Assembly: GCF_006345805.1 (NCBI RefSeq)
Contig: NW_021831832.1
Span: forward strand, 408-64,407
Source: Octopus sinensis
Lineage: Eukaryota
Reading direction: 5' to 3'
Length of the DNA: 64,000 nucleotides
The position numbers were made by a program, and so were the translations under genes. A model generated the notes under the pieces. That model was not told the DNA's origin. It saw nothing but the letters and a program-made list of their open reading frames with translations, and did not search any database. This document shows, in pieces, positions 1 to 64,000 of this stretch; the first letter of the stretch is position 1; the number at the start of each line of letters is the position of its first letter.

Positions 1-395
1 CAGGTGCCAGTAAGGCGACGCTGGCAACGATTACACTCGAATGGTGCCTTTTATGTGCCACTGGCACGCAACCAAAGAAAACATGGAAGGGACAGGTGGA
101 GGAGGAGATTGGCAAGGTTGGCTTGAGGATGAAGGACTGCCAAAAATGGGCAAGATGGTGTGAGAGCAGTTGCTGTAAAAAGTGAGGTAAATCTGGCCAC
201 CCCCTCCCGTTAATGGGGACAAACCCGGATTCAAAATATTGGAATTCATTCATAGAAGTATCCTTTATGTTTAAAAATTCATAAAATGTTATATTTGACT
301 TTGTCATGACCCTTTAGGCCTGCATGGGTTGAACGGTTGGATTAGATAGGAACCAGTGAATCCGAGATATTTGACTCCAGTATTTCAATTTTGGT

Positions 396-782
396 GGATG
401 GAAGCACTCCGTCGGTTACGACGACGAGGGTTCCGGTTGATCCAATCAACGGAACAGCCTGCTCGTGAAATTAACGTGTAAGTGGCTGAGCACTCCACAG
501 ACACATGTACCCTTAACGTAGTTCTCGGGGATATTCAGCGTGACACAGAGTGTGACAAGGCCGGCCCTTTGAAATACAGGTACAAGAGAAACAGGAAGAA
601 AGAGTGAGAGAAAGTTGTGGTGAAAGAGTACAGCAGGGATCACCACCATCCCTGCCGGAGCCTCGTGGAGCTTTTAGGTGTTTTCGCTCAATAAACACTC
701 ACAACACCCGGTCTGGGAATCGAAACCGCGATCCTACGACCGCGAGTCCGCTGCCCTAACCACTGGGCCATTGCGCCTCCAC
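396..782 (-). mobile_element. Full-length tRNA-derived SINE (387 bp)
   Basis: 12-bp TSD ttcaattttggt (384-395 and 783-794). Minus-strand head has A box tggcccagtgg and a B-box-like ggtttcgattcc. Confidence 0.9.
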
Positions 783-1006
783 TTCAATTTTGGTATGGTT
801 TATATGACTGGTTGCTCTTCCTAATGCCATGATATGTCTGAAATAATTCCCTTGTAACGTGAGTTTTTAAAGATTCTTGTTAAATTCCAAGAACAGCAAG
901 CAATTTCAGAGCAGCACTAATACTATTTTGAAATTTTACTGTAAACATTTTCTTGAAAATCTGTTTTTAAAACCCAAATTTTAATCGTTTCAGATCCAAA
1001 TTCAAA

Positions 1007-1072
1007 ATGGATGGTGGATCTTCAGAAAACTGTATGAAATATATTCTTTTTTTCTTTAATTTGATCATCTTT
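1007..1072 (+). CDS. Tetraspanin A, coding exon 1 (MDGGSSENCMKYILFFFNLIIF)
   Basis: Acceptor tttcag ends at 993, ATG in aaaATGg context at 1007, donor gtaagt at 1073. C-x-K-Y-x-L-F-x-F-N is the tetraspanin TM1 start. The acceptor upstream of the ATG implies a further non-coding 5' exon. Confidence 0.92.
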
Positions 1073-1165
1073 GTAAGTAGAATTTTACATATTTAAAAAT
1101 TGTCATTAAATTGTTTTACTTGACGATCAGTTACCAATTCTGCAATGATTTTATTTTTTTTTCAG

Positions 1166-1393
1166 ATCTTGGGTATTGCTGGTGTTGCCCTCGGAAGCGT
1201 CTTGCTGGCTAGAAAGGACCTTTTACTAGAGGGGCTTGACGAAATTAAAATTGAAGGTGTTCTTGATGGCTTTGATAATGAGACGATTAAGGCCGGTGCC
1301 ATCGTTCTGATAATTGCATCTGTTGTTGCTGTATTTATTGCATTCTTCGGTTGCTTTGGAACATGGAAAGAGAACATCTGGATGCTTGGAACA
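1166..1393 (+). CDS. Tetraspanin A, exon 2 (end of TM1, small loop, TM2, GCFGTWKEN signature)
   Basis: ttttcag acceptor and gtgagt donor; 228 nt, phase 0. Translates ILGIAGVALG...AFFGCFGTWKENIWMLGT, matching ORF 1145-1417. Confidence 0.95.
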
Positions 1394-1435
1394 GTGAGTA
1401 TATTACCTGCTTTCTAAATAAACTAGGTAAATAGA

Positions 1436-1570
1436 AACCTTCGAACAGAGACGTCAGTGGCGACACCTGCGGTCTGACTGCACTATATTGACATGGGGCA
1501 ATACCCCGAAACGCATCTGTAGCTGTCGGACTGGCAGTGTGAAGCGGCTGACCTCCCTTGTTCGAAGGTT
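1436..1570. mobile_element. 135-bp element with terminal inverted repeats and a degenerate hammerhead-like core
   Basis: aaccttcgaaca / tgttcgaaggtt termini, extending imperfectly to ~22 bp. Inside: ctata-ttgacat-gggg[caata]cccc-GAAA-cgcatc-tgtag at 1483-1522. Confidence 0.5.
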
Positions 1571-1857
1571 ATAATGGATACAGATCGTGTATCAATAGCT
1601 ATCTTGATGGCGGTGGCCTCATGGAGCTGACCAGCTGCAGCGATTATTCTTATATCTATAAGAATGCCATATTAATATGGCGATAACAATTAATTTCAAG
1701 TAAACGCTGCCGCAATCTCTATTATAGAGACTTAGTAATTTTTATATTTCTATTATTGAGAGTTTTTATTATTTTTCCTTATAAAATAGGTTTGGGATTT
1801 GCATGGTAAAGAAATCCTAGGCAGGAAAATAAGACAAATTTGTCTTTTGATTGGAAT

Positions 1858-2330
1858 GTTAGTTGGTTAATTAGTTAATTTTTTGGCTCAAAAAGCAAAA
1901 TGCAAGGCCATGTAGGGGGACATGGAGTTATGTACAGGGTGGTGTTCATGCAAAGAGTTCAGGCCACTTGTGATCAAGGGAGACTTTAAACCGAGCGGTC
2001 ATCGGCATCTTCACCATCTCGTCCGGCAGCTTATTCCACGGATCCGCAACCTGGACGGAGAAAGCCCCTCTCCTTCGATTGAGATGAAATCGTCGCAGGA
2101 AGAGCTTTTCGGAATGACCCCGCAGCCGATGCTCTGGAGCAGGAGTGAAGAACAGCTCTTTTGAGAGGTTACACTTTCTGCTTATGATATTGTGAGCGAG
2201 AATGAGATCACCATGGCATCGTCGTTTTTCTAGAGAATAAAGGTGAGCGTCTTCAGCCTTTCTTCATAAGACAAATTCTTGAGACCAAGAACCATGCGGG
2301 TAGCCAGCTTCTGGACTCTTTCGAGATGCT
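1858..2330 (-). mobile_element. CR1-clade LINE 3' fragment
   Basis: Minus-strand translation HLERVQKLATRMVLGLKNLSYEERLK...GAFSVQVADPWNKLPDEMV is typical of the CR1 ORF2 C-terminus. Confidence 0.82.
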
Positions 2331-2369
2331 ATATATTTATCATACATATTTTGGTACTTGTACCTTTTC

Positions 2370-2709
2370 TTCTTGGGACACAAAACTCTGCTTGCGAAAA
2401 CCTGTTGAGGCAAGTGAAATCGAAATCAATCAAAAATCAATGGAAATTGTAGTTGTGATACCAGTGCCGGTGGCACGTAAAATGCACCAACCGATCGTGG
2501 CTGTTGCCGGCCTCGCCTGGCACCTGTCTCGGTGGCACGATAAAAGCACCCACTACATTCACGGAGTGGTTGGCCATAGGAAGGGCATCCAGCTGTGGAA
2601 ACACTGCCACATCAGACTGGAGCCTGGTGCAGCCTCCTGGCTTCCCAGACCCTTGTCGAACCGTCCAACCCATGCCAGCATGGAAAACAGATGTTAAACG
2701 ATGATGATG
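2370..2709 (+). mobile_element. 5'-truncated RTE copy (last codons, UTR, tail)
   Basis: Conserved RTE 3' block ending gttaaacgatgatgatg. Confidence 0.85.
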
Positions 2710-2856
2710 TAGCAAACACGGTGATGTAAAATCTGAGTAAAATACCTTTTGTTTGTTTGTATATGGCACCTGTAAGGTGTTTGCAGATGCCTTACCATTC
2801 CACAGACAGGTGTATCCATAACTTAATTTCTCAGGTAGAATTAGTGTGACAATCTA

Positions 2857-3203
2857 TCATCATCATCGTTTAGCGTCCGCTTTCCATGCTGGCATGGGTT
2901 GGACGGTGCAACTGGGGTCTGGGAAGCCAGGAGGCTGCACCAGGCCCAGTCTGATCTGGCAATGTTTCTACGGCTGGATGTCCTTCCTAACACCAACCAC
3001 TCCATGAGTGTAGTGGGTGCTTTTTACGTGCCAGGCGAGGCTGGCAAACGGCCACGATCGGATGATGCTTTTTACGTGCCACCGGCATGGAGGCCAGTCG
3101 GGGCGGCGCTGGCAACGGCCACATTCGGATGGTTCTCTTATGTGCCACCGGCATCACAGCTACAATTTCCATTCATGTTGATCGATTTTGATTTTTGATT
3201 TTG
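2857..3203 (-). mobile_element. 5'-truncated RTE copy, inverted relative to 2370-2709
   Basis: Begins catcatcatcgtttagcgtccgc; contains short VNTR units. Confidence 0.85.
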
Positions 3204-3396
3204 AATGTGAATAGCTACGTCTTTCAATTGCAGTTCTTTCATCTGTCATCTGCTCAGTTTCACTTGTGAGCTTTGGGTCAATCCAAAGCTATAGAAAAAA
3301 ACATTTGCTCAAAACGCCAAGCAGTAGAGATGAACCTAGGGCCTCATGGTTCTGAAGCAAATTTAATCAGTTGGTCGTATGTTATAGGTGTATCTG

Positions 3397-3719
3397 TTTC
3401 TTTATTACCCACAAGGGGCTAAACACAGAGAGGACAAACGGATTAAGTTCATTACATCGACCCCAGTAACGGCAGACGAAATACCTATTTCTTTACTACC
3501 CACAAGGAGTCAAACACAGAGAGGACAAACAAGGACAGACAAACAGATTAAGACGATTACATCGACCCCAGTGCGTAACTGGTACTTAATTTATTAACTC
3601 CGAAAAGATGAAAGGCAAAGTTGACCTCGGCGGAATTTGAACTCAGAACGTAACGACAGACGAAATACCGCTAAGCACTTAGCCCGGCGTGCTAACGATT
3701 CTGCCAGCTCACCGCCCTT
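3397..3719 (-). mobile_element. Second SINE family (aaggcggcgagctggcagaatcgttagc head) with duplicated 3' part
   Basis: Same family at 30912-31340 (+), its mirror near 58135-58570 (-), and degenerate copies near 4040-4270, 26385-26560 and 63630-63810. Confidence 0.78.
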
Positions 3720-3837
3720 CCTTGCAAACATAGTAATCCATTAAGGTGCATGTTGTTCAAAGGAGTGAGGTGGGGTGATGATGTTACCTTGGATTCGAAC
3801 AAGGTTGGTTCTAAGAACAGCAACCAGCAGGAGAAAA

Positions 3838-3927
3838 CTTGGCACCACACCCCTTACAACATGGCACCACAGCCCTTACAACATGGCACCACAGCCCTTA
3901 CAACATGGCACCACAGCCCTTACAACA
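3838..3927. repeat. 22-bp minisatellite (acaacatggcaccacagccctt), about 4 copies
   Basis: Read directly; the ORF track cycles through three frames, as expected for a period that is not a multiple of 3. Confidence 0.88.
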
Positions 3928-4370
3928 TTTCCCTTTTTTAACCCAGTCATTCTCAAGGGGTTATATGACACTTGGGGATCCATGTAAGATTTTGTCGATA
4001 AAAATTATCTGCATTAAGCTGTTTACAGTATACAAAATAAGTACCAGTTGAACACTGGGGTCCGATGTAATTGACTCTTCCCCATTTCCCCCAATATTGA
4101 TTATTATTATTATTATTATTACTCAACATTCTGAGTTCAAATTCCGCTGAGGTCGACTTTGCCATTCATCCTTTTGAGGTGATAAATTAAGTACCAGTGC
4201 CACACTGGGGGGGGCGATGTATTAAACTCCCCCCCCCCCCCGCGCCCACCAATTTCAGACCTTGTGCTTATAGTGAAAAGGATTATTCAAAATAGTTTTT
4301 GTTACAACGTTTTTTCCCATTTTTCTCACTGCAATCAGTACTATTTGAACCTATGTCTTTTATTTTCCAG

Positions 4371-4445
4371 TACAGTACAATAATGACCATTATCCTTGCT
4401 CTACAAGTTGCTGTCTTCGTAATGATCATTGTGACTCGGCCAAAG
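4371..4445 (+). CDS. Tetraspanin A, exon 3 (TM3: YSTIMTIILALQVAVFVMIIVTRPK)
   Basis: ttttccag acceptor and gtaatt donor. A 75-nt phase-0 TM3 exon is typical of tetraspanin genes. Confidence 0.92.
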
Positions 4446-4545
4446 GTAATTAGAATTAATTAAGAAAAACCTGATTATTTTTGATACAAATGAATCCAGT
4501 TTTAATTTATTACATATCTTGTTTTATGTTCACTTTTTTTATCAG

Positions 4546-7500
4546 TGATTGTTGCCGGAGCCACTGACTGGCTCCTGTGCCAGTGGCATGTAAAAAGCAC
4601 CATTCGAGCATGATCGTTGCCAGTGTTACCAGACTGGCTCCTGTGCCAGTGGCATGTAAAAAGCACCATTTGAGCATGGTCGATGCCTGACTGGCTCCTG
4701 TGCCAGTGACACATAAAAACACCATTCAAGTGTGGTCATTGCCAGTGGCATGTAAAAAGCACCATTTGAGCATGGTCGATGCCTGACTGGCTCCTGTGCC
4801 AGTGGCACATAAAAACACCATTCAAGTGTGGTCATTACCAGTGGCATGTACAAAGCACCATTCGAGCATGGTCGATGCCAGTGTTACCAGACTGGCTCCT
4901 GTGCCGTGGCATGTAAAAGCACCATTTGAGCATGGTCGATGCCTGACTGGCTCCTGTGCCAGTGGCACATAAAAACACACATTCAAGTGTGGTCATTGCC
5001 AGTGGCATGTAAAAAGCACCATTTGAGCATGATCGTTGCCAGTGTTACCAGACTGGCTCCTGTGCCAGTGACATGTAAAAACACCATTCAAGTGTGGTCA
5101 TTGCCAGTGGCATGTACAAAGCACCATTCGAGCATGATCGTTGCCAGTGTTACCAGACTGGCTCCTGTGCCAGTGGCATGTAAAAAGCCCATTTGAGCAT
5201 GGTCGATGGCTGACTGGCTACTGTGCCAGTGGCACATAAAAACAACACCATTCAAGTGTGGTCATTACCAGTGGCATGTACAAAGCACCATTCGAGCATG
5301 ATCGTTGCCAGTTTTACCAGACTGGCTCCTGTGCCAGTGACATGTAAAAAGCACCGTTTGAGCATGGTCGATGCCTGACTGGCTCCTGTGCCAGTGACAC
5401 ATAAAAACACCATTCAAGTGTGGTCATTACCAGTGGCATGTAAAAAGCACCATTCGAGCATGATCGTTGCCAGTGTTACCAGACTGGCTCCTGTGCCAGT
5501 GGCATGTAAAAAGCACCATTTGAGCATGGTCGATGGCTGACTGGTTCCTGTGCCAGTGACACATAAAAACACCATTCAAGTGTGGTCATTGCCAGTGGCA
5601 TGTAAAAAGCACCATTCGAGCATGGTCGATGCCTGACTGGCTCCTGTGCCAGTGGCACATAAAACAACCATTCAAGTGTGGTCATTACCAGTGGCATGTA
5701 CAAAGCACCATTCGAGCATGATCGTTGCCAGTGTTACCAGACTGGCTCCTGTGCCAGTGGCATGTAAAAAGCACCATTTGAGCATGGTCGATGGCTGACT
5801 GGTTCCTGTGCCAGTGACACAAAAAAACCATTCAAGTGTGGTCATTGCCAGTGGCATGTAAAAGCACCATTCGAGCATGATCGTTGCCAGTGTTACCAGA
5901 CTGGCTCCTGTGCCAGTGGCATGTAAAAAGCACCATTTGAGCATGGTCGATGGCTGACTGGTTCCTGTGCCAGTGGCACATAAAAACACCATTCAAGTGT
6001 GGTCATTGCCAGTGGCATGTAAAAAGCACCATTCGAGCATGATCGTTGCCAGTGTTACCAGACTGGCTCCTGTGCCAGTGGCATGTAAAAAGCACCATTT
6101 GAGCATGGTCGATGGCTGACTGGCTCCTGTGCCAGTGACACATAAAAACACCATTCAAGTGTGGTCATTGCCAGTGGCATGTAAAAAGCACCATTCGAGC
6201 ATGGTCGATGCCTGACTGGCTCCTGTGCCAGTGGCACATAAAAACACCATTCAAGTGTGGTCATTACCAGTGGCATGTACAAAGCACCATTCGAGCATGA
6301 TCGTTGCCAGTGTTACCAGACTGGCTCCTGTGCCAGTGGCATGTAAAAAGCACCATTTGAGCATGGTCGATGCCTGACTGGCTCCTGTGCCAGTGACACA
6401 TAAAAACACCATTCAAGTGTGGTCATTACCAGTGGCATGTACAAAGCACCATTCGAGCATGATCGTTGCCAGTGTTACCAGACTGGCTCCTGTGCCAGTG
6501 GCATGTAAAAAGCACCATTTGAGCATGGTCGATGCCTGACTGGCTCCTGTGCCAGTGGCACATAAAAACACCATTCAAGTGTGGTCATTGCCAGTGGCAT
6601 GTAAAAGCACCATTCGAGCATGATCGTTGCCAGTGTTACCAGACTGGCTCCTGTGCCAGTGACATGTAAAAAGCACCATTTGAGCATGGTCGATGCCTGA
6701 CTGGCTCCTGTGCCAGTGGCACATAAAAACACCATTCAAGTGTGGTCATTGCCAGTGGCATGTAAAAAGCACCATTCGAGCATGATCGTTGCCAGTGTTA
6801 CCAGACTGGCTCCTGTGCCAGTGGCATGTAAAAGCACCATTTGAGCATGGTCGATGCCTGACTGGCTCCTGTGCCAGTGGCACATAAAAACACCATTCAA
6901 GTGTGGTCATTGCCAGTGGCATGTAAAAAGCACCATTCGAGCATGATCGTTGCCAGTGTTACCAGACTGGCTCCTGTGCCAGTGGCATGTAAAAAGCACC
7001 ATTTGAGCATGGTCGATGCCTGACTGGCTCCTGTGCCAGTGGCACATAAAAACACCATTCAAGTGTGGTCATTACCAGTGGCATGTAAAAAGCACCATTC
7101 GAGCATGATCGTTGCCAGTGTTACCAGACTGGCTCCTGTGCCAGAGGCATGTACAAAGCACCATTTGAGCATGGTCGATGGCTAACTGGCTACTGTGCCA
7201 GTGGCACATAAAAACACCATTCAAGTGTGGTCATTACCAGTGGCATGTACAAAGCACCATTCGAGCATGATCGTTGCCAGTGTTACCAGACTGGCTCCTG
7301 TGCCAGTGGCATGTAAAAAGCACCATTTGAGCATGGTCGATGCCTGACTGGCTCCTGTGCCAGTGACACATAAAGACACCATTCAAGTGTGGTCATTACC
7401 AGTGGCATGTACAAAGCACCATTCGAGCATGATCGTTGCCAGTGTTGCCAGACTGGCCCCTGTGCCAGTGGCATATAAAAAGCACCGTTTGAGCATGGTC

Positions 7501-10500
7501 GATGCCTGACTGGCTCCTGTGCCAGTGACACATAGAATCACCATTCAAGTGTGGTCATTGCCAGTGGCATGTAAAAAGCACCATTCGAGCATGATCGTTG
7601 CCAGTGTTACCAGACTGGCTCCTGTGCCAGTGGCATGTAAAAAGCACCATTTGAGCATGGTCGATGCCTGACTGGCTCCTGTGCCAGTGACACATAAAAA
7701 CACCATTCAAGTGTGTTCAATGCCAGTGGCATGTAAAAAGCACCATTCGAGCATGATCGTTGCCAGTGTTACCAGACTGGCTCCTGTGCCAGAGGCATGT
7801 AAAAAGCACCATTTGAGCATGGTCGATGCCTGACTGGCTCCTGTGCCAGTGACACATAAAAACACCATTCAAGTGTGGTCATTGCCAGTGGCATGTAAAA
7901 GCACCATTCGAGCATGATCGTTGCCAGTGTTACCAGACTGGCTCCTGTGCCAGTGGCATGTAAAAAGCACCATTTGAGCATGGCCGATGCCTGACTGGCT
8001 CCTGTGCCAGTGACACATAAAAACCCCATTCAAGTGTGGTCATTACCAGTGGCATGTAAAAAGCACCATTCGAGCATGATCGTTGCCAGTGTTACCAGAC
8101 TGGCTCCTGTGCCAGTGGCATGTAAAAAGCACCATTTGAGCATGGTCGATGCCTGACTGGCTCCTGTGCCAGTGACACATAAAAACACCATTCAAGTGTG
8201 GTCATTACCAGTGGCATGTAAAAAACACCATTTGAGCATGGTCGATGGCTGACTGGCTACTGTGCCAGTGGCACATAAAAACACCATTCAAGTGTGGTCA
8301 TTACCAGTGGCATGTAAAAAGCACCATTCGAGCATGATCGTTGCCAGTGTTACCAGACTGGCTCCTGTGCCAGTGGCATGTAAAAAGCACCATTTGAGCA
8401 TGGTCGATGGCTGACTGGCTACTGTGCCAGTGGCACATAAAAACACCATTCAAGTGTGGTCATTACCAGTGGCATGTAAAAAGCACCATTCGAGCATGAT
8501 CGTTGCCAGTGTTACCAGACTGGCTCCTGTGCCAGTGGCATGTAAAAAGCACCATTTGAGCATGGTCGATGCCTGACTGGCTCCTGTGCCAGTGGCACAT
8601 AAAAACACCATTCAAATGTGGTCATTACCAGTGGCATGTAAAAAGCACCATTCGAGCATGATCGTTGCCAGTGTTACCAGACTGGCTCCTGTGCCAGTGG
8701 CATGTAAAAAGCACCATTTGAGCATGGCCGATGCCTGACTGGCTCCTGTGCCAGTGACACATAAAAACCCCATTCAAGTGTGGTCATTACCAGTGGCATG
8801 TAAAAAGCACCATTCGAGCATGATCGTTGCCAGTGTTACCAGACTGGCTCCTGTGCCAGTGGCATGTAAAAAGCACCATTTGAGCATGGTCGATGCCTGA
8901 CTGGCTCCTGTGCCAGTGACACATAAAAACACCATTCAAGTGTGGTCATTACCAGTGGCATGTAAAAAAACCATTTGAGCATGGTCGATGGCTGACTGGC
9001 TACTGTGCCAGTGCACATAAAAACACCATTCAAGTGTGGTCATTACCAGTGGCATGTAAAAAGCACCATTCGAGCATGATCGTTGCCAGTGTTACCAGAC
9101 TGGCTCCTGTGCCAGTGGCATGTAAAAAGCACCATTTGAGCATGGTCGATGGCTGACTGGCTACTGTGCCAGTGGCACATAAAAACACCATTCAAGTGTG
9201 GTCATTACCAGTGGCATGTACAAAGCACCATTCGAGCATGATCGTTGCCAGTGTTACCAGACTGGCTCCTGTGCCAGTGGCATGTAAAAAGCACCATTTG
9301 AGCATGGTCGATGCCTGACTGGCTCCTGTGCCAGTGACACATAAAAACACCATTCAAGTGTGGTCATTGCCAGTGGCATGTAAAAAGCACCAATCGAGCA
9401 TGGTCGATGCCAGTGTTACCAGACTGGCTCCTGTGCCAGTGGCATGTAAAAAGCACCATTTGAGCATGGTCGATGCCTGACTGGCTCCTGTGCCAGTGAC
9501 ACATAAAAACACCATTCAAGTGTGGTCATTGCCAGTGGCATGTAAAAAGCACCATTCGAGCATGGTCGATGCCAGTGTTACCAGACTGGCTCCTGTGCCA
9601 GTGGCATGTAAAAAGCACCATTTGAGCATGGTCGATGCCTGACTGGCTCCTGTGCCAGTGACACATAAAAACACCATTCAAGTGTGGTCATTGCCAGTGG
9701 CATGTAAAAAGCACCATTCGAGCATGGTCGATGCCAGTGTTACCAGACTGGCTCCTGTGCCAGTGGCATGTAAAAAGCACCATTTGAGCATGGTCGATGC
9801 CTGACTGGCTCCTGTGCCAGTGACACATAAAAACACCATTCAAGTGTGGTCATTGCCAGTGGCATGTAAAAAGCACCATTCGAGCATGGTCGATGCCAGT
9901 GTTACCAGACTGGCTCCTGTGCCAGTGGCATGTAAAAAGCACCATTTGAGCATGGTCGATGCCTGACTGGCTCCTGTGCCAGTGACACATAAAAACACCA
10001 TTCAAGTGTGGTCATTGCCAGTGGCATGTAAAAAGCACCATTCGAGCATGGTCGATGCCAGTGTTACCAGACTGGCTCCTGTGCCAGTGGCATGTAAAAA
10101 GCACCATTTGAGCATGGTCGATACCTGACTGGCTCCTGTGCCAGTGACACATAAAAACACCATTCAAGTGTGGTCATTGCCAGTGGCATGTAAAAGCACC
10201 ATTTGAGCATGGTCGATGCCTGACTGGCTCCTGTGCCAGTGACACATAAAAACACCATTCAAGTGTGGTCATTGCCAGTGGCATGTAAAAAGCACCATTC
10301 GAGCATGGTCGATGCCAGTGTTACCAGACTGGCTCCTGTGCCAGTGGCATGTAAGAAGCACCATTTGAGCATGGTCGATACCTGACTGGCTCCTGTGCCA
10401 GTGACACATAAAAACACCATTCAAGTGTGGTCATTGCCAGTGGCATGTAAAAGCACCATTTGAGCATGGTCGATGCCTGACTGGCTCCTGTGCCAGTGAC

Positions 10501-13500
10501 ACATAAAAACACCATTCAAGTGTGGTCATTGCCAGTGGCATGTAAAAAGCACCATTCGAGCATGGTCGATGCCAGTGTTACCAGACTGGCTCCTGTGCCA
10601 GTGGCATGTAAGAAGCACCATTTGAGCATGGTCGATACCTGACTGGCTCCTGTGCCAGTGACACATAAAAGCACCATTCAAGTGTGGTCATTGCCAGTGG
10701 AATGTAAAAAGCACCATTCGAGCATGATCGTTGCCAGTGTTACCAGACTGGCTCCTGTGCCAGTGGCATGTAAAAAGCACTATTTGAGCATGGTCGATGC
10801 CTGACTGGCTCCTGTGCCAGTGACACATAAAAACACCATTCAAGTGTGGTCATTGCCAGTGGCATGTAAAAGCACCATTTGAGCATGGTCGATGCCTGAC
10901 TGGCTCCTGTGCCAGTGACACATAAAAACACCATTCAAGTGTGGTCATTGCCACTGGCATGTAAAAAGCACCATTCGAGCATGGTCGATGCCAGTGTTAC
11001 CAGACTGGCTCCTGTGCCAGTGGCATGTAAGAAGCACCATTTGAGCATGGTCGATACCTGACTGGCTCCTGTGCCAGTGACACATAAAAACACCATTCAA
11101 GTGTGGTCATTGCCACTGGCATGTAAAAGCACCATTTGAGCATGGTCGATGCCTGACTGGCTCCTGTGCCAGTGACACATAAAAACACCATTCAAGTGTG
11201 GTCATTGCCAGTGGCATGTAAAAAGCACCATTCGAGCATGGTCGATGCCAGTGTTACCAGACTGGCTCCTGTGCCAGTGGCATGTAAAAAGCACCATTTG
11301 AGCATGGTCGATGCCTGACTGGCTCCTGTGCCAGTGACACATAAAAACACCATTCAAGTGTGGTCATTGCCAGTGGCATGTAAAAAGCACCATTCGAGCA
11401 TGGTCGATGCCAGTGTTACCAGACTGGCTCCTGTGCCAGTGGCATGTAAGAAGCACCATTTGAGCATGGTCGATACCTGACTGGCTCCTGTGCCAGTGAC
11501 ACATAAAAGCACCATTCAAGTGTGGTCATTGCCAGTGGCATGTAAAAAGCACCATTCGAGCATGATCGTTGCCAGTGTTACCAGACTGGCTCCTGTGCCA
11601 GTGGCATGTAAAAAGCACCATTTGAGCATGGTCGATGCCTGACTGGCTCCTGTGCCAGTGACACATAAAAACACCATTCAAGTGTGGTCATTGCCAGTGG
11701 CATGTAAAAAGCACCATTCGAGCATGGTCGATGCCAGTGTTACCAGACTGGCTCCTGTGCCAGTGGCATGTAAGAAGCACCATTTGAGCATGGTCGATAT
11801 CTGACTGGCTCCTGTGCCAGTGACACATAAAAGCACCATTCAAGTGTGGTCATTGCCAGTGGCATGTAAAAAGCACCATTCGAGCATGGTCGATGCCAGT
11901 GTTACCAGACTGGCTCCTGTGCCAGTGGCATGTAAGAAGCACCATTTGAGCATGGTCGATGCCTGACTGGCACCTGTGCCAGTGACACATAAAAACACCA
12001 TTCAAGTGTGGTCATTGCCAGTGGCATGTAAAAAGCACCATTCGAGCATGGTCGATGCCAGTGTTACCAGACTGGCTCCTGTGCCAGTGGCATGTAAGAA
12101 GCACCATTTGAGCATGGTCGATGCCTGACTGGCTCCTGTGCCAGTGACACATAAAAGCACCATTCAAGTGTGGTCATTGCCAGTGGCATGTAAAAGCACC
12201 ATTCGAGCATGATCGTTGCCAGTGTTACCAGACTGGCTCCTGTGCCAGTGGCATGTAAATAGCACCATTTGAGCATAGTCGATGCCTGACTGGCTCCTGT
12301 GCCAGTGACACATAAAAACACCATTCAAGTGTGGTCATTACCAGTGGCATGTAAAAAGCACCATTCGAGCATGATCGTTGCCAGTGTTACCAGACTGGCT
12401 CCTGTGCCAGTGGCATGTAAGAAGCACCATTTGAGCATGGTCGATGCCTGACTGGCTACTGTGCCAGTGGCACATAAAAACACCATTCAAGTGTGGTCAT
12501 TGCCAGTGGCATGTAAAAAGCACCATTCGAGCATGATCGTTGCCAGTGTTACCAGACTGGCTCCTGTGCCAGTGGCATGTAAAAAGCACCATTTGAGCAT
12601 GGTCGATGCCTGACTGGCTCCTGTGCCAGTGACACATAAAAACCCCATTCAAGTGTGGTCATTGCCAGTGGCATGTAAAAAGCACCATTCGAGCATGATC
12701 GTTGCCAGTGTTACCAGACTGGCTCCTGTGCCAGTGGCATGTAAGAAGCACCATTTGAGCATGGTCGATGGCTGACTGGCTACTGTGCCAGTGGCACATA
12801 AAAACACCATTCAAGTGTGGTCATTGCCAGTGGCATGTAAAAAGCACCATTCGAGCATGATCGTTGCCAGTGTTACCAGACTGGCTCCTGTGCCAGTGGC
12901 ATGTAAAAAGCACCATTTGAGCATGGTCGATGCCTGACTGGCTCCTGTGCCAGTGACACATAAAAACCCCATTCAAGTGTGGTCATTGCCAGTGGCATGT
13001 AAAAAGCACCATTCGAGCATGATCGTTGCCAGTGTTACCAGACTGGCTCCTGTGCCAGTGGCATGTAAAAAGCACCATTTGAGCATGGTCGATGCCTGAC
13101 TGGCTCCTGTGCCAGTGACACATAAAAACCCCATTCAAGTGTGGTCATTACCAGTGGCATGTACAAAGCACCATTCGAGCATGATCGTTGCCAGTGTTAC
13201 CAGACAGGCTCCTGTGCCAGTGGCATGTAAAAAGCACCATTTGAGCATGGTCGATACCTGACTGGCTCCTGTGCCAGTGACACATAAAAACACCATTCAA
13301 GTGTGGTCATTACCAGTGGCATGTAAAAAGCACCATTCGAGCATGATCGTTGCCAGTGTTACCAGACTGGCTCCTGTGCCAGTGGCATGTAAAAAGCACC
13401 ATTTGAGCATGGTCGATACCTGACTGGCTCCTGTGCCAGTGACACATAAAAACCCCATTCAAGTGTGGTCATTGCCAGTGGCATGTAAAAGCACCATTCG

Positions 13501-16500
13501 AGCATGATCGTTGCCAGTGTTACCAGACTGGCTCCTGTGCCAGAGGCATGTAAAAGCACCATTTGAGCATGGTCGATGCCTGACTGGCTACTGTGCCAGT
13601 GGAACATAAAAACACCATTCAAGTGTGGTCATTACCAGTGGCATGTACAAAGCACCATTCGAGCATGATCGTTGCCAGTGTTACCAGACAGGCTCCTGTG
13701 CCAGTGGCATGTAAAAAGCACCATTTGAGCATGGTCGATGCCTGACTGGCTCCTGTGCCAGTGACACATAAAAACACCATTCAAGTGTGGTCATTACCAG
13801 TGGCATGTAAAAAGCACCATTCGAGCATGATCGTTGCCAGTGTTACCAGACTGGCTCCTGTGCCAGTGACATGTAAAAAGCACCATTTGAGCATGGTCGA
13901 TGCCTGACTGGCTACTGTGCCAGTGGCACATAAAAACACTATTCAAGTGTGGTCATTGCCAGTGGCATGTAAAAAGCACCATTCGAACATGATCGTTGCC
14001 AGTGTTACCAGACTGGCTCCTGTGCCAGAGGCATGTAAAAAGCACCATTTGAGCATGGTCGATGCCTGACTGGCTACTGTGCCAGTGGCACATAAAAACA
14101 CCATTCAAGTGTGGTCATTGCCAGTGGCATGTAAAAAGCACCATTCGAGCATGATCGTTGCCAGTGTTACCAGACTGGCTCCTGTGCCAGTGGCATGTAA
14201 GAAGCACCATTTGAGCATGGTCGATGCCTGACTGGCTACTGTGCCAGTGGCACATAAAAACACCATTCAAGTGTGGTCATTGCCAGTGGCATGTAAAAAG
14301 CACCATTCGAGCATGATCGTTGCCAGTGTTACCAGACTGGCTCCTGTGCCAGTGGCATGTAAAAAGCACCATTTGAGCATGGTCGATGCTGACTGGCTCC
14401 TGTGCCAGTGACACATAAAAACACCATTCAAATGTGGTCATTGCCACTGGCATGTAAAAAGCACCATTTGAGCATGGTCGATGCCTGACTGGCTGCTGTG
14501 CCAGTGACACATAAAAACACGATTCAAGTGTGGTCATTGCCAGTGGCATGTAAAAAGCACCATTCGAGCATGGTCGATGCCTGACTGGCTCCTGTGCCAG
14601 TGACACATAAAAACACCATTCAAGTGTGGTCATTGCCAGTGGCATGTAAAAAGCACCATTTGAGCATGGTCGATGCCTGACTGGCTGCTGTGCCAGTGAC
14701 ACATAAAAACACGATTCAAGTGTGGTCATTGCCAGTGGCATGTAAAAAGCACCATTCGAGCATGATCGTTGCCAGTGTTACCAGACTGGCTCCTGTGCCA
14801 GAGGCATGTAAAAAGCACCATTTGAGCATGGTCGATACCTGACTGGCTCCTGTGCCAGTGACACATAAAAACCCCATTCAAGTGTGGTCATTGCCAGTGG
14901 CATGTAAAAAGCACCATTCGAGCATGATCGTTGCCAGTGTTACCAGACTGGCTCCTGTGCCAGAGGCATGTAAAAAGCACCATTTGAGCATGGTCGATAC
15001 CTGACTGGCTCCTGTGCCAGTGACACATAAAAACCCCATTCAAGTGTGGTCATTGCCAGTGGCATGTAAAAAGCACCATTCGAGCATGATCGTTGCCAGT
15101 GTTACCAGACTGGCTCCTGTGCCAGAGGCATGTAAAAAGCACCATTTGAGCATGGTCGATACCTGACTGGCTCCTGTGCCAGTGACACATAAAAACCCCA
15201 TTCAAGTGTGGTCATTGCCAGTGGCATGTAAAAAGCACCATTCGAGCATGATCGTTGCCAGTGTTACCAGAGTGGCTCCTGTGCCAGAGGCATGTAAAAA
15301 GCACCATTTGAGCATGGTCGATACCTGACTGGCTCCTGTGCCAGTGATACATAAAAACCCCATTCAAGTGTGGTCATTACCAGTGGCATGTAAAAGCACC
15401 ATTCGAGCATGATCGTTGCCAGTGTTACCAGACTGGCTCCTGTGCCAGAGGCATGTAAAAAGCACCATTTGAGCATGGTCGATACCTGACTGGCTCCTGT
15501 GCCAGTGACACATAAAAACACCATTCAAGTGTCGTCATTGCCAGTGGCATGTAAAAAGCACCATTCGAGCATGATCGTTGCCAGTGTTACCAGACTGGCT
15601 CCTGTGCCAGTGACATGTAAAAAGCACCATTTGAGCATGGTCGATGCCTGACTGGCTCCTGTGCCAGTGGCATGTAAAAAGCACCATTTGAGCATGGTCG
15701 ATGCCTGACTGGCTCCTGTGCCAGTGGCACATAAAAACACCATTCAAGTGTGGTCATTGCCAGTGGCATGTAAAAAGCACCATTCGAGCATGATCGTTGC
15801 CAGTGTTACCAGACTGGCTCCTGTGCCAGTGTCATGTAAAAGCACCATTTGAGCATGGCCGATGCCTGACTGGCTCCTGTGCCAGTGGGACATAAAAACA
15901 CCATTCAAGTGTGGTCATTGCCAGTGGCATGTAAAAAGCACCATTCGAGCATGATCGTTGCCAGTGTTACCAGACTGGCTCCTGTGCCAGTGGCATGTAA
16001 AAAGCACCATTTGAGCATGGTCGATACCTGACTGGCTCCTGTGCCAGTGACACATAAAAACACCATTCAAGTGTGGTCATTGCCAGTGGCATGTAAAAAG
16101 CACCATTCGAGCATGATCGTTGCCAGTGTTACCAGACTGGCTCCTGTGCCAGTGGCATGTAAAAAGCACCATTTGAGCATGGCCGATGCCTGACTGGCTC
16201 CTGTGCCAGTGGCACATAAAAACACCATTCAAGTGTGGTCATTGCCAGTGGCATGTAAAAAGCACCATTCGAGCATGATCGTTGCCAGTGTTACCAGACT
16301 GGCTCCTGTGCCAGTGACACATAAAAACACCATTCAAGTGTGGTCATTGCCAGTGGCATGTAAAAAGCACCATTCGAGCATGATCGTTGCCAGTGTTACC
16401 AGACTGGCTCCTGTGCCAGTGGCATGTAAAAAGCACCATTTGAGCATGGTCGATGCCTGACTGGCTCCTGTGCCAGTGACACATAAAAACACCATTCAAG

Positions 16501-19500
16501 TGTGGTCATTGCCAGTGGCATGTAAAAAGCACCATTCGAGCATGATCGTGCCAGTGTTACCAGACTGGCTCCTGTGCCAGTGGCACATAAAAACACCATT
16601 CAAGTGTGGTCATTGCCAGTGGCATGTAAAAGCACCATTCGAGCATGATCGTTGCCAGTGTTACCAGACTGGCTCCTGTGCCAGTGGCACATAAAAACAC
16701 ACCATTCAAGTGTGGTCATTGCCAGTGGCATGTAAAAAGCACCATTCGAGCATGATCGTTGCCAGTGTTACCAGACTGGCTCCTGTGCCAGTGACACATA
16801 AAAACACCATTCAAGTGTGGTCATTGCCAGTGGCATGTAAAAAGCACCATTCGAGCATGATCGTTGCCAGTGTTACCAGACTGGCTCCTGTGCCAGTGGC
16901 ATGTAAAAAGCACCATTTGAGCATGGTCGATACCTGACTGGCTCCTGTGCCAGTGACACATAAAAACACCATTCAAGTGTGGTCATTGCCAGTGGCATGT
17001 AAAAAGCACCATTCGAGCATGATCGTTGCCAGTGTTACCAGACTGGCTCCTGTGCCAGTGACATGTAAAAAGCACCATTTGAGCATGGCCGATGCCTGAC
17101 TGGCTGCTGTGCCAGTGACACATAAAAACACCATTCAAGTGTGGTCATTGCCAGTGGCATGTAAAAGCACCATTCGAGCATGATCGTTGCCAGTGTTACC
17201 AGACTGGCTCCTGTGCCAGTGACACATAAAAACACCATTCAAGTGTGGTCATTGCCAGTGGCATGTAAAAAGCACCATTTGAGCATGGTCGATGCCAGTG
17301 TTACCAGACTGGCTCCTGTGCCAGTGACATGTAAAAAGCACCATTTGAGCATGGCCGATGCCTGACTGGCTGCTGTGCCAGTGACACATAAAAACACCAT
17401 TCAATGTGGTCATTGCCAGTGGCATGTAAAAGCACCATTCGAGCATGATCGTTGCCAGTGTTACCAGACTGGCTCCTGTGCCAGTGACACATAAAAACAC
17501 CATTCAAGTGTGGTCATTGCCACTGGCATGTAAAAAGCACCTTTTGAGCATGGTCGATGCCTGACTGGCTCCTGTGCCAGTGACACATAAAAACACCATT
17601 CAAGTGTAGTCATTGCCAGTGGCATGTAAAAAGCACCATTCGAGCATGATCGTTGCCAGTGTTACCAGACTGGCTCCTGTGCCAGTGGCATGTAAAAAGC
17701 ACCATTTGAGCATAGTCGATGCCTGACTGGCTCCTGTGCCAGTGACACATCAAAACACCATTCAAGTGTGGTCATTGCCAGTGGCATGTAAAAAGCACCA
17801 TTCGAGCATGGTCGATGCCTGACTGGCTCCTGTGCCAGTGACACATAAAAACACCATTCAAGTGTGGTCATTGCCAGTGGCATGTAAAAAGCACCATTCG
17901 AGCATGGTCGATGCCTGACTGGCTGCTGTGCCAGTGGCACATAAAAACACCATTCAAGTGTGGTCATTGCCAGTGGCATGTAAAAGCACCATTCGAGCAT
18001 GATCGTTGCCAGTGTTACCAGACTGGCTCCTGTGCCAGTGACATGTAAAAAGCACCGTTTGAGCATGGTCGATGCCTGACTGGCTCCTGTGCCAGTGACA
18101 CATAAAAACACCATTCAAGTGTGGTCATTGCCAGTGGCATGTAAAAAGCACCATTCGAGCATGATCGTTGCCAGTGTTACCAGACTGGCTCCTGTGCCAG
18201 TGACATGTAAAAAGCACCGTTTGAGCATGGTCGATGCCTGACTGGCTGCTGTGCCAGTGGCACATAAAAACACCATTCAAGTGTGGTCATTGCCAGTGGC
18301 ATGTAAAAAGCACCATTCGAGCATGATCGTTGCCAGTGTTACCAGACTGGCTCCTGTGCCAGTGACATGTAAAAAGCACCATTCGAGCATGGTCGATGCC
18401 TGACTGGCTCCTGTGCCAGTGACACATAAAAACACCATTCAAGTGTGGTCATTGCCAGTGGCATGTAAAAAGCACCATTCGAGCATGATCGTTGCCAGTG
18501 TTACCAGACTGGCTCCTGTGCCAGTGACATGTAAAAAGCACCGTTTGAGCATGGTCGATGCCTGACTGGCTCCTGTGCCAGTGACACATAAAAACACCAT
18601 TCAAGTGTGGTCATTGCCAGTGGCATGTAAAAAGCACCATTCGAGCATGATCGTTGCCAGTGTTACCAGACTGTCTCCTGTGCCAGTGGCATGTAAAAAG
18701 CACCATTTGAGCATGGCCGATGCCTGACTGGCTCCTGTGCCAGTGGCACATAAAAACACCATTCAAGTGTGGTCATTGCCAGTGGCATGTAAAAAGCACC
18801 ATTCGAGCATGATCGTTGCCAGTGTTACCAGACTGGCTCCTGTGCCAGTGACATGTAAAAAGCACCATTTGAGCATGGTCGATGGCTGACTGGCTACTGT
18901 GCCAGTGGCACATAAAAACACCATTCAAGTGTGGTCATTGCCAGTGGCATGTAAAAAGCACCATTCGAGCATGATCGTTGCCAGTGTTACCAGACTGGCT
19001 CCTGTGCCAGTGGCATGTAAAAAGCACCATTTGAGCATAGTCGATGCCTGACTGGCTCCTGTGCCAGTGGCACATAAAAACACCATTCAAGTGTGGTCAT
19101 TGCCAGTGGCATGTAAAAAGCACCATTCGAGCATGATCGTTGCCAGTGTTACCAGACTGGCTCCTGTGCCAGTGGCATGTAAAAAGCACCATTTGAGCAT
19201 AGTCGATGCCTGACTGGCTACTGTGCCAGTGGCACATAAAAACACCATTCAAGTGTGGTCATTGCCAGTGGCATGTAAAAAGCACCATTCGAGCATGATC
19301 GTTGCCAGTGTTGCCAGACTGGCCCCTGTGCCAGTGGCATGTAAAAAAGCACATTTGAGCATGGTCGATGCCTGACTGGCTCCTGTGCCAGTGACACATA
19401 AAAACACCATTCAAGTGTGGTCATTGCCAGTGGCATGTAAAAAGCCCATTCGAGCATGATCGTTGCCAGTGTTGCCAGACTGGCCCCTGTGCCAGTGGCA

Positions 19501-22500
19501 TGTAAAAAGCACCATTTGAGCATGGTCGATGCCTGACTGGCTCCTGTGCCAGTGACACATAAAAGCACCATTCAAGTGTGGTCATTGCCAGTGGCATGTA
19601 AAAAGCACCATTCGAGCATGATCGTTGCCAGTGTTACCAGACTGGCCCCTGTGCCAGTGACATGTTAAAAGCACCATTTGAGCATGGTCGATGCCTGACT
19701 GGCTCCTGTGCCAGTGACACATAAAAACACCATTCAAGTGTGGTCATTGCCAGTGGCATGTAAAAGCACCATTCGAGCATGATCGTTGCCAGTGTTACCA
19801 GACTGGCCCCTGTGCCAGTGGCATGTAAAAAGCACCATTTGAGCATGGTCGATGCCTGACTGGCTCCTGTGCCAGTGGCACATAAAAACACCATTCAAGT
19901 GTGGTCATTGCCAGTGGCATGTAAAAAGCACCATTCGAGCATGATCGTTGCCAGTGTTGCCAGACTGGCCCCTGTGCCAGTGGCATGTAAAAAGCACCAT
20001 TTGAGCATGGTCGATGCCTGACTGGCTCCTGTGCCAGTGACACATAAAACACACCATTCAAGTGTGGTCATTGCCAGTGCATGTAAAAAGCACCATTCGA
20101 GCATGATCGTTGCCAGTGTTGCCAGACTGGCCCCTGTGCCAGTGGCATGTAAAAGCACCATTTGAGCATGGTCGATGCCTGACTGGCTCCTGTGCCAGTG
20201 ACACATAAAAACACATTCAAGTGTGGTCATTGCCAGTGGCATGTAAAAAGCACCATTCGAGCATAATCGTTGCCAGTGTTGCCAGACTGGCCCCTGTGCC
20301 AGTGGCATGTAAAAAGCACCATTTGAGCATGGTCGATACCTGACTGGCTCCTGTGCCAGTGACACATAAAAACACCATTCAAGTGTGGTCATTGCCAGTG
20401 GCATGTAAAAAGCACCATTCGAGCATGATCGTTGCCAGTGTTACCAGACTGGCTCCTGTGCCAGTGACATGTAAAAAGCACATTTGAGCATGGCCGATGC
20501 CTGACTGGCTGCTGTGCCAGTGACACATAAAAACACCATTCAAGTGTGGTCATTGCCAGTGGCATGTAAAAAGCACCATTCGAGCATGATCGTTGCCAGT
20601 GTTACCAGACTGGCTCCTGTGCCAGTGACACATAAAAACACCATTCAAGTGTGGTCATTGCCAGTGGCATGTAAAAAGCACCATTTGAGCATGGTCGATG
20701 CCTGACTGGCTCCTGTGCCAGTGGCACATAAAAACACCATTCAAGTGTGGTCATTGCCAGTGGCATGTAAAAAGCACCATTCGAGCATGATCGTTGCCAG
20801 TGTTACCAGACTGGCTCCTGTGCCAGTGACACATAAAAACACCATTCAAGTGTGGTCATTGCCAGTGGCATGTAAAAAGCACCATTTGAGCATGTCGATG
20901 CCTGACTGGCTCCTGTGCCAGTGGCACATAAAAACACCATTCAAGTGTGGTCATTGCCAGTGGCATGTAAAAGCACCATTCGAGCATGATCGTTGCCAGT
21001 GTTACCAGACTGGCTCCTGTGCCAGTGACACATAAAAACCACCATTCAAGTGTAGTCATTGCCAGTGGCATGTAAAAAGCACCATTTGAGCATGGTCGAT
21101 GCCTGACTGGCTCCTGTGCCAGTGACACATAAAAACACCATTCAAGTGTGGTCATTGCCAGTGGCATGTAAAAAGCACCATTCGAGCATGATCGTTGCCA
21201 GTGTTACCAGACTGTCTCCTGTGCCAGTGACACATAAAAACACCATTCAAGTGTGGTCATTACCAGTGGCATGTAAAAGCACCATTTGAGCATGATCGTT
21301 GCCAGTGTTACCAGACTGGCTCCTGTGCCAATGGCATGTAAAAAGCACCATTTGAGCATGGTCGATGCCTGACTGGCTCCTGTGCCAGTGACACATAAAA
21401 CACACCATTCAAGTGTGGTCATTGCCAGTGGCATGTAAAAAGCACCATTCGAGCATGGTCGATGCCTGACTGGCTCCTGTGCCAGTGACACAAAAAACAC
21501 CATTCAAGTGTGGTCATTGCCAGTGGCATGTAAAAAGCACCATTCGAGCATGGTCGATGCCTGACTGGCTGCTGTGCCAGTGGCACATAAAAACACCATT
21601 CAAGTGTGGTCATTGCCAGTGGCATGTAAAAAGCACCATTCGAGCATGGTCGATGCCTGACTGGCTGCTGTGCCAGTGGCACATAAAAACACCATTCAAG
21701 TGTGGTCATTGCCAGTGGCATGTAAAAAGCACCATTCAAGCATGATCGTTGCCAGTGTTACCAGACTGGCTCCTGTGCCAGTGACATGTAAAAAGCACCG
21801 TTTGAGCATGGTCGATGCCTGACTGGCTCCTGTGCCAGTGACACATAAAAACACCATTCAAGTGTGGTCATTGCCAGTGGCATGTAAAAAGCACCATTCG
21901 AGCATGATCGTTGCCAGTGTTACCAGACTGTTTCCTGTGCCAGTGGCATGTAAAAAGCACCATTTGAGCATGGCCGATGCCTGACTGGCTCCTGTGCCAG
22001 TGGCACATAAAAACACCATTCAAGTGTGGTCATTGCCAGTGGCATGTAAAAAGCACCATTCGAGCATGATCGTTGCCAGTGTTACCAGACTGGCTCCTGT
22101 GCCAGTGACATGTAAAAAGCACCATTTGAGCATGGTCGATGGCTGACTGGCTACTGTGCCAGTGGCACATAAAAACACCATTCAAGTGTGGTCATTGCCA
22201 GTGGCATGTAAAAAGCACCATTCGAGCATGATCGTTGCCAGTGTTACCAGACTGGCTCCTGTGCCAGTGGCATGTAAAAAGCACCATTTGTGCATAGTCG
22301 ATGCCTGACTGGCTCCTGTGCCAGTGGCACATAAAAACACCATTCAAGTGTGGTCATTGCCAGTGGCATGTAAAAAGCACCATTCGAGCATGATCGTTGC
22401 CAGTGTTACCAGACTGGCTCCTGTGCCAGTGGCATGTAAAAAGCACCATTTGAGCATAGTCGATGCCTGACTGGCTACTGTGCCAGTGGCACATAAAAAC

Positions 22501-25275
22501 ACCATTCAAGTGTGGTTCATTGCCAGTGGCATGTAAAAAGCACCATTCGAGCATGATCGTTGCCAGTGTTGCCAGACTGGCCCCTGTGCCAGTGGCATGT
22601 AAAAAGCACCATTGAGCATGGTCGATGCCTGACTGGCTCCTGTGCCAGTGACATAAAAACACCATTCAAGTGTGGTCATTGCCAGTGGCATGTAAAAAGC
22701 ACCATTCGAGCATGATCGTTGCCAGTGTTACCAGACTGGCCCCTGTGCCAGTGGCATGTAAAAGCACCATTTGAGCATGGTCGATGCCTGACTGGCTCCT
22801 GTGCCAGTGACACATAAAAACACCATTCAAGTGTGGTCATTGCCAGTGGCATGTAAAAAGCACCATTCGAGCATGATCGTTGCTAGTGTTGCCAGACTGG
22901 CCCCTGTGCCAGTGGCATGTAAAAGCACCATTTGAGCATGGTCGATGCCTGACTGGCTCCTGTGCCAGTGGCACATAAAAACACCATTCAAGTGTGGTCA
23001 TTGCCAGTGGCAATGTAAAAAGCACCATTCGAGCATGATCGTTGCCAGTGTTGCCAGACTGGCCCCTGTGCCAGTGGCATGTAAAAGCACCATTTGAGCA
23101 TGGTCGATGCCTGACTGGCTCCTGTGTCAGTGACACATAAAAACACCATTCAAGTGTGGTCATTGCCAGTGGCATGTAAAAAGCACCATTCGAGCATGAT
23201 CGTTGCCAGTGTTGCCAGACTGGCCCCTGTGCCAGTGGCATGTAAAAAGCACCATTTGAGCATGGTCGATGCCTGACTGGCTCCTGTGCCAGTGGCACAT
23301 AAAAACACCATTCAAGTGTGGTCATTGCCAGTGGCATGTAAAAGCACCATTTGAGCATGGTCGATGCCTGACTGGCTCCTGTGCCAGTGACACATAAAAA
23401 CCCATTCAAGTGTGGTCATTGCCAGTGGCATGTAAAAAAGCACATTCGAGCATGATCGTTGCCAGTGTTACCAGACTGGCTCCTGTGCCAGTGGACATGT
23501 AAAAAGCACCGTTTGAGCATGGTCGATGCCTGACTGGCTCCTGTGCCAGTGACACATAAAAACACCATTCAAGTGTGGTCATTGCCAGTGGCATGTAAAA
23601 AGCACCATTCGAGCATGATCGTTGCCAGTGTTACCAGACTGGCTCCTGTGCCAGTGACATGTAAAAAGCACCATTTGAGCATGGTCGATGGCTGACTGGC
23701 TACTGTGCCAGTGGCACATAAAAACACCATTCAAGTGTGGTCATTGCCAGTGGCATGTAAAAAGCACCATTCGAGCATGATCGTTGCCAGTGTTGCCAGA
23801 CTGGCCCCTGTGCCAGTGGCATGTAAAAAGCATCATTTGAGCATGGTCGATGCCTGACTGGCTCCTGTGCCAGTGACACATAAAAACACCATTCAAGTGT
23901 GGTCATTGCCAGTGGCATGTAAAAAGCACCATTCGAGCATGATCGTTGCCAGTGTTACCAGACTGGCTCCTGTGCCAGTGACATGTAAAAAGCACCATTT
24001 GAGCATGGTCGATGGCTGACTGGCTACTGTGCCAGTGCACATAAAACACCATTCAAGTGTGTCATTGCCAGTGGCATGTAAAAAGCACCATTCGAGCATG
24101 ATCGTTGCCAGTGTTGCCAGACTGGCCCCTGTGCCAGTGGCATAAAAAGCACCATTTGAGCAGGGTCGATGCCTGACTGGCTCCTGTGCCAGTGACACAT
24201 AAAAACACCATTCAAGTGTGGTCATTGCCAGTGGCATGTAAAAGCACCATTCGAGCATGATCGTTGCCAGTGTTACCAGACTGGCTCCTGTGCCAGTGAC
24301 ATGTAAAAAGCACCATTTGAGCATGGTCGATGCCTGACTGGCTCCTGTGCCAGTGACACATAAAAACACCATTCAAGTGTGGTCATTGCCAGTGGCATGT
24401 AAAAAGCACCATTCGAGCATGGTCGATGCCTGACTGGCTCCTGTGCCAGTGACACATAAAAACACCATTCAAGTGTGGTCATTGCCAGTGGCATGTAAAA
24501 AGCACCATTCGAGCATGATCGTTGCCAGTGTTACCAGACTGGCTCCTGTGCCAGTGACATGTAAAAAGCACCATTTGAGCATGGTCGATGCCTGACTGGC
24601 TCCTGTGCCAGTGACACATAAAAACACCATTGAAGTGTGGTCATTACCAGTGGCATGTACAAAGCACCATTCGAGCATGGTCGATGCCTGACTGGCTCCT
24701 GTGCCAGTGACACATAAAAACACCATTCAAGTGTGGTCATTGCCAGTGGCATGTAAAAAGCACCATTCGAGCATGATCGTTGCCAGTGTTGCCAGACTGG
24801 CTCCTGTGCCAGTGGCATGTAAAAAGCACCATTTGAGCATGGTCGATGCCTGACTGGCTCCTGTGCCAGTGGCACATAAAAACACCATTCAAGTGTGGTC
24901 ATTGCCAGTGGCATGTAAAAAGCACCATTCGAGCATGATCGTTGCCAGTGTTGCCAGACTGGCCCCTGTGCCAGTGGCATGTAAATAGCACCATTTGAGC
25001 ATGGTCGATGCCTGACTGGCTCCTGTGCCAGTGACACATAAAAACACCATTCAAGTGTGGTCATTGCCAGTGGCATGTAAAAAGCACCATTCGAGCATGA
25101 TCGTTGCCAGTGTTACCAGACTGGCTCCTGTGCCAGTGGCATGTAAAAAGCACCATTTGAGCATGGTCGATGCCTGACTGGCTACTGTGCCAGTGGCACA
25201 TAAAAACACCATTTGAGCGTGGTCATTGCCAGTGTCACCAGACTGGCTCCTGTGCTGGTGGAACGTAAAAGCACC
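4546..25275 (+). repeat. ~20.7-kb intronic satellite, basic higher-order unit 162 bp (subunits A 66, B 56, C 40)
   Basis: Period 162 measured directly (taccagac at 7931 and 8093). All subunits share the core gccagtg(g/a)ca..taaaaa(g)caccatt. Variant periods of 96, 105 and 257 bp also occur. Confidence 0.98.
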
Positions 25276-25444
25276 CACTACACTCTTGAAGTGGTTGGCG
25301 TTAGGAAGGGCATCCAGCTGTAGAAACTCTGCCAGATCAAGACTGATGCCTGATGCAGCCATCTGGTTCGCTAGCCCTCAGTCAAACCATCCAACCCATG
25401 CTAGCATGGAAAGTGGGCGTTAAACGATGATGATGATGATGATG
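25276..25444 (+). mobile_element. RTE LINE 3' tail closing the satellite
   Basis: cactacactc...gtggttggcgttaggaagggcatccagc...ccatgctagcatggaaag...gttaaac(gat)n, the same terminus as the RTE at 47357-50780. Confidence 0.92.
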
Positions 25445-25497
25445 TTATTGAATATTGAAAATATATTGAAGATATTTCTAAACTTCTTCCATTCTAG

Positions 25498-25590
25498 TTT
25501 GAGAAAACTGTAAAGGACGCTCTAAAAGAACTGTTTGAGAAGTCGAAAAGCCCTGAACAGAAGGCGGTTGTTTCAAATCTCTTCACAAAT
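25498..25590 (+). CDS. Tetraspanin A, exon 4 (large-loop helices: FEKTVKDALKELFEKSKSPEQKAVVSNLFTN)
   Basis: ttccattctag acceptor and gtgagt donor; 93 nt, open, amphipathic helical sequence at the expected position. Confidence 0.85.
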
Positions 25591-26584
25591 GTGAGTAGAA
25601 GTTAAGCTTTCTGTTGTAAGATAGAATTATTGCTGGTTTGATAACTTTCTTACCTGAAAAAAAAAAAAAAAAAAAAAAATTCTAAACATTGCAAATATGA
25701 AACTTGTTAATAATTTACCAGTTCAGATTTATGTCAAGTAAACATATTTTAATTGAATGTACTTTGGTCTCTGAGTAAATGTATTTTGGCCTTGTGATTA
25801 GTTTAATATTTACAGGTTACAGATTTCAAGGCAGTAAGTTAGTAAATTTGTTACCGCTCTGGGCAAAATGTTTAGTAGCATTTTGTTCATCTTTTCTGGT
25901 TTAAATTTGGCTGAGGTCGACCTTACCTTTTATCCTTTTCGGGGTTAATAAAATAAGTACTGTTGAGAACTAGGGGTCAATGCAATCCACTTTTTCTCTC
26001 CTTCGAAATTGCTGGCCTTGTGCCAAAATTTGAAAGCAATATTTACTGATTTCTTTTGGTTTAACCCTTTCATTACCAACCCGGCTGAAACCGGTCTGGC
26101 TCTGAATACAAATGTCTTGTTTTTATAAGTTTTGAATTAAAATCTTCCACCAAACCTTAGTCACAATTTATATTCCTAACACTAACTTAATGATAACTAA
26201 GTTATTTTACTAAATTATTTGTTATATTTAAAATTAATTGAAAGAAACACAGGGCATCTCAAAATAAATACAGTAATGAAAGGGTTAATGCTAATTAGGA
26301 ACCTTAATGAACATACTGCCTTAATGATGTTATGAATTTAACTCAAATTAATGAGAATGTTTTTCAATATGTGGTTCATTAGGGCAGTGAGCGTGCAGAA
26401 AGGTTATCACACCTGGCAGTATTTCGTCTGTCTCTATGTTCTGAGCTCAAATTCCACCTAGGTTGACTTTGTCTTTCATCCTTTCGGGGTCAATAAATAA
26501 AGTACCAGTTGTGTACTGGGGTCAATCTAATCAACTGACTCTGCTCCCTCAAAATTTCGGGCCTTGTGGTTCATTTGTACATTA

Positions 26585-27439
26585 TAGTGTGCGGTGAATA
26601 AACTGTCATCTAAATTACACAAAAATGAAAATAACACTGACATCTCATTTTAAGATATATTTACCAAAATTACATAAAAATATCTTAAAATACTAAAGAG
26701 TAAATTTATTCAATAAAATCGCCATTGGCTTCAACCATGGCCTCCAGATGACTTTGGAATCTCCTGCAACTCTTCTGGATGGCCTCCTTGTTTATGTTGG
26801 TCAGTGCTGCCATAATCCTTGCCATCAGTTCCTCTTTGGTGTTACAAGGAGTTTTGTTGGTCTCTCACTCAACTGTGTCCCACACATAATAATGCAGGGG
26901 GTTGCAGTATGGGGAGTTAGGTGGCCAGATGTTAGGGGTTATGTGGTCGCAGAAATTGACAGCCATGAGTTGGTTCTCTTACTTGTAAGGCATGGTGCAG
27001 AGTCCTGTTGCCAGACATAAGGTCTTCCAGCGGCCACCCTCTTGACCCAGGGCAGCACTGCCTCCTCCAGACACCTGATGTTGGCCTCCGTGTTGAGTGT
27101 GAGGCTGTGTGGGAAGATGAATGGATGCATAACGTTGCCATCACTAGTGATCACTCCAAACACCATGATGTTGACTGGACGTTTGATTTTTATCACTCTC
27201 GGTATATGTCCTTGGATCAACACCCAATCACTTGGAAATGTTTGTATTGGAGCTTCCAGCACAAATGCCAAGTCATTTCCAAATTTCTAGCTGAGTGAAT
27301 TACATCATGGTGATGTCTTTTTTACAGACAGTGCCCAACTGACCCAACTATACTGTGTAGCTGACAAAATGTAAAACAAACAATGCATATACTTAAAATT
27401 AAAAGCATAAAATGGCAACAATTTACTCACAGCACCCTG
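26585..27439 (-). mobile_element. Internally deleted Tc1/mariner transposon (maT/DD37D-like), left-arm copy
   Basis: TA flanks and imperfect ~26-bp TIRs (cagggtgctgtgagtaaattgt). Transposase remnants VMVFGVITSDG, WQQDSAP and WPPNSPYCNPLHYYVW; the last catalytic Asp is mutated. Confidence 0.85.
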
Positions 27440-28202
27440 TATATTAAAACTTAAATGTCTATAAAAATACATCAATAGGTTAATAGTTGTCCAGAGTTAG
27501 ATGTTGACGACTGCTTTGAAAGCACTTCTGTTAGCACAATCCATCACATTCTGTTATTAATGGCTGATGGAGTTTACAGTTCACAACAGGTTTCTCATTT
27601 ACATTCATCAATGTGTTATGTTTCTTGATTCACTTTAAAATGGATTAATATTTTAAAAAGTCAACAGTTTAAACCATCATCTAAATCTTTAGATTTTTAT
27701 TTTCCTAAAATTTTCGTTGCGTCTTGCAACCTTTTCAATAGTTTTGACTCTTTGGAAATTTTACCGGTGAGTGTGTTACATAATAAGGCACAAAAAGAAA
27801 ATGACTCTCCCCAGACACAATAGAATATGCTTCAACACACGAACTCATATAAAGAACCTTGCAAACCAAATCCCCAAACGAAATAAATCTTTAGACCTAT
27901 TAGAATAATGTAATAATTTGATTGACAAATATGTGTGTGTGTGTGTGTGTGTTGTGTGGAGAGATAGAGAGATAAAGATACATGAATGTATACATACATC
28001 TCCAGGACTTTTTTAATGGTGGTGCCCCAGCATGGCCACAGCTTGTGAGCTGAAACTAGATAAATAAAAAAAAAAAAATACATATAGATAGATGCAGAGA
28101 TAGGTCAATGAGACGACATAGCTGAATAGAGGAAAATCTATAAAAATATAGGCGTTTATAATCAATGTATGATTGAGTCTTTGATTTTTTTTCTTTTTCC
28201 AG

Positions 28203-28268
28203 AACAGTTGTTGTGGTATTGACAAGCCAGAAGACGTAGCTAAATACAATTTCAGGTGTGACAATATG
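28203..28268 (+). CDS. Tetraspanin A, exon 5 (NSCCGIDKPEDVAKYNFRCDNM, CCG motif)
   Basis: ttctttttccag acceptor and gtaaga donor; 66 nt; diagnostic CCG motif. Confidence 0.9.
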
Positions 28269-28872
28269 GTAAGACTTGTTTTTGGAAAATTTACAGAAAA
28301 TTTAAGTTTACACCATTATGAAGAAGTGAAAATAATTTTTATATTATTTTAAGAAACCCCATGTGTGAGGAGGATGTTATTTAACCCTTTAATACTCAGA
28401 GTACTCCATCAAATTTAATGCTTTTTGATTCCCACTGTTTTGAAGTAATCATGCATTATCTTGTAGCTTTAAGATTTTGATGATGTGGTTGCTCATTTTT
28501 AGAATGACATTGTAGGGTAGGTGTTAGAGGCTGAATATGGCCAGTCTGAACATAAAAGCATGTAGAATATTTGGGCCGGAAATGGCCGGTTTAAATACTA
28601 AAGGGTTAAGGGAAGCCAGTTAACTGAATCTCAGTACAAAATGATAAATTTATCAGATTTTAAAGTTAAATCATCCATGTTACAGGTATTTTTTCTTCTT
28701 GACTGTAATACTTTGAACTCTATACATAAGGATTGTTGTTGATATATTCCTGTTTCAGTTAATTTTTGTAAGTTTTTTGCCTGTGTCACATAAAAAGTAC
28801 CACTCCTCTCGACTGTGCTTGTGCCACGTAAAAAGCACTACTGACCTTTCCTGTGCTATATAAAAAGCATCC

Positions 28873-29500
28873 TCATCATTGTTCGACTGTGGTCGAGACA
28901 ATGGTATTTACTATATTACGCCAGACCTCACGGTCTTAAAGAAACCCACATCCACACCGTGAAGGTCTCTCAGGCATTTAGGAAGGATATTGAAGAGCTG
29001 TGGTCCTCTGAAACCCAAGCTGTTGCAGTGTCTGGTCCTATATTTTGATGGTGATGTTGGGATCTTTGGCACCATGTCACATATGTGACAACTGACAAGC
29101 CTGAAAGTATGTTTGTGAGTTCCAGAAGTGAAACTCTTGGAAAAAAACCAATGAGGTGGCAAGGTCCAAGATATATACAACAATACACAGTTACTGTTCC
29201 ATTACCAGTTAATCATCATTGTTCTGCCGTGGTCGAGACAATGGAATTTACCATGCTACGCCAGACTTCACGGTCCATCATGGCATTACGGAGGTCCTGT
29301 TGCTGGATGCCTGTATCCCTGGAGATTACATCAGGGTAGGAGAGTGTGCGCCCCCTGGTATCACGAGCAGATGGCTTCCAGAGGAGAAGAGTAGGAATTA
29401 CCTTGTTTTCAGCCCTACAACAATGTCCAGCAAACTGGACTCTTCTACCTTTCACAAGAGATGATACAGGTGGTAACTTCCCATATATTTGTACTTTGGT
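28873..29500 (-). mobile_element. Fragments of a second RTE family plus a CR1-like piece (mirror at about 60300-60930)
   Basis: ORF 29216-29635 (RRVQFAGHC...AMMDREVW). The 3' end is duplicated at 28873-28935 around GPQLFNILPKCLRDL. Confidence 0.7.
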
Positions 29501-29790
29501 TGGATGACGCTTCCATGAGTGGTTGGTGTTAGGAGGGGCATTCAGCTGTAAAAATCCTGCCAAAACAGTCACAGAAGTCTGGTGCTGGCTTCTGCCTGGC
29601 TGGCTCTTGTGAAAGTGCCCCACCCATGCTAACATGGAAGGTGGACGTTAAACAGTACGGAGTCGGTAATGCTTACATTTAAGTTGCCAACTACTGGCTT
29701 GCTGCATTTCTAATGGCAAGTGACAGAATAAATGCAGTGTATTTCTGTTTAAATGCACCGATTTTTTTTTTGATTTTTGTATTTTTTAAT

Positions 29791-30480
29791 ACTGCCAGTG
29801 CCGCCTTGACTGGCTTCCTTCTGTGCTGGTGGCATGTAAAAAGCACCATCCGTACGTGGTCGATGCCAGTGCCGCCTTCACTGGTTTCCGTGTTGGTCGC
29901 ACGTAAAAGCCAACAACCGATCGTGGGCATTGCCAGCCTCCCCTGGCACCTGTGCTGGTGGCATGTAAAAAGCACCAACCAGTCGTGGCCATTGCCAGCC
30001 TACCCTGGCTTCTGTACTGGTGTCACGTAAAAACTACCAACCGATCGTGGCCATTGCCAGCCTACCCTGGCTTCTGTACTGGTGTCACGTAAAAACTACC
30101 AACCGATCGTGCCCATTGCCAGCCTCCCCTGGCACCTATGCCGGTGGCACGTAAAAAGCACCAACCGATCGTGGGCATTGCCAGCCTCCCATGGCACGTA
30201 AAAAGCTCCATCCGATCTTGGCCATTGCCAGCCTTCCCTGGCACCTGTGCTGGTGGCATGTAAAAACCACCAACTGATCGTGGCTGTTGCCAGCCTCCCC
30301 TGGCACGTAAAAAGCAATCACTACATTCATGGCGTGGTTGGCGTTAGGAAGGGCATCCAGCTGTAGAAACACTGCCAGATCAGACTGGAGCCTGGTGCAG
30401 CCTTCTGGCTTCCCAGACCCCGGTTGAACCATCCAACCCATGCTAGCACGGAAAACGGACGTTAAACGATGATGATGATG
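29791..30480 (+). mobile_element. RTE tail with 62-bp VNTR (left arm: 5 full + 2 short units)
   Basis: Units read directly; ends in the (gat)n tail. Confidence 0.88.
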
Positions 30481-30911
30481 ACTGGTGAAACACACACACG
30501 TGACTGATGTCTGCACTGTTTTCCCCTTCCTATTGAAACCCCCGAATCAAATTGCAGGTGAAGCTTCAGGCTGTTCAAAAAACACTTGCCCCAGGTTCTG
30601 TGCCATGAGATTGAACCTAGAAACACATTGTTGGGAAACAGTAAGCTTGTTAATCATTCAAACCATTTCTGTGAGCTGGCAGAATTGTTAAAATGCTGGG
30701 CAAATGCTAAATGGCGTTTCGTCTGTCTTTATGTTCTGAGTTCAAATTCTGCTGAGGTTGATTTTTTTTTTATCTTGCATCTTTTTGATGTTAATAAAAT
30801 AAACAACAGTTGCGCACTTGACTTGGTAAAATCATTTTACCCCTTCCTTGAAATTTAACCTAACACTCATCAGAGCATTAGATTAAATGCATTGTAAAAT
30901 TTAATTATAAC

Positions 30912-31340
30912 AAGGCAGCGAGCTGGCAGAATCGTTAGCATGCCGAGCGAAATGCCAAGCGGTATTTCTTCTGTCACTACGTTCTGAGTTCAAATTCTAC
31001 CGAGGTCGACTTTGCCTTTCATCCTTTCGGGATCGATTAAACAAGTACCAGTTATGCACTGGGGTCGATGTAATCGACTTAATCCGTTTGTCTGTCCTTG
31101 TTTGTCCTCTCTGTGTTTAGCCCCTTGTGGGTAGTAAAGAAATAAGAAATGTTAGCATACCGGGTGAAATACTTTGTCTGCGGTTATGTTCTGAGTTCAA
31201 ATTCCGCCAAGGTCGAATTTGCCTTTCATCCTTTCAGGGTCGATGAAATACGTACCAGTTACGCACTGGAGGTCGATGTAATCAAATGGCTCCCTCCCCC
31301 CAAAGTTTCATGCTGTGTGCCTATAGTAGAAAGGAATATT
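30912..31340 (+). mobile_element. Tandem SINE copies (full copy + truncated copy); mirrored at about 58135-58570
   Basis: The block gttctgagttcaaattc...gaggtcgactttgcctttcatcctttc...ctggggtcgatgtaatc occurs twice. Confidence 0.8.
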
Positions 31341-31580
31341 CAACTATATCTCTTTTAACTGTTGAATTCCAATTTTGGTTCCAAAATCTGAAACCAATAT
31401 TAGAACAAAGAGAGAACATTTTTGAATTTCTATCATAAGTTGATTATTAAATGTTGTTTTAGCTGTGTAAATAGATTAGTAAATATTCCAAGAAAAGCAG
31501 CTGAGAATATCATTACAAGCAGATTGATGTTGTTGCTTCTGTCTCTAATAATAATAATAATAATAAATTTATATCTTCAG

Positions 31581-31673
31581 GATTGGCCAGGCTGTTATAC
31601 AAAAGTTAAAGAAACTATCGAAATAAATCTCCCTACAGCCATTGGTATTGCCATCGTTATTATTGTGGTGCAG
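31581..31673 (+). CDS. Tetraspanin A, exon 6 (DWPGCYTKVKETIEINLPTAIGIAIVIIVVQ)
   Basis: tcttcag acceptor and gtatgt donor; 93 nt; GC motif of the large loop followed by the start of TM4. Confidence 0.93.
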
Positions 31674-31836
31674 GTATGTTCTCACTTTTGAATTTCTTAA
31701 CCCTTTTGTTACCAAGCTCTTTTTCTTACAGACGGTGCCCAACTAACCCTACTATGCTGTGTAGTTGACAAAAATCAAAAACAATGTGTGAATTGAAAAT
31801 ATAAAATGGTGACAATTTACCCATCACACCCTACTT

Positions 31837-32045
31837 ACTCTTTTACTTGTTTCAGTCATTTGACTGCGGCCATGCTGGAGCACCACCTTTAGTCGAGCAA
31901 ATCAACCCCGGGACTTATTCTTTGTAAGCCCAGTACTTATTCTAGCGGTGTCTTTTTGCCGAACCGCTAAGTGACGGGTATGTAAACACACCAGCATCGG
32001 TTGTCAAGCGATGGTGGGGGGACAAACACAGACACACAAACATAT

Positions 32046-32108
<63 letters not shown>

Positions 32109-32311
32109 ATCCCTCTCTCTTTCGGAGAGGCACAAGCACCTACACGCACATATACACACACGGCAGTAACTTCCGCCTGCCGAATTCAATCACAAAGCTT
32201 CGGTCGGCTCGGGGCTATAGCAGAAGACACCTACCCAAAGTGCCACGCAGTGGGACTGAACCCGAAACCATGTAGCTAGGAAGCAAGCTCCCTAACCACA
32301 CAGCCATGCCC

Positions 32312-32346
<35 letters not shown>

Positions 32347-32511
32347 CGACAGTCTTCTTTCAGTTTCCGTCTACCAAATCCACTCACAAGGTATTGGTTG
32401 GCCCAAGGCTATAGCAGAAGACATTTGCCCAAGATGCCATGCAGTGGGACTGAACCCGGAACCGTGTGGTTGGTAAGCAAGCTACTTACTACACAGCCAC
32501 GCCTGCGCCTT
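31837..32511 (-). mobile_element. Composite tRNA-SINE insertion (675 bp), left arm only
   Basis: The empty site ccctactt|gtatata is seen in the right arm at about 57636-57650. Two tRNA-like heads (ending near 32310 and 32510) plus (TA)n tracts. Confidence 0.82.
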
Positions 32512-32519
32512 GTATATAA

Positions 32520-32968
32520 ATAATTATTTTAGAGTTGGGTGTTTGAGGGAGAGAGAGATGGAAATTTTTAGGAGGACCGAGAGAGCAATGGTGAGAGAAA
32601 TGTGTGGTGTGAAGCTGTTTGATGAGAGGAGGACTGAGGATTTGATGGGGGATGCTGGGGTTGGAGGAATGAGTGGAATGGCTGGCAAGGGCGAATGGAG
32701 TGCAGTGGTATGGGGGCATATGTTGAGGGGGGGGGATGAGGAGGGTGCTTGAATTGGAGGTAACTGGACAGCGAAAGCGAGGTAAACTGATGAAAACGTG
32801 GAGGGGACAGGTGGAGGAGGAGATAAGGGAGGGTTGGCTTGAAAAGGGAGGACACCCAAAACAGGGTGAGATGGTGTGAGGGTGGTTGCTATGGCATTGA
32901 AGTAGATCCGACCACCCCCATTAACAGAGACAAAACCCAGATTTAAAACACTGGATGATGATGATGAT
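32520..32968 (+). mobile_element. Third RTE-family C-terminal fragment (mirror at about 57185-57633; related piece at 75-240)
   Basis: RRTERAMVREMCGVKL...GQRKRGK..KTW..QVEEE, followed by (gat)n. Confidence 0.72.
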
Positions 32969-33059
32969 ATACCTGCGAGAGACCAATGCAAGGTGTGTTG
33001 AAGCAATTGTTAATAAAGGATCTTGAGAATTCTATTTTCTTTTTCTCTCATTTGTTACA

Positions 33060-33097
33060 TACACACACACACACACACCACACACACACACACACAC

Positions 33098-33128
<31 letters not shown>
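33060..33128. repeat. (CA)n microsatellite; other (TA)n/(CA)n tracts near 27932, 32057, 34707 and 43820
   Basis: Read directly. Confidence 0.9.
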
Positions 33129-33130
<2 letters not shown>

Positions 33131-33942
33131 GTAAGCATTGCTGTAAAGTATTCAAGAAGACCCTTCCACCACAGCAGAATTGTTAAGGCTGCTCCCCCAG
33201 GTGAAAAGGATTGATCTTTAAGAGTCCTGTGTCGGTGCCAAGTGAAAACACTTGCGTGGCGCCATGTGCCGTACAGGCGCAGGAGTGGCTGTGTGGTAAG
33301 TAGCTTGCTTACCAACCACATGGCTTTGGGTTCAGTTCCACTGCATGGCACCTTGGGCAAGTGTCTTCTACTATACTCATGATATGGTTTGGTAGCTTGT
33401 TCGGACTTTACTGATGTTTGGGCTGGGCACCACTTTAGTACAAGCTCTGAAAATGTTATCTCCTAGCATCTTTGGATGCTGTAAGCTCTGTGGATTTACT
33501 TTGATGCCTCTAGGAGAGTCTTGTAGTTTGCTTGAAGCATTGTGTATTGTTTGTAAAAAATGATGTGTCTTGAATGGCACAACAATGCACTAGAATAACC
33601 GTTGTAATTTAACCATCCATAGTCTGATGTAATATTTCGGAATATAAAAATCCCTTTTTCAGATGTCCATAGGGATTGATCAAGTCACGGCTATAATTGA
33701 TTTTTGAACAGTTTTCTGTTCCCCCCCCTCCCCCCGGAGTGTTTCTGCACTTGTCTCACGAAGCTCCTTCCGGAATTCCTCGTGAGAAGTGCATGAGGGC
33801 AGCCATGTCTCAAGCTTGTGTGTGCTGGCACATCCGCACCGCTGCTTCTAAGTTATGTAACATACGTGCAGTTTCCTCACCCCCCCCCCATTTTTTAAAA
33901 ATAAATAATACACGAGCATGTGTTGATGCCTATGTATTGATA

Positions 33943-34311
33943 TCTCTCTATATATAAACGGCAAAATGTCTGTGTGTGTGTGTGTCCTTTATACAAAACC
34001 ACAATTTTTCAGTTAGAGGGCTCGCACTTTCAATGGTCATTCAAAACCGTCCAAGGGTGGTCGTGCACATCTTTACATTTCCCCAGTCACCCTACAAAGC
34101 CATTAAAAAATTCAACAGAAGTGACTTTTTTGTGAATTTTCTATCCAAAACCCAATCAAAATGCCCGAAACTTGATACGCCAATTGAATGCCAGCTAGCT
34201 GTATGTGATTGGTCGGAGATTTGGACAGTACTCGCGTGTATGTGCGCACGCACGCAGCTGTATATGCATGCACTAGAACTATGACCCGGCGTTGCCGGGT
34301 CATAGTGCTAG
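33943..34311 (+). mobile_element. Non-autonomous Helitron-type element (mirror at 55842-56210, - strand)
   Basis: A|TCtctctatatataaac start; gacccggc-gtt-gccgggtc hairpin, then CTAG|T. Confidence 0.82.
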
Positions 34312-34459
34312 TCATCTCTTATTAACCTTGATAACTATATATATTCAACTCTGTGAATTTAATCCTGAGACTTGTGTATATTCACCTGTTATTTTTACGT
34401 TGATGCTTGTCTAACGAGATGCCTGTATGTTCACCTGTTTATTTCCATTTCTATTTCAG

Positions 34460-34522
34460 TTGTTTCTCATCGTCTTCGCCTGCTGCCTTTGTAATTCCAA
34501 AAGAGGGGAAACGCCTTCATAG
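34460..34522 (+). CDS. Tetraspanin A, last exon (LFLIVFACCLCNSKRGETPS*)
   Basis: ctatttcag acceptor; end of TM4, juxtamembrane Cys cluster, TAG at 34520-34522. The seven exons total 684 nt = 227 aa + stop. Confidence 0.92.
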   Translation: MFLIVFACCLCNSKRGETPS

Positions 34523-34701
34523 ATAGCTTCTCAAAATGACTGAACACTTGAAAGTTAATTATTTTTCTTTCATATAAACACTTGTATTCTAATTACTCAC
34601 ATTTTTTGTTTCATCATATTTGATGCATATTTTTGTCGAACCTATAAATTTCTTAATATCTGTCTCTGTACTTCAAAAAGACTAATTTCACTTGATTAAA
34701 A

Positions 34702-34732
<31 letters not shown>

Positions 34733-34825
34733 TATAAACATAATTAGGACCATGTGCAGTTTGAGTTTAATTAACGTCATCAGTCTTTCAATGTTACACA
34801 TTATTCTTTTCACTCTTGATACTTT

Positions 34826-34831
34826 AATAAA
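34826..34831 (+). promoter_or_regulatory. Candidate polyadenylation signal AATAAA of tetraspanin A (mirror TTTATT at 55326-55331)
   Basis: AATAAA about 300 nt after the stop codon. The region is AT-rich, so chance occurrence is possible. Confidence 0.35.
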
Positions 34832-35458
34832 CTTGCTCAAGCTATCGTTGCTATATTTATCTCTCTTTCATTGCTTACCTAAGCACAGTTTGTTGTAAAC
34901 CCAAGGATTTTGGTGTTTCGTCTTCATCACATTCCTGCTTTGGGTCTTTTGCTAAAATTCATTTTAAAGGCTGCTGGGAATACAACTTATCGTAAAAGGC
35001 CCATTTGACCCACAAAAAAAAAAGAGAGCTTAAGAATCTGGTTTACATTAATATTTTACTTTTTACTCTTGCTATTAAAATTTTTGACTTGGCTATTTTT
35101 CTTTTTTCCAATTTTGAAAATATGCCCTGATCACATGACTATTAGATTTCTGATATTCAAAGTAGAGACATCTAAAATAATAACTAAAATATCCTTCTGC
35201 TTCTTTGAATTTTTTTTATGGTATAAAAGTTTTACCAGGTTTAGACAGAGATAATTTTTTTTTTTCTCACCTATGTTATTTAGAATTTACATTCTAGAAA
35301 CTCTGCCAAATCAAGATTGGAGCCTGGTGCAGCCATCTGGTTCGCCAGACCTCAGTCAAATTGTCCAACCCATGCTAGCATGGATAGCGAACGTTAAACG
35401 ATGATGATGATTCCACAGAATCTGTGGTGTTAGTAGAATACCTGATGGCCATTGAAAT

Positions 35459-35869
35459 ACAGTTCTATATTTAAGAGATGAATTATTTACAGTTGACGGA
35501 TATTTGTCCTCATCTTGTTTGTTGTTAACACAACATTACAGTTGATATACCTTTCAGCCTTCATCAGGTGTCTTGGGGAAATTTCAAACCTGGGGTCTCA
35601 TTCCTAAGGTATTTTTCGATGTTATTATCATTATTGTTATATGGGCATATGGCATAGTGGTTAAGAGCGTGGGCTACTAACCTCAAGATTCCAAGTTCGA
35701 TTCCAAGCAGTGACCTGAATAATAATAATAACATCGAAAAATACCTTAGGGAATGAGAACTCAGGTCCAAAATTTCCCCAAGACACCTGATGAAGGCTGG
35801 AGGGTATATCAGCTGAAACATTGTGTTAACAAAAACAAGATGAGGACAAATATCCGTCAAATGTAAAAA
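35459..35869 (+). mobile_element. 411-bp element: inverted tail + tRNA-like Pol III head + tail with hammerhead-like motif (mirror at 54288-54698)
   Basis: 14-bp TSD atggccattgaaat (35445-35458 and 35870-35883). ~150-bp inverted arms. A box tggcatagtgg at 35650-35660 and B box gttcgattcc at 35695-35704. Confidence 0.8.
35782..35827 (+). ncRNA. Decayed minimal type-I hammerhead ribozyme-like motif (Penelope type)
   Basis: gacac-CTGATGA-a-ggctg[gagggtatat]cagct-GAAA-catt-gtgtt. Stem I is gacac/gtgtt. Two deviations are CpG-type transitions, and there is one extra A after the core. Confidence 0.6.
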
Positions 35870-38229
35870 ATGGCCATTGAAATGCTTAACAGAATCTGTA
35901 GCTAGAACTATATTTTTTCATAGTTGAAAGGTAATTGGGACATCATTTATAAAAAGGATCTTTAAGATTTTATCAAATTAGCGGATTTCCACCACCACCA
36001 CCCTCAAAAAACCAGGTAAAGGAAGTATTTTAAACAGGTTAGAATTTGTCATTTCAACTTCAAGACTTTTCAACATTTGACATCTTTTAGAAGCGGAAAA
36101 TATATACATTGTTGCAGATATGCTTTAAGGTAACGTTATGCCAGCTACACAAGATGAACCAAAGTTGTTAACTGGTTTTTGTTCTTTTTTATTGTTCGAC
36201 CGTGGTCGAGACAATGGAATTTACTATCATAGCATTTTATGATAGCATTACTATCACGGTCCATCATAGCATTACGGAGGTCCTGTTGCTGGATGCCTGT
36301 ATTACATCAGGGTAGGAGAGTGTGCACCTTCTGGTATCATGAGCAGATGGCTTCCAGGTGTAAGTACAGTGAGTCAGTTTGCATGACCTGACCAGACTTT
36401 GGGATGGATGCATTTCAGAGTGGTTATCTCCTCTACAGCAACAAGAGACTAGAAAGACAGATGCTGGGAACTGACATGGTGGGACAGGTCCCTCTTGTGT
36501 TTTGGTCCACACTGTAAAGTGGTTGGCATTTGGAAGGTCATCCAGCTGAAGAAACTCTGCCAGATCAGATTGGAGCCTGGTGTAGCCATCTGGTTCGTCA
36601 GTCCTCAGTCAAATCGTCCAACCCATGCCAGCATGGAAAGCGGATGTTAAACGATGATGATGATGACGACGATGATCTATGCACCTCACATAATATAAAC
36701 TTGTTACCAGTTCAAATCTGTTTGAGGCATACTCAAACCTGTAAAAAAAGAAAAAAGGCCATTCACTGTATTTTGTCATAGAGAAAATTTTTCTCCTGTA
36801 CACAAATAGGTGTAAGTACTGTGACCCAGTTTGCAGCATGACCTGACCAGACTTTGGGATGGATGCATTTCAGAGTGGTTATCTCCTCTACAGCAACAGA
36901 GACTAGAAAGACAGACGCTGGGTACTGACAGGAGGAAGTAACCACTCCAAAATGTCTGCATCCAACAATCTGGCAAAAGTGATGCTCTGAGCTGACTTGA
37001 TGTAGTTACACCTTTTTACCTACAGCGAAAAATTTTCATCATGGCAAAATACATAAATAGCTTTACAGCTTAAAAGAGATTTGAACTGGGAACAAGCTTG
37101 TATTAATTTTAATTGATTTTTAAAATTTTGACAGGATATCTGAATGTTAATCCTGACAGTTTTTGTGTTTTTTATGGCACAATTTTTACTATTCTAAGTA
37201 AAACCATTGGGCAATTTTTCAAGATTCTTGGTGTTTTGTTAAAAGTTTGGAGATAATAGCTTCTTATCCAAATCTTTAAGCTTTTAATATTTGTTATTAA
37301 AATTGGTCTCTAAAACTTCTTGGGTTCTTTGAATTATTTTTAATGATTTCATGACAAATTTATGTATAAGCCTAATATTCTTTTCTTTCTTAAATAACTG
37401 CAAGTTTAATTTAACAATATTTGATAGCCTACATATTTTAATATACTGCCTTCAATCTCTTAGCATTCTAGACTTTCTTAAATATCTACAATAATAATAA
37501 TTGTATTTGCAAATCCAATAAATTATTTTTGTATCCTAACTTTTGTCTCTTGTCATTCACACATTTTCAATAAATCTGGCACCAATTTCAAATAAATTAC
37601 ACTGAAGAAGAACAAGTTTAGTCAGGTGCAGTGAATTACTTAATGTTTCACATTAATCTGTCTTTGGAAACGTCGCTACATTCTTGCATTCTGCCTTTCA
37701 CTGGATCGTGTTTTGGCACTGTTCTTCAAATTTGGATATTTAGTTTTTGTATTTGGTTTGCAAGATTATTGATGCAAAATCTTGTTGGAACAGATTTTGT
37801 TGTATCTTGGGAGGGTCATTAAGCCAATACTAGTAAAACACACACACTGGTTATATTTCACTTCTATTATTAATTGATTAGTTAATCATTTAGCTAATTA
37901 ACTGGCTGATTAATTGCTCAGTCAATCAATTAATCAGCTAGGTTTCTTAAAGTCCTTTCATTGCTATTCACAACCTCATCGATGTGCCTCTACCCCAAGT
38001 TTAGATATTTTGACCAAATAACAAATAACTAAAAAAAAAGGAGGAAAATGGCTGTGTGGTTCAAACGCTTGCATTGCAACTATATGGCTTTAGGTTCAGT
38101 CCCACTGTGTCACTTTGGCCAAGTGTCTTGTATTAAAGCCCTGGGCCGATCAATGCTTTGTGGGAGATTTTTTTTTTTTTTTAAGACAGAAACTGAGCAC
38201 CACACAACCATGCCTGGAGAAAAAAATTA

Positions 38230-38622
38230 TCTCTCTCTGTATATAAAGCTGAAGTCTGTGTAATGCAGGTTTGGTAGCCTTCAACTAACACTATCTCATC
38301 CGAGACCCTGCGGCACAAGTTGACCAAAATTGAGAGTATGATAGAAGAAGGCTTGCTCTTCCTTCCGTAGAAGAAAAAATTCCAATCAGACCATGTTAAC
38401 ACCAAAAATTATTTACTTCAAAAAGGTGCTTTTTTTCTATGAAAATCCCTATTTTTACGATTTTTTGACTGCTGTGTCGCCATTTTCAACCGGTGTATTT
38501 CAACCAGAAAAATGTTCACTTAAAGAGAATAACAAGCTACATAATGCAAAATTTTTACTTTTCAAAAATTCCAATTCTAAAGGGTCGAAACAAACCCGAG
38601 CAACGCCGGGCGATACTGCTAG
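38230..38622 (+). mobile_element. Non-autonomous Helitron-type element (mirror at 51535-51927, - strand)
   Basis: A|TC start; ends cccgagcaacgccgggcgatactgCTAG|T, the same 3' end as the 63154 element. Confidence 0.8.
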
Positions 38623-38861
38623 TTTATTTAAAAACTGATTTACTATTTATGAAAGCCTGGGCCACTGAAGATCAGGACAGGCCCAGCTGGGATCATTTCA
38701 TCTCCATTGTGACGGATCATTTTGAAGCTGAATGACAGGAAAGAAAATGGAGGCTGCAATAACCAAAACCTCCATTACGGATCCCTTGTGAACTTTGCAA
38801 CAGACGCCTCCATGCAAGAATCGGCCTCCTTAGTCATCAGGGGTATAAATACGGACATAGG

Positions 38862-39205
38862 CCGTAGCCAGTACCGCATTGACTGGCCTCCGTGCTGGTG
38901 GCACGTAACAAACACCATCCGATCGTGGCCGTGCCAGCCTCGCCTGGCCTCCGTGCTGGTGGCACATAAAAAACACCATCCGAGCGTGGCCGTTCGCCAG
39001 CCTCGTCTGGCACCTTTGTCGGTGGCACATAAAATGACCCACTACACTCTTGGAGTGGTTGGCGTTAGGAGGGGCATCCAGCTGTAGAAACACTGCCAGA
39101 TCTGACTGGCCTGGTGCAGCCTTTGGGCTTCCCAGACCCTAGTTGAACCGTCCAACCCATGCTAGCATGGAAAGCGGACGTTAAACGATGATGAGGATGA
39201 TGATG
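38862..39205 (+). mobile_element. RTE tail copy (mirror at about 50935-51278); further short tails at 35295-35410 and 36508-36676 plus their mirrors
   Basis: Conserved tail block and (gat)n end. Confidence 0.82.
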
Positions 39206-39426
39206 AGAGGGGAAGAAGTGGTCAAGAAGAAACCAAATAACTTACCAGACACACGATTAAACGCCACCGCCAACAACTGTCCATGAAATAGTATTTTAAG
39301 AAATGGTACTAATGTTACATGTGACCAGGACATGCAAAACAAGGGGTTAACTTAGGTTTTACGATTTTCTATTTAGTGAAATTACAGTTTCTTTAAGCAT
39401 ATTCAGTGAATGATCAGATAAGAATA

Positions 39427-39921
39427 GCGTCAATTCTTGAGTATAATATGCAGGGGATTTTTAGGGGGCTGTACCTCTTATAAACCTAAACCTTGTGTAT
39501 AATACGCACCCCTTCTCTAACTTGAGTCAAGGAGGTCTATATAACGTCCATGGTTTGTAAAACTGTATACGGTAACGTCCTTTATTATTATTTTATGTAT
39601 AACATAATGCAAACGTGTAGCTTTTTTGTGCATTTTGTTTGCAGAAAATAAAGAAATAACAGTAATAAAGTTTAATAAGTGTTGCTTACTGCAAGTTATG
39701 GATGATTCTTTTATGACTTCATTGCTTTCAGGTTTAGCTTAAGGTATTTTCGCACCCTACATCGCAAAATGCGTCTGAATAAACATTGCCGGACAGCAAA
39801 GAGAGACTCAGACATTGCTTAGAAAATAGTTTTCATTTTTAACCTCGTATATAGTATGCACTAGGGATTTTGACCTTTAAATTTTGGGGGAAAAATGAGG
39901 ATTATACTCGAGGATTTACGG
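39427..39921. mobile_element. Tc2/pogo-like non-autonomous element (mirror at 46813-47306)
   Basis: TA flanks; TIR ccgtaaatcctcgagtataa is intact at one end and degenerate (gcgtcaattcttgagtataa) at the other. Confidence 0.6.
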
Positions 39922-40343
39922 TAAGCTATGAAAAATGTGTCACTTGGAAGCAGCGAACAAGGAGACGGAGACTCAATGAAACAAAAAGAGAAAACCAAAA
40001 GACAAGTGACTGCAGCTCAATGGAGATGAAGATGAGAATAGTTTTCATGAGAATGTAGCGATATTGATATCCTCACTCTTTGAGAGACACAGTAAGAATG
40101 ATCTCGTTTGAGATTACAACCATCTTTGGCTAGTTTGACCCTGTTGTGTCCACTGCTCTGATTGGTTGGCATTTTGTGCGGTTTGTCTCCCTACTTATTT
40201 TGCTCTAGCGTAAAGCCAACCAATTACAGCCTTCGGATAAAGCCTACTTTAGATGCCCTTCTTTGAGCCAGTTTAACTCCTTAAATAAGCTAGCATTTTC
40301 ACTATTCTTCGTCTTTCGGCTTTAGACCTTTTAAGGTCTAGTC

Positions 40344-40545
40344 CAGTGCTTTTTAAACTTTTTGCTGAAGCGGAACCCCAAGGAAACATTCCACTGGCGC
40401 GAGGAACCCCTGTGCAATAATTATAATTGTCTTATGCACATATATCTGCACAGGAGAATTTAAAATTACTGTCGATTTTAGCATTTTTGTAACTCCTTGC
40501 GGGACACCTGGACTGTACTGGCGGAACCCTGTTTGAAAACCACTG
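40344..40545. mobile_element. hAT (Charlie-like) MITE, 202 bp (mirror at 46190-46391)
   Basis: 8-bp TSD gtctagtc on both sides; TIR cagtg(c/g)tttt..aaac. Confidence 0.85.
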
Positions 40546-42361
40546 GTCTAGTCACTGACCACAGAGCTACTCAGCCATGTTCCAGTTCCAGCGATAGATG
40601 ACCAGCCTGGATTAGCACGAGTACAACTTTCTGTAGAGCAGCAAGAATGGAAGTTGACACAAAATGTAGAACAACACATCACAACTAATTTCTCATGAAC
40701 AAAATAAATAAATTCTAAAACAAAGTGGTAAATAGCTTGTCAGAAACACCAGTGGCTTCCTCAATAACAACATCAACTGATGATGGTTAAGAATGGAATT
40801 GTCAAAACAATGTTGGATATTGCAAGACATTGATGACCTAGATTCCATGCTAGAAGTATCTGTGTCAATCAGTCATAGTTACATTCACATGAGGTACCAT
40901 TATTGTAATGTTCATGGAAGAGTGAACTGGAGCAATATTGGCCTAATTTGAGTTTGGTCATCATCATCATCGTTTAACGTCCGCTTTCCTTGCTAGCATA
41001 GGTTGGACGATTTTATTTGAGGGCTGGCGAACCTGATGGCTGCACCAGGCTCCAATCTTGATCTGGCAGAGTTTCTCCAGCTGGATGCCCTTCCTGACGC
41101 CAACCACTCCGAGAGTGTAGTGGGTGCTTTTTACGTGCCACCAGTTTTATTCCACAGTAGCTCAAGGACTCTCAATTCATGGAGTTCTTCAAAAATTTTT
41201 TAGAGCCACAAGAAATATTGTTACAAGATGCACCATCCTGTCTGAAAACGTCTATATTTCCGAAGCACAAATTTGACGAATCATTGTCTGAGAATGGCTA
41301 CAGATAAAAAAGAAAAAAATTCCTGGGAGTTCTCTCCAGCAGTTCTTGTCCTGCGTCTTCCAGAGACCAGTGTCTGTCCTTAGGGCATCAACATATGTCA
41401 TCCTCGGTCACCATCTTCTAGTGTGTCCCGTGTAGGGGACTCTCACAGGAGCAGTGAGTGCTGAATCAACTCTGAATGATGGTGAGAGCGTGACCAGCAA
41501 ACTCCAGTCTCCTCTGTTATTTTCGGGCTAATCGGGAGGCTCTTGTACAGCTCTGAGTTCTTCATCCTCAGTGTATATTGTTTAATGGGTACTACTTAAG
41601 AAGAGTGGTCCCGGACACAAAGTAAATAAACACAAAAACACAAAGTAAATAATTTTTTAAACAAAGTAAATAACACAAAAAGGATCGACTAGCGCGCACC
41701 GGGACCATTGTTCTCAAATAGGGTAAAATTAAAGATTAACACCCGCACGATTTTCACTAAGAAAAAAAAAAAAAACTCGGATTTTTTGCGTGGAATGAAG
41801 TACCCTGACCTCCTAATATGCTGCAAATCCCATATTTTGGTTCGGAATTGCTCCGGAAAGGGGGGGTACCCCCCCCCCGGAATTTTCACGAGTAAAAAAA
41901 AAAAAAAACCTCGGATTTCTTGCGTGAAATCAAGTACCCTGACCTCCTAATATGCTGCAAATCCCATATTTTGGTCCGGAAAGGGGGGTAATCCCCCCCT
42001 GAATTTTCACATGGAAAAAAAAAAACGGATTTTTTAGATACCTTTCTGCTTTTTAAGACAATAAAGTGTTATTGGAGGGAAATCTGGCTGCTATTTCTAG
42101 CTGCCTGAATGACAACATAGCGATTTACAGATAAATGAATTAATTACTATTTTACAGAATAAAATTAATGAATTAATTATATAAATTAAATAATTCTTGA
42201 AAATTAATTAATATTAATAATATTTTTTAAACAAAGTAAATAATTTATAAAACTTAAATAATAATTTTTTTTACACAAACGCGAACGTATATAATTTGTG
42301 AAACTTTTTTTTTTTTTACAGACGTATATAATTTGGTAAACTTAATGAATTAATTTCTTCA

Positions 42362-42727
42362 CATCATCATCATCGTTTAACGTCCGTTCTCCATGCTAGC
42401 ATGGGTTGGACGGTTCGACCGGGGATCTGGGAAGCCAGGAGGCTGCACCAGACTCCAGTCTTATCTGGCAATGTTTCTACAGCTGGATGCCCTTCCTAAC
42501 GCCAACCACTCCGAGAGTGTTGTGGGTGCTTTTTACGTGCCACCCGCACAGGTGCCAGGCGAGGCTGGCAACGGCCACGGTCGGATTGGTGCCAGTCGAG
42601 GCTGGCAACGGCCACGGTCGGATTGGTGCCAGTCGAGGCTGGCAACGGCCACGTTCGGATTGGTGCCAGTCGAGGCGGCTCTGGCATCGGCCACGATTCG
42701 GATAGTGCTTTTTACGTACCACCAGTC
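42362..42727 (-). mobile_element. RTE tail with a 37-bp internal repeat x3
   Basis: gaggctggcaacggccacggtcggattggtgccagtc at 42561, 42598 and 42635. Confidence 0.85.
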
Positions 42728-42814
42728 CAGGGGTACTTGATTCCACGCAAAAAATCCGAGTTTTTTTTTTTTTCTCTTAGTGAAAATCGTGCGGGTGTTA
42801 ATCTGTAATTTTAC

Positions 42815-43084
42815 TTTTTCTTTTTTTCATCGTTGACTCATCGTAGACATTTTTAGAGAGTTACTTCCCTTATATAATAGCGAAAAAATGCATTAAAATG
42901 GGAAAAAATGATGGTAATTTTTTTTTTAAATCGTAGACGCGCGCTAATACCCAGAAGGGCTCGATATGAATGATGACTATAAGATACCCGCTTTTGGTTA
43001 CACTGCACCGCAAAATGTGGGAGTAGTTAGGAATCTAAATCGTAGGAGACAGACAGCACACAACCTCTCTTTTATATATAAAGA
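42815..43084 (-). mobile_element. 5' part of a related Helitron-type element in the palindrome spacer
   Basis: Minus strand begins A|TCtttatatataaa...tgtctgtc and shares ttaccatcatt...taactctctaaaaatg with the 63154 element. No 3' CTAG end was identified. Confidence 0.55.
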
Positions 43085-43588
43085 TTTTTCATTGCGTCTT
43101 GCAACCTTTTCAATAGTTTTGACAAAATGCTTAAGTTTTGAGAGTGAAGACTATTGAAAAGGTTGCAAGACGCAACGAAAATTTTAGGACAATAAAAATA
43201 AGAAAAAAGTGGAAATTTTACCGGTGATTTATTATAAGGCACAAAAAGAAAATGACCCTCCCCAGACACAATAGATCATAATACTTAATTTCATTGAAAC
43301 TATTAGCACATTAAATTAGCCTCATTTTTTAATATTTTCAGTGTCATTAATCATAATAATACATTTTGGTCCCGGTGCGCCCACTCGCGCATCCGCACTA
43401 GCTAGTCATGACTAGTCGATCCTTACTTTGTGTTTTTGTGTTTATTTACTTTGTTTAAAAAAAATTATTTTATTTTATGTTTTATTTACTTTGCTAGGAG
43501 AGTCATTGTAGGATCGACTAGTCACGACTAGCTAGTGCGGATGCGCACACCGGGACCACTGTTCTCAAGTAGTTCCTAATACTTAATT

Positions 43589-44054
43589 TGGCGATCTTTC
43601 GTCTCTAGTAGACCTTTCCGTCGATTTCCGTAAAAAAAATTTTTTTTTTACATATGGGCTTGCGGTAACTTTTGAAGTAATATACATACATATACACATA
43701 CACCGAGTAAAAAAAATCAGTTATCTCTTTCTTTCAAACATTACTCTCTCTGTCTCTTCACACACACTAACAGAAGCACTTCACTTACACAACATACTGT
43801 CTGTCTCCCACACCGCATCAAACACACACACACACACGCACACACACACACCACACGCACACACACACACACACATGTACATCAACGCTTCCCCTGGACG
43901 GTAACTTCAAAAGAACTTCCCTCGTCATACAATCGCTTTCTCTTAGTCTCTTTCGCTGTCATTACTTCTAAAGTTCCCGCAAGCCCATATGTAAAAAAAA
44001 AAATTTTTTTTACGGAAATCGACGGAAAGGTCTACTAGAGACGAAAGATTGCCA
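43589..44054. mobile_element. 466-bp foldback/MITE-like element with ~93-bp TIRs
   Basis: 43589-43681 is the reverse complement of 43961-44054. No clear TSD. Confidence 0.7.
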
Positions 44055-44575
44055 TTATGCCTTCTTGGAGTGTTCGACATTCGACTTTTGCCGGCATGGA
44101 AGCCAACAGGAACACTTTCGGGTGTTCTGCTGGCATCAGTTTGAAGAGATAGAGGCATGTTTGCAAATAAGAGTTGTTAGCCGAAACTATAGCAAAAGCA
44201 CCGAGATTTTCTCTTGCTATGTGTCGTTTCCTTCTAATGGGTGATAGACAACTCAAATGAAGGCATTGTTATCGTTTTACGTGTTTATTTGCTTTACATG
44301 TTACACGAACTGTCCGACATTCAGCATAGTAATACTTATATACTTCAGACACAGTTCGTACTGTTTACTAATAAAATAGTGCCAAAAGTGGGGATGTATT
44401 CTACACACGTATGCCTACGTATACACATAGATATGAATGTGTAACATCTCTTCCATCGCTGCAGTGGAGTCTGTGCTGTTGCACGGGTCTAAGACTTGGA
44501 CATTGGCCAAGAAACTTACTCAGATGGTGGATGGATGCTACACGATAATGATGAGGATGGCTCTGAACATTAAAT

Positions 44576-44807
44576 GGTACTATTTAAGAAGAGTGGTCCC
44601 GGTGCGCCCACTCGCACATCCGCACTAGCTACTCGTGACTAGTCGATCTTTACTTTGTGTTTTTGTGTTTTATTTACTTTGTGTCAAAAAAATTATTTTG
44701 TGTTTTATTTACTTTGCTAGGAGAGTCGTTGTAGGATCGACTAGTCACGACTAGCTAGCGCAAGTACGCGAGTGCGCACACCGGGACCACTCTTCTTAAG
44801 TAGTACC
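44576..44807. mobile_element. MITE with ~75-bp imperfect TIRs, possibly Merlin-type; related copies at 41588-41725 and 43367-43576
   Basis: GGTAC...GTACC termini; 8-bp TSD cattaaa(t/c). Inserted into an RTE fragment (MALNIKW) spanning about 44440-45070. Confidence 0.65.
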
Positions 44808-45384
44808 CATTAAACAATATACACTGAGGATGAAGAACTCAGAGCTGTACGAGAGCCTCCCGATTAGCCCGAGAATAACAGAGGAGACTGGAGTTTGCTG
44901 GACACGCTCACCATCTTTCAGTGCTCCTGTGAGAGTCCCCTACACGGGACACACTAGAAGATGGTGACCGAGGATGACATATGTTGATGCCCTAAGGACA
45001 GACACTGGTCTCTGGGAGACGCAGGACATAGCAGTGATGAAGGACAAGAACTGCTGGAGAGAACTCCCAGGGATTTTTTTTCTTTTTTATCTGTAGCCAT
45101 TCTCAGACAATGATTCGTCAAATTTGTGCTTCGGAAATATAGACGTTTTCAGACAGGATGGTGCATCTTGTAACAATATTTTTTGGTGCTCTAAAAAACG
45201 TTTTAAAGAACTCCATGAATTGAGAGGCCTTGAGCTACTGTGGAATAAAACTGGTGTCACTGAATGGTTTTCTCCTGAAGTATTTTGTATCTGTTGAATC
45301 AAATATAAATGATTTCTGAGGTTCTTCAGATAAATCTGGAAGTTTTTCAATAGGGATTCAACTAGATTTATATCAAATAACAGG

Positions 45385-45776
45385 CATCCGTGCTAGCAGG
45401 GTGCAAAGAGCACCATACGAGTGTGATCGTTTGACAGAGCAGCCAACTGGCTTCCGTGTTGGTGGCATGTAAAAGGACACCATTCGAGCGTGATCATTAC
45501 CAACGTCACCTTACTGGCACCTGTGCTGGTGGCATGTGTAAAAAGATTCGAGCGAGGTCATTGCCAGTACCGCCTGACTGGCCCCCATGCCAGTGGCATG
45601 TAAAAGGCACCCACTACACTCTTGGAGTGGTCGGCGTCAGGAAGGGCATCCAGCTGGAGAAACTCTGCCGGATCAAGAATGGAGCCTGGTGCAGCCATCT
45701 GGTTCGCCAGCCCTCAGTTAAAATCGTCCAACCCATACTAGCAAGGAAAGCGGACGTTAAACGATGATGATGATGA
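45385..45776 (+). mobile_element. RTE tail of the subfamily closest to the satellite (truncated left-arm copy at 40958-41144)
   Basis: Contains caccattcgagcgtgatc...gcctgactggc subunits resembling satellite subunits A, B and C. Confidence 0.8.
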
Positions 45777-47356
45777 CCAAACTCAAATTAGGCCAATATT
45801 GCTCCAGTTCACTCTTCCATGAACATTACAATAATGGTACCTCATGTGAATGTAACTATGACTGATTGACACAGATACTTCTAGCATGGAATCTAGGTCA
45901 TCAATGTCTTGCAGTATTCAACATTGTTTTGACAATTCCATTCTTAACCATCATCAGTTGATGTTGTTATTGAGGAAGCCACTGGTGTTTCTGACAAAGC
46001 TATTTACCACTTTGTTTTAGAATTTATTTATTTTGTTCATGAGAAATTAGTTGTGATGTGTTGTTCTACATTTTGTGTCAACTTCCATTCTTGCTGCTCC
46101 TCAGAAAGTTGTACTCATGCTAATCCAGGCTGGTCATCTGTCGCTGGAACTGGAACATGGCTGAGAAGCTCTGTGGTCAGTGACTAGACCAGTGATTTTC
46201 AACCAGGGTTCCGCCAGTACAGTCCAGGGGTCCCGCAAGGAGTTACAAAAATGCTAAAATCGACAGTAATTTTAAATTCTCCTGTGCAGATATATGTGCA
46301 TAAGACAATTATAATTATTGCACAGGGATTCCTCGCGCCAGTGGAATGTTTCCTTGGGGTTCCGCTTCAGCAAAAAGTTTAAAAAGCACTGAACTAGACC
46401 TAAAAGGTCTAAAGCCGAAAGACGAAGAATAGTGAAAATGCTAGCTTATTTAAGGAGTTAAACTGGCTCAAAGAAGGGCATCTAAAGTAGGCTTTATCCG
46501 AAGGCTGTAATTGGTTGGTTTTACGCTGGAGCAAAATAAGTAGGGAGACAAACCGCACAAAATGCCAACCAATCAGAGCAGTGGACACAACAGGGTCAAA
46601 CTAGCCAAAGATGGTTGTAATCTCAAACGAGATCATTCTTACTGTGTCTCTCAAAGAGTGAGGATATCAATATCGCTACATTCTCATGAAAACTATTCTC
46701 ATCTTCATCTCCATTGAGCTGCAGTCACTTGTCTTTTGGTTTTCTCTTTTTGTTTCATTGAGTCTCCGTCTCCTTGTTCGCTGCTTCCAAGTGACACATT
46801 TTTCATAGCTTACCGTAAATCCTCGAGTATAATCCTCATTTTTCCCCCAAAATTTAAAGGTCAAAATCCCTAGTGCATACTATATACGAGGTTAAAAATG
46901 AAAACTATTTTCTAAGCAATGTCTGAGTCTCTCTTTGCTGTCCGGCAATGTTATTCAGACGCATTTTGCGATGTAGGGTGCGAAAATACCTTAAGCTAAA
47001 CCTGAAAGCAATTAAGTCATAAAAGAATCATCCATAACTTGCAGTAAGCAACATTTATTAAACGTTATTACTGTTATTTCTTTATTTTCTGCAAACAAAA
47101 TGCACAAAAAAGCTACACGTTTGCATTATGTTATACATAAAATAATAATAAAGGACGTTACCGTATACAGTTTTACAAACCATGGATGTTATATAGACCT
47201 CCTTGACTCAAGTTAGAGAAGGGGTGCGTATTATACACAAGGTTTAGGTTTATAAGAGGTACAGCCCCCTAAAAATCCCCTGCGTATTATACTCAAGAAT
47301 TGACGCTATTCTTATCTGATCATTCACTGAATATGCTTAAAGAAACTGTAATTTCA

Positions 47357-50300
47357 TCATCATCATCATCATCATAATCGTTTAGCGTCCGCTTTCCATG
47401 CTAGCATGGGTTGGACGGGTCAACTGGGGTCTGTGAAGCTGGAAGGCTTCGTCAGGCCCAGTCAGATCTGGCAGTGTTTCTACGGCTGGATGCCCTTCCT
47501 AACGCCAACCACTCCGCGAGTGTAGTGGGTGTTTTTTACGTGCCACCTGCACAGGTACCAGACAGAGCTGGCGAACGGCCACGAACGGATGGTGCTTTTA
47601 CGTGTCACTGGCACGGGGCCAGGCGATGCTGGCAACGGACACGAATGGATGGTGCTTTTACGTGCCACCGACACGGGGCCAGACAGAGCTGGCAACCGGC
47701 CACGAACGGACGGTGCTTTTACGTGTCACCAGCACGGGGGCCAGCCGAGGCTGGCAACGGACGCGAACGGATGGTGCTTTTACGTTCCACCGACACAGTT
47801 GCCAGACAGAGCTGGCAAACGGCCACGAGCGGACGGTGCTTTTATGTTTCACCGGCACGGGGTCCAGCCGAGGCTGGCAACGGACACGAACGGATGGTGC
47901 TTTTACGTGCCACCGACACGGGGCCAGACAGAGCTGGCAAACGGCCACAAACGGATGGTGCTTTTACGTGCCACCGACACGGGGCCAGACAGAGCTAGCA
48001 AACGGCCACGAATGGACGGTGCTTTAACGTGTCACCGGCACGGGGCCAGGTGAGGCTGGTAACGAACACGAACAGATGGTGCTTTTACGTGCCACTGACA
48101 CGGGGCCAGGCAGAGCTGGCAAACGGCCACGAGCAAATGGTGCTTTTACGTATCACCGGCACGGGTGCCAGACGAGGCTGACAGCGGACACGAACGGATG
48201 GGTCACTTAACCCCTGCTTTCTGATATATGATTTGATTTTGATTGTTCTCACTGGTCTTGCCGGGTCTTCTCACGCACGGCATACTTCCATAGGTCTCGG
48301 TCTCTAGTCATTTCCATGGTGAGACCTAAAGTTCGAAGGTCGTGCTTCACCACCTCGACCCAGGTTTTCCTGGGTCTACCTCTTCCACAGGTCCCCTCAA
48401 CTGCCAGGGTGTGGCACTTTTGCACACACCTATCTTCATCCATTCTCACCACATGACCATACCAGCGCAATCGTCTCTCTTGCACACAACATCTGATTCT
48501 TCTTAGGTCCAACTTTTCTCTCAAGGTACTTACACTCTGTCGACTATGAACACTGACATTACACATCCAACGGAGCATACTAGCTTCATTTCTCGCGAGC
48601 TTACGCATGTCCTCAGCAGTCACGGCCCATGTTTCACTGCCATGTAGCATGGCTGTTCGTACACATGCATCATACAGTCTGCCTTTTACCCTGAGCGAGA
48701 GGCCTTTAGTCACCAACAGAGGTAAGAGCTCCCTAAACTTTGCCCAGGCTATTCTTACTCTAGCCGTTACACTTTCAGCACACCCACCCCCACTACTGAC
48801 TTGGTCACCTAGATAACGGAAGCTATCAACTACTTCTAGTTTTTCTCCCTGGAAAGTGACGGAAGTTGTTTTCTGCAGATTTTCAGAGGTTAATGCTCCC
48901 GAGCATCTGCCACATACAAAAACCATCTTCCTAGTTAGCCTTCCTATGACATTGCTGCACCTCTTATGTGCCCATAGCTTACACTTGGTGCATCTTATAG
49001 AGTTTCTACCTAAACTTTTTCTACAGATCGAGCAGGGCCATCTACCTGAAGGCGTTTGTGATTTGTCTACCTTCCTACTTATTAGGACTTTGGTTTTAGC
49101 TAGGTTGACTCTAAGGCCTTTCGATTCTAAACCATGCTTCCACACCTGAAACTTCTTCTCCAGTTCTGATAATGACTCAGCAATTAGAGCAAGGTCATCA
49201 GCATAGAGGAGCTCCCAGGGGCGTCCTGTCTTGAATTCCTCCGTTATTGCCTGGAGGACTATGATAAATAGGAGGGGGCTGAGGACTGAGCCTTGGTGGA
49301 CCCCTACCTCTACCCGGAATTCTTCACTGTACTCATTTCCAACCCTCACCTTACTAGCAGCATCCCTGTACATGGCTTGCACAGCTCTCACTAACCATTC
49401 TTCTATTCCTAGTTTCCTCATTGACCCCATATGAGGGATTGGGGGACCCTGTCGAAGGCTTTCTCCATGTCAACAAAAGCCAGGTACAGGGCCTTATCTT
49501 TGGCTAGGTATTTCTCCTGCAGCTGCCTTACCAGGAATATAGCATCAGTGGTACTTTTCCCTGGCACGAAACCAAACTGCATCTCATCTAAACTAACTCT
49601 CTCTCTCTCTAATTAGTTCGTTTATGACCCTCTCTGTAACCTTCATCACCTGATCCAACAGCTTGATACCTCTGTAATTATTTGTATCTAGGGCATCACC
49701 TTTACCTTTGTAGCAGTTGACTATTATGCTGCTACACCAGTCATTGGGTATGACTCCTTCATGTATCACCTGATTAACTATACAGGTGACTAGGCTATAG
49801 CCGACACTACCAGATATTTTGAGCATCTCTGCAGTGATACCTGATGGGCCTGGGGCTTTCCCTGTCTTCATGCTTCTAATTGCCTTAGCTACTAAGGAAC
49901 TATCAACCCTGATAGCTGGTCCCTCTGTTGGGTCAACGTTCGGCAGACTCTCTTTATCCCATTCATTTTCTTTATTCAGCAACCTTTCATAGTGGCGTCT
50001 CCAAGCCTCTCTCTTTGCATCCTCGTTTAGCGCAAGTGAACCATCTTCCATGCGAACACACTTCTCTCCCACCACATCACAATTCTCTCTCACACACTGT
50101 CTTGCAACGCGAAACACCTCCAGTCTTTGGTCCTCACGCGCGCAGAACATTGGCAATTTTTTCTTATCTGCCCCTCTGGCTAGATAGACCTGTCTCCTAG
50201 CTTCCCTTTTAGCAGTCTGATACAATTCCTTGCTACCACCATTCTTCCAGTGCTTCCAAGTCTGTCTCTTTTCTCTAATAGCCCTGTCTACGACACTGTT

Positions 50301-50780
50301 CCACCACCACGTTACTTGGGACGAGAGGGGACTTTGCACCAGCCACAGATCTGGTCAGTGGCTCTCAGCAGGTTGTCCCTTAGAAACGTCCAGTTGTCTT
50401 CTACCCCATGTGATACACTATCTCCTTCTACTTCGTCAAAGGCTTCAAGTAACATGTCTCTAAATCTCTGTCCATTCACAGGATCCTTAAGCTTCCAGAT
50501 CCTTCTTCACCATGTTGGTCGTCCTCCTACTCCTGATCCTAAAGTCACTAACTACCAGTCTATGTTGTGGGGTGCATTCTTCGCCTGGGAAGGTTTTGGC
50601 ATTTATAAGTAGCCATCTCTCCCTTTGCCTGGCAAGGATGTAGTCAATTTGGCTGGTATGTTGGCCCGATCGGTAGGTGACTAGGTGGCTGGTAGGTTTC
50701 CTGAAGTTAGTGTTGCAAATCATAAGATTATTTGCATCGCAGAACTCCAGCAGCCTGGTTCCCTCCTCGTTGCGGGAACC
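47357..50780 (-). mobile_element. 5'-truncated RTE-clade LINE (partial AP endonuclease, RT, 3' UTR VNTR, (GAT)n tail); frameshifted
   Basis: ORF pieces 50487-50723 (TSQIDYIL, EN), 49593-50339 (GKAPGPSG, NYRGIKL) and 48249-49430 (HQGSVLSPLLF, YADD at 49194-49205). Frameshifts include an (AG)n slip near 49600 and a 1-nt loss near 49430. Absent from the left arm. Confidence 0.95.
47530..48200 (-). repeat. 60-62-bp minisatellite (about 11 units, alternating two types) in the RTE 3' UTR
   Basis: The gga(t/c)ggtgctttta anchor recurs at 47587, 47647, 47708, 47769, 47831, 47892, 47953, 48014 and onward. Confidence 0.9.
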
Positions 50781-53700
50781 AAACCTAAGTTAACCCCTTG
50801 TTTTGCATGTCCTGGTCACATGTAACATTAGTACCATTTCTTAAAATACTATTTCATGGACAGTTGTTGGCGGTGGCGTTTAATCGTGTGTCTGGTAAGT
50901 TATTTGGTTTCTTCTTGACCACTTCTTCCCCTCTCATCATCATCCTCGTTTAACGTCCGCTTTCAATGCTAGCATGGGTTGGACGGTTCAACTAGGGTCT
51001 GGGAAGCCCAAAGGCTGCACCAGGCCAGTCAGATCTGGCAGTGTTTCTACAGCTGGATGCCCCTCCTAACGCCAACCACTCCAAGAGTGTAGTGGGTCAT
51101 TTTATGTGCCACCGACAAAGGTGCCAGACGAGGCTGGCGAACAGCCACGCTCGGATGGTGTTTTTTACGTGCCACCGGCACAGAGGCCAGGCAACGCTGG
51201 CACGGCCACGATCGGATGGTGTTCGTTACGTGCCACCAGCACGGAGGCCAGTCAATGCGGTGCTGGCTACGGCCTATGTCCGTATTTATACCCCTGATGA
51301 CTAAGGAGGCCGATTCTTGCATGGGAACATCTGTTGCAAAGTTCACAGGGATCCGTAATGGAGGCTTTGGTTGTTGCAGTCTCTATTTTCTTCCTTATCA
51401 TTTCTCTCCCTCTTTCCTCTTTCGTTCAGCTTCAAAATGATCTGTCACAATGAAGATGGAATGATCCCAGCTGGGCCTGTCCTGATCTTCAGTGGCCCAG
51501 GCTTTCATAAATAGTAAATCAGTCTTTAAATAAACTAGCAGTATCGCCCGACGTTGCTCGGGTTTGTTTCGACCCTTTAGAATTGGAATTTTTGAAAAGT
51601 AAAAATTTTGCATTACGTGGCTTGTTATTCTCTTTAAGTGAACATTTTTCTGGTTGAAATACACCGAAAAATGGCGACACAGCAGTCAAAAAATTGTAAA
51701 AATAGGGATTTTCAGAGAAAAAAAGCACCTTTTTGATGTAAATAATTTTTGGTGTTAACATGGTCTGATTGGAATTTTCTCTTCTACAGAAGGAAGAGCA
51801 AGCCTTCTTCTATCATACTCTCAATTTTGGTCAACTTGCGCCGCAGGGTCTTGGAGGAGATAGTGTTAGTTGAAGGCTACCAAACCTGCCATACACAGAC
51901 AACTTCAGCTTTATATACAGAGAGAGATAATTTTTTTCTCCAGGCATGGTTGTGTGGTGCTCAGTTTCTGTCTTAAAAAAAAAAAAAAAATCTCCCACAA
52001 AGCATTGATGGCGCACCAGGGCTTTAATACAAGACACTTGGCCAAAGTGACACAGTGGGACTGAACCTAAAGCCATATAGTTGCAATGCAAGCGTTTGAA
52101 CCACACAGCCATTTTCCTCCTTTTTTTTTAGTTATTTGTTATTTGGTCAAAATATCTAAACTTGGGGTAGAGGCACATCGATGAGGTTGTGAATAGCAAT
52201 GAAAGGACTTTAAGAAACCTAGCTGATTAATTGATTGACTGAGCAATTAATCAGCCAGTTAATTAGCTAAATGATTAACTAATCAATTAATAATAGAAGT
52301 GAAATATAACCAGTGTGTGTGTTTTACTAGTATTGGCTTAATGACCCTCCCAAGATACAACAAAATCTGTTCCAACAAGATTTTGCATCAATAATCTTGC
52401 AAACCAAATACAAAAACTAAATATCCAAATTTGAAGAACAGTGCCAAAACACGATCCAGTGAAAGGCAGAATGCAAGAATGTAGCGACGTTTCCAAAGAC
52501 AGATTAATGTGAAACATTAAGTAATTCACTGCACCTGACTAAACTTGTTCTTCTTCAGTGTAATTTATTTGAAATTGGTGCCAGATTTATTGAAAATGTG
52601 TGAATGACAAGAGACAAAAGTTAGGATACAAAAATAATTTATTGGATTTGCAAATACAATTATTATTATTGTAGATATTTAAGAAAGTCTAGAATGCTAA
52701 GAGATTGAAGGCAGTATATTAAAATATGTAGGCTATCAAATATTGTTAAATTAAACTTGCAGTTATTTAAGAAAGAAAAGAATATTAGGCTTATACATAA
52801 ATTTGTCATGAAATCATTAAAAATAATTCAAAGAACCCAAGAAGTTTTAGAGACCAATTTTAATAACAAATATTAAAAGCTTAAAGATTTGGATAAGAAG
52901 CTATTATCTCCAAACTTTTAACAAAACACCAAGAATCTTGAAAAATTGCCCAATGGTTTTACTTAGAATAGTAAAAATTGTGCCATAAAAAACACAAAAA
53001 CTGTCAGGATTAACATTCAGATATCCTGTCAAAATTTTAAAAATCAATTAAAATTAATACAAGCTTGTTCCCAGTTCAAATCTCTTTTAAGCTGTAAAGC
53101 TATTTATGTATTTTGCCATGGTGAAAATTTTTCGCTGTAGGTAAAAAGGTGTAACTACATCAAGTCAGCTCAGAGCATCACTTTTGCCAGATTGTTGGAT
53201 GCAGACATTTTGGAGTGGTTACTTCCTCCTGTCAGTACCCAGCAACTGCATTTCTAGTCTCTGTTGCTGTAGAGGAGATAACCACTCTGAAATGCATCCA
53301 TCCCAAAGTCTGGTCAGGTCATGCTGCAAACTGGGTCACAGTACTTACACCTATTTGTGTACAGGAGAAAAATTTTCTCTATGACAAAATACAGTGAATG
53401 GCCTTTTTTCTTTTTTTACAGGTTTGAGTATGCCTCAAACAGATTTGAACTGGTAACAAGTTTATATTATGTGAGGTGCATAGATCATCGTCGTCATCAT
53501 CATCATCGTTTAACATCCGCTTTCCATGCTGGCATGGGTTGGACGATTTGACTGAGGACTGACGAACCAGATGGCTACACCAGGCTCCAATCTGATCTGG
53601 CAGAGTTTCTTCAGCTGGATGACCTTCCAAATGCCAACCACTTTACAGTGTGGACCAAAACACAAGAGGGACCTGTCCCACCATGTCAGTTCCCAGCATC

Positions 53701-55422
53701 TGTCTTTCTAGTCTCTTGTTGCTGTAGAGGAGATAACCACTCTGAAATGCATCCATCCCAAAGTCTGGTCAGGTCATGCAAACTGACTCACTGTACTTAC
53801 ACCTGGAAGCCATCTGCTCATGATACCAGAAGGTGCACACTCTCCTACCCTGATGTAATACAGGCATCCAGCAACAGGACCTCCGTAATGCTATGATGGA
53901 CCGTGATAGTAATGCTATCATAAAATGCTATGATAGTAAATTCCATTGTCTCGACCACGGTCGAACAATAAAAAAGAACAAAAACCAGTTAACAACTTTG
54001 GTTCATCTTGTGTAGCTGGCATAACGTTACCTTAAAGCATATCTGCAACAATGTATATATTTTCCGCTTCTAAAAGATGTCAAATGTTGAAAAGTCTTGA
54101 AGTTGAAATGACAAATTCTAACCTGTTTAAAATACTTCCTTTACCTGGTTTTTTGAGGGTGGTGGTGGAAATCCGCTAATTTGATAAAATCTTAAAGATC
54201 CTTTTTATAAATGATGTCCCAATTACCTTTCAACTATGAAAAAATATAGTTCTAGCTACAGATTCTGTTAAGCATTTCAATGGCCATTTTTTACATTTGA
54301 CGGATATTTGTCCTCATCTTGTTTTTGTTAACACAATGTTTCAGCTGATATACCCTCCAGCCTTCATCAGGTGTCTTGGGGAAATTTTGGACCTGAGTTC
54401 TCATTCCCTAAGGTATTTTTCGATGTTATTATTATTATTCAGGTCACTGCTTGGAATCGAACTTGGAATCTTGAGGTTAGTAGCCCACGCTCTTAACCAC
54501 TATGCCATATGCCCATATAACAATAATGATAATAACATCGAAAAATACCTTAGGAATGAGACCCCAGGTTTGAAATTTCCCCAAGACACCTGATGAAGGC
54601 TGAAAGGTATATCAACTGTAATGTTGTGTTAACAACAAACAAGATGAGGACAAATATCCGTCAACTGTAAATAATTCATCTCTTAAATATAGAACTGTAT
54701 TTCAATGGCCATCAGGTATTCTACTAACACCACAGATTCTGTGGAATCATCATCATCGTTTAACGTTCGCTATCCATGCTAGCATGGGTTGGACAATTTG
54801 ACTGAGGTCTGGCGAACCAGATGGCTGCACCAGGCTCCAATCTTGATTTGGCAGAGTTTCTAGAATGTAAATTCTAAATAACATAGGTGAGAAAAAAAAA
54901 AATTATCTCTGTCTAAACCTGGTAAAACTTTTATACCATAAAAAAAATTCAAAGAAGCAGAAGGATATTTTAGTTATTATTTTAGATGTCTCTACTTTGA
55001 ATATCAGAAATCTAATAGTCATGTGATCAGGGCATATTTTCAAAATTGGAAAAAAGAAAAATAGCCAAGTCAAAAATTTTAATAGCAAGAGTAAAAAGTA
55101 AAATATTAATGTAAACCAGATTCTTAAGCTCTCTTTTTTTTTTGTGGGTCAAATGGGCCTTTTACGATAAGTTGTATTCCCAGCAGCCTTTAAAATGAAT
55201 TTTAGCAAAAGACCCAAAGCAGGAATGTGATGAAGACGAAACACCAAAATCCTTGGGTTTACAACAAACTGTGCTTAGGTAAGCAATGAAAGAGAGATAA
55301 ATATAGCAACGATAGCTTGAGCAAGTTTATTAAAGTATCAAGAGTGAAAAGAATAATGTGTAACATTGAAAGACTGATGACGTTAATTAAACTCAAACTG
55401 CACATGGTCCTAATTATGTTTA

Positions 55423-55457
<35 letters not shown>

Positions 55458-55630
55458 TCAAGTGAAATTAGTCTTTTTGAAGTACAGAGACAGATATTAA
55501 GAAATTTATAGGTTCGACAAAAATATGCATCAAATATGATGAAACAAAAAATGTGAGTAATTAGAATACAAGTGTTTATATGAAAGAAAAATAATTAACT
55601 TTCAAGTGTTCAGTCATTTTGAGAAGCTAT

Positions 55631-55693
55631 CTATGAAGGCGTTTCCCCTCTTTTGGAATTACAAAGGCAGCAGGCGAAGACGATGAGAAACAA
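55631..55693 (-). CDS. Tetraspanin B, last exon (identical to A)
   Basis: Exact reverse complement of 34460-34522. Exons 1-4 of B are predicted to lie beyond the window end. Confidence 0.88.
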   Translation of the reverse strand: MFLIVFACCLCNSKRGETPS

Positions 55694-57022
55694 CTGAAAT
55701 AGAAATGGAAATAAACAGGTGAACATACAGGCATCTCGTTAGACAAGCATCAACGTAAAAATAACAGGTGAATATACACAAGTCTCAGGATTAAATTCAC
55801 AGAGTTGAATATATATAGTTATCAAGGTTAATAAGAGATGACTAGCACTATGACCCGGCAACGCCGGGTCATAGTTCTAGTGCATGCATATACAGCTGCG
55901 TGCGTGCGCACATACACGCGAGTACTGTCCAAATCTCCGACCAATCACATACAGCTAGCTGGCATTCAATTGGCGTATCAAGTTTCGGGCATTTTGATTG
56001 GGTTTTGGATAGAAAATTCACAAAAAAGTCACTTCTGTTGAATTTTTTAATGGCTTTGTAGGGTGACTGGGGAAATGTAAAGATGTGCACGACCACCCTT
56101 GGACGGTTTTGAATGACCATTGAAAGTGCGAGCCCTCTAACTGAAAAATTGTGGTTTTGTATAAAGGACACACACACACACAGACATTTTGCCGTTTATA
56201 TATAGAGAGATATCAATACATAGGCATCAACACATGCTCGTGTATTATTTATTTTTAAAAAATGGGGGGGGGGTGAGGAAACTGCACGTATGTTACATAA
56301 CTTAGAAGCAGCGGTGCGGATGTGCCAGCACACACAAGCTTGAGACATGGCTGCCCTCATGCACTTCTCACGAGGAATTCCGGAAGGAGCTTCGTGAGAC
56401 AAGTGCAGAAACACTCCGGGGGGAGGGGGGGGAACAGAAAACTGTTCAAAAATCAATTATAGCCGTGACTTGATCAATCCCTATGGACATCTGAAAAAGG
56501 GATTTTTATATTCCGAAATATTACATCAGACTATGGATGGTTAAATTACAACGGTTATTCTAGTGCATTGTTGTGCCATTCAAGACACATCATTTTTTAC
56601 AAACAATACACAATGCTTCAAGCAAACTACAAGACTCTCCTAGAGGCATCAAAGTAAATCCACAGAGCTTACAGCATCCAAAGATGCTAGGAGATAACAT
56701 TTTCAGAGCTTGTACTAAAGTGGTGCCCAGCCCAAACATCAGTAAAGTCCGAACAAGCTACCAAACCATATCATGAGTATAGTAGAAGACACTTGCCCAA
56801 GGTGCCATGCAGTGGAACTGAACCCAAAGCCATGTGGTTGGTAAGCAAGCTACTTACCACACAGCCACTCCTGCGCCTGTACGGCACATGGCGCCACGCA
56901 AGTGTTTTCACTTGGCACCGACACAGGACTCTTAAAGATCAATCCTTTTCACCTGGGGGAGCAGCCTTAACAATTCTGCTGTGGTGGAAGGGTCTTCTTG
57001 AATACTTTACAGCAATGCTTAC

Positions 57023-57055
<33 letters not shown>

Positions 57056-57805
57056 GTGTGTGTGTGTGTGTGTGGTGTGTGTGTGTGTGTGTATGTAACA
57101 AATGAGAGAAAAAGAAAATAGAATTCTCAAGATCCTTTATTAACAATTGCTTCAACACACCTTGCATTGGTCTCTCGCAGGTATATCATCATCATCATCC
57201 AGTGTTTTAAATCTGGGTTTTGTCTCTGTTAATGGGGGTGGTCGGATCTACTTCAATGCCATAGCAACCACCCTCACACCATCTCACCCTGTTTTGGGTG
57301 TCCTCCCTTTTCAAGCCAACCCTCCCTTATCTCCTCCTCCACCTGTCCCCTCCACGTTTTCATCAGTTTACCTCGCTTTCGCTGTCCATTTACCTCCAAT
57401 TCAAGCACCCTCCTCATCCCCCCCCTCAACATATGCCCCCATACCACTGCACTCCATTCGCCCTTGCCAGCCATTCCACTCATTCCTCCAACCCCAGCAT
57501 CCCCCATCAAATCCTCAGTCCTCCTCTCATCAAACAGCTTCACACCACACATTTCTCTCACCATTGCTCTCTCGGTCCTCCTAAAAATTTCCATCTCTCT
57601 CTCCCTCAAACACCCAACTCTAAAATAGTTATTTATATACAAGTAGGGTGTGATGGGTAAATTGTCACCATTTTATATTTTCAATTCACACATTTAAAAA
57701 AAAAATTTTGTCAACTACACAGCATAGTAGGGTTAGTTGGGCACCGTCTGTAAGAAAAAGCGCTTGGTAACAAAAGGGTTAAGAAATTCAAAAGTGAGAA
57801 CATAC

Positions 57806-57898
57806 CTGCACCAGAATAATAGCGATGGCAATGCCAATGGCTGCAGGGAGATTTTTTTCGATAGTTTCTTTAACTTTTGTATAACAGCCTGGCCAATC
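57806..57898 (-). CDS. Tetraspanin B, exon 6 (DWPGCYTKVKETIEKNLPAAIGIAIAIILVQ)
   Basis: Reverse-complement copy of 31581-31673 with intact splice sites; 5 nt differences, 4 of them non-synonymous. Confidence 0.9.
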
Positions 57899-58999
57899 CT
57901 GAAGATATAAATTTATTATTATTATTATTATTAGAGACAGAAGCAACAACATCAATCTGCTTGTAATGATGTTCTCAGCTGCTTTTCTTGGAATATTTAC
58001 TAATCTATTTACACAGCTAAAACAACATTTAATAATCAACTTATGATAGAAATTCAAAAATTGTTTTCTTTTTGTTCTAATATTGGTTTCAGATTTTGGA
58101 ACCAAAATTGGAATTCAACAGTTAAAAGAATTATAGTTGAATATTGCTTTCTACTATAGGCACACAGCATGAAACTTTGGGGGGAGGGAGCCAGTTGATT
58201 ACATCGACCTCAGTGCGTAACTGGTACGTATTTCATCGACCCTGAAAGGATGAAAGGCAAATTCGACCTTGGCGGAATTTGAACTCAGAACATAACCGCA
58301 GACAAAGTATTTCACCCGGTATGCTAACATTTCTTATTTCTTTACTACCCACAAGGGGCTAAACACAGAGAGGACAAACAAGGACAGACAAACGGATTAA
58401 GTCCATTACATCGACCCCAGTGCATAACTGGTACTTATTTAATCGATCCCGAAATGGATGAAAGGCAAAGTCGACCTCGGTAGAATTTGAACTCAGAACG
58501 TAGCGGCAGAAGAAATACTGCTTGGCATTTCGCCCGGCATGCTAACGTTTCTGCCAGCTCGCTGCCTTGTTATAATTAAATTTTACAATGCATTTAATCT
58601 AATGCTCTGATGAGTGTTAGGTTAAATTTCAAGGAAGGGGTAAAATGATTTTACCAAGTCAAGTGCGCAACTGTTGTTTATTTTATTAACATCAAAAAGA
58701 TGCAAGATAAAAAAAAAATCAACCTCAGCAGAATTTGAACTCAGAACATAAAGACAGACGAAACGCCATTTAGCATTTGCCCAGCATTTTAACAATTCTG
58801 CCAGCTCACAGAAATGGTTTGAATGATTAACAAGCTTACTGTTTCCCAACAATGTGTTTCTAGGTTCAATCTCATGGCACAGAACCTGGGGCAAGTGTTT
58901 TTTGAACAGCCTGAAGCTTCACCTGCAATTTGATTCGGGGGTTTCAATAGGAAGGGGAAAACAGTGCAGACATCAGTCACGTGTGTGTATTTCACCAGT

Positions 59000-60005
59000 C
59001 ATCATCATCATCGTTTAACGTCCGTTTTCCGTGCTAGCATGGGTTGGATGGTTCAACTGGGGTCTGGGAAGCCAGAAGGCTGCACCAGGCTCCAGTCTGA
59101 TCTGGCAGTGTTTCTACAGCTGGATGCCCTTCCTAACGCCAACCACTCCATGAGTGTAGTGATTGCTTTTTACGTGCCAGGGGAGGCTGGCAACATCCAC
59201 GATCGGTTGGTGGTTTTTACGTGCCACTAGTACAGGTGCCAGGGGAGGCTGGCAACGGCCAAGATCGGTTGGTGCTTTTTACATGCCACCGGCACAAGTG
59301 CCAGGGGAGGCTGGCAACGGCCACGATCGGTTGGTAGTTTTTACGTGCCACCAATACAGGTGCCAGGGTAGGCTGGCAATGGCCACGATCGGTTGGTGCT
59401 TTTTACGTGCCACCAGTACAGGTGCCAGGGTAGGCTGGCAATGGCCACGATCGGTTGGTGCTTTTTACGTGCCACCAGTACAGGTGCCAGGGTAGGCTGG
59501 CAATGGCCACGATCGGTTGGTGCTTTTTACGTGCCACCAGTACAGGTGCCAGGGTAGGCTGGCAATGGCCACGATCGGTTGGTGCTTTTTACGTGCCACC
59601 AATACAGGTGCCAGGGTAGGCTGGCAATGGCCACGATCGGTTGGTGCTTTTTACGTGCCACTAGTACAGGTGCCAGGGTAGGCTGGCAATGGCCACGATC
59701 GGTTGGTGCTTTTTACGTGCCACCAGTACAGGTGCCAGGGTAGGCTGGCAATGGCCACGATCGGTTGGTGCTTTTTACGTGCCACCAGTACAAGTGCCAG
59801 GGTAGGCTGGCAATGGCCACGATCGGTTGGTGCTTTTTACGTGCCACCAGTACAGGTGCCAGGGTAGGCTGGCAATGGCCACGTTCAGTTGGTGCTTTTT
59901 ACATGCCACTGGCACAGGTGCCAGGGGAGGCTGGCAATGGCCATGATCGGTTGTTGGCTTTTACGTGCGACCGACACGGAAGCCAGTCAAGGCGGCACTG
60001 GCAGT
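59000..60005 (-). mobile_element. Orthologous RTE tail with 62-bp VNTR (right arm: 12 full + 1 short unit)
   Basis: Period 62 measured (ggtgc at 59581 and 59643); units are near-identical. Confidence 0.9.
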
Positions 60006-61532
60006 ATTAAAAAAAAACAAAAATCAAAAAAAAAAAAAATCGGTGCATTTAAACAGAAATACACTGCATTTATTCTGTCACTTGCCATCAGAAATGCAGG
60101 AAGCCAGTGGTTGGCAACTTAAATGTAAGCATTACTGACTCCGTACTGTTTAACGTCCACCTTCCATGTTAGCATGGGTGGGGCACTTTCACAAGAGCCA
60201 GCCAGGCAGAAGCCAGCACCGGACTTCTGTGACTGTTTTGGCAGGATTTTTACAGCTGAATGCCCCTCCTAACACCAACCACTCATGGAAGCGTCATCCA
60301 ACCAAAGTACAAATATATGGGAAGTTACCACCTGTATCATCTCTTGTGAAAGGTAGAAGAGTCCAGTCTGCTGGACATTGTTGTAGAGCTGAAAACGAGG
60401 TAATTTCTACTCTTCTCCTCAGGAAGCCATCTGCTCGCAATACCAGAGGGCGCACACTCTCCTACCCTGATGTAATCTCCAGGGATACAGGCATCCAGCA
60501 ACAGGACCTCCATAATGCCATGATGGACCGTGAAGTCTGGCGTAGCATGGTAAATTCCATTGTCTCGACCACGGCAGAACAATGATGATTAACTGGTAAT
60601 GGAACAGTAACTGTGTATTGTTGTATATATCTTGGACCTTGCCACCTCATTGGTTTTTTTCCAAGAGTTTCACTTCTGGAACTCACAAACATACTTTCAG
60701 GCTTGTCAGTTGTCACATATGTGACATGGTGCCAAAGATCCCAACATCACCATCAAAATATAGGACCAGACACTGCAACAGCTTGGGTTTCAGAGGACCA
60801 CAGCTCTTCAATATCCTTCCTAAATGCCTGAGAGACCTTCACGGTGTGGATGTGGGTTTCTTTAAGACCGTGAGGTCTGGCGTAATATAGTAAATACCAT
60901 TGTCTCGACCACAGTCGAACAATGATGAGGATGCTTTTTATATAGCACAGGAAAGGTCAGTAGTGCTTTTTACGTGGCACAAGCACAGTCGAGAGGAGTG
61001 GTACTTTTTATGTGACACAGGCAAAAAACTTACAAAAATTAACTGAAACAGGAATATATCAACAACAATCCTTATGTATAGAGTTCAAAGTATTACAGTC
61101 AAGAAGAAAAAATACCTGTAACATGGATGATTTAACTTTAAAATCTGATAAATTTATCATTTTGTACTGAGATTCAGTTAACTGGCTTCCCTTAACCCTT
61201 TAGTATTTAAACCGGCCATTTCCGGCCCAAATATTCTACATGCTTTTATGTTCAGACTGGCCATATTCAGCCTCTAACACCTACCCTACAATGTCATTCT
61301 AAAAATGAGCAACCACATCATCAAAATCTTAAAGCTACAAGATAATGCATGATTACTTCAAAACAGTGGGAATCAAAAAGCATTAAATTTGATGGAGTAC
61401 TCTGAGTATTAAAGGGTTAAATAACATCCTCCTCACACATGGGGTTTCTTAAAATAATATAAAAATTATTTTCACTTCTTCATAATGGTGTAAACTTAAA
61501 TTTTCTGTAAATTTTCCAAAAACAAGTCTTAC

Positions 61533-61598
61533 CATATTGTCACACCTGAAATTGTATTTAGCTACGTCTTCTGGCTCGTCAATACCACAACAACTGTT
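61533..61598 (-). CDS. Tetraspanin B (inverted paralog), exon 5 (NSCCGIDEPEDVAKYNFRCDNM)
   Basis: Reverse-complement copy of 28203-28268 with intact AG/GT sites; one change, aag>gag (K>E). Confidence 0.88.
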
Positions 61599-62362
61599 CT
61601 GGAAAAAGAAAAAAAATCAAAGACTCAATCATACATTGATTATAAACGCCTATATTTTTATAGATTTTCCTCTATTCAGCTATGTCGTCTCATTGACCTA
61701 TCTCTGCATCTATCTATATGTATTTTTTTTTTTTATTTATCTAGTTTCAGCTCACAAGCTGTGGCCATGCTGGGGCACCACCATTAAAAAAGTCCTGGAG
61801 ATGTATGTATACATTCATGTATCTTTATCTCTCTATCTCTCCACACAACACACACACACACACACACACATATTTGTCAATCAAATTATTACATTATTCT
61901 AATAGGTCTAAAGATTTATTTCGTTTTGGGATTTGGTTTGCAAGGTTCTTTATATGAGTTCGTGTGTTGAAGCATATTCTATTGTGTCTGGGGAGAGTCA
62001 TTTTCTTTTTGTGCCTTATTATGTAACACACTCACCGGTAAAATTTCCAAAGAGTCAAAACTATTGAAAAGGTTGCAAGACGCAACGAAAATTTTAGGAA
62101 AATAAAAATCTAAAGATTTAGATGATGGTTTAAACTGTTGACTTTTTAAAATATTAATCCATTTTAAAGTGAATCAAGAAACATAACACATTGATGAATG
62201 TAAATGAGAAACCTGTTGTGAACTGTAAACTCCATCAGCCATTAATAACAGAATGTGATGGATTGTGCTAACAGAAGTGCTTTCAAAGCAGTCGTCAACA
62301 TCTAACTCTGGACAACTATTAACCTATTGATGTATTTTTATAGACATTTAAGTTTTAATATA

Positions 62363-63607
62363 CAGGGTGCTGTGAGTAAATTGTTGCCCTTTTATGCTTT
62401 TAATTTTAAGTATATGCATTGTTTGTTTTACATTTTGTCAGCTACACAGTATAGTTGGGTCAGTTGGGCACTGTCTGTAAAAAAGACATCACCATGATGT
62501 AATTCACTCAGCTAGAAATTTGGAAATGACAGGCTGTACTGCTTGGCATTTGTGCTGGAAGCTCCAATACAAACATTTCCAAGTGATTGGGTGTTGATCC
62601 GAGGACATATACCGAGAGTGATAAAAATCAAACGTCCAGTCAACATCATGGTGTTTGGAGTGATCACTAGTGATGGCAACGTTATGCATCCATTCATCTT
62701 CCCACACAGCCTCACACTCAACACGGAGGCTAACATCAGGTGTCTGGAGGAGGCAGTGCTGCCCTGGGTCAAGAGGGTGGCCGCTGGAAGACCTTATGTC
62801 TGGCAACAGGACTCTGCACCATGCCTTACAAGTAAGAGAACCAACTCATGGCTGTCATTTCTGCGACCACATAACCCCTAACATCTGGCCACCTAACTCC
62901 CCATACTGCAACCCCCTGCATTATTATGTGTGGGACACAGTTGAGTGAGAGACCAACAAAACTCCTTGTAACACCAAAGAGGAACTGATGGCAAGGATTA
63001 TGGCAGCACTGACCAACATAAACAAGGAGGCCATCCAGAAGAGTTGCAGGAGATTCCAAAGTCATCTGGAGGCCATGGTTGAAGCCAATGGCGATTTTAT
63101 TGAATAAATTTACTCTTTAGTATTTTAAGATATTTTTATGTAATTTTGGTAAATCTCTCTCTATATAAACGGCAGTTTGTCTGTGTGCGTGTCTGTTAGG
63201 TTGTACCCTCACCCTGACCACGGCTTTCAACCGATTCTGATGAAACTTGACACACACATAGCCCAATGTCATAATTCAAAGCTAACGCAGCGAAAATTTA
63301 GAAAAGTTCCCCCAGTTCTGAAAAAGATCGATAAATTCGACATGGGGTCGACAATCAGAAACACAAACCACAGATGGTCTAGGGGACGCAACTCGACCTT
63401 TTTAACTCTCAAAAAAAAAATTTACCATCATTGTTTCCCCATTTTTTTGCTATTTTTTGGCTATAACTCTCTAAAAATGCTTATATAGTTATTTCCCTTA
63501 CAAAGCCGAGCAACGCCGGGCGATACTGCTAGTATATCTTAAAATGAGATGTCAGTGTTATTTTCATTTTTGTGTAATTTAGATGACAGTTTATTCACCG
63601 CACCCTA
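62363..63607 (+). mobile_element. Same Tc1/mariner element, right-arm copy, interrupted by a Helitron-type insertion
   Basis: TA|cagggtg ... caccct(a)|TA termini; ORFs 62543-62881 and 62670-62948. Confidence 0.85.
63154..63532 (+). mobile_element. Non-autonomous Helitron-type element (379 bp), right arm only
   Basis: Inserted between A and T of the empty site ggtaaa|tatatctt seen in the left arm. 5' TC, 3' GC-rich hairpin plus CTAG, no TSD. Confidence 0.88.
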
Positions 63608-64000
63608 TAATGTACAAATGAACCACAAGGCCCGAAATTTTGAGGGAGCAGAGTCAGTTGGTTAGATTGACCCCAGTACACAACTGGTACTTTATTTATT
63701 GACCCCGAAAGGATGAAAGACAAAGTCAACCTCGGTGGAATTTGAGCTCAGAACATAGAGACAGACGAAATACTGCCAGGTGTGATAACCTTTCTGCACG
63801 CTCACTGCCCTAATGAACCACATATTGAAAAACATTCTCATTAATTTGAGTTAAATTCATAACATCATTAAGGCAGTATGTTCATTAAGGTTCCTAATTA
63901 GCATTAACCCTTTCATTACTGTATTTATTTTGAGATGCCCTGTGTTTCTTTCAATTAATTTTAAATATAACAAATAATTTAGTAAAATAACTTAGTTATC

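Follow-up and report, generated by a model that had tools for sequence, protein, structure and literature searches.

Introduction

The origin of satellite DNA from mobile elements is well accepted, and is usually inferred long after the event. In plants the hypervariable 3' UTR of Ogre elements, which are of the Ty3/gypsy type, has given rise to satellites such as PisTR-A in pea (Macas et al. 2009, as summarised in PMC9659126). Others come from non-LTR elements: 18HT from the 3' region of Drosophila HeT-A, the chicken HinfI satellite from the 3' UTR/ORF2 of CR1, and the common cetacean satellite from the 3' end of L1 (PMC9659126). Internal tandem repeats of other mobile elements can likewise act as the seed of longer arrays, as with the Tetris foldback element of Drosophila virilis (PMC4079207), the satellite-like repeats carried by oyster Helentrons (PMC7492417) and the central repeats of DINE-1/Helitron elements. 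Finally, RTE-2_OV and related octopus RTE LINEs have a 3' UTR that consists mostly of tandem repeats, starting just past the ORF (Petrosino et al. 2022, PMC9115989).

The array described here, from intron 3 of a tetraspanin gene of Octopus sinensis, is of this known kind, with arrays formed from mobile-element 3' UTRs, and what is unusual about it is the completeness of its intermediate states. As with Ogre and PisTR-A, a 3'-UTR tandem repeat of a retroelement has been amplified into long arrays, but there the parent is an LTR element of plants and several loci are involved, whereas here the parent is of the non-LTR RTE type, the array sits in one intron and the tail is still attached. In 18HT, the cetacean satellite and HinfI, too, the 3' portion of a LINE forms the array monomer, but these satellites are established and abundant, often centromeric, and the insertion that founded them has been lost, while at the octopus locus the founder survives together with its flanks, and sister species retain low-copy intermediates. 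Tetris, DINE-1 and Helentron arrays differ in having DNA transposon or Helitron parents and in being many, dispersed and short, in contrast to the 40- to 70-fold growth of a single LINE fragment at one site. A further comparison is with RTE-2_OV, which is from the same genus and has the layout seen in a LINE copy of the present sequence (47357-50780), although its UTR is given as ~600 nt and the paper describes neither expansion beyond the element nor an intronic array (PMC9115989).

The host gene and its third intron

The window, by which is meant the whole 64,000-nucleotide stretch that was analysed, comes from the unplaced O. sinensis contig VCDQ01000450.1 (PacBio assembly, with much redundancy). 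It has a palindromic arrangement in which the array-bearing gene (A) is in the left arm and a paralogous gene (tetraspanin B) in the right arm. The contig end, at window position 64000, falls 748 bp before the expected tail in intron 3 of tetraspanin B. The features of the array-bearing gene are as follows.

1007-1072, forward strand: tetraspanin exon 1
1166-1393, forward strand: tetraspanin exon 2
4371-4445, forward strand: tetraspanin exon 3, 25 codons (YSTIMTIILALQVAVFVMIIVTRPK), with an intact AG acceptor and an intact GT donor at 4446
4446-25497, forward strand: tetraspanin intron 3, 21,052 bp
4446-4545, forward strand: non-repetitive left end of intron 3, 100 bp
25445-25497, forward strand: non-repetitive right end of intron 3, 53 bp, AG acceptor included
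25498-25590, forward strand: tetraspanin exon 4, 31 codons (FEKTVKDALKELFEKSKSPEQKAVVSNLFTN), preceded by AG (25496-25497) and followed by GT (25591)
28203-28268, forward strand: tetraspanin exon 5, with the CCG motif (NSCCGIDKPEDVAKYNFRCDNM)

Exon 3 belongs to a RefSeq model encoded on the window contig, P0016 (XP_029654621.2); P0016 and P0001 both contain the Tetraspanin domain PF00335. Exon 5 codes for NSCCG, the CCG motif of the large extracellular loop by which a tetraspanin is recognised. The exons and splice sites on either side of intron 3 are intact, and the non-repetitive part of the intron amounts to exactly the 100 + 53 bp between intact exons that an earlier note on this DNA had given.

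Intron 3 of human CACNA1C, with its 30-bp array, represents another lineage-specific expansion of an intronic VNTR. The likeness is in an array of kilobases to tens of kilobases that does not extend beyond a single intron, is short in close relatives and varies in length from one haplotype to another; the difference is that CACNA1C is not known to have an attached mobile-element parent, and that taxon and unit structure are not the same.

Architecture of the array

4546-25275, forward strand: tandem array, 20,730 bp, 389 monomers

Tandem Repeats Finder (TRF) reports a continuous array from ~4.6 to 25.2 kb with periods of 162, 96, 105, 57, 258, 324 and 486 and scores of up to 13,805, and direct reading places the start of the first partial repeat unit at 4546, immediately 3' of tttttttatcag. 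When tokenised, the array resolves into 389 monomers arranged head-to-tail with no foreign insert. These are of three types, a, b and c, with core-to-core lengths of 57, 39 and 66 bp, respectively. Compared with c, monomer a has a 9-bp gap and 3 mismatches, and monomer b a 27-bp gap and ~79% identity. The 162-bp combination abc makes up most of the array, with 106 intact higher-order units; among the variants beside it are a 96-bp ab and a 105-bp bc, and the length of the array corresponds to 128 unit-equivalents (20,730/162), the figure the earlier note had arrived at.

The abc copies have 98.0% identity to their consensus and 96.6% in random pairs, and are thus closer to one another than are the monomers within a unit, which makes the array a higher-order repeat. 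Such organisation, with domains and sub-unit variants, is familiar from primate alpha satellite. The octopus array has the same relationship between copies and monomers (96-98% against ~79-95%) as well as domains and sub-unit variants of its own, but it is tiny, is not centromeric as far as known, and is built of monomers that differ by deletions.

Pairwise divergence among the abc copies is ~3.4-4%. The variants are either clustered in space or alternate with a period of 2, forming ordered domains, and many of the minor alleles are the state found in another monomer type, while segments of ~3 kb reappear at shifts of ~6.5 kb with 94-97% identity. This clustering, the cross-monomer alleles and the ~3 kb recurrences are expected under unequal exchange and block duplication. 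The predicted DNA fold of the 162-bp unit is unremarkable (z-score -0.98), and no hairpin-based claim is made.

Within the ~330 kb of octopus sequence compared, the 162-bp unit is restricted to this locus. The term satellite is therefore generous, since a single locus makes this a locus-specific higher-order minisatellite rather than a demonstrated genome-wide satellite. Of the LINE-to-satellite transition that had been proposed, the derivation from a LINE 3' end stands, and the satellite half of the phrase applies to one locus. Nothing seen here points to a function, and most likely the array is neutral, unstable intronic DNA.

The attached LINE tail and its relatives

25276-25444, forward strand: unique RTE-type LINE 3' tail, 169 bp, ending in (GAT)6 and continuous with the last monomer
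47357-50780, reverse strand: LINE copy, truncated at the 5' end and with its ORF broken, comprising the C-terminal part of the endonuclease and then the reverse transcriptase (RT)
47534-48201, reverse strand: VNTR in the 3' UTR of that LINE, 11 copies x 61 bp, directly after the stop codon

On direct reading the last array unit passes into the unique tail with no gap, as had been claimed. A simple-repeat 3' tail in place of poly(A), coupled with tandem repeats in the 3' UTR, is how the 3' end of an RTE LINE is recognised, and both are found here, in keeping with the published octopus elements (PMC9115989); (GAT)n tails are present at 25427-25444, 45764-45778 and 47357-47380. The window contains 17 copies of the 169-bp tail at 74-89% identity, with VNTRs of 2.4 to 13 units across the tail copies, and RTE-tail VNTRs elsewhere in the ~330 kb reach only 0.67-0.8 kb. 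Only one tail copy is within 4546-25444, where a scan found no further tails inside the array, and this excludes nested insertions. No target-site duplication longer than ~4 bp accompanies the array insertion, which is uninformative given that the related RTE at 47357-50780 also inserted without a duplication.

The exact borders of this related insertion are set by an empty site in the other arm of the window, and reveal a 17-bp target deletion. The copy has a Pfam RVT_1 match (E = 1.5e-14), with the endonuclease part upstream of the RT recognised by eye, and a protein homology search with its RT gives only matches that are unnamed or 'uncharacterized'. Its VNTR is followed by the same type of tail and a (GAT)n end. 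It is truncated within the endonuclease domain, its ORF is interrupted by stop codons, and it counts as a relative rather than the parent. The notion of a parent still attached holds for the LINE tail adjoining the array, with the RTE at 47357-50780 standing only as kin.

The array monomer aligns at 83% over 76 bp with the VNTR at 45462-45537, at 87% over 47 bp with window positions 21-67, and at only about 70% with the VNTR of the 47357-50780 element. The homology to RTE-tail VNTRs that had been asserted is real but moderate (70-87%). It is the short orthologous arrays of other species that give this homology its decisive support.

The same intron in other octopuses

O. bimaculoides has this insertion too, truncated at the same 5' point, in the same orientation and equally far from exon 3, and so does O. 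vulgaris. The left 100 bp up to the junction are identical in two O. sinensis contigs and O. vulgaris, with a few substitutions in O. bimaculoides, and the tail at 25276-25444 is 98.2% identical to its O. vulgaris orthologue and 83.5% to that of O. bimaculoides. With one tail and one junction common to the species, the single insertion that had been proposed is upheld. In O. bimaculoides the repeat consists of about five 66-bp units, all of the full-length type ('ccc' plus a 41-bp duplication), and the 57/39/66-bp deletion variants are found neither there nor in the other tail copies of the window. The O. vulgaris repeat, from an ONT assembly, is 512 bp and reads 'abcabc' followed by two c-like units; its two abc copies match the consensus of the O. 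sinensis array at all but 2 of 162 positions. The fragment measures ~0.4-0.5 kb in both sister species against ~21-35 kb in the O. sinensis assembly, a comparison of lengths across species for which the earlier note had called. A second O. sinensis contig has an array of 35.2 kb with 689 monomers, including an ~18-kb run of the 96-bp sub-unit, and since two spanning contigs of the same assembly differ in this way (20.7 against 35.2 kb) the array length is assembly-dependent (PacBio, unplaced contigs, redundant copies). In the Argonauta hians orthologue, intron 3 is ~1.8 kb long and holds tail fragments that are unrelated; its flanks cannot be aligned, and it does not inform on the ancestral empty site.

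These observations suggest, with a probability of about 0.85, that the array arose when the 3'-UTR minisatellite of a single old RTE-type LINE copy, truncated at its 5' end, expanded in situ. The insertion is about 34 My old or more, as it is common to species that split ~34 My ago. In the first step, before the O. bimaculoides split, the 3' end of a LINE inserted in sense orientation 100 bp into the ~150-bp intron, with no clear target-site duplication, bringing about five 66-bp VNTR units, the 169-bp tail and (GAT)n, the state seen in O. bimaculoides. In the second, internal deletions in the O. vulgaris/O. sinensis ancestor generated the 57, 39 and 66 bp monomers, which became joined in a 162-bp unit that was then duplicated, as in the abc-abc of O. 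vulgaris. In the third, this unit has grown in O. sinensis to ~128 unit-equivalents (20.7 kb), presumably through repeated out-of-register exchange and block duplication, with a secondary burst of ~190 'ab' 96-bp dimers leading to the 35.2 kb of the second contig. The short orthologous states support the earlier claim of an in-situ amplification that inflated an intron of ~150 bp more than 100-fold. They qualify the idea that the insertion seeded the array: this insertion is the source, but it is old, and the expansion is late and much younger, not its immediate consequence.

Timing and alternative explanations

How recent the expansion is depends on which gene the O. vulgaris locus represents. 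It is possible, at somewhat less than even odds, that the expansion took place in O. sinensis alone and is at most ~2.5 My old, having taken two 162-bp units to 128-217 unit-equivalents with strong length polymorphism within one individual. Alternatively, though this is unlikely, the origin is the same but the short O. vulgaris array belongs to the paralogous B gene, with A having expanded before the split and perhaps also being long in O. vulgaris, in which case the expansion is neither O. sinensis-specific nor as young as 2.5 My. The O. vulgaris copy may indeed be orthologous to the paralogous arm: it has in common with the right arm an RTE insertion, whose site is empty in the left arm and in O. 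bimaculoides, as well as 799-bp and 668-bp VNTRs and an exon 6 of the ancestral, B type. Moreover, the divergence among abc copies exceeds that of the flanks between O. sinensis and O. vulgaris (~1-1.5%), which may mean either that the expansion had begun by the time they split or that the array mutates faster. However, no A-like O. vulgaris protein is present in the protein collection searched, the left arm, the right arm and O. vulgaris share few derived sites, which conflict, and the window palindrome could be a chimeric join of two haplotypes.

That the length is mostly the work of the assembler, the true O. sinensis allele being short as in O. vulgaris, is improbable. The setting invites the suspicion, in that the contig of the window is unplaced, in a PacBio and Hi-C assembly that is only ~86% chromosome-placed (PMC10700109), the locus is present four times in that assembly, the spanning contigs disagree in length, the gene models of the chromosome copies end in exon 3, running into the array, and the O. 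vulgaris ONT assembly has only 512 bp. Against this, at least 9.9 kb of array is present in all four O. sinensis contigs, the monomer string is identical over 10 kb in three of them, and the last ~9.7 kb is common to the two spanning contigs at 99.6%. Looping through the same reads would give multi-kb internal blocks of at least 99% identity, of which a search of the array found none, and the variant domains are ordered along it.

Slightly less probable still is a parent in the form of a short, non-autonomous SINE-like element having no more than the VNTR and tail in common with RTE. In its favour, the other 16 tail copies of the window all stop short of coding sequence, and SINEs account for ~11.6% of the O. 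vulgaris genome (PMC13282606), but the copies begin at varied points in the VNTR or tail like 5'-truncated LINEs, and one long copy has the order ORF, VNTR, tail. The reading of a SINE head is disfavoured by searches of the window for tRNA genes, for Rfam families at gathering score and for a common head upstream of the VNTRs, all of which were without a match. That the insertion arrived long, from a transcript with a multi-kb VNTR, draws on the variable copy number of the VNTRs and is refuted by the short orthologous insertions with an identical junction in two other species and by the restricted occurrence of the deletion variants.

Significance

The in-situ expansion of a LINE 3'-UTR minisatellite at this locus clearly illustrates a known route by which mobile elements give rise to satellite-like DNA. 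The analysis also carries a caution, that octopus RTE tails are hotspots of assembly breaks and false duplications. The locus retains the tail of the founder and the precise point at which it inserted, along with a succession of three states: the plain 66-bp VNTR, the deletion-derived 162-bp unit in two copies, and 20-35 kb arrays in which sub-units have undergone secondary bursts. Were the expansion specific to O. sinensis and no older than ~2.5 My, these states would form a dated series of natural steps by which a satellite is born from a LINE 3' UTR within an expressed, fast-evolving gene, the longer allele having a private ~18-kb 'ab' burst. As the species have published divergence times, the locus could be used to gauge the rate at which higher-order repeats form and grow, and to ask whether an intron enlarged 140- to 230-fold alters the splicing or expression of its host gene.

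The array and its host gene

Joining the pieces of open reading frame that flank the array gives a tetraspanin, the best protein matches of which are Octopus sinensis models with PF00335, and in one of these, P0016 (XP_029654621.2), intron 3 of the RefSeq model spans the array. The exons of this copy, tetraspanin A, are as follows.

1007-1072, exon 1
1166-1393, exon 2
4371-4445, exon 3 (GT donor at 4446)
25498-25590, exon 4 (AG directly before)
28203-28268, exon 5
about 31581-31676, exon 6
34469-34519, exon 7

Intron 3 measures 21,052 bp, only 153 bp of which is not insertion, with 100 bp lying between the GT donor and the first partial repeat unit, which begins at 4546, and 53 bp between the (GAT)6 end of the tail and the AG of exon 4. 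The last unit of the array passes directly into this tail, a unique stretch of 169 bp (25276-25444) that terminates in (GAT)6. With both borders read directly, the coordinates and counts of the earlier note, including its 100 + 53 bp of unique intron and an array running straight into the tail, proved correct.

Several further features of the gene may be recorded here. The C-termini of the O. sinensis models P0001 and P0016 (212 aa), '...VQVCSHF', represent intron read-through past exon 6 (window about 31677-31691), while the conserved last exon (IVFACCLCNSKRGETPS) lies at 34469-34519 and forms part of the O. bimaculoides model (227 aa); both O. sinensis models probably lack their true C-terminus. 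Comparison with O. vulgaris (over 1007-1072, 1166-1393, 4371-4445, 25498-25590, 28203-28256, 31581-31676 and 34469-34519, exon 5 being represented by the first 18 of its 22 codons) gives 25 nonsynonymous and 3 synonymous differences, a pN/pS of about 2.4 that marks very fast evolution between the two species but, with so few synonymous changes, no clear departure from neutrality; against O. bimaculoides the ratio is about 0.6-0.7. Positive selection could explain the high value, as could relaxed constraint on a duplicate copy. Intron 2 holds two RTE-tail copies, 2461-2709 (+) and 3153-2856 (-), which form a head-to-head inverted pair and both begin near the start of the 3' UTR.

Internal structure of the array

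The repeat is a single unbroken tandem array of about 4.6-25.2 kb with a flat GC content of 0.49-0.50, in which TRF reports nested periods of 57, 96, 105, 162, 258, 324 and 486 bp (scores up to 13,805). Monomers anchored on the conserved core CCAGTG[G/A]CA[T/C][G/A]TAAAA number 389 over 20,730 bp and fall into three length classes.

Monomer classes of the array
c, 66 bp, full-length unit
a, 57 bp, 9-bp deletion relative to c
b, 39 bp, 27-bp deletion relative to c

The prevailing order, abc, makes a 162-bp unit with 106 intact copies in the window, and it is the interspersion of ab (96 bp), bc (105 bp) and a few other variants among these that accounts for the set of TRF periods. Among abc copies of exact length, identity is 98.0% to the consensus, 97.1% between neighbours and 96.6% in random pairs, and since such copies are far more alike than are the monomers inside one 162-bp unit, the array is a true higher-order repeat. 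Its variable sites are few, of intermediate frequency and clustered in space; some alternate with period 2, which explains the 324-bp super-unit, and many minor alleles coincide with what a different monomer type carries at that site. Stretches of about 3 kb reappear, 94-97% identical, when the array is shifted by about 6.1-6.9 kb, and no multi-kb internal blocks of at least 99% identity were found within the array. The variant pattern and block recurrence fit growth through out-of-register exchange and block duplication; neither one homogeneous burst nor an assembler loop matches the features of the array. No unusual folding potential was found for the 162-bp unit (z = -0.98).

Relation of the array to the LINE

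What, then, is the tail to which the array is joined? It has 17 copies in the window, at 74-89% identity, just one of which falls within 4546-25444. A single copy reaches coding sequence.

47357-50780 (-), LINE copy of 3,424 bp, 5'-truncated, the only tail copy in the window to extend into the coding part

In this putative RTE element a 393-aa ORF matches Pfam RVT_1 (E = 1.5e-14) and, weakly, a PHD-type finger; the homology search of its reverse transcriptase gave hits without names. Upstream of the ORF come a linker, the beginning of the reverse transcriptase and, from an AP-endonuclease-like domain, the final ~85 residues, the whole interrupted by stop codons, so that the copy is 5'-truncated and its reading frame broken. 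Its 3' UTR begins about 50 bp past the stop codon and consists of 11 copies of a 61-bp VNTR, then the tail and (GAT)n. The reverse transcriptase ORF (48249-49430, (-)) also carries a Cys-rich segment behind the reverse transcriptase, with weak PHD/C1 Pfam matches at residues 126-176, and PF00628 is precomputed for many of its homologues in other invertebrates. RTE 3' UTR repeats have already been published for octopus (PMC9115989).

The remaining tail copies in the window all stop short of the coding part, no tRNA-like heads were found in the window, the copies have no common sequence upstream of their VNTRs, and they begin at differing points inside the VNTR or tail. Taken together, these observations speak for 5'-truncated LINE copies rather than a SINE family. 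The identity of the array monomers to other VNTRs is moderate (70-87%), so the window alone makes homology between monomer and LINE plausible rather than compelling.

Intron 3 in other octopuses

In O. bimaculoides (L002, GCA_001194135.2) the identical junction, '...ttttcag' followed directly by cgtgattgttgcc, occurs 100 bp past exon 3 and leads into a ~355-bp run of roughly five 66-bp units at full length, then the same tail and (GAT)n. In O. vulgaris (L006, GCA_951406725.2, ONT) the repeat is 512 bp, composed of one partial unit, abc-abc and two c-like units, again followed by the tail. The earlier proposal of seeding in situ by one LINE insertion is thereby borne out, although the immediate expansion implied with it is not, for O. 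bimaculoides, which diverged about 34 My ago (O. sinensis and O. vulgaris separated about 2.5 My ago; PMC10700109), shares the insertion at about five units. Nor does the 47357-50780 element stand as the source of the founder, being only a relative of it. Against the O. sinensis array consensus, the two O. vulgaris abc copies show 2 differences in 162 positions. Set against the full-length units of O. bimaculoides, the abc-abc arrangement indicates that the a and b variants and the 162-bp unit postdate the O. bimaculoides split, and that two copies of this unit were present ahead of the large expansion. In the fetched loci, about 330 kb in all, no other RTE-tail VNTR exceeds 0.8 kb.

O. bimaculoides also has an unrelated insertion of its own of ~1.1 kb (L002 14388-15483), placed exactly at the (GAT)n end before the shared right flank, part of which resembles window 31835-32076.

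Array length and assembly

The O. sinensis assembly (GCA_006345805.1) is PacBio-based and only about 86% chromosome-placed (PMC10700109), and the array locus is present in it four times. Two contigs, both unplaced, span the array and differ in its length by 14.4 kb.

Array-spanning contigs of O. sinensis
Window, VCDQ01000450.1, intron 3 array 20,730 bp, 389 monomers
L001, VCDQ01000572.1, intron 3 array 35,151 bp, 689 monomers

The left flanks of the two are 98.8-100% identical. L001 opens with ~10 units and then has about 190 ab dimers (~18 kb), a run absent from the window, whereas its last ~9.7 kb of array and 16 kb downstream are 99.6% identical to the window. With left halves structurally different and right halves the same, neither contig can be derived from the other by simple deletion, and the two look like two haplotypes, or very recent paralogues, with one side in common; there may be a chimeric join within the array. 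The other two loci, L007 and L008, are chromosome-placed on CM016861.1, 110 kb apart in the same orientation, and are 99.6% identical to L001 over its left flank and the initial 9.9 kb of its array, their gene models ending in exon 3. The threefold occurrence of this flank with ~10 kb of array suggests uncollapsed haplotypes and/or recent segmental duplication, with contigs that break in the array. Beyond 4.8 kb upstream of exon 1, L007 departs from the others; its flank combines window-type with L001-type sequence in a mosaic. An array of at least 10 kb is supported by all four contigs.

The inverted duplication and the timing of expansion

A large inverted duplication lies in the window, with 26192-41614 (+) facing 64000-44781 (-) across a ~3.2-kb spacer (41615-44780). 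The arms are 96-99% identical by BLAST, with a substitution difference of 0.05-2.2%. The structure could be a genuine palindrome, or haplotypes or paralogues could have been joined chimerically. The right arm extends to the contig end and includes exons 5-7 of a second tetraspanin, B, at 61598-61533, 57898-57803 and 55684-55634; the contig stops 748 bp ahead of its expected tail.

Both the right arm and O. vulgaris carry the LINE at 47357-50780, which the left arm, the second O. sinensis contig and O. bimaculoides lack. The empty site is clean in the left arm (window 39360-39376) and in O. bimaculoides, and the insertion replaced a 17-bp target (TACGATTTTCTATTTAG); a target-site duplication is absent. 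A 62-bp RTE-tail VNTR likewise measures 486 bp in the left arm (29821-30306) and 799 bp (12.9 copies, 94% matches) in both the right arm (59174-59972) and O. vulgaris (L006 49399-50197), a small-scale case of the instability seen in the array.

The O. vulgaris locus thus has the filled LINE site, the right-arm VNTR sizes (799 + 668 bp) and an ancestral, right-arm-type exon 6, on the strength of which its gene may be the orthologue of tetraspanin B and not of the array-bearing copy; shared-derived sites among the arms and O. vulgaris are few and do not decide the A/B orthology. Were the O. vulgaris gene B, then B would have the insertion with two units in intron 3, in O. vulgaris at least, and the expansion of A would be datable merely as after the A/B split. 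Diversity between copies within the array (about 3.4-4%) exceeds the flank divergence of O. sinensis and O. vulgaris (about 1-1.5%), an excess that fits either an earlier start of expansion or a higher mutation rate. Among the array variants, several are CpG transitions or have been exchanged between monomer types.

Proposed history and significance

The evidence supports the 3' end of a single 5'-truncated LINE in a ~150-bp intron as the seed, with growth in place and the tail still attached. The insertion is ancient and remained at some five units over tens of millions of years, the expansion being a late event built on the deletion-derived three-monomer unit.

Satellites arising from tandem repeats in retroelement 3' UTRs are documented (PMC9659126). 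Those of the pea Ogre elements are 3' UTR-derived, and HeT-A in Drosophila, L1 in cetaceans and CR1 in chicken provide further retroelement-derived satellites (PMC9659126). Arrays carried by mobile elements and expanded are represented by Tetris (PMC4079207), DINE-1 and the oyster Helentrons (PMC7492417). Together with the published octopus RTE repeats, these cases place the mechanism in a known class. Less usual in the tetraspanin array are the preservation of founder and junctions, the persistence of low-copy intermediates in dated sister species, the traceable way in which deletion variants built up a higher-order unit, and the location of the whole inside an annotated gene.
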